From Comamonadaceae bacterium (GTDB lineage Bacteria > Pseudomonadota > Gammaproteobacteria > Burkholderiales > Burkholderiaceae_C): a stretch of DNA of 32,000 nt. Both the position numbers and the translations under genes were made by a program. Shown here piece after piece: positions 1-32,000 of the stretch. The first letter of the stretch is position 1, and the number at the start of each line of letters is the position of its first letter. Below the pieces are notes generated by a model. It was not told the origin of the DNA. It ran no database searches and worked only from the letters and a program-made list of their open reading frames with translations. The stretch lies in assembly GCA_947453645.1 (NCBI GenBank), contig CANGHG010000005.1, positions 6,496 to 38,495 of the forward strand. Reading direction: 5' to 3'.

Positions 1-230
1 ATGACGAAGCGCAAGTCGCGTTCGAGCGCTATTTGCACCTGCGCCGACAACAACCGCATTTCGCCAACGCCCGCAGTGTGCGCAACGCTTTAGAGCGCGC
101 CCGTTTGCGTCAAGCCAGCCGCCTTTTTGCCAACCCCGACAAAGTGTTGAGCGCGGATGACCTGAGCACCTTGAATGCCCAGGACATCTTGGCCAGCCGT
201 GTCTTTCAAACCAAACAGGTGAGTCCATGA
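1..230 (+). CDS. cbbX: CbbX (AAA+ red-type Rubisco activase), 3' end only; the gene begins upstream of the window
   Basis: Frame 3 is open from base 3 to the TGA at 228-230. The translation ...HFANARSVRNALERARLRQASRLF...DILASRVF matches the conserved CbbX C-terminus as I recall it. cbbY/F/P/A follow directly. Confidence 0.8.
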   Translation, partial: DEAQVAFERYLHLRRQQPHFANARSVRNALERARLRQASRLFANPDKVLSADDLSTLNAQDILASRVFQTKQVSP

Positions 231-949
231 GCAGCTTGAACGCCTTGATCTTTGATGTGGACGGTACCTTGGCCGACACCGAAAGCGCCCACATGGCGGC
301 TTTCAACCGGGCCTTTGCAGAAGAGGGTTTGGACTGGCATTGGGACTTGAAGCTTTACACCGAATTGCTGCAAATCTCGGGTGGCAAAGAACGCATGCTG
401 CACTACTGGAAGCAGCAACATCCGGACATGAAGGACATCGATGGCGGTGGTTTGCAAGACACCATCGAGCGGCTGCATGCCATCAAAACCGCGGCTTACG
501 AGAACGCGGTGCAACAAGGGCAGGTGCAATTACGCCCTGGTGTGTTGGCCATCATCCAGGCTGCCCATGCAGAAGGTTTGCGCTTGGCGATTGCCACCAC
601 CACCTCGCCAGTCAATATCGCGGTCTTGTTGCGCAGTGCCATTGGTCCCGACTGGAAAGACCTGTTCGCTGTCATCGAAGACGCGTCCACCGCGCCCAAG
701 AAAAAACCACATCCCCAGGTGTATCTGCAAACCCTCAGCCGCTTGGGCCTCCAGGCAGCAGACTGCTTGGCCTTTGAAGACTCTGCCAATGGCTTGAAAG
801 CCGCCACTGGCGCGGGCTTGGCGACCATCATCACGCCCAACAGCTTCACCCAGCACCACGACTTTGCAGGCGCTGCCCAGGTGCTGCCCGACTTGTCCTC
901 TGTGGACATTGCCCAATTGCGTGCTTGGCACGCCGCCTCTACAAAGTAA
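227..949 (+). CDS. cbbY: CbbY-type HAD-superfamily phosphatase (CbbY proteins are known as xylulose-1,5-bisphosphate phosphatases)
   Basis: The ATG at 227 overlaps the cbbX stop (ATGA). The N-terminal [11 protein letters not shown] is HAD motif I (DxDxT). 240 aa. Its position directly after cbbX matches cbb operons. Confidence 0.8.
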
Positions 950-965
950 ACACCAGAGAACCGCC

Positions 966-2060
966 ATGACCTTGCGACACCGCACCACCCTGACCCAATA
1001 CCTGATCGAGGAGCGCCGTCGCTTCCCCGACTCCAAAGGCGACTTCAATGCGCTCATCTTGGATGTGGCGCTGGCCTGCAAAGCCATTGCCCGCGCGGTG
1101 GCCATGGGCGAGTTGGGCGGCTTGTACGGGGACCACGCCGCCGAAGCCGGTGGTGCCATCAATGTGCAGGGCGAAACCCAAAAGAAACTCGACGTGCTGA
1201 GCAACGATTTGTTCATCCGCATGAACGAGTGGGGCGGCCATTTGGCGGGCATGGCCTCCGAGGAGATGGACCACCCCTATCAAATCCCCAAGCCCCATCC
1301 GCGTGGCAAATACCTGCTGGTGTTTGACCCCTTGGACGGTTCGAGCAACATTGACGTGAACGTGTCGGTGGGCAGCATTTTTTCGGTGTTGCGTGCGCCG
1401 CAAGACGCGATAGACAGTGGCCGTGACTTGACCGAGCAAGACTTCTTGCAAGCAGGCGCCACCCAAGCCGCTGCGGGTTATGCCTTGTATGGCCCGACCA
1501 CCATGCTGGTGTTGACCGTGGGCAATGGGGTGTCGGGTTTCACCTTGGACCCCAATTTGGGCGAGTTCATGTTGACCCACCCCAAACTCAAGGTGCCTGA
1601 GGACACGCAAGAGTTCGCCATCAACGCCTCCAACAGCCGTTTTTGGGAGCCTCCCATCAAGCGTTATGTGGACGAGTGTTTGGCAGGCAAATCTGGCCCG
1701 CGCGGCAAAGACTTCAACATGCGCTGGATTGCCTCCATGGTGGCTGAAGCGCACCGTATTTTGATGCGCGGCGGCGTTTTCATGTACCCGCGCGACAACA
1801 AAGACCCGAGCAAGGCAGGCCGACTGCGCCTGCTGTACGAAGCCAACCCGATTGGCATGATCATGGAGCAAGCCGGTGGGCGCGCTAGCACCGGGCGTGA
1901 GGCCATGTTGTCGGTGGCGCCCAGTGGCTTGCACCAGCGCATTGGCTTGGTGTTTGGCTCGAAAAACGAGGTCGAACGCATCGAGCGTTACCACCATGAG
2001 CCCATTGAAAAAGAAAGCCACACGCCCTTGTTTGCAGAACGCACCTTGTTCCGCGATTGA
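966..2060 (+). CDS. cbbF: Class 1 fructose-1,6-/sedoheptulose-1,7-bisphosphatase
   Basis: Track ORF 864-2060 trimmed to the ATG at 966, 16 nt after the cbbY stop. Contains [14 protein letters not shown] and GGVFMYP motifs typical of class 1 FBPase. 364 aa. Confidence 0.88.
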
Positions 2061-2080
2061 TTTTCTAGAAAGCCCCCACC

Positions 2081-2953
2081 ATGTCCGTCAAACACCCCAT
2101 CATCGCCATCACCGGTTCATCGGGCGCTGGCACCACCTCGGTGACCCGCACCTTTGAGAATATTTTTCGCCGAGAAAAAGTCACCGCCGCCATCATCGAA
2201 GGTGACAGCTTTCACCGCTACGACCGTTTGGAAATGCGCAAGAAAGCGGCCGAAGCTGAAAAGCAGGGTGACAAAAACTTCAGCCACTTTGGCCCGACCA
2301 CCAATTTGTTTTCTGAATTAGAAACCTTGTTCAAAAGCTATGGCGAAACCGGCACGGGCAAACGCCGCAAGTACTTGCATGACCACGAAGAGGCTGCGCC
2401 CTACAAACAAGAACCCGGCACTTTCACGCCTTGGGAAGACGTTCCCAAAGGCACCGATTTGTTGTTTTACGAAGGCTTGCATGGTGCGGTGGTGACCCCC
2501 GAGGTCAACATTGCCCAACACCCCGACTTGCTGATTGGCGTGGTGCCGGTTATCAATTTGGAGTGGATTCAAAAACTTTGGCGTGACAAGTCCAAGCGCG
2601 GTTATTCCACCGAGGCAGTGACCGACACCATCCTGCGCCGCATGCCCGACTATGTGAACTACATCTGCCCACAGTTCGCCCACACCCATGTGAACTTCCA
2701 ACGCGTGCCTTGTGTGGACACTTCCAATCCGTTCATTGCGCGTGAAATACCCGCACCCGACGAGAGCTTTGTGGTGATTCGCTTTGCCAACCCCAAGGGC
2801 ATCGACTTTCCTTACCTGCTCAACATGATTCACGACTCTTTCATGTCCCGTGCCAACACCGTGGTGGTGCCCGGCGGCAAGATGGAACTGGCCATGCAAC
2901 TCATCTTCACGCCCTTTGTCTGGCGCATGATGGAACGCCAGAAAAAGGCCTGA
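2081..2953 (+). CDS. cbbP: Phosphoribulokinase
   Basis: 290 aa. N-terminal P-loop IIAITGSSGAGTTSV. Length and sequence are typical of bacterial PRK, and it sits in a cbb context. Confidence 0.9.
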   Translation: MSVKHPIIAITGSSGAGTTSVTRTFENIFRREKVTAAIIEGDSFHRYDRLEMRKKAAEAEKQGDKNFSHFGPTTNLFSELETLFKSYGETGTGKRRKYLHDHEEAAPYKQEPGTFTPWEDVPKGTDLLFYEGLHGAVVTPEVNIAQHPDLLIGVVPVINLEWIQKLWRDKSKRGYSTEAVTDTILRRMPDYVNYICPQFAHTHVNFQRVPCVDTSNPFIAREIPAPDESFVVIRFANPKGIDFPYLLNMIHDSFMSRANTVVVPGGKMELAMQLIFTPFVWRMMERQKKA

Positions 2954-2986
2954 GGCCACCCCGCAACTTACCAACTGGAGAAATTC

Positions 2987-4024
2987 ATGGCCCTCGTTTC
3001 TTTGCGCCAAGTGCTGGACCACGCTGCCGAACACGGCTATGGCGTGCCCGCTTTCAATGTCAACAACCTCGAACAAGTGCAGGCCATCATGGAAGCCGCG
3101 CAAGAGACCCACAGCCCGGTCATCTTGCAAGCCTCGGCAGGTGCACGCAAGTACGCAGGTGAAGCCTATCTACGCCATTTGGTGTTGGCGGCCATCGAGT
3201 CGCACCCGGACATCCCCGTGGTGATGCACCAAGATCATGGCGTGTCTCCTGCGGTGTGTCAGCAGTCCATTCGCTCTGGTTTTTCCAGCGTGATGATGGA
3301 CGGCTCGCTCATGCAAGACGGCAAAACACCTTCGTCCTACGACTACAACATCGACGTCACACGCCGCGTGTGTGACATGGCGCATGCGGTGGGCGTGTCT
3401 GTGGAAGGCGAGTTGGGTTGTTTGGGCTCGCTGGAAACCGGTGAAGCTGGTGAAGAAGATGGCGTAGGTGCGGTGGGCAAGCTTACCCATGACATGCTGC
3501 TCACCGACCCCGTGCAAGCCAAGGACTTTGTGGAGCGCACCGGTGTGGACGCCTTGGCCATCGCCATTGGCACCAGCCATGGCGCTTACAAATTCACCCG
3601 CAAGCCCACGGGCGACATTTTGGCCATGGATCAAATCGTGGCGATTCACCAATCCATTCCCAATACCCATTTGGTCATGCATGGCTCCTCCAGCGTGCCC
3701 CAAGAGTGGTTGGCCATCATCCGTGAGTTTGGTGGCGACATCAAAGAAACCTATGGTGTTCCCGTGGAAGAAATTCAACGCGGCATTCGCTCGGGTGTGC
3801 GCAAGGTGAACATCGACACCGACATCCGCTTGGCCATGACCGGTGCGATGCGCCAAGCTTTTGCTCAAGACCGCAGCGAATTCGATCCACGCAAAGCCTT
3901 GATTGCAGCGCGTAAAGCTGCCAAGGGCATTTGCAAAGCGCGCTTTGAAGCCTTTGGTTGCGCCGGACACGCCCAGCAGATCAAACCAATTGCTTTGGAC
4001 ACCATGGCGGCGCGTTACAGCTGA
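2987..4024 (+). CDS. cbbA: Class II fructose-bisphosphate aldolase, Calvin-cycle copy
   Basis: 345 aa. Motifs [32 protein letters not shown] and [18 protein letters not shown] upstream. Paralogous to the fba at 11219-12283. Confidence 0.9.
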
Positions 4025-4027
4025 ACT

Positions 4028-4087
4028 GTCATTGCTCGCTTTGTCATTGCTCGCTCCGTCATTGCGAGTTTTGTCATTGCGAGCGAA
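4028..4087. repeat. Four tandem 15-bp units with core GTCATTGC(T/G)(C/A)G
   Basis: The GTCATTGC core starts at 4028, 4043, 4058 and 4073 (exact 15-nt period), directly after the cbbA stop. Confidence 0.85.
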
Positions 4088-4357
4088 GCGAAGCAATCTT
4101 CCCTTGCCCACCACGCCGGGCTCGGTCGCCTCTCACCGCCGCGAAGCGGCAATGTTCGAGTCGGCCCGACCCGCCCTGTTGGTCAAGCTAGGCAGCAGAC
4201 ACTTCACGCCATCGCAGTGGGTCATTGACCGCACTGACACTTCACGCCGCCACAGAGGGTCGGATGCGTAGCGAACGTTGCCGCTGCGCGGCGGTGAGCG
4301 GCATTCGACCTTCTGTGGCGAGCAGGGATTGCTTCGGCCTGAAGGCCTCGCAATGAC
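4073..4357. repeat. Two inverted copies of a ~85-bp REP/MITE-like element flanking a ~110-bp core
   Basis: Left copy 4073-4158: GTCATTGCGAG...AAGCAATC...CTCACCGCCGCGAAGCGGCAATGTTCG. Right copy 4272-4357: CGAACGTTGCCGCTGCGCGGCGGTGAG...GATTGCTTCGG...CTCGCAATGAC, its near reverse complement. The core contains ACACTTCACGCC twice (about 4199 and 4237). Confidence 0.8.
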
Positions 4358-4363
4358 GAGGTA

Positions 4364-5248
4364 TCAATCCTCGGGCTTCTTCTGCAAGGCCAATTCATAC
4401 AAGCGGTTGCGTGGCGCACCGCTGATTTGTGCGGCCAAGCGGACTGCGCTTTTGGTGGGCAACTCGGTGAGCAGCAAGTCCAACACCCGTTCGGCTTCCA
4501 GCAGGTCTTGCTTCTCTTGCACCAGGGGATGAAGCACCAAGGCAAACTCGCCCTTGCTTCTCGGTGGCGAGGCATTGAGCCAACTCACCAACGCATTCGC
4601 AGGCATGAGCCCAACTTCCTCGAATTGCTTGGTGAGTTCGCGCCCCACCGTGAGCTGCCGCTCACCCAATACAGCTAAATCTTTGGCCACCGCTTCGATG
4701 CGGTGCGGCGCCTCTAAAAACACCTGGGCACGTGGTTCGGCCGCCATGGCCTGCACGGCGGTTTGACGTTCGCTGGACTTGCTGGGCAAAAACCCCAGAA
4801 ACACAAACTGTCCGTCCCCTGCACAGCCGCTGGCGCTCAGCACCGTGGTCACGCTGCTCGCCCCAGGAATCGGCATGACCCGCAAGCCCGCGGCTTGCAC
4901 CAAGGCCACCAATCGCGCCCCGGGGTCGCTGATCGCGGGCGTGCCTGCGTCACTCAAATAGACCACCCGCTGCCCTTGTTGCAACCGCAAAATCACATGC
5001 TCGGCGGCACTTGCCTCGTTGTGCTGATGCACTGCCAACCAAGCCGAAGCTGGTTTGTCCAGGCCGTAGTTGCGCAACAGGCTTTGGCTGTGTCGGGTGT
5101 CTTCGCAGGCCAGCACATCGGCCGTTTGCAGCAGGTGCAGAGCGCGCAAACCCATGTCGGCCAAATTGCCTATGGGTGTGGCCAAGACATACAAGCATCC
5201 GCCTGCGTGGTCTTGCCCGGCACTGGCGGCGTGAGCGGCGGCCAGCAC
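4364..5248 (-). CDS. rsmI: 16S rRNA (cytidine1402-2'-O)-methyltransferase RsmI
   Basis: Motifs LYVLATPIGNLADMGLRALHLL..ADVLACEDTRHSQSLL. Divergent from yraN, as in E. coli. Start uncertain: GTG 5248 is chosen because the track start at 5389 would overlap yraN by 120 nt; TTG 5269 is an alternative. Confidence 0.85.
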   Translation of the reverse strand: MLAAAHAASAGQDHAGGCLYVLATPIGNLADMGLRALHLLQTADVLACEDTRHSQSLLRNYGLDKPASAWLAVHQHNEASAAEHVILRLQQGQRVVYLSDAGTPAISDPGARLVALVQAAGLRVMPIPGASSVTTVLSASGCAGDGQFVFLGFLPSKSSERQTAVQAMAAEPRAQVFLEAPHRIEAVAKDLAVLGERQLTVGRELTKQFEEVGLMPANALVSWLNASPPRSKGEFALVLHPLVQEKQDLLEAERVLDLLLTELPTKSAVRLAAQISGAPRNRLYELALQKKPED

Positions 5249-5268
5249 GGTTTCAAAACGAGGATTCA

Positions 5269-5646
5269 ATGAACGCCTTTCAAAAGACTGAGGCCAGCAC
5301 CAAGCAAAGAGGCGATGCCGCTGAAGACCAAGCACTGGCCTTTTTGCAAGCGCGTGGGCTGCAACTGCTGGTGCGCAATTACCGCACACCAGGGCGCGGC
5401 GGCGGCGAGATAGACCTGATTGTGCGCGACCCCGAAGGCACGCTGGTCTTTGTCGAGGTCAGAAGCCGCGCCAATGCCCGTCACGGCGGGGCCTTGGCCA
5501 GCATCGGCGTGCAAAAGCAAAGGCGCATTCTGTTGGCTGCTCGCTTTTATTTGCACCGACTGCGAACATGGCCACCGTGCCGATTTGATGTGGTGGTGGT
5601 TGAGGCAGGTCAATTGCAGTGGATTCAAGCGGCGTTTTCGGCCTGA
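5269..5646 (+). CDS. yraN: YraN family (UPF0102) endonuclease-like protein
   Basis: Track ORF trimmed to the ATG at 5269. 125 aa. GEIDLIVRD....LVFVEVRSR core is typical of UPF0102. yraN-diaA-dolP synteny. Confidence 0.85.
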   Translation: MNAFQKTEASTKQRGDAAEDQALAFLQARGLQLLVRNYRTPGRGGGEIDLIVRDPEGTLVFVEVRSRANARHGGALASIGVQKQRRILLAARFYLHRLRTWPPCRFDVVVVEAGQLQWIQAAFSA

Positions 5647-5697
5647 AGGGCAAGACCTGCGTCAGCATCGGTCATGTGGCAAAGGTATGATGTTGTC

Positions 5698-6297
5698 ATG
5701 TTAGAGCAACGCATTGAACAGCAGTTCATCGACAGCGCCGACTTGAAATACCAAGCCGCGCAATCCTTAAGCAAACCCTTGGCGGCCGCTGTGCAAGCAC
5801 TGCTGGCCTGTGTCACCAGTGGTGGCAAGGTGCTGGCTTGTGGCAACGGCGGCTCGGCTGCCGATGCCCAGCATTTCGCCGCCGAGTTTGTCGGCCGTTT
5901 TGAGCGTGAACGCCCCGAGTTGGGCGCCATTGCACTCACCACCGACAGTTCCATCCTCACCGCCATCGCCAACGACTACAACTTCGACCAAATCTTCTCC
6001 AAGCAAGTTCGCGCATTGGGGCAGCCAGGGGACGTGTTGTTGGCCATTTCAACCAGCGGCAACTCGAGCAACATCCTCACCGCCATCGAGGCCGCCCACG
6101 AGCGTGACCTCACCGTCATCGCCCTCACCGGCAAAGGCGGCGGCAAGATCGGCCAAACATTGCGCGAAACCGATGTGCACATTTGTGTGCCGCATGACCG
6201 CACCGCACGTATTCAAGAGGTTCATTTGCTGGCGCTGCACTGCATGTGCGACGGCGTGGACAGTCAGTTGTTGGGCGAACAGGAGACCCCAGAATGA
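5698..6297 (+). CDS. diaA: SIS-domain protein, DiaA / phosphoheptose-isomerase family
   Basis: Motifs [21 protein letters not shown] and [14 protein letters not shown]. Start taken at MLEQRIEQ (ATG 5698); the ATG at 5674 is possible. Confidence 0.8.
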
Positions 6298-6944
6298 AAT
6301 CAATCCACATGACCCGCTTGGCGGGCGCTTTGCTGATGTGCATGAGTTTGAACGCTTGCGCCCCGCTGATGGTGGCGGGCTTTGCCGGCACCGCCATGGT
6401 GGCCAGTGACAGGCGCACCTCTGGCACCCAGCTTGAAGACGAAACCATCGAATTGCGCGGCAGCGCTCGGGTGCGAGACGCCTTGGGTGAAAAAGCCCAT
6501 GTCAACATCACCAGCTTCAACCGCCAAGTGCTGATCACCGGCGAGGTGGCCAGCGAACGCGATCGTCAAACGGTGTATCAATTGGTGGAAAAGCTGGAGA
6601 ACGTGCGCAGCGTGGCCAATGAGTTGTCCATCACCCCCATCACCACGCTGAGCGAGCGCTCCAACGACTTGCTGATCACCGCCAAGGTCAAGGGCAGTTT
6701 GGTCGACAGCCGCGATTTGTTTGCCAATGCCTTCAAAGTCGTCACCGAGCGTGGCACGGTCTACCTGATGGGCCGCGTGACCCAACGCGAGGCCACCAGT
6801 GCCACCAACGTGATTCGGAATGTGAACGGCGTGAACAAAGTGGTGCGTTTGTTTGACATCATCAGCGAGGAAGAGTTGCGCAACCTGTTGCCACCCCCTC
6901 CCCCGCCAGAAAAACCCGCTGACGCCACCAAGACCAAACAGTGA
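6294..6944 (+). CDS. dolP: BON-domain outer-membrane lipoprotein (DolP/YraP/OsmY family)
   Basis: The ATG at 6294 overlaps the diaA stop (ATGA). Lipobox LNAC in [22 protein letters not shown]. Two BON-like halves. Pro-rich C-terminal tail PPPPPPEKP. Confidence 0.8.
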
Positions 6945-7850
6945 TTAGCGCAAACGTTTGATCAGGCTGGAGGTGTCCAAGCGATGGCCGCCCATGGCTT
7001 GCACATCGGCGTAGAACTGATCGACCAAGGCGGTAACTGGCACCCGAGCGCCATTGCGCTTGGCCTCGTCAATGACCAGCCCCAGGTCTTTGCGCATCCA
7101 GTCCACTGCAAAGCCAAAGTCGAATTTGTCGGCCACCATGGTTTTGCCCCGGTTGTCCATTTGCCAGCTTTGCGCCGCACCTTTGCCGATGACCTCCAGC
7201 ACTTGTTCCATGTTCAGGCCTGCTTTCATGCCAAAGGCAATGCCCTCGGACAAGCCTTGCACCAAACCAGCGATGCACACCTGGTTGACCATTTTGGTGA
7301 GCTGGCCCGCGCCGCTCTCGCCCATCAAGGTGACCGCTTTTGAAAAGGCCATGGCCACGGGCTTCATGCGCTCGAATGCGGCGGACTCGCCGCCGCACAT
7401 GACGGTGAGTTGTCCGTTGATGGCACCCGCTTCACCACCCGACACAGGCGCATCGACAAAGTGCACACCCTTGGCCTTCGCGGCCGCAAACAACTCGCGG
7501 GCCACATTGGCCGAGGCGGTGGTGTGGTCCACCAATACAGCACCTGCTTTCATGTCAGCCAATGCCCCATCACTGCCCAGCATGACGGCGCGCAAATCGT
7601 CGTCATTGCCCACGCAGCAAAACACCATGTCGGCGCCTTGAGCGGCCAAGGCTGGCGTGGCAGCACTGTGCTGACCAGGGAACTCGGCGCACCAAGCCTG
7701 CGCCTTGGCGGGGTTGCGGTTGTAGACCGTGACCTGGTGACCTGCCAGTGCCAAATGGCCGGCCATGGGGTAGCCCATGACGCCCAGGCCGATGAAGGCG
7801 ACTTTGGTGGGCGTGGAGGCTTCGTAGGTTTTGGCGTTGGTGCGTGACAT
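6945..7850 (-). CDS. NAD(P)-dependent oxidoreductase, 3-hydroxyisobutyrate / beta-hydroxyacid dehydrogenase family
   Basis: 301 aa. Rossmann motif VAFIGLGVMGYPMAGHL. Family-typical length. Its stop abuts the dolP stop (TGATTA at 6942-6947). Confidence 0.8.
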   Translation of the reverse strand: MSRTNAKTYEASTPTKVAFIGLGVMGYPMAGHLALAGHQVTVYNRNPAKAQAWCAEFPGQHSAATPALAAQGADMVFCCVGNDDDLRAVMLGSDGALADMKAGAVLVDHTTASANVARELFAAAKAKGVHFVDAPVSGGEAGAINGQLTVMCGGESAAFERMKPVAMAFSKAVTLMGESGAGQLTKMVNQVCIAGLVQGLSEGIAFGMKAGLNMEQVLEVIGKGAAQSWQMDNRGKTMVADKFDFGFAVDWMRKDLGLVIDEAKRNGARVPVTALVDQFYADVQAMGGHRLDTSSLIKRLR

Positions 7851-7859
7851 GTGCGGCTT

Positions 7860-8882
7860 TCAAATGTGAGAAGGCTGAATCTTAGAGGCTTCGGCGGCAC
7901 TGATCAGACCTTGCGCCACCAGGCCACCCAAAGACTGAGCCAGCGTGTGCATGCCCTGTTGGGCGCCGGTTTGCAGCACATTGGGCAGTTGAGCGGTTTT
8001 GCTTTCTCGAATGAGGTTGCGCACGGCAGGCGTGGCGACCAGCGACTCGTGCGCCGCCACACGCCCTTGGCCATCGGCACGCCGACACAGGGTTTGGGTC
8101 AGCACCCCCACCAGAGACAGGCTGAGTTGCTGACGCACCAAGGCTTTGTCTTCACTGGGAAACACATCGATCAAGCGTTCCACCGCCTGCGTGGCGCTGC
8201 GGGTGTGTAGCGAGGCCAGCACCAAATGACCGGTTTCGGCGGCACTCAAGGCCAGGCGCACCGTGGGCAGGTCACGCAGCTCGCCCACCAAGATCACGTC
8301 CGGGTCTTGCCTCAGTGCGGCACGCAAGGCGGTTTCAAAGCTGGCACTGTGACCGGGCACGCTGCGCTGCTGTACCAAGCTGCGCTGGCTGGTGTGCACA
8401 AACTCGATCGGGTCTTCCAAGGTGAGGATGTGCAGCGCTTGGGTGGTGTTGAGGTGGTGCAGCAGGGCAGCCAAGGTGGTGGACTTGCCTGAACCTGTGG
8501 CACCTGTCACCAAAACAAGGCCGTGGGGATGGCGCACCCAATCCAGCAGCTGCGTTGGCGCCGCAATGGCCGCGAGCGTGGGCACCTGCGAGGGGATGAG
8601 CCGCCACACAGAGGACCAACCCCGTGCTTGGGCAAACACATTGACCCGACAGCGACCCAGTTCGGGCCAATCCACCGCGCAGTCGTGGTCTTGTGCATTG
8701 TTCCAGTCGGGCACAAAGCTGTGCAAGAGCTCACACAGTTGCGGCTGGGACAAGACCTGGGTTTGCAAGCTTTGCAACTCACCATGCACACGCGCCATGG
8801 GCGGCAGGCCTGCACTCAGGTGCAAGTCGGAAGCTTGAAGCTGATGGGCTTGTCTGAGCCAACGGTCAAGGGTGTGGGTCAT
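7860..8882 (-). CDS. pilT: Type IV pilus twitching-motility ATPase, PilT family
   Basis: 340 aa. Walker A GATGSGKSTT, plus LTLEDPIEF and ILVGELRD motifs. Divergent from yggS, as in pseudomonads. Confidence 0.88.
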   Translation of the reverse strand: MTHTLDRWLRQAHQLQASDLHLSAGLPPMARVHGELQSLQTQVLSQPQLCELLHSFVPDWNNAQDHDCAVDWPELGRCRVNVFAQARGWSSVWRLIPSQVPTLAAIAAPTQLLDWVRHPHGLVLVTGATGSGKSTTLAALLHHLNTTQALHILTLEDPIEFVHTSQRSLVQQRSVPGHSASFETALRAALRQDPDVILVGELRDLPTVRLALSAAETGHLVLASLHTRSATQAVERLIDVFPSEDKALVRQQLSLSLVGVLTQTLCRRADGQGRVAAHESLVATPAVRNLIRESKTAQLPNVLQTGAQQGMHTLAQSLGGLVAQGLISAAEASKIQPSHI

Positions 8883-8905
8883 GGGTCTGGGCTTGTTACA
8901 GTCTC

Positions 8906-9598
8906 ATGATGGATGAATTGGCCAAGCGTTATCAAGCGGTGCGTGAACGCATCACACAAGCGGCGTTGCAAGCAGGCCGCAGCCCCAGCGAGGTGCAATT
9001 GCTGGTGGTGTCCAAAACCTTTGGGCCAGACTTGGTGGCGCAAGTAGCGGCTTTGGGGCAGCGCGCCTTTGGTGAGAACTATGTGCAAGAGGCGGTGGAT
9101 AAAATCGCGGCCCTGCGCCATGTGCCTGGCTTGGTTTGGCATTGCATCGGCCCTTTGCAAAGCAACAAAACCCGCTTGGTGGCCGAGCACTTTGACTGGG
9201 TGCACAGCGTGGACCGCTTGAAAATTGCCCAGCGACTGAGCGAGCAACGGCCTGCGCATTTGCCCCCCCTCCATGTGTGTTTGCAAGTGAACATCGATGG
9301 AGGGGCCACCAAAGCTGGCGTGGCACCTGCTGAGACCCTCGCCTTGGCGCAAGCGGTGGCGGCGCTCCCGCACCTGTGCTTGCGCGGCCTCATGACCATC
9401 CCCGACCCCGTGGACGGCTTCGAGCAGCAAGTGGCGGTGCACCGCGAAGCACAGCGGTTGTTTGAAGCGCTGCAGGCGGCTTTGCACTGGCCTCAGTTCG
9501 ACACCTTGTCCATGGGCATGAGCGCCGACTTGGAAGCGGCGGTGCTGGCGGGCAGCAGCATGGTGCGGGTGGGGACGGCGGTGTTTGGGGCGCGCTAA
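8906..9598 (+). CDS. yggS: YggS-family pyridoxal-phosphate homeostasis protein
   Basis: 230 aa. LLVVSKT (PLP lysine context), FGENYVQE, SMGMSADLEAA and VRVGTAVFG motifs. Confidence 0.9.
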   Translation: MMDELAKRYQAVRERITQAALQAGRSPSEVQLLVVSKTFGPDLVAQVAALGQRAFGENYVQEAVDKIAALRHVPGLVWHCIGPLQSNKTRLVAEHFDWVHSVDRLKIAQRLSEQRPAHLPPLHVCLQVNIDGGATKAGVAPAETLALAQAVAALPHLCLRGLMTIPDPVDGFEQQVAVHREAQRLFEALQAALHWPQFDTLSMGMSADLEAAVLAGSSMVRVGTAVFGAR

Positions 9599-9751
9599 GT
9601 AGACGTCATGGCACGACGGGCAATTCTGAGGTTGTTTCACCAAGCCAACCGTTCAGACAAAAAGTGAACTTCCATTCAAATTACCCTTGGGGGGCATGAA
9701 GTGCATGTCCATCAATGATGGAATAGGGGACCACATCAACAGGGTTTGAAA

Positions 9752-10159
9752 ATGAAACGTCAATGGATCAGTTCGGGCTCCAGCTATGAAGAACTCATAG
9801 GCTATTCACGCGCCGTGGTGGCGGGGGATTGGGTTTTCGTGTCGGGCACCACGGGCTTTGACTACGCCACCATGACCATTTCAGATGATTTGGTGGTGCA
9901 GACCGAGCAGTGTTTGCAAAACATTGCAACCGCCTTGGCAGAAGCTGGCTGCTCCCTGGATGATGTGGTTCGGGTGAACTATGTGTTGCCCAATGGCGCC
10001 GACTTTGAACCCTGTTGGCCAGTGTTGCGCCAACACTTTGGCATGGCCAAACCGGCTGCCATGGTTGTCACTGCGGGCTTGCTAGACCCGCGCATGAAAA
10101 TTGAAATCGAAGTGACGGCATGTCGATGTCTTCACGCATTACCGGAAACTGTGATCTAG
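9752..10159 (+). CDS. RidA/YjgF-family (Rid) protein
   Basis: The track start at 9746 is TTG; the ATG at 9752 is preferred. GYSRAVVAGDWVFVSGTTG and C-terminal KIEIEVTA are typical of the Rid family. Confidence 0.8.
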   Translation: MKRQWISSGSSYEELIGYSRAVVAGDWVFVSGTTGFDYATMTISDDLVVQTEQCLQNIATALAEAGCSLDDVVRVNYVLPNGADFEPCWPVLRQHFGMAKPAAMVVTAGLLDPRMKIEIEVTACRCLHALPETVI

Positions 10160-10210
10160 CTCAGCGCCCAACATGCTCCAAACAAGCTCAACATGGCGGT
10201 CAGGCCGACG

Positions 10211-10305
10211 CGAACGTTGACGCGAAGCGGCGGTGAGCGGCGACTGAGCCGCCGTGGTGAGCTTGAGGAAAGAGAGGTTGCTTGGGCCTACGGGCTCGCA
10301 ATGAC
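10211..10305. repeat. Third copy of the ~85-95-bp REP/MITE-like element seen at 4073-4357
   Basis: CGAACGTTGACGCGAAGCGGCGGTGAGCGGC...GGTTGCTTGGGCCTACGGGCTCGCAATGAC has the same end motifs and order as 4272-4357. Lies between the convergent Rid gene and purC. Confidence 0.8.
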
Positions 10306-10325
10306 ATCCACTTGCAATGGTGGGC

Positions 10326-11222
10326 TCAACCCCGCAACCTCGCCCACGCCTCTTGGTATTTGTCCGCCGTGAGTGAAATGACTGCCGAGGGCAATGCAGG
10401 CGCTGGCGCGGTTTTGTTCCATGGCTCGCCGTTCAGTTGCGCGGTTTCCAGCCAGTCGCGCAAATACTGTTTGTCAAAGCTCGGTGGGTTGGCGCCTTCG
10501 CGGTAAGCGTCTGCCGGCCAGTAGCGCGACGAGTCGGGCGTTAACACCTCGTCCATCAGCACCAAGGTGCCCTCGGGGCTCAGGCCAAACTCGAACTTGG
10601 TGTCGGCAATGAGGATGCCTTTGGCTGCCGCGATGTCATAAGCGCTTTCGTACAGCGCGATGCTGATGCTGCGGATGCGCTCGGCCAAATCTGCGCCAAT
10701 CATGGCCACGGTTTGCTCGAAGCTGATGTTCTCATCGTGCTCGCCCATTTCGGCTTTGGCCGCCGGCGTGAAGATGGGCTCGGGCAAGCGCGATGCGTTT
10801 TTCAAACCCGCAGGCAGGGGCACGCCGCACACCGATTGGCTCTCTTGGTATTCCTTCCAACCGCTGCCAGCCAAATAGCCGCGCACCACCGCCTCCACGG
10901 GGATGGGTTTCAAGCGGCGAACCAGCATGGAGCGCTGCACCACAAATGGTTTTTCAGCATCGCTCACCACGCTCTCAGGTGCGTCCCCAGTGAGGTGGTT
11001 GGGGCAAATATGGCCGAGCTTGTCAAACCAAAACAGCGCCATTTGGGTGAGCAGCGCGCCTTTGCCGGGGATGGGCTCGCCCATCACCACGTCAAACGCG
11101 CTGATGCGGTCGGACGCCACCATCAAGATGCGGTCGTCGCCCACGGCGTAGTTGTCGCGCACCTTGCCGCGAGCCAGCAATGGGAGGGAGCCCAGGGTGT
11201 GGGTGTGCAAGGTGGGGTTCAA
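10326..11222 (-). CDS. purC: Phosphoribosylaminoimidazole-succinocarboxamide (SAICAR) synthase
   Basis: [13 protein letters not shown] and DRISAFD motifs. The track start at 11375 would overlap fba by ~150 nt. TTG at 11222 overlaps the fba stop (TTGA), has AGGTGG upstream, and gives 298 aa. Confidence 0.88.
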
Positions 11223-12283
11223 TTCACCACCTGCGCCAACAGGCCTTGCTGGTATTTGGCCGCCATCATTTGCAAGGGCGTGCCCTTGATCTTGCTGCCT
11301 TGGCCCTCGCAACCAAACTCCAGGTAGCGTTGTTTGCAAATGCCTTTGGCGGCTTCGCGGGCGGGTTTGAGCCACTCGCGGGCGTCAAATTTGTCGGGGT
11401 TTTCAGCCAAGAATTGACGCACCGCGGCGGTCATGGCCAAGCGGATGTCGGTGTCGATGTTGATCTTGCGCACACCGTGTTTGATGGCTTCTTGAATTTC
11501 CGCCACAGGCACGCCATAGGTTTCTTTCATCTTGCCGCCAAACTGGTTGATGCGCGCCAGCAGGTCTTGCGGCACGCTGCTCGAACCGTGCATCACCAAA
11601 TGGGTGTTGGGAATGCGGGCGTGGATGGCTTTGACCCGGCTGATGGCCAGCACATCGCCTGTGGGCGGGCGGGTGAATTTGTAAGCGCCGTGGCTGGTGC
11701 CAATGGCAATGGCCAGCGCATCGAGTTGCGTGGCTTTCACAAATTGCGCGGCTTCCTCGGGGTCGGTCAGCATTTGGCTGTGGTCCAGTTTGCCCACCGC
11801 ACCCACGCCGTCTTCTTCACCGGCTTCTCCTGTTTCCAGCGAGCCCAGGCAGCCCAACTCGCCTTCCACCGTGGCGCCAATGGCGTGCGCCATGGCCACC
11901 ACTTTTTGGGTCACGCTCACGTTGTAGTCAAAGTCGGCTGGGGTTTTGCCGTCTTCCATCAGGGAGCCGTCCATCATCACCGAGCCAAAACCCAGGTTCA
12001 AGGCACCTTGGCAGATGGCGGGGGAGGTGCCATGGTCTTGGTGCATGACCAAGGGAATGTGGGGATAAGACTCGGTGGCGGCTTGAATCAGGTGTTTGAT
12101 GAAGGGTTCACCCGCGTATTTGCGGGCGCCTGCGCTGGCTTGCAGGATGACGGGTGCGCCCACCTCATCGGCGGCGGCCATGACGGCTTGCACTTGTTCG
12201 AGGTTGTTGACATTGAAAGCGGGAATGCCATAGCCGTGTTCGGCGGCATGGTCCAGCAGTTCGCGCATAGAAACTAAAGCCAT
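11219..12283 (-). CDS. fba: Class II fructose-bisphosphate aldolase, glycolytic/gluconeogenic copy
   Basis: 354 aa. 33 of the first 40 residues are identical to cbbA at 2987. In a pyk-fba-purC cluster. Confidence 0.92.
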
Positions 12284-12314
12284 GGGAGATGTCCTTCAAA
12301 AACAAAAGGGGGGG

Positions 12315-13748
12315 TTAGACCACTCGGCTGATTTTCAGCATGTTGGTGCCGCCGGGCGAGCCCATGGGCTCGCCGCAGGTGATGGCATACACATCGCCCG
12401 TGCTGACGATGCCGCGCTTTTTCAAATGCGCCTCGGCCTGGGCCAAGGCGGTGTCTCGGTCGGTGCTGGTGTCCATCAACAAGGCGTGGACATTGCGGTA
12501 CAGCGCCATGCGGCGCTGGGTGCGCTCGGTGGTGGTGAGTGCGTAAATCGGGATGTGGATGCGGTGGCGGCTCATCCAAAGCGGTGTGGAGCCCGACTCG
12601 GTGAGCGCCACGATGGCCTTGGCGCCCAGGTGGTGCGCGGTGAACAGCGCGCCCATGGCGATGGTTTGGTCGATGAACTGGAATTGCTTGCCCGTGAAGT
12701 CGGCGTCCAATGCCACTTCTTCGGCTTCTTCTGCAGCTCGGCAAATTTGCGCCATTTGCTGCACGGTTTCCAACGGGTATTTGCCCACGGCGGTTTCGGC
12801 GCTCAACATCACCGCGTCGGTGCCGTCCAGCACCGCGTTGGCCACGTCGCTGACCTCGGCGCGGGTGGGCACCGGGTTGGTGATCATGCTCTCCATCATT
12901 TGCGTGGCCGTGATGGCGACCTTGTCCATCTCGCGCGCCAGTTTGATCATGCGTTTTTGCAGCGCGGGCACAGCGGCATTGCCCACTTCCACCGCCAAGT
13001 CGCCGCGCGCGACCATGATGCCGTCGCTGGCTTTCAAAATTTCTTCCAGGTGGGGAATGGCCTCAAAGCGCTCGATCTTGGCGATCAAGCCAGGCTTGTG
13101 TTTGAAGGGCTCGGCGGCCACGTTGCACAGCTGCCGCGCCATTTCCATGTCGGTGGCGTTTTTCGGGAAGCTCACGGCCACATAGTCGGCCTGGAAGGAC
13201 ATGGCGGTTTTGATGTCCTCCATGTCCTTGGCCGTGAGTGCAGGGGCGGTCAGGCCGCCGCCTTGTTTGTTGATGCCTTTGTTGTTGGAGAGTTCGCCAC
13301 CCATCTTCACGGTGGTCAGCACTTGCTCGCCCTTGACCGCATCCACGGTCAGCACAATCAGGCCGTCGTTGAGCAGCAGCAGGTCGCCGGCTTTCACATC
13401 GCGCGGCAACTCTTTGTAGTCCAGGCCCACGCCTTGCAAGTCGCCTGGCTCGGTGCGCGAGGCGTCCAGCACAAAGGGCGCACCTGCTTGCAGCATGACC
13501 TTGCCTTCGGCAAATTTGCCGACCCGAATTTTGGGACCTTGCAAATCGGCCATGATGGCCACCGTCTTGCCTGCCTGCTTGGCAGCTTGGCGCACCAAGT
13601 TGGCACGGTCTACATGGTCTTGCGCCTTGCCGTGGCTGAAGTTCAGGCGCACTACGTTCACACCGGCTCGGATCATTTGCTCCAGCATGGCCAGATCGCT
13701 GGAGGCTGGGCCCAACGTGGCAACGATTTTGGTGGCGTGAATTGGCAT
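12315..13748 (-). CDS. pyk: Pyruvate kinase
   Basis: Track ORF trimmed to the ATG at 13748 (MPIHATKIVATLGPAS...NFSHG). 477 aa. MVARGDLAVE motif. Confidence 0.92.
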   Translation of the reverse strand: MPIHATKIVATLGPASSDLAMLEQMIRAGVNVVRLNFSHGKAQDHVDRANLVRQAAKQAGKTVAIMADLQGPKIRVGKFAEGKVMLQAGAPFVLDASRTEPGDLQGVGLDYKELPRDVKAGDLLLLNDGLIVLTVDAVKGEQVLTTVKMGGELSNNKGINKQGGGLTAPALTAKDMEDIKTAMSFQADYVAVSFPKNATDMEMARQLCNVAAEPFKHKPGLIAKIERFEAIPHLEEILKASDGIMVARGDLAVEVGNAAVPALQKRMIKLAREMDKVAITATQMMESMITNPVPTRAEVSDVANAVLDGTDAVMLSAETAVGKYPLETVQQMAQICRAAEEAEEVALDADFTGKQFQFIDQTIAMGALFTAHHLGAKAIVALTESGSTPLWMSRHRIHIPIYALTTTERTQRRMALYRNVHALLMDTSTDRDTALAQAEAHLKKRGIVSTGDVYAITCGEPMGSPGGTNMLKISRVV

Positions 13749-13897
13749 GGCTGTCCCTAGAAAAGAAGCGGCTATTGTCACACGCGTTTGAGTCTGTGCA
13801 GCCCCTTCCAGACGGTTCAAGTTGCAGTCAGTGTCACTCGTGAATTGCGGAAGTCGCACTTGCACAGCCCGCGACCACGCGGCTCTAAAGTGCCGCC

Positions 13898-14554
13898 ATG
13901 AACACCGCCACCATCGACTTTGACAGCCTGTTCCACAACAGCGCCCATCCAGGTTTGCAGGACTTGGCCAAACAAGGCCAGGTGCGGCATTACCGCAAAA
14001 ACACCTTGCTGATTGACGCGGGGGACACCGGGCAGGTCATTTACCTGGTGCTGTCGGGGCGTTTGCGCGAATTCGCCATGTCCAGCGACAGCCGCCCGCG
14101 CGAATTCACGCTGGCGGTGTTGGGACCGGGGCAGTTGGTGGGCGCCATGGCCTTGGACGGCGGTCCACATTGCGCCAGCGTGCTGACCTTGGGCCCTGTT
14201 AGCTGTGCGGTCATCAGCCGCGAAGCAGCACTGACCGTGCTCAGGCACAACCCGGCTTTGGCCATGGACTTGCTGCAACTGGCCTGGCAGCGGGTGCGTT
14301 TGGCCACTGAAACCACCCGTTTGGCGCTGTTTTCAGACGCGTACAGCCGCCTGAGCGCTTTTTTGCAGCGGCAAAACCCCTCAGGGCTGCAGGCCCGGGA
14401 CCACCCCATGACCCATGCCCAGATGGCGCAACAAATCGGCTGCAGCCGGGAAATGGTCAGTCGCATCCTGAAAGAACTGGTGACTGGGGGCTATGTGGTG
14501 CGGGAAACAGACAAGGTTTACCGGGTGTGCAAGCGATTGCCCCTACGGTGGTGA
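13898..14554 (+). CDS. Crp/Fnr-family transcriptional regulator
   Basis: 218 aa. N-terminal cyclic-nucleotide-binding-like fold (YLVLSGRLR...GPGQLVG). C-terminal HTH (THAQMAQQIGCSREMVSRILKEL). No N-terminal Cys cluster, so not an FNR-type Fe-S sensor. Confidence 0.8.
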   Translation: MNTATIDFDSLFHNSAHPGLQDLAKQGQVRHYRKNTLLIDAGDTGQVIYLVLSGRLREFAMSSDSRPREFTLAVLGPGQLVGAMALDGGPHCASVLTLGPVSCAVISREAALTVLRHNPALAMDLLQLAWQRVRLATETTRLALFSDAYSRLSAFLQRQNPSGLQARDHPMTHAQMAQQIGCSREMVSRILKELVTGGYVVRETDKVYRVCKRLPLRW

Positions 14555-14669
14555 GTGGTCAGCCTGAAAGAGGCTCGGGTGGCTACAATTGGGGATGGAC
14601 TGAGAAAAATGGCAAAGTCGTTTATCTCTAAGGACTTTCACTCATTTGGTGCCCTTTGTCACCCGCTTT

Positions 14670-15761
14670 ATGAACCAGCTCGAACAACCTATTGCCCCCA
14701 ATGAACCCATGCCCCACCGCAAGGTGATCCGCGAGTGGTTGATTCCCTTGTCCCACCGCATCACCGCTGGCGCCGTTTTGCTGCTGTTGGTGGATTACGC
14801 GGTTTGGGCCGCTTTGTTGACCGGCACCGTTTTATTCGAGGCTTGGTGGGCCAAGTTGCTGTGCGCGGGTGCCATGGGTTTCACCATCGGGCGCTTGTTC
14901 ATCATCGGCCATGACGCTTGTCACCAAAGCCTGACCCCGCACCGGGGGCTGAACAAATGGCTGGGCCGCATCGCCTTTTTACCCTCACTCACCACTTACA
15001 GTTTGTGGGACATCGGACACAACGTGGTGCACCACGGCTACACCAACCTCAAGGGCTTTGACTTTGTTTGGGCGCCACTCACCCAAGAAGAATTTGCCAA
15101 ATTGAATGTGATGGGTCGCTTGCTTGACCGCATCTACCGCAGCGGTTGGGCGCCAGGCCTTTACTACATGATTGAAATTTGGTGGAAAAAAATGGTGTTC
15201 CCCAGCGCCAAAGAAATGCCCACCCGCCGCCCCATCTTCATCAAAGACAGCTGGTTGATCACCGCTTTTGCGGCCCTGTGGTTGGGCGGCATCGTGTGGG
15301 CGGCAGACGCCACCAACCAGTCGGTGCTGTGGTTGATGTTGTTCAGCTTTGTGGTGCCCTTCTTGTTCTGGTGCGCCATGATTGGCTTTGTGGTTTATGT
15401 CCACCACACCCATGTGAAAGTCTCTTGGCACGACGACCGCAGTGCTTGGGCCAAAGCCCAGCCCTTTGTGTCCACCACGGTGCACCTGACTTTCCCATTG
15501 AAAATTGGCGCCCTGATGCACCACATCATGGAGCACACGGCCCATCATGTGGACATGAGCATCCCGCTGTACCGCTTGAAACAAGCGCAAACCAAATTGG
15601 AAACCTTGCTGCCTGGTCGCATCATCGTGCAACCCTTCTCATGGAGCTGGTACTTCCAAACCGCACGGGACTGCAAGTTGTATGACTTCACCCGCCAGTG
15701 TTGGACCGACTACAAAGGTCGCGCCACCAGCACACCGCCTGCTGGTTTGACCGCCGCCTGA
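14670..15761 (+). CDS. Membrane fatty-acid desaturase family protein (di-iron, three His boxes)
   Basis: His boxes HDACH, HNVVHH and HTAHH with hydrophobic segments between them. The track start at 14646 is TTG; the ATG at 14670 is preferred. Confidence 0.8.
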   Translation: MNQLEQPIAPNEPMPHRKVIREWLIPLSHRITAGAVLLLLVDYAVWAALLTGTVLFEAWWAKLLCAGAMGFTIGRLFIIGHDACHQSLTPHRGLNKWLGRIAFLPSLTTYSLWDIGHNVVHHGYTNLKGFDFVWAPLTQEEFAKLNVMGRLLDRIYRSGWAPGLYYMIEIWWKKMVFPSAKEMPTRRPIFIKDSWLITAFAALWLGGIVWAADATNQSVLWLMLFSFVVPFLFWCAMIGFVVYVHHTHVKVSWHDDRSAWAKAQPFVSTTVHLTFPLKIGALMHHIMEHTAHHVDMSIPLYRLKQAQTKLETLLPGRIIVQPFSWSWYFQTARDCKLYDFTRQCWTDYKGRATSTPPAGLTAA

Positions 15762-15777
15762 TTCTCACGAGACAGTC

Positions 15778-15803
15778 AAAAGCCCCGCCATGCGGGGCTT
15801 TTT
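15778..15803. terminator. Bidirectional rho-independent terminator between convergent desaturase and pgk
   Basis: AAAA-GCCCCGC-CAT-GCGGGGC-TTTTT: a 7-bp GC stem (15782-15788 / 15792-15798) flanked by an A-run and a T-run. Confidence 0.85.
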
Positions 15804-15822
15804 CATGGCCGTTGCAAAGGGG

Positions 15823-17013
15823 TCAGGCGGCGCGCTTCATCAAAATCTCAAACGCGGGCAGGGTTTTGCCCTCCAGCACTTCCAGAAAAGCGCCGCCGCC
15901 GGTGGAGATGTAGCCGATCTTGGACTCGATGCCGTACTTGGCAATGGCGGCCAAGGTGTCGCCGCCACCGGCGATGCTGAAGGCGGCAGAGTCGGCAATC
16001 GCGTGGGCCACCACCTTGGTGCCGTTCTCGAACGCCGCGAACTCGAACACGCCCATGGGGCCGTTCCACACGATGGTGCCAGCGGATTTGAGCTGCGCGG
16101 CCAATCGGGCGGCGGTGTCGGGACCGATGTCCAAAATCAAATCATCATCGGCCACCTCATGGGCTTGTTTCACCGTGGCCGGTGCATCTGCGCCAAAGCT
16201 TTTGGCGCAGACCACGTCGGTGGGAATCGGCACCTCGGCTCCGCGCGTTTTCATGGCGGCGATCACCGCTTTGGCTTCGCCCACCAAATCAGGCTCGGCC
16301 AAGGACTTGCCAATCTTCAAACCCGCCGCCAGCATGAAGGTGTTGGCAATGCCGCCGCCCACGATGAGTTGGTCCACGTTCTTGGCCAGCGCTTGCAAGA
16401 TGGTGAGTTTGGTGCTGACCTTGCTGCCGGCCACGATGGCGGCCAGTGGGCGCTTGGGGTTGGCCAAGGCCTTGGTGATGGCGTCGATCTCGGCCGAGAG
16501 CAGGGGCCCAGCACAAGCGATGGGCGCGAATTGCGCGATGCCATAGGTGGTGCCCTCAGCGCGGTGGGCGGTGCCAAAGGCGTCGTTGACATAGATGTCA
16601 CACAACGCGGCCATTTGGCGGGCCAGCTCTTCGCTGTTCTTTTTCTCGCCCTTGTTGACCCGGCAGTTCTCCAACATCACCACTTGGCCGGGGGCGACTT
16701 GCACGCCGCCCACCCAGTTGGCGATCACTGGCACCTCGCGGCCCAGCAGTTCACCCAAACGCTTGGCCACCGGGGCAAGCGAGTCTTCGGGCTTGAATTC
16801 GCCTTCGGTCGGGCGGCCCAAATGCGAGGTGACCATGACCGCTGCACCGGCAGCCAGCGCCATCTGGATGCAAGGCACCGACGCGCGGATGCGGGTGTCT
16901 TCGCTGATGTGGCCGTGGTCGTCAAACGGCACATTGAGGTCGGCGCGGATGAAGACACGTTGGCCTTGGGCTTTTCCTTGGGCGCACAGGTCTGAGAAGC
17001 GGAGGATGTTCAT
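15823..17013 (-). CDS. pgk: Phosphoglycerate kinase
   Basis: 396 aa. RADLNVP, SHLGRP and STGGGAFLE motifs. Confidence 0.93.
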
Positions 17014-17080
17014 GGTGTTTGTCTCGGTGGTTTATTTTTCTCGCATTCTAGGGATGATGGGCGCGCGCATCTACAGGGCG

Positions 17081-17929
17081 TCAATCCAACCACTGGAACA
17101 TCTGCTGAGCCACAGCCGGGAACTTCACATGCGGCTCTGAGGTGACGCAATAGCGCAAGGTTTTGCCCGCCGCGCATGACCTGAGTTGGCAGCCGTTGGC
17201 CTCGGTCTGCACCACTTCGCTGCACTGCATGCACTGGCCCCACCAGGTCGCTGCGCCCTCGCCAAAACCAGGAAACAAATCGTCTTTGGGGTTGTGCAAC
17301 ACGCTCACATGCAGGGGCGCAGGGCAGGCCTCTTCGGCCAAATCTTGGCTGGTGATGCCGGCTGCACTCACCACGATGCGGGCAGGCCGCACCGCCGCAG
17401 GTAATTGACGCACGGTCAAGCCGGTGCTCAAACTGCCGCCATCTGAATGCCCTGCAAACACCACCCGATCGGGGTTGATGCACCACTGGCTCATGACCTG
17501 GGGCACCACCTCGCTTTGCAGGCGCAAGGCGCGTCCCGACAGCGGGATGGCGGCGCTGTAAACCACCACATAGCCGGCTTCATTGGCTTGGCGGGTGAGC
17601 TGGTAATAGCGTTCGGCCAAATCATTTGAAAACCCGGCAGGCGGGTACATCATGAGCAGGCCATGTTGCTTGTTGGCTTGGTAGTTGCTGGGTGCCACCA
17701 CGCTGAACTTCAGCCCACTGGGGGTTGTCAAATCGGTGTGCCGCCCTGCTTGCCCACTGAGCGGCGAGGCACAACCTGGCGGCATGTCCTTCAAGCTGGC
17801 CGCCGCCTCGGGCAGTGGCGGCTTGAACCAAGACTGGGCCAGCAGATACAACAGGCCCAGCAACGCCAACACGGCCAACACCCGTTGACCGCGTTGCACC
17901 CCTGTGAGTGGCGGTTTGGGCTCAGTCAT
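17081..17929 (-). CDS. Secreted or membrane-anchored alpha/beta hydrolase, PHB-depolymerase-family (LpqC-like) esterase
   Basis: 282 aa. N-terminal hydrophobic anchor VLAVLALLGLLYLLA. Nucleophile elbow GHSDGG. Cys-rich C-terminus. Its ATG (17929) overlaps the copD-fusion stop by 8 nt (ATGACTGA). Confidence 0.6.
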   Translation of the reverse strand: MTEPKPPLTGVQRGQRVLAVLALLGLLYLLAQSWFKPPLPEAAASLKDMPPGCASPLSGQAGRHTDLTTPSGLKFSVVAPSNYQANKQHGLLMMYPPAGFSNDLAERYYQLTRQANEAGYVVVYSAAIPLSGRALRLQSEVVPQVMSQWCINPDRVVFAGHSDGGSLSTGLTVRQLPAAVRPARIVVSAAGITSQDLAEEACPAPLHVSVLHNPKDDLFPGFGEGAATWWGQCMQCSEVVQTEANGCQLRSCAAGKTLRYCVTSEPHVKFPAVAQQMFQWLD

Positions 17930-19796
17930 GTTGATGGATCGCGGCTGATTTGATTTCCCCTTCGAGGGCCAAGCTGTCGTAAACCGCTTTGAGTTGATCC
18001 AAGCTCAAGGCGCTGTGGCCCTCGTCCGAGCGCCAACGTGCACGCACAAAGCCATAGCGGTCAATTGAAAATTCCAAGCGTGCCACATCCACCTCCTGGT
18101 TTTGAAAATCGGGCGCGGCAAAGGTGCGTCTGTACTGCGCCCAAGCCTTGGCAATCACACCCTGGGGATCGGCCAGCAAAATGGCTTCACAAGGCCCTTT
18201 CACCAAACCCTCAAGCCATTTGGCGTCTGGCACCACCACCACCAATTGCGCGGGAAAGCCCTTCATGTTTTGCAGCAGATCGCGCACCCTTTGCAATTCC
18301 GAGGTTCGGTTGACGATGATCAGGTGCACCGCATGCAAACCACGCCATTCGGACAAGGACATGTAGTTGTTCTGGCCCACTTGAAAGCGAAAGTCGATGC
18401 TGGGCAACCAGGGGTTGAAAGGCGCGGGTTTGTCGCTGAGGCTGCGCGATTCGTGACCCAAGGACAGCGCAATCAGGTAATTGATCAAGTGCCAGCGCTC
18501 ATCCACCGACAGCACCGAGGCAAAGCCCGGCATGGCTCCTCGGCCATGGCTTAGCCACCAAAACATATCGCCATGGGTGTGCCAGCTCACATGGGGCTCG
18601 GTGAGGTTGGCCGCCGGGAGTTTGTTCAGCTGTGCCACGGGCCCATCGCCCAAACCGTGCAGGCCGTGGCAGTCGGTGCAGTACTGTTGGTACAAGTCTT
18701 GCCCCGCCATCACCGAGTCCGCGTCCAATCGGGCCGATGAATGCATGTAGGTGCTGGGGTAAGCCGGTATGGTGGTGGCAGGCAGGGCCAGCGCCAAAGA
18801 GGCCAATCCCCCCAAGGCCAACAAACCCCGCGCCATGCGCTTGAATCGGGTGCGCAACACCGCCCACAGCAGCAGCCCTAGCAAGCCCAAGGCCGCCGCC
18901 CACAGCAAAGCCTGGGTGGTGTTGGCCGGGTCTTGTTTCCAGGCCAGCACAGGGGCCCAGCGGATGGCAAAAGGCCACACGATCGTGTCGTGGGCAGCAG
19001 GCACGGTGGCGGCCAACATGCTGGCGCTGAACAACACGCCCAAGGCCAGGCCTGCCTCGCTGCTGAGCCAGGCTTGGGCCATGGCATGCGCGGCTGCGGA
19101 CTTTGACAACCAGCGGCGCAACTGCCAAGCACACCACAAGGCGGCGGCTACCAAACAGAGTTTGATCAACAACAACCAGCCATAGGGCGTGGCCAACAAG
19201 CCGGGCCAAGTGGCCACGCTCCAACGGCTGAGCATGACGCCACTGACCAGCAGCAAGCCCATGCCGGGCAAAGCCCATTTGGAAAACCAATGCAAGCGCT
19301 CACGCCAAGCGGCATGCACCACATCAGCCTGGCGTGCGGCCAAGAGCAGACCCAAGATGCCCGCCAACCACAACTGCGCGAGCAACACATGCAACACCGA
19401 AAGCGCTGACAGCCCCAAGCTTTCAGCCGAGGACACCACATGGCCGCTGAAGGCCATGCCGGCCATCACCAAGAACAGCAAGCCCCACAAAGCCCAGTGG
19501 CGGGGTCGCCATTGAAACAAGGCCAAGGCCAAGATCAGCAAAACGGTTTGTGCCAACAACACCCGACCCACATGGGTTTGCAAGGCATTCAGCCAAGGCT
19601 GCTCGCTGGCCATGAGGGCTTGCAAAGACCAGGACAAGTCGAGCACGCGGCCCAATTGCACCACCAGCGCAGCCACGAGCAAACGGCTGCACCAGCGTTG
19701 CAGCTGAGCAAGGGAGAGTCGTTGGTTCCACAACAGGCCCCACAGCAGCGCCATCAATGCGATTTGCAAGCCTCGCAGGACGGCAGCGGTGTCCAC
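17922..19796 (-). CDS. copD: CopD-family membrane protein fused to a class I c-type cytochrome domain and a C-terminal Cys-less thioredoxin-like domain
   Basis: The N-terminal ~345 aa are polytopic and follow copC. Next come CTDCH (CxxCH) with a downstream GAMPGF Met. The last ~190 aa have a Trx/AhpC-TSA-like pattern (IDFRF..MSLSEWRG..HLIIV, LLADPQGVIAKAW, EFSIDRYGFVRARW) with no CxxC. Start uncertain: GTG at 19796, 5 nt after the copC stop, is chosen; the track start is 19868; the ATG at 19754 is an alternative. Confidence 0.7.
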   Translation of the reverse strand: MDTAAVLRGLQIALMALLWGLLWNQRLSLAQLQRWCSRLLVAALVVQLGRVLDLSWSLQALMASEQPWLNALQTHVGRVLLAQTVLLILALALFQWRPRHWALWGLLFLVMAGMAFSGHVVSSAESLGLSALSVLHVLLAQLWLAGILGLLLAARQADVVHAAWRERLHWFSKWALPGMGLLLVSGVMLSRWSVATWPGLLATPYGWLLLIKLCLVAAALWCAWQLRRWLSKSAAAHAMAQAWLSSEAGLALGVLFSASMLAATVPAAHDTIVWPFAIRWAPVLAWKQDPANTTQALLWAAALGLLGLLLWAVLRTRFKRMARGLLALGGLASLALALPATTIPAYPSTYMHSSARLDADSVMAGQDLYQQYCTDCHGLHGLGDGPVAQLNKLPAANLTEPHVSWHTHGDMFWWLSHGRGAMPGFASVLSVDERWHLINYLIALSLGHESRSLSDKPAPFNPWLPSIDFRFQVGQNNYMSLSEWRGLHAVHLIIVNRTSELQRVRDLLQNMKGFPAQLVVVVPDAKWLEGLVKGPCEAILLADPQGVIAKAWAQYRRTFAAPDFQNQEVDVARLEFSIDRYGFVRARWRSDEGHSALSLDQLKAVYDSLALEGEIKSAAIHQHD

Positions 19797-19801
19797 GTTG
19801 T

Positions 19802-20158
19802 TCAGGGTTTGACTTTGAAGCCGAGTCGGCCTTTGCCAGGGTGGCCGTCTTTGGCCAAGATGGACCAATCCACTTGGTACTCATGGGCCTGGTGCGGGGG
19901 CAGGTTGATTTGCAAGACCTTGCCAGAGGCGTCCCACTGCAAGCTATTGGCGGGCAAGGGCAACACCTGCTGATCGGCCTGCACTTCGATGCGTGAGAAT
20001 TTTTTCTCAACCGGCTCAGAAAACCGCAACCGCAGTTGCTGAGGCGATTGGGCAATCACCGCATTCGCTGGCGGCTCGCTGTCAAGCAAATGGGCGTGCG
20101 CAGCGGCCAGCATGGGCAGGCACAGCCACAAACCGACAAAGACAGTTGCCAGACGCAT
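19802..20158 (-). CDS. copC: CopC-family periplasmic copper-binding protein (Cu(II)-site-only type)
   Basis: The signal peptide ends LAAA, followed by HAHLLDSEP (N-terminal His). A DGH motif lies near the C-terminus (AKDGHPGKGRLGFKV). No Met-rich Cu(I) motif. The ATG at 20158 is 2 nt after the pmoD-like stop; the track start at 20164 is TTG. Confidence 0.8.
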   Translation of the reverse strand: MRLATVFVGLWLCLPMLAAAHAHLLDSEPPANAVIAQSPQQLRLRFSEPVEKKFSRIEVQADQQVLPLPANSLQWDASGKVLQINLPPHQAHEYQVDWSILAKDGHPGKGRLGFKVKP

Positions 20159-20160
20159 GG

Positions 20161-20724
20161 TCAATGCACTTGCTGATCGGCTTGCTTGGCGATGTCTTTG
20201 TGCAAACGCTGACGACCCAGGGCCAAACCGCCCATGCCCAGGGCCAACAAAGCAATGGCCCCCAGGAAGTAATACAGCAACCCACCCCGTGGTTTGCCCA
20301 CCGCAAACGGGAACACCGAGGCGTGCTTTTGCCCTTCGCCGGCATAGACCAAGCCGACATAGTCGCCGTCGTCCATGAAGTCGTGACGCACCATCAGCGT
20401 GCCACGCGGGTAGGTGGCAGGCGGCAATTTGTACACCACGGGCGCCGCGTCCAAGGGACCGTCGGTTTTGCGAACAATCCGAAACTCCACGGGCATGTCG
20501 CGCAAAGTCAGGTCCACCATGTCGAGCACGATGATGGTGGGGCCTTTGTGCGGGATGTCTTCACAAAACTCGGTGCGTTGCGCGTCTTCTTGGTAGCCCG
20601 CGAAATGCATCATGTACGGGCCCACCGATAGCTTGCACATGTCTTGTTCCATGGACAAGCCACCGTGCGCCCAAGCGCCCAGGGCTGTCCATGAAAACGC
20701 CGCTGCAATCAGAAATCGTTTCAT
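20161..20724 (-). CDS. pmoD: PmoD/AmoD-like periplasmic cupredoxin-type protein with C-terminal membrane anchor
   Basis: Track ORF trimmed to the ATG at 20724 (7 nt after the xmoB stop). Signal peptide MKRFLIAAAFSWTALGAWA. Motif C-x7-M-x-H (CKLSVGPYMMH). C-terminal TM helix LLYYFLGAIALLALGMGGLAL. Sits between the B subunit and copCD, as amoD/pmoD does. Confidence 0.65.
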   Translation of the reverse strand: MKRFLIAAAFSWTALGAWAHGGLSMEQDMCKLSVGPYMMHFAGYQEDAQRTEFCEDIPHKGPTIIVLDMVDLTLRDMPVEFRIVRKTDGPLDAAPVVYKLPPATYPRGTLMVRHDFMDDGDYVGLVYAGEGQKHASVFPFAVGKPRGGLLYYFLGAIALLALGMGGLALGRQRLHKDIAKQADQQVH

Positions 20725-20731
20725 GCAGGGC

Positions 20732-21991
20732 TCACAGTGCGGTGAACGTGGGCAGGATGGGCCCGCCAATTTCACTCAAGCTGCGGTTGCCCGACTTGTC
20801 CACAAAGAACAGCAAGCCACCGAACTTGGAGTCCACGTCGGTCAAGAAGCTGACCAGTCGCTCGACTTCCCACAGCGCATCGCTGGCTTCCATCTTGATG
20901 TCACGGGTTTCACCAGGCATGAGTGGTTTTTGGTCGCTCAAGCCCAGGCCACCTCGGGCCACCAGGTCGCGTGGGTAATCGGCTGACACCGCTTTGTCGG
21001 CACCAGGCGCTTGTTGATTGACAAAGCGCAAGTTGGCCGTGGCGAACTCCAGGATGGTCACGGGTTCGCTGCCGTGGTTGGTCATGCGGGCCACCACGTG
21101 CATGGCGCGTCCGGGCACGTCGTAATTGGCCTTGAGCACCTTGACTTCCACATCGCCCTTGGCTTTGGGCAAGGGGTCGACCTTGTTGGTACCAGCTTGC
21201 AATGGCACGACATAGGGGTACTCGTGCTTGGCGTAGATGTAGCCGCCAAAGGAAAGGGCCACGACCACCACGCCCAAAATCACGCCCACCGTGATGTCGC
21301 GGTTGGTGATCAGCACGTCTTCACGGCCTTTGTTCAGCGCAATCCAGCGAGGTAACAACAAGGGGCGCACCAACCAGAACAACAACCAAAACGCGGCCAA
21401 GGCCAACCACACGCCATACCACTTGAGGGCGCGTGAAATACCGTAGTACTCCAGGTTTTCAATTTCAGCACCGTTCATGGTGGTGACTTTTTGTACAAAG
21501 TCGCCCTTGGTGCCTGTGACTTCAATCCACTGGCCAGGGCCCACCAAAGGTCCAGAGCCCTTGACCGACAACAGCGGGTGGATGTGGTGACGCCCAGGGA
21601 TGCGGCCTTTCATGACCAGCTTGAACTCATAGTCACGGCCCAACTCCAATTTGGAGAAGGATTGACGAGCGGGCATGCCGTTCAAATAGCTTTCCACACG
21701 AGTGATCATGGGGCCAGGTGCATAGGCCGACAAAAACACGGTGTCGGGCAGGCTGACCGCGTCGGGCCAGTCTTCCATCAAACGGAACTTGCCGATCAAG
21801 GTGAACTCTTCATTGACCTTGACGGTTTTTTTGTCGTAATGAACATCGTAGTACTGCACGGTGCGGGTGCGCAGGTAAGGCTCTTGCGAACGTTCACCAT
21901 GGGCCCAGGCGGACTCGGTGGCCACGCCTGCCAACACCAGCAAACCCAAACACAGCGCGAACAACTTGCTTATTTTTTGAATGAAATACAC
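20732..21991 (-). CDS. xmoB: Copper membrane monooxygenase subunit B (PmoB/AmoB family)
   Basis: Start re-assigned to the GTG at 21991 (AAGGGGA RBS; 26 nt after the xmoA stop). The track start at 22162 would overlap xmoA. The signal peptide ends ESAWA, followed by HGERSQEPYLRTRT (N-terminal His). HHIH lies ~105 residues later (HxH). Two central TM helices and a C-terminal beta-rich domain. 419 aa. Confidence 0.88.
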   Translation of the reverse strand: MYFIQKISKLFALCLGLLVLAGVATESAWAHGERSQEPYLRTRTVQYYDVHYDKKTVKVNEEFTLIGKFRLMEDWPDAVSLPDTVFLSAYAPGPMITRVESYLNGMPARQSFSKLELGRDYEFKLVMKGRIPGRHHIHPLLSVKGSGPLVGPGQWIEVTGTKGDFVQKVTTMNGAEIENLEYYGISRALKWYGVWLALAAFWLLFWLVRPLLLPRWIALNKGREDVLITNRDITVGVILGVVVVALSFGGYIYAKHEYPYVVPLQAGTNKVDPLPKAKGDVEVKVLKANYDVPGRAMHVVARMTNHGSEPVTILEFATANLRFVNQQAPGADKAVSADYPRDLVARGGLGLSDQKPLMPGETRDIKMEASDALWEVERLVSFLTDVDSKFGGLLFFVDKSGNRSLSEIGGPILPTFTAL

Positions 21992-22017
21992 GGTGAATCC
22001 CCTTGTGTGTTGGCGCT

Positions 22018-22857
22018 TCAAGCGTCTGCCTTGGTGCCCATCATGGCCATGACTTTTTTGTTGTTCGGCAGGAATTTCATGCTCGACATGGCAATGCCCA
22101 AATACCACCAGGCGTAGTGCATGAAGATGCAGATGAAGCCGCCGAACAAAGCCGACACCCAACTGGCCGAGTCACCAAAGGTGCGCAAGGTGCCGCGCTC
22201 AATGATGCGGATGTACTCGGGCGTGGCCGAGCGGGGATAGACATAGCCAATCAAGTCGGCCATGGAGGCCATCATGCCTTGGTGGCTGACGGGCACGTAA
22301 AACGGCGCAAAGATGGTGTAGTTGGAGGGGTAGAACAAAAACGCAAACGCAAAGCCGCCGAAGATGGCGGTGAACAAGGCGTTGCGAAACACCAGCAAGA
22401 ACACATCCAAGACGATGGCGCCAGCAATCATTTGCGCGGGCAACACCAGGTTCAAGGGGTAGTCGGTCCACCACATGAACGAGGCTGGGCGTGAGATGGA
22501 CACGGCCACCATCAAACAGGTGGCACCCACCGTGGCACCAATGGGCAAGCGAAAGTAAGTCCAGAAGATGCCTTGCAAGGCCGCCGGGAACATGATCATG
22601 ACCACTGGGCTCAAGAGCGGCCAGTACTGGCGGTCTTTCCAGTCCAAGAACATGTCCCAGTCGCCCGCCAACAGCAACACGTGCAAGTGGATGGCGCCGG
22701 CAAACAGCATGATGATGGCGGCGACCACGAACAATTCGAAGACGCGGGAGAAATGCAGGGCTTTGGGCGACAGACCTGAGACGCTTTCCACGGTATCGTG
22801 GGCGTGCGTTTGTCCTGCCGCAGCACCCCGAGGGTGTTGCAGTGTTTCTGTGTTCAT
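22018..22857 (-). CDS. xmoA: Copper membrane monooxygenase subunit A (PmoA/AmoA family)
   Basis: 279 aa. LLAGDWDMFLDWKDRQYWP, FYPSNY, and ATPEYIRIIERGTLRTFG match hallmark PmoA/AmoA blocks. AGGAA RBS. 26 nt after the xmoC stop. Confidence 0.9.
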   Translation of the reverse strand: MNTETLQHPRGAAAGQTHAHDTVESVSGLSPKALHFSRVFELFVVAAIIMLFAGAIHLHVLLLAGDWDMFLDWKDRQYWPLLSPVVMIMFPAALQGIFWTYFRLPIGATVGATCLMVAVSISRPASFMWWTDYPLNLVLPAQMIAGAIVLDVFLLVFRNALFTAIFGGFAFAFLFYPSNYTIFAPFYVPVSHQGMMASMADLIGYVYPRSATPEYIRIIERGTLRTFGDSASWVSALFGGFICIFMHYAWWYLGIAMSSMKFLPNNKKVMAMMGTKADA

Positions 22858-22883
22858 GATGAATTCCTAGGTGAGGAGACCGT

Positions 22884-23663
22884 TCAGGCCGTTTCGTTCT
22901 TGAAAACGATGGGCATGAGTTCGCGGAAACGCGAGATGATTTGCATCAACACGCCAGCGAGAGAGAGGGCGTTCCAGCCCAGTACCGCAAAGCCCCAGTG
23001 CAAGGGATGCGAGAAGATTTCTTCGGTCAACCAGTAAGCATGACCCCATTCGTTGTAGCCCAGGTTGGGCAAAATGAGGAAGGGGCCGACCACCGCGAAC
23101 ACGTGCATCAAGGAGATGCCTTTGCAGAATGCGGGGATGCGGGTCATGGCATACACAAAGCTGCCAATGCCAAACATGAGGTACATGGGGATGCATGCGT
23201 AAAACAACACCACATGGCTGGGTGTGATGGGCGTGTCGCGCAGCACGGTTTGGTGCCAGTTGCCGTCGCCTTCGCCAAAGAAGCTGCCAATCCAGTAGAA
23301 GGTGAAGGTGTAGACCACCAACCACATGGTCAGGTAGAAATAGCGCTTGAGTTCTTCTTCGGGGGTGATGGCGTCGATGTTGCGGTCACGCGTGAAGAAC
23401 AGGTAGACCTGAATCAGGGCCACGATGCCAAACAAAATGGGCAGCTGGGTCCAGAACAAGCGCATCCAAATGTCTTGGAAGATGGGTTCGGTGGAGTCCA
23501 GACCAGCGGACATGCCATACATCTGTTGGTAGACGCGGTAGGACACATAAACACCGGTCAGCACAATCATGGTGACCGCGAACCAGATGTAGCTCAGGGT
23601 GAAACGCGACGTGGTGTCGCGGCTTTCGGTGAGATGCAGATCTCGGCTGCTCAAGGTGGACAT
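22884..23663 (-). CDS. xmoC: Copper membrane monooxygenase subunit C (PmoC/AmoC family)
   Basis: The ATG at 23663 is preceded by AAGGAG-N7; the track start is 23720. 259 aa. GDGNWHQTVLRDTPITPSH (D-x3-H-x12-H) and NEWGHAYWLTEEIFSHPLHWGF (N-x3-H-x13-H) reproduce the two PmoC metal-site ligand patterns. Confidence 0.9.
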   Translation of the reverse strand: MSTLSSRDLHLTESRDTTSRFTLSYIWFAVTMIVLTGVYVSYRVYQQMYGMSAGLDSTEPIFQDIWMRLFWTQLPILFGIVALIQVYLFFTRDRNIDAITPEEELKRYFYLTMWLVVYTFTFYWIGSFFGEGDGNWHQTVLRDTPITPSHVVLFYACIPMYLMFGIGSFVYAMTRIPAFCKGISLMHVFAVVGPFLILPNLGYNEWGHAYWLTEEIFSHPLHWGFAVLGWNALSLAGVLMQIISRFRELMPIVFKNETA

Positions 23664-23858
23664 CGACGGACTCCTTTTGTTCGGTGTGAAAAACCGTTTA
23701 TCAACAATTAACCTTTGCATTTTTTGGACATAAGCCCCTTTGCGACAACGGTGTTTACACCTAGATCATGCAAGGTTTTTCATGTTTTTCAGCTGATCTC
23801 CTGGATATTTCAGGTAGCAATCGGCAATTTCATGCATTAAATTGCATGTTGATACCGA
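23664..23858 (-). promoter_or_regulatory. xmoC upstream leader/promoter region (AT-rich, with repeats); exact promoter not identified
   Basis: Hand count gives 41 of 100 G+C for 23721-23820, against ~54-68 in nearby coding samples. RBS AAGGAG at 23671-23676. Inverted repeat CATGCA-N6-TGCATG at 23831-23848. Direct repeat GTTTTTCA at 23775-23782 and 23784-23791. TGCATG or its near-variants recur. Confidence 0.4.
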
Positions 23859-24200
23859 CTACCAACCCAAGCCGATGTGCAAGGGCAAATAGACCGTCAT
23901 GCCCACCACGATGGTGCCCAGCACCGCCTGACCCTGGCCGCGTCGCCAAAAGTAAAAGGCCGCGCCCGTGGTTGCCGCGTAAATGCGGGCATCAGCAAGT
24001 GAGCTGATGAGTGCGCCTTGGCGCATGACGATTTCCGGGATGATGACCGCGCTCAAAGCCGCAATGGGTGCATAACGCAAGCCTCTGTCGGCCCAGGCAG
24101 GGAAGGGCAACTCCTGCTCGAACATGAAAAAGAAACAGCGGGTGACCACGGTCACGACGCCCAAGGCGGCCACAGTCAGGTAAATCCACCCATCGCTCAT
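23859..24200 (-). CDS. azlD: AzlD-family branched-chain amino acid transport protein
   Basis: 113 aa, hydrophobic. Overlaps the azlC stop by 4 nt. Classic azlCD pairing. Confidence 0.8.
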   Translation of the reverse strand: MSDGWIYLTVAALGVVTVVTRCFFFMFEQELPFPAWADRGLRYAPIAALSAVIIPEIVMRQGALISSLADARIYAATTGAAFYFWRRGQGQAVLGTIVVGMTVYLPLHIGLGW

Positions 24201-24931
24201 TGGCGCGCCTCCTCACCCGCCAAAGGCGTGCGTTCCAGCAGCAAACACATGGCCACGGCGGCCGCGATGGCCACCACGATGTTGAGTTTCAAGGGCAGGG
24301 CATAAGCCGCCACCGCCGCTGCACCCGAGACGCCCGCCGACACCCGGCGCAAGCGGCTGTCTGAAAGCGAGCACATGACGCCTACCAAGGCCAGCACGCC
24401 TGCAAATCCCAAGCCCCAACTGCCTGGAATTTGGCTGGCCATGAACACGCCCACCAGGCTCGATATTTGCCAGCCAATCCAATTCAAAAAGCAGTTGCCC
24501 GATAAATAGGCCATCTCGGCACGCTGGCCTGACGCGTCTTGTGCGGGCTGTGAAAAGCGCCTGACAAACATCACATAGCTCATGTCGGCGGTGATGTAAC
24601 CCAGGCACATGCGTTGCCACCGCGGCCAGCTCATGAGGTACTGGCGCAGGTGCATGCTGAACACCACAAAGCGCAAATTGACACAAAACGCGGTGGCCAG
24701 CACCACCCAAAATGGCGCGCCCACCGCCAGCATGGGCGTGACCGCCAATTGCGAACTGCCTGCATAGACCAGCAGCGTCATGGCGGTCGACACCTCCACG
24801 CTCAAGCCCGACTGCACCATGGCCACACCGGTCATCAAACCCCAGGCCCAGATGCCAGGTGCGACCGACAAAATATCACGCATGCCCTCTTTGAAGGCCG
24901 GGTGCTTGTAGTTGGCAGGATCGAAAAACAT
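24197..24931 (-). CDS. azlC: AzlC-family branched-chain amino acid permease subunit
   Basis: Track ORF trimmed to the ATG at 24931 (MFFDPANYKHPAFKEGMRD...), 7 nt after the fmt stop. Polytopic. AGSSQL motif. Confidence 0.8.
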   Translation of the reverse strand: MFFDPANYKHPAFKEGMRDILSVAPGIWAWGLMTGVAMVQSGLSVEVSTAMTLLVYAGSSQLAVTPMLAVGAPFWVVLATAFCVNLRFVVFSMHLRQYLMSWPRWQRMCLGYITADMSYVMFVRRFSQPAQDASGQRAEMAYLSGNCFLNWIGWQISSLVGVFMASQIPGSWGLGFAGVLALVGVMCSLSDSRLRRVSAGVSGAAAVAAYALPLKLNIVVAIAAAVAMCLLLERTPLAGEEARQ

Positions 24932-24938
24932 GGTGAGT

Positions 24939-25889
24939 TCAGCGGCCCAGCACCTGGCCCTGTAAACCGGGGTGGCTGTGCACAAACTCGGCGGCACTGA
25001 TGCGCTTGGCCCCAGGGCGTTGCAGCTGCAGCAGTTGCAATACACCTTCACCGGTGGCCACGCTCAGCAGCTGGTCTTGAGCACTGAGCACGGTGCCGGG
25101 CTGGGATGAGGTCGTGGTGCCCAGGGCCTTGGCCGACCAAATTTTCAAAGCCGCGCCGCCCAGCAGGGTGTGCGCGCCGGGAAAGGGGTCGAAAGCACGA
25201 ATGCGCTGAGCCAGCAGATGCGCGGGCAAACGCCAGTCGATCAAGGCTTCTTCCTTCAATATTTTGGCGGCGTAGGTGACCCCCTCGCTTGGTTGCGGCA
25301 GGGCAGTCAACTGGGGCAGTTGCGCCAAGGTTTGCACCACCAACTGCCCGCCCAGCTGGGCCAGTTTGTCGTGCAGCGTGCTGCTGGTGTCGTCCATGGC
25401 GATGGGCAAGGCTTGGCGCATCAACACCGCACCCGTGTCCAGCCCTGAGTCCATTTGCATGATGCACACGCCGGTTTCGGGGTCGCCTGCTTCAATGGCG
25501 CGCTGGATGGGGGCGGCACCGCGCCAGCGCGGCAACAAGGACGCGTGGATATTCAAACAACCTTGCGCCACACTGTTCAAAGTCCAAGGGGGCAAGAGCA
25601 AACCGTAAGCCACGACCACCATCAAGTCAGCTCGCGCCTGCGCGATGGCTTGTTGGGCCTGCAAGGCGTCATCGGGGTTTTTGCCGTCCAAGCGCAGGCT
25701 TTGCGGTTGGCAAACAGGCCAGCCTTGGTCCAGGGCGTATTGCTTGACCGCCGAGGCTTGCAACTTCATGCCGCGTCCAGCGGGGCGGTCGGGTTGGGTC
25801 AGCACCAGGGCGATGTCGTGGCCAGCCGCATGCAAGGCCGCCAACGCCGTTTGGGCAAACACCGGCGTACCGGCGAACACGATGCGCAT
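24939..25889 (-). CDS. fmt: Methionyl-tRNA formyltransferase
   Basis: 316 aa. [12 protein letters not shown] and [20 protein letters not shown] motifs. Its ATG abuts the def stop (TAAATG). Confidence 0.93.
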
Positions 25890-26402
25890 TTAAACGCGCT
25901 CAGCGTCGCGCTGCGCTTTGAGCAATTTGCCTTTGATGCGCATGCGTTTGAGCGGCGAGAGGTATTCGACGAAGACCTTGCCCATGAGGTGGTCCATCTC
26001 GTGCTGAATGCAGACCGCCATCAGGCCCTCGGCCTCGATGATGCGCGATTGGCCATGCTCATCCAGCGCCTGCACCTTGACCTGCGCTGCCCGCTCGACG
26101 CCGTCGTAGATGCCGGGCACTGACAGACAACCTTCTTCGCCCTTGAGGCGCTCGTCGCTCATCCACAGCAACTCGGGGTTGATCAACACCATGGGGGAGT
26201 CGCGGTCTTCCGAGGTGTCCATGACCACCAAGCGCTGGTGAAAGTCCACCTGGGTGGCGGCCAGGCCCACGCCCTTGGCGTCATACATGGTTTCGATCAT
26301 GTCGGCAGCGAACTGGCGAATTTGGTCGTTCACCTCGGCCACGGGCTTGGCCACGGTGTGCAATCGAGGATCAGGGAAGCAAAGAATGGGGAGTAAAGCC
26401 AT
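25890..26402 (-). CDS. def: Peptide deformylase
   Basis: Track ORF trimmed to the ATG at 26402 ([14 protein letters not shown]). [14 protein letters not shown] and HEMDHL motifs. 170 aa. Confidence 0.93.
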
Positions 26403-26547
26403 GCCGATATTGTCGCTTTTTTGCGGCCCAGGGTTGAGCGGCACTGACAAAGAACTTGTTTGGCGCTCACCCACTGTCTTCACCTGCTTGCTTACGCTTG
26501 ATAGACGTCTTCAGCACTTTCATCAACACCTCACAGCAAGGCCGCCC

Positions 26548-27702
26548 ATGAGCGCTTTCACACCCGACACCCCTGCCGCCGATTTGCCCGACTGGGCCGC
26601 ATGGCTGCGCCTGCAAATGACGCCCATGATCGGGCCGCAAACCCTGCGCGCTTTGCTGCAAAGCTTTGGTTCGGCCCCAGCCGTGCTGGCTCAATCCGCG
26701 CTCAGCCTGCAAGCTCATTTGAGTCCACCACAAATACAAGCCCTGCTGACCCTGCCGCCCGATTGGCAAGTCGTTTGCGAGCGCACCCAGGCGTGGCTGG
26801 GGCAGGGCACGGATGCGCTTGAACACGCGGTGTGGGCCTGGGGCGACCCAGGCTACCCCGAGGGTTTGCTGACCTTGCACGACCCGCCGCCACTGCTGTT
26901 CGCCCAAGGGCAGTTGCATCTGCCGTGCGAGAACAGCATGGCCATTGTGGGCAGTCGCAACCCCACGCCGCAGGGCCGTGAAAACGCACGTGCCTTGGCC
27001 CAGCAGTTGCACCTGGCGGGCTGTTGCGTGGTGTCTGGCTTGGCCTTGGGCATCGATGGGGCGGCGCATCAAGGCGCGTTGCAATCGGCAACGCCCGACA
27101 CCTGCGCCACGGTGGCTGTGGTGGGCACGGGCTTGGATCAGGTGTATCCCAGGGCGCACCAAGCCTTGGCGCGTCAGGTGGCGCAGCACGGCTGGGTGTT
27201 GAGCGAATTGCCCCCGGGCACACCGCCCATGGCGCATCACTTTCCCAGGCGCAACCGCCTGATCGCCGGCTTGAGCCACGGCGTCTTGGTGGTGGAAGCG
27301 GCCTTGAAGTCGGGCTCGCTCATCACCGCCGACTTGGCGCTGTCGCAGGGCAAGGAGGTGTTTGCAGTGCCTGGCTCCATTCACTCGCCTTTGTCGCGCG
27401 GATGCCATGCCTTGCTCAGGCAAGGTGCCAAGTTGGTGGAAACCGCACAAGACGTCTTGGAAGAACTCAACTGGCATTTGCCCATGCCCGCACACAGTGC
27501 GCAAGATCAGCAAACCAGCATGGCTAGCCCCAATGAAACCTCGATGCTGGAGGCCTTGGGTCACGATCCACAGCCCTTGGATGTGCTGTTGTTGCGCAGT
27601 GGATTGGCCTTGGATCAGGCTTTGGCAGCCTTGCATGGTTTGCAGCACAGTGCACAAGTGGCGCTCATGCCAGGTGGTTTTTACCAGCGGGTGAAATCGT
27701 GA
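26548..27702 (+). CDS. dprA: DNA-processing protein DprA (Smf)
   Basis: Track ORF trimmed to the ATG at 26548. IVGSRNPTPQG, VVSGLALGIDGAAH and FPRRNRLIAGL motifs. Divergent from def and followed by smg. Confidence 0.9.
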   Translation: MSAFTPDTPAADLPDWAAWLRLQMTPMIGPQTLRALLQSFGSAPAVLAQSALSLQAHLSPPQIQALLTLPPDWQVVCERTQAWLGQGTDALEHAVWAWGDPGYPEGLLTLHDPPPLLFAQGQLHLPCENSMAIVGSRNPTPQGRENARALAQQLHLAGCCVVSGLALGIDGAAHQGALQSATPDTCATVAVVGTGLDQVYPRAHQALARQVAQHGWVLSELPPGTPPMAHHFPRRNRLIAGLSHGVLVVEAALKSGSLITADLALSQGKEVFAVPGSIHSPLSRGCHALLRQGAKLVETAQDVLEELNWHLPMPAHSAQDQQTSMASPNETSMLEALGHDPQPLDVLLLRSGLALDQALAALHGLQHSAQVALMPGGFYQRVKS

Positions 27703-27727
27703 CCTCAAAACAGGTTATATTGCCTGC

Positions 27728-28222
27728 ATGTTCGATGTCCTTGTGTATGTTTACGAGCACTACTGGCGTGGTGAAGCCTGCCCCGAGTTGCCCCTCTTAG
27801 GCCGCAAACTCAGCGCGGCAGGATTCGACGCCGATGAAATTGAACAAGCCTTGTCCTGGTTGGCAGGCCTCAATATTGCAGCTCAAAGCGCCGACATCAT
27901 CCATGTCGATGCGCCCAAAACCCCCATTGAAACCGCTTATGTGCAGTCGCCCAACAGCATGCGCGTGTACTCGGAGGCCGAGTTGCAGCACGTGGGCACT
28001 GATGGCCTGGGTTTCCTCACTTTCATGGAAGGCGCTGGCGTTTTGCCAGCGCAAATGCGCGAGATCGTGGTGGACCGCGCCATGGCCGTGCCCAACTACC
28101 CGGTCAGCCTGGACGATCTGAAAATCATCGTGCTCATGGTGTATTGGAGTGCAGGCATTGAGCCCGATGCTTTGGTGCTCGATGAGCTCTGTGACGATCA
28201 AGTGGCCCGCGTGGCGCACTGA
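27728..28222 (+). CDS. smg: Smg (DUF494) protein
   Basis: 164 aa. N-terminal MFDVLVYVYEHY is typical of Smg. Conserved dprA-smg order. Confidence 0.85.
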   Translation: MFDVLVYVYEHYWRGEACPELPLLGRKLSAAGFDADEIEQALSWLAGLNIAAQSADIIHVDAPKTPIETAYVQSPNSMRVYSEAELQHVGTDGLGFLTFMEGAGVLPAQMREIVVDRAMAVPNYPVSLDDLKIIVLMVYWSAGIEPDALVLDELCDDQVARVAH

Positions 28223-28241
28223 GCTCGACGCCCCCATGAAC

Positions 28242-28263
28242 AACGGCACCCTCGGGTGCCGTT
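28242..28263. terminator. GC-rich hairpin between convergent smg and secF (no clear U-tract)
   Basis: AACGGCACC-CTCG-GGTGCCGTT: a 9-bp perfect stem with a 4-nt loop. Confidence 0.4.
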
Positions 28264-28281
28264 GTCGTTGGTGCCTGAGGT

Positions 28282-29238
28282 TTAAACCACCGCACCCGAA
28301 TTCGGGTCGTTCGGGTCTTCAAGCTCTTTTTTGCCAGACGCCTTGATCAGGTCTTCGCGGCGAATGCCCAACCACATGGCGATGGATGCGGCCACGAACA
28401 CCGAGGAGTAAATCCCAAACAAAATGCCAATGGTCAGCGCCATGGCGAAGTAATGCAGGGTGGCGCCACCAAACAGCAGCATGGACAAGACCATGAGCTG
28501 GGTACAGCCGTGGGTGATGATGGTGCGGCTGATGGTGGAGGTGATGGCGTTGTCGATGATTTGCACCGTGTCCATCTTGCGAAAGCGGCGAAAGTTCTCA
28601 CGCACCCGATCGAAAATCACCACCGACTCGTTCACCGAATAACCCAGCACGGCCAGCACCGCGGCCAGCACAGGGAGTGAAAACTCCCACTGAAAAAAGG
28701 CGAAAAAGCCCAAGATGATGACCACGTCGTGCAAGTTGGCGATGATGCCCGCCACAGCGTATTTCCACTCGAAGCGAATCGCCAGGTAAATCATGATGCC
28801 CACCACCACAAAGGCCAGGGCTTTCAAACCATCCACCGCCAACTCGTCGCCCACTTGTGGACCGACAAACTCGGTGCGCTTGAGTTCGGCGCTGGGGTCG
28901 GTTTCCTTCAAGGCAGCCAAGACCTTGGCGCTTTGCTCGCTGGCGTTGCTCCCCTTGGCCGCAGGCATGCGAATCAGCACGTCACGCGCCGAGCCGAAGT
29001 TTTGCACCTGCACGTCGCTCAAACCGAGCTTGGCGATTTGTTCACGCACGGGGTCTAAGGCCACGGGTTGCGCGAAGGCCACTTCCATCAAGGTGCCGCC
29101 TGTGAACTCGACCGACAAATGCAAGCCCTTGCTGAACAAGAAAAACACAGCGGCCAAAAAAGTGATGAAGGAAATGCCGTTGAACACCAGCGCGTGGCGC
29201 ATGAACGGAATGTCTTGGCGGATTTTGAAAAATTCCAT
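28282..29238 (-). CDS. secF: Protein translocase subunit SecF
   Basis: 318 aa. Starts 9 nt after the secD stop. Polytopic, with typical SecF blocks (GLHLSVEFTGGT, FDRVRENF). Confidence 0.92.
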   Translation of the reverse strand: MEFFKIRQDIPFMRHALVFNGISFITFLAAVFFLFSKGLHLSVEFTGGTLMEVAFAQPVALDPVREQIAKLGLSDVQVQNFGSARDVLIRMPAAKGSNASEQSAKVLAALKETDPSAELKRTEFVGPQVGDELAVDGLKALAFVVVGIMIYLAIRFEWKYAVAGIIANLHDVVIILGFFAFFQWEFSLPVLAAVLAVLGYSVNESVVIFDRVRENFRRFRKMDTVQIIDNAITSTISRTIITHGCTQLMVLSMLLFGGATLHYFAMALTIGILFGIYSSVFVAASIAMWLGIRREDLIKASGKKELEDPNDPNSGAVV

Positions 29239-29247
29239 GGTTTGCTT

Positions 29248-31143
29248 TCAGTCGGCTTTGGCTTTGGCGATCACATCGCGGGTGCCGCTGTCAGCGCGCC
29301 ACACGGTGCCGATGGACACAGTTTGCAAACGTTTTTGGCGGCCATACCAAAGGTTGACCAGGCCTCGTGAGAAAAACACCGCCGAGAACATGCTGGTGAG
29401 AATGCCCAAGCAATGCACCACGGCAAAGCCACGCACTGGCCCAGAGCCAAAGGCCAGCAGGGCCAAGCCTGCAATCAATGTGGTGACGTTGGAGTCCAAG
29501 ATGGTGGACCAAGCGCGGTCATAGCCTGTGTGGATGGCGGTTTGAGGTGCCGCGCCATTGCGCAGTTCTTCACGCACACGCTCGTTGATCAGCACGTTGG
29601 CGTCAATCGCCATGCCCAAGACCAGCGCCATGGCCGCCATGCCTGGCAGGGTGAGTGTGGCTTGCAACATGGACAGCACGGCCACCAAGAGCAGCAAGTT
29701 GACCGCCAGCGCAATGCTGGAGATGACGCCAAACAACATGTAATAGACGCACATGAAGACAGTCACTGCGACAAAGCCCCAGGTGACCGAGTCAAAACCT
29801 TTGGCGATGTTTTCAGCGCCCAGGCTGGGGCCGATGGTGCGCTCTTCAATGATGTCCATGGGCGCGGCCAAGGAGCCTGCACGCAACAAGAGGGCGGTGT
29901 CGGCGGCTTCCACGGTGCTCATGCGGCCCGAAATTTGCACCCGACCGCCGCCAATTTCAGAGCGAATGACAGGCGCTGTCACCACTTCGCCCTTGCCTTT
30001 TTCAAACAGCAAGATGGCCATGCGCTTGCCCACGTTCTCACGCGTCACGTCTTTGAAAATGCGAGCGCCTTTGGCGTCCAAGGTGAGGTGAACCGCTGCC
30101 TCTTGGGTTTGGTTGTCAAAGCCAGGTTGGGCATCGGTCAGGTTTTCACCGGTGAGCAGCACTTGTTTTTTGACCACCACGCCTTGGCCGTTGCGGTCCA
30201 GGTATTTCTCGGTGCCAAAGGGCACAGTGCCACTGCCCACCTCGGCCAAACGGGCCTCCGAGCTGTCGTCGGCCATGCGGATTTCCAAGGTGGCGGTGCG
30301 ACCCAAAATGTCTTTGGCCTTGGCCGTGTCTTGCACGCCAGGCAGTTGCACCACGATGCGGTCCAAGCCCTGCTGTTGAATCACCGGTTCGGCCACACCA
30401 AGTTCGTTGATCCGGTTGTGCAAGGTGGTGATGTTTTGCTTCAAGGCTTGCTCTTGCACCCGCTTGGCCGCTTCGGGCTTCAAGCTGGCGTGCAGCACCA
30501 CGCCGTCGTTGGCGGGGCTGATGGTGGTGAGCAAATCGCCAAACTGCTCGCGCATGAGGTTTTGCGCGTCGTCAGCCGCTTTGGGCTCGCTGAAAGCAAT
30601 GACGATCGTTTGTTGATCGCGCGAAATGCCGCTGTGGCGAATGCCTTTCTCACGCAAGGCGCTGCGCAAGTCGCCTGCGAGTGCCTCGGCTTTTTTGGTG
30701 AGTGCGGCTTGCATGTCCACTTGCAACATGAAGTGCACACCGCCGCGCAAGTCCAGACCCAGGTACATGGGTGCGGCGTTCAAGCTGGCCAGCCAATGCG
30801 GGGTGCGGGGAATCAGGTTCAGGGCCACCACGAAGCTGGGACTGTTGGCGTCCGTGTTCAAGGCGTGTTGCACCGTGTCCTTGGCCTTGAGTTGCTCGTC
30901 GGTGGTTTCAAACCGCAACTTGAGCGAATTGGCTTCCAAGGTGCTCAATGTGGGCGTGAGGCTGGCGGCCTTCAAAGCCTCTTCCACCTTGGCTTGAACA
31001 CCCAGGTCGAGTTTGACGCTGGCGCGTGCAGGCGAGACTTGCACCGCAGGCGCTTCGCCAAAAAAATTGGGCAGCGTGTACAAACTGCCCAGCAAGACCG
31101 CGGCCAAGATGACCGCGTATTTCCACAGTGAATAACGGTTCAT
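29248..31143 (-). CDS. secD: Protein translocase subunit SecD
   Basis: 631 aa. Large periplasmic domain followed by a 6-TM C-terminal domain (GLDLRGGVHF, DANVLINERVREE). Confidence 0.93.
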   Translation of the reverse strand: MNRYSLWKYAVILAAVLLGSLYTLPNFFGEAPAVQVSPARASVKLDLGVQAKVEEALKAASLTPTLSTLEANSLKLRFETTDEQLKAKDTVQHALNTDANSPSFVVALNLIPRTPHWLASLNAAPMYLGLDLRGGVHFMLQVDMQAALTKKAEALAGDLRSALREKGIRHSGISRDQQTIVIAFSEPKAADDAQNLMREQFGDLLTTISPANDGVVLHASLKPEAAKRVQEQALKQNITTLHNRINELGVAEPVIQQQGLDRIVVQLPGVQDTAKAKDILGRTATLEIRMADDSSEARLAEVGSGTVPFGTEKYLDRNGQGVVVKKQVLLTGENLTDAQPGFDNQTQEAAVHLTLDAKGARIFKDVTRENVGKRMAILLFEKGKGEVVTAPVIRSEIGGGRVQISGRMSTVEAADTALLLRAGSLAAPMDIIEERTIGPSLGAENIAKGFDSVTWGFVAVTVFMCVYYMLFGVISSIALAVNLLLLVAVLSMLQATLTLPGMAAMALVLGMAIDANVLINERVREELRNGAAPQTAIHTGYDRAWSTILDSNVTTLIAGLALLAFGSGPVRGFAVVHCLGILTSMFSAVFFSRGLVNLWYGRQKRLQTVSIGTVWRADSGTRDVIAKAKAD

Positions 31144-31149
31144 ATTGAT

Positions 31150-31476
31150 TTACTTGATGGAGCCCTTGGGCAGCACTTGCACGACGGCCGAGCGCTGCAC
31201 TTGAACGGTGACGCCATTGCCCACGTCCAAGCCAATTTGGTGGTCGCCGAGTTGGGCGATTTTGCCCAGCATGCCGCCAGACGTGACCACTTCGTCGCCT
31301 TTGGCCAGGGCGTCGAGCATGGCTTTGAGCTCTTTTTGGCGCTTCATTTGGGGGCGAATCATGACGAAATACAGCACCACGAACATGAGCACCAAAGGCA
31401 GCATGCTCATGAGGGAAGAACTGAGGTCACCACCAGCGGCGGCAGCCGGGGCGGTTTGGGCGAAAGCTGAAGACAT
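31150..31476 (-). CDS. yajC: Preprotein translocase subunit YajC
   Basis: Track ORF trimmed to the ATG at 31476 (AGGAGAG RBS). 108 aa. VLYFVMIRPQMKRQKE motif. Confidence 0.9.
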   Translation of the reverse strand: MSSAFAQTAPAAAAGGDLSSSLMSMLPLVLMFVVLYFVMIRPQMKRQKELKAMLDALAKGDEVVTSGGMLGKIAQLGDHQIGLDVGNGVTVQVQRSAVVQVLPKGSIK

Positions 31477-31566
31477 GAACACGAAAACTCTCCTATTAGA
31501 GGCAACCGGGGATTGTATGCGGATGGGTATGGACGCACAGCCCCGCAAGATTTCTCAGCCCAGGCA

Positions 31567-31621
31567 CCCGAACTGGGGCACTTTGTCTGCTCTTTCGCTC
31601 ACCAAAGCGCCCCAGTTCGGG
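31567..31621. repeat. 13-bp perfect inverted repeat with 29-nt spacer in the yajC / DUF1016 divergent region
   Basis: CCCGAACTGGGGC (31567-31579) pairs with GCCCCAGTTCGGG (31609-31621). Confidence 0.7.
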
Positions 31622-31793
31622 CGCCATGGTTTTGACTTTGCAGAGCTCCAGGTGATGTCAGGCTGTTTCAGGCCAGCACATGGGCCTGGATAGCGGCAAT
31701 TCATACTAGCAATCGATGTCATTTGGCTTCATTTCGACAATCAAATGGTTACCATGGTATTCATTAGCCTCAAATCTCTCAGCATTGATTCCC

Positions 31794-32000
31794 ATGAGTG
31801 AAGAAAACAACAAGGTACCCGCCAACGCCATGGGCGGTGAAATCAGCCCCGACTTGCACCAAGCTATCCGCGCCTTGCTGTTGGCTGCCCGGGCGCAGGT
31901 GCGGCAGACGGTGAATACCGCCATGGTGCAGACCTATTGGCACATCGGCCGCATGATTGTGGAAGACGAACAAGGCGGGCAAAAGCGAGCAGCCTATGGC
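31794..32000 (+). CDS. DUF1016 / YhcG-like (PDDEXK nuclease-related) protein, 5' end only; runs off the window
   Basis: Not in the ORF track because it has no stop. The ATG at 31794 gives MSEENNKVPANAMGGEISPDLHQAIRALLLAARAQVRQTVNTAMVQTYWHIGRMIVEDEQGGQKRAAYG. The VNxAMVxTYWxIGRxIVEEEQ block is typical of YhcG/DUF1016 N-termini as I recall them. Confidence 0.6.
   Translation, partial: MSEENNKVPANAMGGEISPDLHQAIRALLLAARAQVRQTVNTAMVQTYWHIGRMIVEDEQGGQKRAAYG

Follow-up and report, generated by a model that had tools for sequence, protein, structure and literature searches.

The minus strand of the window (the whole 32-kb stretch of DNA analysed) probably carries a discrete 6.8-kb copper membrane monooxygenase (CuMMO) cassette, xmoC-xmoA-xmoB-pmoD-copC-copD(cyt c-Trx)-est, which has one upstream regulatory region and occurs in varied freshwater Burkholderiales contexts. 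The seven-gene linkage unites known copper-handling genes with an apparently unreported esterase partner of CuMMO operons. The features of the cassette, all on the minus strand, are as follows.

23831..23848, minus strand: dyad CATGCA-ATTTAA-TGCATG upstream of xmoC, operator-like, marking the outer limit of homology across the cassette
23745..23783, minus strand: block of ~40 nt conserved in the alignment of relatives, ATGAAAAACCTTGCATGATCTAGGTGTAAACACCGTTGT, upstream of xmoC
22884..23663, minus strand: xmoC, CuMMO subunit C (Pfam AmoC, E 6.4e-88; NCBIfam AmoC_BACT 343.9, cut-off 319)
22018..22857, minus strand: xmoA, CuMMO subunit A (Pfam AMO, E 1.7e-80; NCBIfam AmoA_BACT 283.4)
20732..21991, minus strand: xmoB, CuMMO subunit B (Pfam Monooxygenase_B, E 1.4e-137)
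20161..20724, minus strand: pmoD/amoD-family protein, 187 aa (PDB 6CPD, PmoD, E 2.9e-18 over residues 28-143)
19802..20158, minus strand: copC, periplasmic Cu(II)-binding protein, 118 aa (Pfam CopC, E 2.6e-19)
18777..19796, minus strand: copD fusion, membrane part, residues 1-340 (Pfam CopD, E 7.7e-16)
18441..18764, minus strand: copD fusion, periplasmic monohaem cytochrome c domain, residues ~345-452 (Pfam Cytochrome_CBB3, E 1.2e-12)
17967..18404, minus strand: copD fusion, C-terminal thioredoxin/peroxiredoxin-fold domain, residues ~465-610 (Foldseek)
17081..17929, minus strand: est, extracytoplasmic alpha/beta serine hydrolase, 282 aa (alignment, AlphaFold2, Foldseek)

Blastn homology to the closest relatives runs from exactly the est stop at 17081 to 23790-23848, about 130-190 nt upstream of xmoC, and none of the flanking housekeeping genes is shared with any relative; this exact block with unshared flanks therefore points to the seven genes and the conserved upstream region as a discrete cassette. 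XmoA is 96-99% identical to proteins of freshwater Burkholderiales/Comamonadaceae MAGs. Homology to the relatives L088 and L006 begins at 23848, and both TGCA half-sites of the dyad are kept in 8 of 8 aligned relatives. To judge by its conservation, the block at 23745..23783 is likely where the unit has its promoter or regulatory elements; a consensus scan found no sigma-70 match in it. The xmoC start is most likely ATG 23663 rather than 23720, to judge by its AAGGAG Shine-Dalgarno sequence and the alignment of relatives. The probable start of xmoB is GTG 21991, 26 nt past the xmoA stop, as suggested by its Shine-Dalgarno sequence and by homologue lengths.

Read directly on the minus strand, the xmoB stop is followed by the pmoD-like gene, copC, the copD fusion and the esterase-like gene (est). 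The pmoD-like ATG (20724) lies 7 nt past the xmoB stop (TGA, 20734-20732); the copC ATG (20158) lies 2 nt past the pmoD-like stop (TGA, 20163-20161), which an alternative copC start, TTG 20164, would overlap; the copD GTG (19796) lies 5 nt past the copC stop (TGA, 19804-19802); and the est ATG (17929) overlaps the copD stop (TGA, 17924-17922) by 8 nt, the shared letters being ATGACTGA. These spacings, including the TTG option, agree to the base with those of a first-pass annotation of this DNA, and the same junctions are also tight in a clade at 95-99% XmoA identity (7; 2-12; 1-5; and -2 to -11 nt). A consensus scan, which is a weak test and covers sigma-70 promoters only, found all four junctions free of promoter-like and terminator-like sites, in line with the earlier remark that no hairpin separates the genes; the 16 terminator-like matches in 15500-24500 are all intra-coding and are not in excess over shuffled sequence (11.5 +/- 3.4 expected).

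The spacing, the signal-free junctions and the cassette-wide homology block are consistent with a single seven-gene transcription unit. One may postulate more than one unit, with the accessory genes on an internal promoter, for example inside xmoB, much as some AOB transcribe amoC and amoAB separately: scanning by consensus is a weak test that reaches sigma-70 promoters only, and good Shine-Dalgarno sequences are present on the XmoCAB genes and on none of the four accessory genes, a contrast that shows different expression regimes. We nevertheless regard this arrangement as unlikely, given that an intergenic promoter would have no space in junctions of 7, 2, 5 and -8 nt, that the junctions hold no detected signal, and that the tight spacing is conserved in relatives. 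With no Shine-Dalgarno sequences of their own and with abutting or overlapping ends, the accessory genes would probably be translationally coupled and reach levels below those of XmoCAB. Transcripts may also read past est into downstream genes, since no terminator was found 3′ of est and pgk starts only 67 nt downstream.

The first-pass annotation had proposed to judge the linkage by its presence or absence in other xmoA relatives; it recurs in the closest and in distant relatives, in Beta-, Alpha- and Gammaproteobacteria and in a low-GC lineage. Among 24 fully flanked genome loci of CAB order, a PmoD-family gene follows xmoB in all 24, and the CopD fusion is present in 17, CopC in 16 and Est in 15 (one a weak partial match), the Est-bearing loci being spread over several proteobacterial classes; PmoD, CopC, the CopD fusion and Est are all absent from 16 of 16 pxmABC-order loci. 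Across 43 related CAB loci and the window, the only neighbours that recur across lineages are these four families and a PCuAC-like gene. Linkage survives a shuffled order: at some loci Est follows xmoB or pmoD and precedes copC, and at others the accessory module stands upstream of xmoC. Some CuMMO loci (L032, L036 and L169) have PmoD and Est with no CopD fusion nearby.

It is very improbable, in our estimation, that the genes downstream of xmoCAB serve generic copper resistance or homeostasis and are chance neighbours with no functional tie to it. CopC and CopD are indeed common outside CuMMO organisms (PMC6189053), as in our own CopCD-only loci, and a copCD mutant of Methylosinus trichosporium OB3b has no clear phenotype; neither copper uptake nor the copper switch reportedly depends critically on CopCD (review PMC7558416). 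However, the linkage is kept over these proteobacterial classes and the low-GC lineage despite changes of order, the homology block stops exactly at the est stop, the junctions of 7, 2, 5 and -8 nt are conserved, and members of the PmoD family are restricted to CuMMO-bearing genomes (PMC6189053).

The xmoCAB-pmoD-copC-copD part of the cassette is the known extended pmo/amo operon type of OB3b and the beta-AOB, and the AOB-like C-A-B-D-copC-copD order reported earlier for this DNA indeed matches these operons (Fisher et al. 2018, PMC6189053). The extended operon of OB3b, pmoCAB-pmoD-copC-copD-pCuAC, shares with the window its C-A-B order, a single PmoD-family gene and copC followed by copD (PMC6189053), as well as a CopD with a cytochrome c and Sco1/thioredoxin-like C-terminal extension (PMC11923076). 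The window differs in having an esterase-like gene instead of a PCuAC gene (the relative L001 has both, and the Bradyrhizobium locus L015, like OB3b, closes with a PCuAC-like ORF), in its conserved PmoD motif (Cx8MH here, Cx7MxH in alpha-MOB), and in its enzyme, which is not a methanotroph pMMO but a member of an orphan Burkholderiales group that shares ~45% identity with pxm-type XmoA. The amoCABED-copCD arrangement of beta-AOB likewise has CAB followed by PmoD-family genes and copCD (PMC6189053; PMC13058606); the window's XmoC and XmoB exceed the NCBIfam bacterial-AMO cut-offs and its PmoD motif is AmoD-type, whereas its XmoA falls just under the AMO cut-off (283.4 against 290), it has one PmoD paralogue where AOB have two (amoE and amoD), and it carries an esterase-like seventh gene. 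Neither hao nor cycAB was found within the 32-kb window. Alkane-utilising Rhodoferax and Polaromonas reportedly carry xmoCABD clusters, described by Rochman and colleagues in 2020; these too are non-nitrifying, non-methanotrophic Comamonadaceae with a pmoD-like gene behind xmoCAB. In our own set, Rhodoferax and Acidovorax loci (L034, L043) read XmoCAB-PmoD-Est, although the window's XmoA is only ~47-49% identical to theirs.

All four accessory gene identities in the first-pass annotation hold, with PDB 6CPD supporting PmoD, Pfam supporting CopC and CopD plus cytochrome c, and fold and alignment supporting the hydrolase. Between its signal peptide and its C-terminal TM helix, the pmoD-like product has a cupredoxin-like periplasmic domain bearing the motif C30-x7-M38-M39-H40...C54; the locus has a single PmoD paralogue, and the family-wide conserved motif in our survey is the AmoD-type Cx8MH, as expected from the earlier description of a single amoD-type gene. 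CopC scores 83.8 with NCBIfam copper_CopC, under the cut-off of 95; its translation has a predicted mature N-terminus that starts with His (...AHA/HLLDSEP) and a DGH motif near the C-terminus, and no Met-rich Cu(I) site was found among its ligand motifs.

The AlphaFold2 model of the copD fusion (pLDDT 87.7, pTM 0.80) has three domains, with 10 helices in a membrane part that consists of an 8-TM CopD core and two more TM helices. The cytochrome c domain, in which C373-x2-C376-H377 and Met422 are invariant, matches cytochrome c552 (PDB 9vr0, E 1.3e-12; Foldseek TM 0.81). The third domain, which is Sco1/thioredoxin-like, had been missed when the gene was first described as a copD-cytochrome c fusion, a description that stands for its two other domains; in Foldseek, its part of the AlphaFold2 model matches Prx1 4xcs (E 1.5e-4), DsbE 3gl3 and CcmG 2b1k. 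It has no Cys at the active-site position in any aligned family member, and after it comes a conserved tail with an invariant His (H621). It is almost confined to the CopD-fusion architecture (84 representative clusters among 1.84 billion proteins). The GTG start is supported by the N-terminus MDTAAVLRGLQIAL, which aligns with those of close homologues; some gene callers take ATG 19754, giving 610 aa (P0121).

CopC and the CopD core resemble E. coli YobA-YebZ-YebY and B. subtilis YcnJ in the His/Asp/His Cu(II) site of CopC and in an 8-TM CopD with two periplasm-side His needed for copper uptake, as found for YebZ (PMC11923076; PMC8689200), which correspond to H119 and H136, invariant in our alignment. 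Unlike those systems, the window adds two TM helices, a haem c domain and a Cys-less thioredoxin-fold domain, lacks a YebY or YcnI partner, and places the CopC-CopD pair inside a monooxygenase operon. The fusion itself is an already published architecture: ~4% of CopDs carry the cytochrome c and Sco1/thioredoxin-like extension, the pmo-operon CopD of OB3b among them (PMC11923076), so the haem c domain is not, as the first reading had it, an extension special to this locus.

The suggestion that this haem serves the monooxygenase is also weakened, since the fusion is common with CopC at loci without any CuMMO; such a distribution points to general copper handling rather than a monooxygenase-specific role. 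In its most explicit form, electrons would pass from the CopD-tethered haem c to a CuA site of dimeric PmoD and on to the CuMMO, which, if true, would supply the long-sought physiological reductant of the enzyme. PmoD here has all the CuA ligands (C30, M38, H40, C54), its gene lies two away from that of the haem c, and both proteins share a compartment; in addition, PmoD has been put forward as an electron-transfer partner (PMC13058606), and pmoD disruption in OB3b causes a copper-dependent growth defect (PMC6189053). We consider such a relay improbable, however: CopD-cyt c-Trx and CopC occur together at many loci without CuMMO and without PmoD, so the haem function appears intrinsic to the CopCD system; the wider-family motif Cx8MH marks a PmoD class that is not the one shown to form CuA (Fisher et al., PMC6189053); and L032, L036 and L169 have PmoD and Est with no CopD fusion nearby.

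That the cassette as a whole is a self-contained copper-delivery/electron-transfer module, as the first-pass annotation had it, is an inference. Transcription would most likely be driven from the one conserved regulatory region upstream of xmoC. Periplasmic Cu(II) would be captured by the His1/Asp/His site of CopC and handed to the two conserved channel His of CopD, whose fused haem c and Cys-less thioredoxin-like domain with its His tail may govern copper redox state and hand-over at the periplasmic face; membrane-tethered PmoD would bind copper through Cys/Met/His and work at or near the monooxygenase.

Est is predicted to be a catalytically intact serine esterase-type hydrolase. Its N-terminus is a TM anchor or signal (membrane anchor or lipobox), the triad Ser162-Asp216-His267 is invariant with the nucleophile motif GHS162DGG, and eight Cys are invariant, five of them in an insertion that separates Asp216 from His267. 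Neither Pfam nor NCBIfam gave a family match above threshold. The AlphaFold2 model (pLDDT 90.7) finds its Foldseek neighbours in a feruloyl esterase (8jh8, E 1e-12), an acetyl xylan esterase (9j07) and a PHB depolymerase (8daj), with which it shares the alpha/beta-hydrolase fold, GxSxG elbow and Ser-Asp-His triad; it differs from them in its anchor or lipobox, five-Cys insertion and CuMMO-operon linkage, and identity is only 14-20%. Est is linked to CuMMO rather than to CopCD: it is absent from 24 of 24 long-flank CopC-CopD-only loci and present at 9 of 12 CuMMO-positive metagenome loci, and the distant homologues P0271, P0264 and P0273 adjoin AmoCAB. We found no published report of an esterase partner in CuMMO operons, and est is apparently a new part of the cassette.

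One possible alternative, which we hold to be the less probable reading, is that Est is a catabolic esterase of a CuMMO-fed pathway, in the same regulon but not an accessory factor of the enzyme, cleaving in the periplasm, for example, an ester from subterminal alkane or ketone oxidation to alcohol and acid. The intact triad and the nearest folds, short-chain carboxyl-esterases and PHB depolymerases, would suit such a role. Rhodoferax and Polaromonas relatives of this CuMMO group are said to have been linked to ethane and propane oxidation, again by Rochman and colleagues in 2020. Three distant homologues (35-37% identical) are not beside CuMMO on the DNA at hand; one lies by an acyl-CoA synthetase (L173) and one by pqqBCDE (L171), neighbours that would fit acid and alcohol use. 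On the other hand, the clusters have no recurrent catabolic neighbour, be it a Baeyer-Villiger monooxygenase, an alcohol dehydrogenase or another gene; est overlaps copD by 8 nt and moves with the copper genes, often between xmoB, pmoD and copC; and Est is extracytoplasmic, whereas known steps that form esters are cytoplasmic. As a part of the cassette, Est would, at best guess, hydrolyse a small ester or lipid ester in the periplasm, tied to the substrate or product chemistry of the orphan CuMMO lineage. Est is missing from the Nevskiales loci and, but for a weak partial match at L025, from the Bradyrhizobium loci (57-63% XmoA identity), where L015, the only one with downstream ORFs read, has the PCuAC-like ORF at that place.

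The seven genes on the minus strand are best read, from their sequence, as a conserved and relocatable cassette for a copper membrane monooxygenase (CuMMO) of a known type; the last of the seven, an esterase-like gene, seems to extend that type in a way not reported before. What the first-pass annotation observed is confirmed, and its interpretation holds in part: it overlooked one CopD domain and presented as new a haem fusion that had already been published. Methane and ammonia oxidation are CuMMO reactions; to our knowledge, it is not settled how these enzymes are loaded with copper, what reduces them physiologically or what the accessory proteins encoded in their operons do, and the large groups of orphan CuMMOs found in Burkholderiales, Bradyrhizobium and Nevskiales have no substrate that we know of. 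The elements of the unit and its junctions, read directly from the sequence, are as follows.

23831-23848, minus strand: perfect 6-6-6 dyad CATGCA-ATTTAA-TGCATG upstream of xmoC; the cassette homology begins exactly there
23745-23783, minus strand: conserved block of ~40 nt upstream of xmoC
22884-23663, minus strand: xmoC, CuMMO subunit
22018-22857, minus strand: xmoA, CuMMO subunit
20732-21991, minus strand: xmoB, CuMMO subunit
20734-20732, minus strand: TGA stop of xmoB, then 7 nt, then the pmoD-like ATG at 20724
20163-20161, minus strand: pmoD-like stop, then 2 nt, then the copC ATG at 20158; a TTG at 20164 overlaps the stop
19804-19802, minus strand: copC stop, then 5 nt, then the copD GTG at 19796
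17924-17922, minus strand: copD stop, overlapped by 8 nt by the est ATG at 17929 (ATGACTGA); est ends at 17081

All four spacings claimed by the first-pass annotation (7, 2 and 5 nt, and the 8-nt overlap) were reproduced, and its remark that no hairpin separates the genes agrees with a consensus scan in which every junction was free of promoter-like and terminator-like sites. Terminator-like matches in 15500-24500 numbered 16 against 11.5 ± 3.4 expected, were all intragenic and showed no enrichment. The tight spacing is kept in relatives. Together with the junctions being free of signals and the homology that spans the cassette, this spacing lends indirect support to a transcript that would join the accessory genes to xmoCAB. 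Translation starts could be refined for several genes: xmoC probably begins at ATG 23663, behind AAGGAG, and the ORF-list start at ATG 23720 was rejected given that the Shine-Dalgarno sequence favours 23663 and relatives show indels in the upstream stretch; xmoB probably begins at GTG 21991; and the copD GTG is backed by N-terminal conservation among homologues, although public data also carry a 610-aa call from ATG 19754. Shine-Dalgarno sequences are recognisable before xmoC, xmoA and xmoB but before none of the four accessory genes, which points to production of the latter by translational coupling. Neither the window nor any of eight relatives showed a terminator 3′ of est; the gap between est and pgk is 67 nt and contains TAGAAT, and transcription may read through from est into pgk.

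The limits of the cassette emerge from blastn comparison with its closest relatives (loci L088, L007, L006 and L027), in which homology extends from 17081 to 23790-23848, so that it starts precisely at the est stop and reaches 130-190 nt upstream of xmoC. In the window the cassette is flanked by housekeeping genes, with azlCD, fmt, def and secDF at one end and pgk, pyk, fba and purC at the opposite end; none of them was found in any relative's locus, apart from a purC-region similarity in L007. As for marks of mobility, the ends of the cassette bear no flanking direct or inverted repeats and no tRNA gene, and no Rfam family was matched in 16800-24300. The dyad and the ~40-nt block are common to all eight close relatives aligned and are probably an operator and promoter for a putative regulator; it is plausible that this shared upstream region serves as the single regulatory region of the unit. 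Conservation relative to L027 drops steeply along the cassette, from 99% identity in XmoA, 93% in XmoC and 87% in XmoB to 73% in PmoD, 63% in CopC, 62% in Est (the esterase-like protein) and 50% in the membrane part of CopD, with 72-75% in the cytochrome c and thioredoxin (Trx)-like domains of the latter.

Several features of the flanks were recorded alongside. The sole flank similarity to any relative lies around purC (window 9761-10705 against L007 15301-16097); in L007 the purC region sits ~4 kb away from est with its relative orientation reversed, and this placement suggests a local rearrangement around the cassette. Downstream of the cassette are a second fructose-bisphosphate aldolase gene, pyk and pgk (11219-17013); the latter two are separated by inserted genes for a Crp/Fnr regulator (13898-14554) and for a fatty-acid desaturase (14646-15761). 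Farther away, a phosphoribulokinase gene (2081-2953) is followed by one for a class II fructose-bisphosphate aldolase (2987-4024), and the pair suggests Calvin-cycle genes.

The nearest XmoA sequences (96-99% identity) belong to metagenome-assembled genomes (MAGs) of freshwater Burkholderiales and Comamonadaceae, and more distant ones to Methylibium, Bradyrhizobium, Rhodoferax, Extensimonas, Xanthobacteraceae and Nevskiales. Linkage was surveyed by tblastn of the seven window proteins against 79 genome loci, with counts taken from loci with full flanks. PmoD was present at all 24 loci with the CAB subunit order, the CopD fusion at 17, CopC at 16 and Est at 15 (one a weak partial match), and none of the four was present at any of the 16 loci with the pxmABC order. 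The first-pass annotation had named absence of this linkage from all other genomes with related xmoCAB as one of the findings that would refute its reading; the linkage recurs in both close and distant relatives. Unsupervised clustering of neighbours around 43 related CAB loci and the window recovered only PmoD, CopC, the CopD fusion, Est and a PCuAC-like protein as recurring across lineages. Gene order varies: at some loci Est separates copC from xmoB or pmoD, and at others the entire accessory module sits upstream of xmoC. Linkage that is kept despite changed order reads as a signature of functional coupling. The seven-gene order is identical in L087 at 31% CopD identity, and xmoCAB-pmoD-copC-copD fusion-est also occurs on metagenome contigs of 27-30% GC whose XmoA is 50-52% identical (L094, L095, L097 and L101; MDTA01120981, CEUQ01126768, MDTD01148271 and MDSW01039992, respectively); judging from these contigs, a low-GC lineage possesses the whole cassette. 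Orphan CuMMO groups retain the accessory set of methanotrophs and nitrifiers, pmoD-copC-copD(cyt c-Trx), which moves with xmoCAB as a single compact cassette.

Extended operons of this kind have been described in Methylosinus trichosporium OB3b, where the xmoCAB-pmoD-copC-copD type is joined by pCuAC, and in betaproteobacterial ammonia oxidizers (AOB) as amoCABED-copCD (PMC6189053, PMC13058606). In the window, xmoC-A-B, a PmoD-family gene, copC and copD lie on one strand in an order repeated in 23 related loci, and the AOB-like C-A-B-D-copCD synteny with one amoD-type gene that had been proposed thus matches the published amo and pmo operons. A single PmoD-family ORF separates xmoB from copC, whereas beta-AOB have two paralogues (amoE and amoD); the PCuAC gene that ends the OB3b operon is also missing, as pgk comes next after est in the window. 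Relatives L001-L003 and L015 do have a downstream PCuAC/LpqE-like gene. In Bradyrhizobium relatives (57-63% XmoA identity), pmoD, copC and the CopD fusion are all retained and Est is mostly absent. L015 (Bradyrhizobium manausense BR 3351), the one among them whose downstream ORFs were read, carries a 188-aa PCuAC-like ORF ending in HHHHD after the CopD fusion (15859-16425) and no esterase, a layout equivalent to the OB3b-type pmoCAB-pmoD-copCD-pCuAC in a rhizobium.

The pmoD-like product (187 aa) matches PmoD of Methylocystis sp. Rockwell (PDB 6CPD) over residues 28-143 (E 2.9e-18) and has the PmoD/AmoD layout, with a signal peptide at the N-terminus (MKRFLIAAAFSWTALGAWA in the translation), a cupredoxin-like domain facing the periplasm and a transmembrane helix at the C-terminus (LLYYFLGAIALLALGMGGLALG). 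Fisher et al. 2018 distinguished a CuA-forming Cx7MxHxnC type, found in AmoE and alpha-methanotrophs, from the Cx8MHxnC type of AmoD (PMC6189053). The window motif, C30-x7-M38-M39-H40...C54, fits both. Cx8MH is the motif kept in most PmoD homologues from related loci, and the extra Met occurs only in the window's clade and in the Rhodoferax, Acidovorax and Extensimonas loci (L034, L043 and L029). The copC product (118 aa) matches Pfam CopC (E 2.6e-19) and scores 83.8 against NCBIfam copper_CopC, under the cut-off of 95. It carries the Cu(II) signature, namely a predicted mature N-terminal His (…AHA|HLLDSEP) and the DGH in …KDGHPGKG, and the predicted mature protein contains no Met and hence no Met-rich Cu(I) site.

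The copD product (624 aa) had been taken for a two-domain fusion of CopD and cytochrome c, but AlphaFold2 modelling on 28 homologues (pLDDT 87.7, pTM 0.80) and Foldseek revealed a third, C-terminal domain that had been overlooked. The membrane part has ten transmembrane (TM) helices in the model, an 8-TM CopD core (Pfam CopD, E 7.7e-16) plus two, and H119 and H136, on the periplasmic side, are invariant in the 28 sequences; these correspond to the two conserved His of Escherichia coli YebZ that are required for copper uptake (PMC11923076). The haem domain is a monohaem cytochrome c with invariant C373xxC376H377 and axial Met422 (28 sequences), and it matches Pfam Cytochrome_CBB3 (E 1.2e-12) and c552 in the PDB (E 1.3e-12). 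The C-terminal domain (residues ~465-610) has a thioredoxin/peroxiredoxin fold, which Foldseek matched to peroxiredoxins (Prx1), DsbE and CcmG (E 1e-4 to 1e-2), and distant members of the fusion family carry precomputed PF00578 AhpC-TSA matches. An active Sco1/SenC or peroxiredoxin domain was considered and rejected: none of the 28 aligned members has the active-site Cys, and the window protein reads VNRTSELQRV where the CxxxC copper site or peroxidatic Cys would sit, so that the domain has the fold in common with these proteins and not the active site. Among 1.84 billion proteins it forms 84 representative clusters that are nearly confined to this architecture, almost always at the C-terminus of proteins of 600-700 aa. 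The tail of the fusion (17925-17940, residues ~619-624) reads HQHD here and HAH or HVH elsewhere, with H621 invariant in the alignment of fusion homologues; this stretch is disordered in the model and is a candidate copper hand-over site.

The haem c domain had been put forward as a novel extension of the operon, yet the same architecture is already published: ~4% of CopDs, that of OB3b included, have a domain of the cytochrome cbb3 type and, at the C-terminus, one that resembles Sco1 or thioredoxin (PMC11923076). In a metagenome search anchored on the fusion, most pairs of CopC and CopD fusion occurred with no CuMMO nearby, and because of this the haem domain is predicted to serve the CopCD system generally rather than the monooxygenase. 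The domain is correspondingly less likely to be the electron donor of the monooxygenase, which constrains electron-donor hypotheses. A tblastn search of plasmids for the cyt c-Trx extension in AOB CopD returned weak cytochrome c matches only.

Est (282 aa) is a confidently modelled alpha/beta hydrolase (pLDDT 90.7) that Foldseek places nearest to feruloyl esterase, acetyl-xylan esterase and PHB depolymerase, the match to feruloyl esterase 8jh8 reaching E 1.1e-12 and TM 0.64/0.74. An alignment of 24 Est sequences shows no variation at GHS162DGG (G160-H-S162-D-G164), at D216 and H267 or at eight Cys, and the N-terminus is a TM anchor in the window protein and a lipobox in distant members. Because of the invariant triad and Cys and this N-terminus, Est is predicted to be an active, extracytoplasmic, disulfide-bonded serine hydrolase. 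It has no Pfam match at E ≤ 0.01; the 24 members give sub-threshold generic matches only, with PF10503 Esterase_PHB in one of them (E 0.089), and no NCBIfam family is assigned, PHA depolymerase scoring 25 bits against a cut-off of 150. A recurrent CuMMO neighbour is thus a predicted, catalytically intact periplasmic serine hydrolase family without a curated model. A literature search, which did not extend to the paper closest to the subject (Rochman et al. 2020), turned up no mention of an esterase beside CuMMO genes.

Est follows CuMMO and not CopCD. It was present in nine of 12 CuMMO-positive metagenome loci, and a role as CopCD partner was rejected on its absence from all 24 long-flank loci with CopC and CopD only; conversely, L032, L036 and L169 have XmoCAB-PmoD-Est without CopCD. 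Distant homologues at 30-36% identity (P0271, P0264 and P0273) abut AmoCAB. Strict exclusivity to CuMMO did not hold, as the distant homologues P0265, P0266 and P0268 are not beside CuMMO on the available DNA; one of these three is beside pqqBCDE, one beside an acyl-CoA synthetase gene and one at a contig edge. The first of these neighbourhoods is in L171, where the Est homologue (35% identity) adjoins pqqB/C/D/E-like genes and not CuMMO (2841-6773 and 7407-8288), a setting that makes a tie between the Est-like hydrolase family and periplasmic PQQ-dependent alcohol oxidation possible.

The neighbours of distant homologues hint at an ordinary role for Est in converting an ester to acid plus alcohol, and the 8-nt overlap with copD and the place among copper genes hint at a role nearer to the monooxygenase itself. 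We tentatively propose, while regarding it as rather doubtful, that Est is a dedicated and hitherto unrecognized partner of this orphan CuMMO lineage, a putative periplasm-facing serine hydrolase needed for monooxygenase function in vivo. Such a partner may act on a lipid or ester located at the monooxygenase; alternatively, it may set the true physiological substrate or product, in which case an ester would be part of the chemistry. [quoted passage not shown] Est is carried by the cultured strains Bradyrhizobium diazoefficiens SZCCT0138, B. manausense SZCCT0118, Extensimonas soli H3M7-6 and Solimonas aquatica DSM 25927, which makes its role directly testable.

Against the NCBIfam equivalogs for bacterial ammonia monooxygenase (AMO), XmoC scores 343.9 and XmoB 520.8, passing the cut-offs of 319 and 336, respectively, and XmoA (22018-22857) scores 283.4, slightly under its cut-off of 290. 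The window contains no hao or cycAB as marks of a nitrifier. One locus, L167, was considered as a possible true AOB or MOB with the CopD fusion but was not confirmed as such, its XmoA also falling under the AMO cut-off. Relatives carry the AMO annotation in MAGs; as XmoC and XmoB pass the cut-offs, such MAGs come to be labelled ammonia oxidizers without support, which amounts to a risk of systematic mis-annotation.

Follow-up and report, generated by a model that had tools for sequence, protein, structure and literature searches.

A CopD-cytochrome c-thioredoxin-like fusion protein encoded behind a copper-dependent monooxygenase operon in an uncultured Burkholderiales-type bacterium

Background

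CopC binds Cu(II), exporters and chaperones use Cu(I), and the way in which copper enters bacteria through CopC and CopD is at issue, as is its oxidation state during entry. The CopCD proteins were first described in resistance operons (PMC7558416), and copper sequestration was the original proposal for the plasmid CopCD systems. Overexpression of CopD/YebZ leads to more cellular copper, which points to import, and mutation of YebZ H135/H154 reduces or abolishes copper uptake (PMC11923076). The oxidation state of copper during CopD-type import is still unknown (PMC11923076), and no reductase is known for importers of the CopD/YcnJ type (PMC13344008).

CopD proteins are also found with additional domains and in association with copper enzymes. 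In Bacillus subtilis, the Qox and Cta oxidases are supported by YcnJ, whose extra C-terminal domain aids CuA assembly (PMC13344008). In the extended amo/pmo operon, with the order amoCAB-amoE/D-copC-copD, the copper genes follow those of the monooxygenase, and PmoD carrying a Cx7MxH...C motif forms a CuA-like site (PMC6189053). Among roughly 50,000 proteobacterial CopDs, about 4% carry a cytochrome cbb3 domain and a Sco1/thioredoxin-like domain, and the CopD of Methylosinus trichosporium OB3b is named among them (PMC11923076, 2025). A first-pass annotation of the locus described here was aware of no functional characterisation of such a fusion; the architecture is nevertheless on record, and an OB3b copCD mutant has been reported, from which it was concluded that copCD is not critical for copper uptake or for the copper switch (review PMC7558416).

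The window, that is, the whole stretch of 32,000 nucleotides that was analysed, encodes at 17922-19796 one intact member of this CopD-cytochrome c-thioredoxin-like copper permease subfamily. The architecture is already known, having been noted once in the literature. What is new is that the last domain is closest to the Bcp/AhpE peroxiredoxins, has no redox cysteine in any of 89 relatives, was found only in this fusion and is followed by an HxH tail, that a further conserved histidine (H269) follows the permease core, and that the fusion lies behind a copper-dependent monooxygenase (CuMMO) operon in 26 of 48 loci.

The gene and its cluster

The fused copD is the sixth gene of a cluster in which xmoCAB, a PmoD homologue, copC, the fused copD and orf282 follow one another on one strand with tight spacing (Table 1). 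This is the extended amo/pmo order (CAB, a PmoD/AmoD-type gene, copC, copD), and 23 other loci are arranged alike. Around the cluster, the window contains neither a copA/copB multicopper oxidase nor any other resistance gene. The open reading frame of the fusion spans 17922..19868 (-) from a TTG; the start adopted in the first-pass annotation is a GTG at 19796, which lies 5 nt past the copC stop and coincides with the start position of homologues, whose proteins open with MDT/MDA.

Table 1. Features of the cluster and of the fusion protein (positions in the window)
Feature	Position	Strand	Description and evidence
xmoC/amoC	22884..23720	-	first gene of the cluster; Pfam AmoC 6e-88; NCBIfam AmoC_BACT 343.9 bits (cutoff 319)
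xmoA/amoA	22018..22857	-	Pfam AMO 2e-80; NCBIfam AmoA_BACT 283.4 bits, slightly below cutoff 290
xmoB/amoB	20732..22162	-	Pfam Monooxygenase_B 1e-137; NCBIfam AmoB_BACT 520.8 bits (cutoff 336)
PmoD/AmoE homologue	20161..20775	-	periplasmic domain, Cx7MxH...C motif, C-terminal membrane helix; phmmer against PDB
copC	19802..20164	-	periplasmic Cu(II)-binding protein by family; Pfam CopC 3e-19
CopD-cytochrome c-Prx-like fusion	17922-19796	-	624 codons, single uninterrupted reading frame
CopD core, residues 1-263	19008..19796	-	eight membrane helices (AF2 model); Pfam CopD
Fusion-specific extension, residues 264-340	18777..19007	-	periplasmic PAAHDxIxWP loop followed by two membrane helices (9 and 10)
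Class I mono-haem cytochrome c domain, residues 341-452	18441..18776	-	Pfam PF13442 1e-12, PF00034 3e-6
Prx-fold domain without redox cysteines, residues 453-617	17946..18440	-	profile against PDB, AF2, Foldseek
Disordered C-terminal tail AAIHQHD, residues 618-624	17922..17945	-	conserved HxH, then stop codon
orf282	17081..17929	-	function unknown; 282 aa; weak Abhydrolase_3 and PHA-depolymerase matches

The nearest named relatives of xmoA/amoA are Burkholderiales MAGs at 75-77% identity. The listed xmoB/amoB frame overlaps amoA, and because the family match begins only at residue 65, translation probably begins near 21970. The PmoD homologue, with a probable start at ATG 20724, has no match in Pfam or NCBIfam; a phmmer search of the PDB pairs it with PmoD (6cpd_A, E=3.6e-18) with the C, M and H of the motif aligned. 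In CopC, the N-terminal His of the mature protein follows AHA (AHA/H) and a DGH motif is present; both the N-terminal His and the D-x-H align with PDB CopC 6nfq (2e-11), as in a Cu(II)-type His1/Asp/His site. The ATG of orf282 overlaps the fused copD stop by 8 nt (ATGACTGA). Its product starts with a membrane or signal segment, contains a serine-hydrolase elbow (GHSDG) and is Cys-rich at the C-terminus. In about 20 of 80 loci, homologues of orf282 adjoin fused copD or a CuMMO cluster.

The permease core and its extension

The three-part reading of the protein in the first-pass annotation (CopD, cytochrome c, thioredoxin-like) is upheld by Pfam, by a PDB profile search and by Foldseek, and every motif that it quoted is found in the sequence. 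The N-terminal part matches Pfam CopD (PF05425) with 58.6 bits (cutoff 32.1; E=9e-16) and falls short of the canonical CopD equivalog (NCBIfam NF033808, copper_CopD) at 44.1 bits against 195. By its sequence, the protein is a divergent CopD and not an equivalog of the canonical one. Two histidines at the periplasmic face of the core, H119 and H136, align in BLASTP with YebZ H135 and H154, respectively, and each is conserved in 89/89 relatives (conservation counts throughout are out of 89 aligned relatives).

The loop that opens the fusion-specific extension contributes a third invariant histidine at the periplasmic face, H269, which like W274 is kept in all 89. In the AF2 model, helices 9 and 10 follow at residues 290-314 and 319-340, joined by an RTRFKR loop that is predicted to be cytoplasmic. 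The first-pass description of some 345 hydrophobic residues followed by one further helix needs correction, in that all ten membrane helices (the 8-helix core plus two) lie within residues 1-340. Lysine and arginine number 16 in the predicted cytoplasmic loops and 2 in the periplasmic ones, and the N-terminus is predicted to be outside. Ten helices together with this positive-inside count place the haem domain and the Prx-like domain in the periplasm by prediction, as the first-pass annotation had supposed; the two extra helices would return the chain to that side.

The cytochrome c domain

The middle domain is, by sequence matches and fold comparison, a class I cytochrome c with a predicted haem site: it has a single CxxCH at residues 373-377 (C373, C376, H377; nt 18666-18680), a distal Met (M422, the candidate axial ligand), a c-type fold and a predicted periplasmic location. 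CxxCH and M422 are conserved in 88/89. The two Pfam matches are named Cytochrome_CBB3 (1e-12) and Cytochrom_C (3e-6), and in the PDB the domain matches cytochrome c552 9vr0/7o9u at 5e-13, with M422 aligned to the Met of the c552 MPGF. A Foldseek comparison with 9vr0 gives a TM of 0.74 on the target, an rmsd of 1.5 A and 35% identity. The domain also keeps H402 and H406, which are no evidence for a copper site because the free-standing Thioalkalivibrio cytochrome c552 has both.

The peroxiredoxin-fold domain and the HxH tail

The C-terminal 180 aa of the window protein alone have no Pfam match. A profile built from 36 sequences of the domain finds Bcp/AhpE peroxiredoxins in the PDB at 6e-8, ResA at 8e-6 and TlpA at 1.5e-4, and 13 of the 36 match Pfam AhpC-TSA (PF00578) individually. 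The AF2 model (pLDDT 88.9, pTM 0.88) retrieves peroxiredoxins with Foldseek at E ~1e-7, probability 1.00 and TM ~0.55. Profile and model agree that the nearest fold family is peroxiredoxin (Bcp/AhpE, AhpC/TSA), not Sco or thioredoxin proper; the Trx/AhpC-TSA/TlpA fold of the first-pass annotation is therefore right as to the thioredoxin superfamily and needs narrowing within it. No relative (0/89) has a Cys at the peroxidatic position (PxxxT/SxxC loop) or the CxxC position, the latter being occupied in the window protein by VNRTSELQ, and relative to Bcp the active-site loop lacks about 3 residues. The absence of redox cysteines had been recognised from the first; "Cys-less" goes too far, since the domain has one Cys, C536 (KGPCEA), before strand 5 and away from both the CxxC and the peroxidatic positions.

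Several familiar identities were considered and rejected. A peroxiredoxin would suit the fold; the missing peroxidatic Cys (89/89) and the shortened loop rule against it. A thiol-disulfide oxidoreductase of the TlpA/ResA/DsbE type is dismissed for want of a helix-1 CxxC in any of the 89. As for Sco1/SenC, there is no CxxxC, PF02630 (SCO1-SenC) is matched by 0/36 members, and no Sco chain occurs among the 53 PDB matches of the domain profile, even at E<=10. The conserved residues of the domain, the tail histidine aside, are mostly a structural beta-hairpin set (D579, G582, R585) that indicates no obvious ligand site. The tail itself (residues 618-624, pLDDT <50) keeps H621 in 87/89 and H623 in 69/89 relatives, and HHH or Met-rich endings occur in some. 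Family-wide, H119, H136 and H269 are invariant and CxxCH, M422 and H621 nearly so.

The Prx-like domain was encountered only as the C-terminal part of 600-700 aa proteins with the same fusion. The short "stand-alone" database matches that were inspected look like truncated gene calls, because their starts fall inside the same protein: at the internal Met of MPGF/MPAF/MPEF, elsewhere in the cytochrome c/Prx-like domain, or in the CopD C-terminal region.

Distribution and gene neighbourhood

Relatives of the fusion occur in at least 253 GTDB species genomes and form 154-430 clusters at 50% identity, so the fusion is not unusual, contrary to the first-pass annotation. The continuous three-domain architecture recurs in 88 homologues of 570-700 aa from independent assemblies, which rules out separate genes joined by a frameshift. 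A CuMMO operon (xmoCAB plus pmoD) lies directly upstream in 26 of the 48 loci whose flanks are long enough, and a PmoD-like gene accompanies the fused copD in 27/48. Burkholderiales, Bradyrhizobium, Polaromonas, Rhodoferax and Methylibium are among the bacteria in which the gene follows such an operon. Roughly half of the informative loci lack a nearby CuMMO; in Rokubacteria/Methylomirabilota, Binatia and others the fusion is common in genomes that have neither a CuMMO nor a PmoD gene within 10 kb. The literal Cx7MxH motif is kept in only 11 of 32 PmoD-like neighbours. Copper genes recur beside the relatives, with copC upstream and CusF or SCO1-SenC downstream: in one relative (L084) the fusion gene overlaps at its 3' end with a SCO1-SenC gene, and in another (L082) a CusF gene is directly downstream.

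Proposed role and alternatives

We infer that the most likely role of the fusion is copper acquisition, with the haem c reducing Cu(II) delivered by CopC, and put the probability of this reading at roughly 0.45. CopC, of the Cu(II)-only type and encoded just upstream, would hand Cu(II) to a periplasmic H119/H136/H269 cluster. The haem c domain, reduced by a periplasmic donor, would give one electron to yield Cu(I), which would then cross via CopD or pass to copper-enzyme assembly. The dead Prx-fold domain would be a non-redox scaffold or docking surface, and its HxH tail may serve as an arm that binds copper transiently. Behind a CuMMO operon, the fusion would supply copper for the monooxygenase and PmoD. 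That the protein couples its handling of copper to a Cu(II)/Cu(I) step, as first suggested in the first-pass annotation, is plausible and fits the context; the neighbouring CopC has a Cu(II)-type His1/Asp/His site. In favour of an acquisition role count the retained uptake histidines, the adjacent copC, the copper genes beside relatives, the CuMMO operons upstream and the fact that no reductase is known for CopD/YcnJ. Counting against it are the OB3b result (PMC7558416), the one set of genetic data on a reported family member, and the mainly structural nature of the conserved Prx-like residues. It is possible, if doubtful, that the protein is a self-contained reductive uptake machine, in which a periplasmic haem wired to the respiratory chain reduces CopC-delivered Cu(II) at H119/H136/H269, the permease imports Cu(I), and the dead Prx domain with its HxH tail acts as an arm for docking and relay.

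The protein might instead be a periplasmic maturation factor for copper enzymes and not an importer. CopD would be a membrane platform, and the cytochrome c-Prx module a helper of the Sco/TlpA/PCuAC type that holds the redox state of copper or of the target while CuMMO, PmoD or haem-copper oxidases are loaded. The part played by YcnJ and its C-terminal domain argues for this, as do the existence of CtaG-CopD fusions (PMC13344008, and P0093 in this analysis), the SCO1-SenC gene that overlaps L084, the many relatives within CuMMO-PmoD operons and the presence of TlpA among the fold and profile matches. Full conservation of both uptake histidines argues that transport has been retained, however, the CxxxC plus His ligands of Sco and the CxxC of TlpA are both missing, and Sco was found neither by Pfam nor by the PDB profile search (E<=10); maturation is judged unlikely, though deserving serious weight. 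A tolerance device, in which the haem oxidises Cu(I) in the periplasm to Cu(II), the less toxic form, or in which copper is sequestered by the protein, would accord with the resistance operons in which CopCD was first described and with the CusF gene beside L082. Class I cytochrome c potentials permit either redox direction and so are compatible with it. The lack of resistance genes near the cluster in the window, a context that is that of a copper-dependent enzyme, and the import phenotype of CopD/YebZ (PMC11923076) make it improbable.

CuA sites classically take electrons from cytochrome c, and the PmoD homologue two genes upstream has the literal Cx7MxH...C motif. The haem domain could be an electron link, in which the cytochrome c on CopD reduces the CuA-type site of PmoD (known to form with this motif; PMC6189053) and PmoD in turn passes electrons to the CuMMO; the pairing of PmoD-like genes with fused copD counts in its favour. 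The first-pass proposal of electron supply to the monooxygenase is weakened by the informative loci that have no CuMMO nearby, including those of Rokubacteria/Methylomirabilota and Binatia, and by the loss of the literal motif in most PmoD-like neighbours. It also leaves the permease core and the Prx-like domain with no role, and we consider it very unlikely. That the C-terminal domain has thiol peroxidase or thiol-disulfide oxidoreductase activity, as the matches to peroxiredoxins, ResA and TlpA might suggest, or that the protein is an assembly or frameshift artefact, as the short database matches might, can hardly be right: the former is contradicted by the missing cysteines and shortened loop, and the latter by the single frame kept in 88 homologues and by the truncated appearance of the short matches.

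A widespread CopD subfamily with a built-in predicted haem is an obvious place to look for a periplasmic cupric reductase, and its position behind CuMMO operons connects it with the provision of copper for the oxidation of methane, ammonia or alkanes. If the self-contained machine were real, CopD importers would have their first associated cupric reductase, and bacteria a single polypeptide that corresponds to eukaryotic Fre/Steap plus Ctr1. The value of the analysis is a sharpened hypothesis and a cleaner domain assignment rather than a discovery of a new kind, because the architecture is on record and the reported OB3b knock-out phenotype is weak.

Comparison with known systems

The CopDs described in PMC11923076 have the same domain order as the present protein (CopD, cytochrome c of PF13442, thioredoxin-superfamily domain) and likewise follow copC in an extended pmo/amo-type operon. 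That paper devotes one sentence to them, with no analysis, and calls the last domain Sco1/thioredoxin-like, whereas the domain here is nearer to Bcp/AhpE and has no redox cysteines; OB3b CopD is likened to the fusion by that description and not by sequence. E. coli YebZ and Pseudomonas CopD share the 8-helix core, both uptake histidines and a copC/yobA gene directly upstream, but YebZ is only 28% identical to the fusion protein over 170 residues, and the fusion exceeds canonical CopD by 360 residues (the H269 loop, two helices, the haem domain and the Prx-fold domain). In B. subtilis YcnJ (CopC-CopD-YtkA) and actinobacterial CopD-CtaG, CopD cores are likewise joined to extracytoplasmic modules that handle copper on behalf of copper enzymes; those modules are CopC, YtkA or CtaG, and none is a redox cofactor domain, unlike the fusion here. 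With bacterial CcoG (Fe-S) and the eukaryotic Fre/Steap/Dcytb haem reductases plus Ctr1, the proposed analogy is functional only, namely Cu(II) reduction at the membrane ahead of transport or in its course (PMC7558416); they have no sequence or fold relation to the fusion, in which the haem is predicted to be c-type and on the periplasmic side.

Bcp/AhpE, TlpA/ResA and Sco1/SenC share with the last domain the thioredoxin-superfamily fold, the order of strands and helices and the FLIDxxGxxR hairpin, and differ in their peroxidatic Cys, CxxC or CxxxC plus His and, in Bcp, in an active-site loop about 3 residues longer. A Sco-cytochrome c fusion of Pseudomonas putida, reportedly studied by Banci, Bertini and colleagues, is said to carry out intramolecular electron transfer to bound copper; it links a thioredoxin-fold copper domain to a class I cytochrome c, as here, but it has the Sco CxxxC plus His site and no permease. 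Thioalkalivibrio paradoxus c552 (7o9u, 9vr0) has the class I fold and the CxxCH, E-H-x3-H-x-GD and GRGxMPGF segments in common with the fusion, and the monohaem subunits of Alternative Complex III and CcoP have the same fold. These cytochromes are soluble or complex-bound electron carriers, whereas in the present protein the haem domain is held by a permease on one side and a Prx-fold domain on the other.

Gene structure and genomic context

The fusion gene belongs to a tightly packed minus-strand cluster (see the table), and the xmoCAB-PmoD-copC-fusion order matches the 'extended amo/pmo operon' layout of Fisher et al. (PMC6189053). The fusion reading frame extends from 19868 to 17922 (-) with TTG as its first codon; the start at 19796 proposed in the first-pass annotation is a GTG located 5 nt past the copC stop codon. 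Homologues begin with MDT or MDA at the position matching this GTG, and the gene product is thus taken to be a protein of 624 residues. The frame is unbroken in the window, as it is in 88 homologues (570-700 aa) that come from independent assemblies; this excludes a frameshift artefact and bears out the reading as a single gene. All of the motifs originally quoted are found in the protein. The three-part architecture, a CopD core followed by a class I cytochrome c and a peroxiredoxin (Prx)-like domain, is almost certain, and the initial observation of a CopD-cytochrome c-thioredoxin-like fusion stands with three small corrections. A scan of 16900-24300 for promoters and terminators revealed none exceeding shuffled expectation.

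Features of the fusion gene cluster and of other genes in the window
Feature	Position	Strand	Basis
xmoC	22884-23720	-	Pfam/NCBIfam
xmoA	22018-22857	-	Pfam/NCBIfam
xmoB	20732-22162	-	Pfam/NCBIfam
PmoD homologue, Cx7MxH...C motif	20161-20775	-	PDB 6cpd_A, E=3.6e-18
copC, Cu(II)-type His1/Asp/His site	19802-20164	-	
Fusion	17922-19796	-	
Codon of fusion C536	18189-18191	-	
282-aa hydrolase-like gene, ATG overlaps copD stop by 8 nt	17081-17929	-	
Phosphoglycerate kinase (pgk)	15823-17013	-	
Fatty-acid-desaturase-family membrane protein	14646-15761	+	
Crp/Fnr-type regulator	13898-14554	+	
Class II fructose-bisphosphate aldolase	2987-4024		
Phosphoribulokinase	2081-2953		
HAD phosphatase	227-949		

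The previously unannotated ORF downstream of xmoB (204 aa) has no matches in Pfam or NCBIfam, and is a PmoD/AmoE homologue with a CuA-type motif and, at its C-terminus, a membrane helix. The literal Cx7MxH motif is found in 11 of 32 PmoD-like homologues encoded beside related copD genes, while C-x8-M-H is kept in all but a handful of the 32, the exceptions including Polaromonas loci (CILRIGSDRAH). At the other end of the cluster, the 282-aa gene product starts with a membrane or signal segment, contains a serine-hydrolase elbow (GHSDG) and ends in a Cys-rich region; its only matches, to abhydrolases and PHA depolymerases, are weak. In about 20 of 80 genomes its homologues adjoin a fused copD or a CuMMO cluster, and the gene has the look of a conserved member of the operon.

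The copper monooxygenase (CuMMO; 20732-23720, minus strand) is from an uncultured Burkholderiales clade. Its XmoA is 87-96% identical to metagenome proteins, 97-98% identical to loci of lake Betaproteobacteria/Burkholderiales/Comamonadaceae MAGs, and 75-77% identical to MAG proteins of Burkholderiaceae and Methylibium that carry the PGAP name AmoA; no Nitrosomonas or Nitrosospira names occur among the best 120 XmoA matches. The NCBIfam AmoB and AmoC models score above their cutoffs and AmoA falls narrowly under (283 vs 290); the substrate may be ammonia or a short alkane. Four Calvin-cycle-type genes (HAD phosphatase, phosphoribulokinase, aldolase and phosphoglycerate kinase) share the window with the CuMMO, which hints at an autotrophic host. 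The regulator and desaturase-family genes lie about 1.3 kb past the cluster end, beyond pgk and on the strand opposite to the cluster.

The permease core and the cytochrome c domain

Both of the first two domains assigned from the sequence are recovered by Pfam, with matches to CopD (E=9e-16, above cutoff), Cytochrome_CBB3 (1e-12) and Cytochrom_C (3e-6). The full-length AlphaFold2 model (pLDDT 92.9, pTM 0.88) places ten membrane helices in residues 3-340, namely the eight of CopD plus two extra, and hydropathy agrees with this topology. With the N-terminus outside, the predicted cytoplasmic loops contain 16 Lys+Arg residues and the predicted periplasmic loops 2. Based on these helices and this charge distribution, the haem and Prx-fold domains are predicted to be periplasmic, as had been supposed; attachment of a c-type haem requires that location. 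A Foldseek search with the full-length model found no solved CopD structure, the matches being confined to the two soluble domains plus a poor one to CcmF.

Residues H119, H136, W143, H269 and W274 are conserved in all 89 aligned relatives. As judged from the alignment, the permease core keeps the uptake histidines: H119 and H136 align with H135 and H154 of E. coli YebZ (K-12 gene sequence), and mutation of these YebZ residues reduces or abolishes copper uptake (PMC11923076). H269 is located in a PAAHDxIxWP loop directly after helix 8, at the periplasmic face. YebZ lacks this loop region, and H269 is specific to the fusion.

Within the cytochrome c domain, the CxxCH residues C373, C376 and H377 and the candidate axial ligand M422 are each conserved in 88/89 relatives, and H402 and H406 in 87/89. 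The latter pair was considered as evidence for a copper site and rejected, because a free-standing cytochrome c552 also carries the equivalent histidines.

The C-terminal domain

The isolated C-terminal 180 aa gave nothing meaningful in Pfam (a chance RHIM match only), which made a family profile necessary. Built from 36 sequences and searched against the PDB, the profile matches peroxiredoxins of the Bcp and AhpE types at 6e-8 to 8e-7, ResA at 8e-6 and TlpA at 1.5e-4; no Sco chains appear even at E<=10. Individually, 13 of the 36 sequences match Pfam AhpC-TSA and none matches SCO1-SenC. The AlphaFold2 model of the domain is confident (pLDDT 88.9, pTM 0.88), and Foldseek places it among the peroxiredoxins (E ~1e-7, probability 1.00, TM ~0.55). 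Taken together, these results settle the fold: the original call was right, and the closest family proves to be peroxiredoxin, not thioredoxin or Sco.

The description of this domain as Cys-less holds for the redox cysteines, since none of the 89 relatives has a Cys at the peroxidatic/CxxC position, but one cysteine is present, C536 (KGPCEA). This residue directly precedes strand 5, is kept in 28/28 close relatives, and on our reading of the fold lies away from the canonical active site. Another 20 relatives have a Cys within 2 alignment columns of C536, with a partner Cys near strand 1; in this distant two-Cys clade the two might form a disulfide. The active-site loop is about 3 residues shorter than that of Bcp. 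D579 and G582 are conserved in 89/89 relatives and R585 in 87/89. R573 was considered as the equivalent of the Prx catalytic Arg and set aside; by our reading of the relatives' alignment its spacing before D579 is right, and it is conserved in close relatives only.

The final seven residues, AAIHQHD, are disordered in the AlphaFold2 model and include H621 (conserved in 87/89) and H623 (69/89). Tails of the relatives are HxH, HHH or Met-rich, and would appear to resemble copper-binding tails.

This redox-dead Prx-fold domain was not found outside the CopD fusion in a profile scan of 1.84 billion representatives with inspection of short matches. Among matches of 130-390 aa, 13 plus 8 sequences were inspected as possible standalone domains; most start at the internal MPGF/MPAF/MPEF methionine and the others elsewhere in the cytochrome c domain or the Prx-like domain, or in the CopD C-terminal region. 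Judged by these start positions, they look like truncated gene calls.

Distribution of the fusion family

The fusion had been thought unusual, which proves incorrect: a pattern scan covering a single genome for each GTDB species finds relatives in at least 253 species, and the full HMMER scan with the Prx-domain profile yields 154 clusters at E<=1e-30 and 430 at E<=1e-10. Full-length matches are 600-700 aa, with the Prx-like domain at the extreme C-terminus. The best 80 of the 253 include Burkholderiales (Comamonadaceae, Rhodoferax, Polaromonas, Methylibium, Hydrogenophaga), Bradyrhizobium and other Hyphomicrobiales, Methylomirabilota/Rokubacteria and Binatia. No CopDs of Nitrosomonas, Nitrosospira or Methylosinus occur among the named matches or these best 80 loci. 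A plasmid collection gave four weak, unannotated matches on Burkholderia and Ralstonia replicons.

Among 48 loci that have 6 kb or more of upstream sequence, a sample biased towards relatives of the query, complete xmoCAB is present in 26 (same strand in 23), a PmoD-like gene in 27 and a recognisable copC in 24. CuMMO-free loci keep copper neighbours, with copC upstream, CusF and rhodanese or SCO1-SenC downstream, and DUF2946. In two distant relatives of this kind (L084, 4671-5636; L085, 4684-5622), a protein of about 312-321 aa that matches no Pfam family is encoded directly upstream of copC, and the copC-copD fusion pair may have in it one more conserved partner. Before it comes a protein of 121-131 aa, with a weak DUF2946 match in L084 only.

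Possible function and relation to known CopD proteins

The functional interpretation first offered, a redox step coupled to copper handling, is supported in part. We propose, with a probability of roughly 35-45%, a mechanism in which the fusion reduces copper. CopC, which is co-encoded with the fusion and is of the Cu(II) type, would hand Cu(II) to the H119/H136/H269 face; a periplasmic carrier would reduce the haem, and the haem would then give one electron. The resulting Cu(I) could next be translocated or handed to enzyme assembly, with the Prx-fold domain and its HxH arm providing a scaffold or a surface for docking. A reductive mechanism fits because the CopD/YcnJ route has no known reductase and the oxidation state imported is not known in the field.

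The same genes could be read in other ways. The fusion might be a maturation factor that imports no copper, or an electron link to the CuMMO via PmoD; a role in tolerance or oxidation is a further alternative. An active thiol enzyme, or an artefact, is contradicted by the data.

The fusion is a member of a known, widespread and biochemically uncharacterised CopD subfamily. The earlier remark that no functional characterisation of such a fusion was known holds in that literature searches found no dedicated or biochemical study of a CopD-cytochrome c fusion. However, the architecture is on record from an analysis of some 50,000 proteobacterial CopD sequences (PMC11923076, Commun Biol 2025), in which about 4%, the CopD of M. 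trichosporium OB3b among them, have a cytochrome cbb3 domain and a Sco1/thioredoxin-like domain. For this reported member a knockout exists: according to a review (PMC7558416), the OB3b copCD mutant shows the genes not to be critical for either copper uptake or the copper switch. The three-part architecture will accordingly not surprise a specialist. What is added to the known CopD systems is a sharper anatomy: a third histidine is invariant, the last domain is a dead Prx fold and not Sco and is found only in the fusion, and the tail is HxH. Together with the frequent CuMMO-PmoD linkage, this gives experimenters a direct way to approach periplasmic copper reduction.
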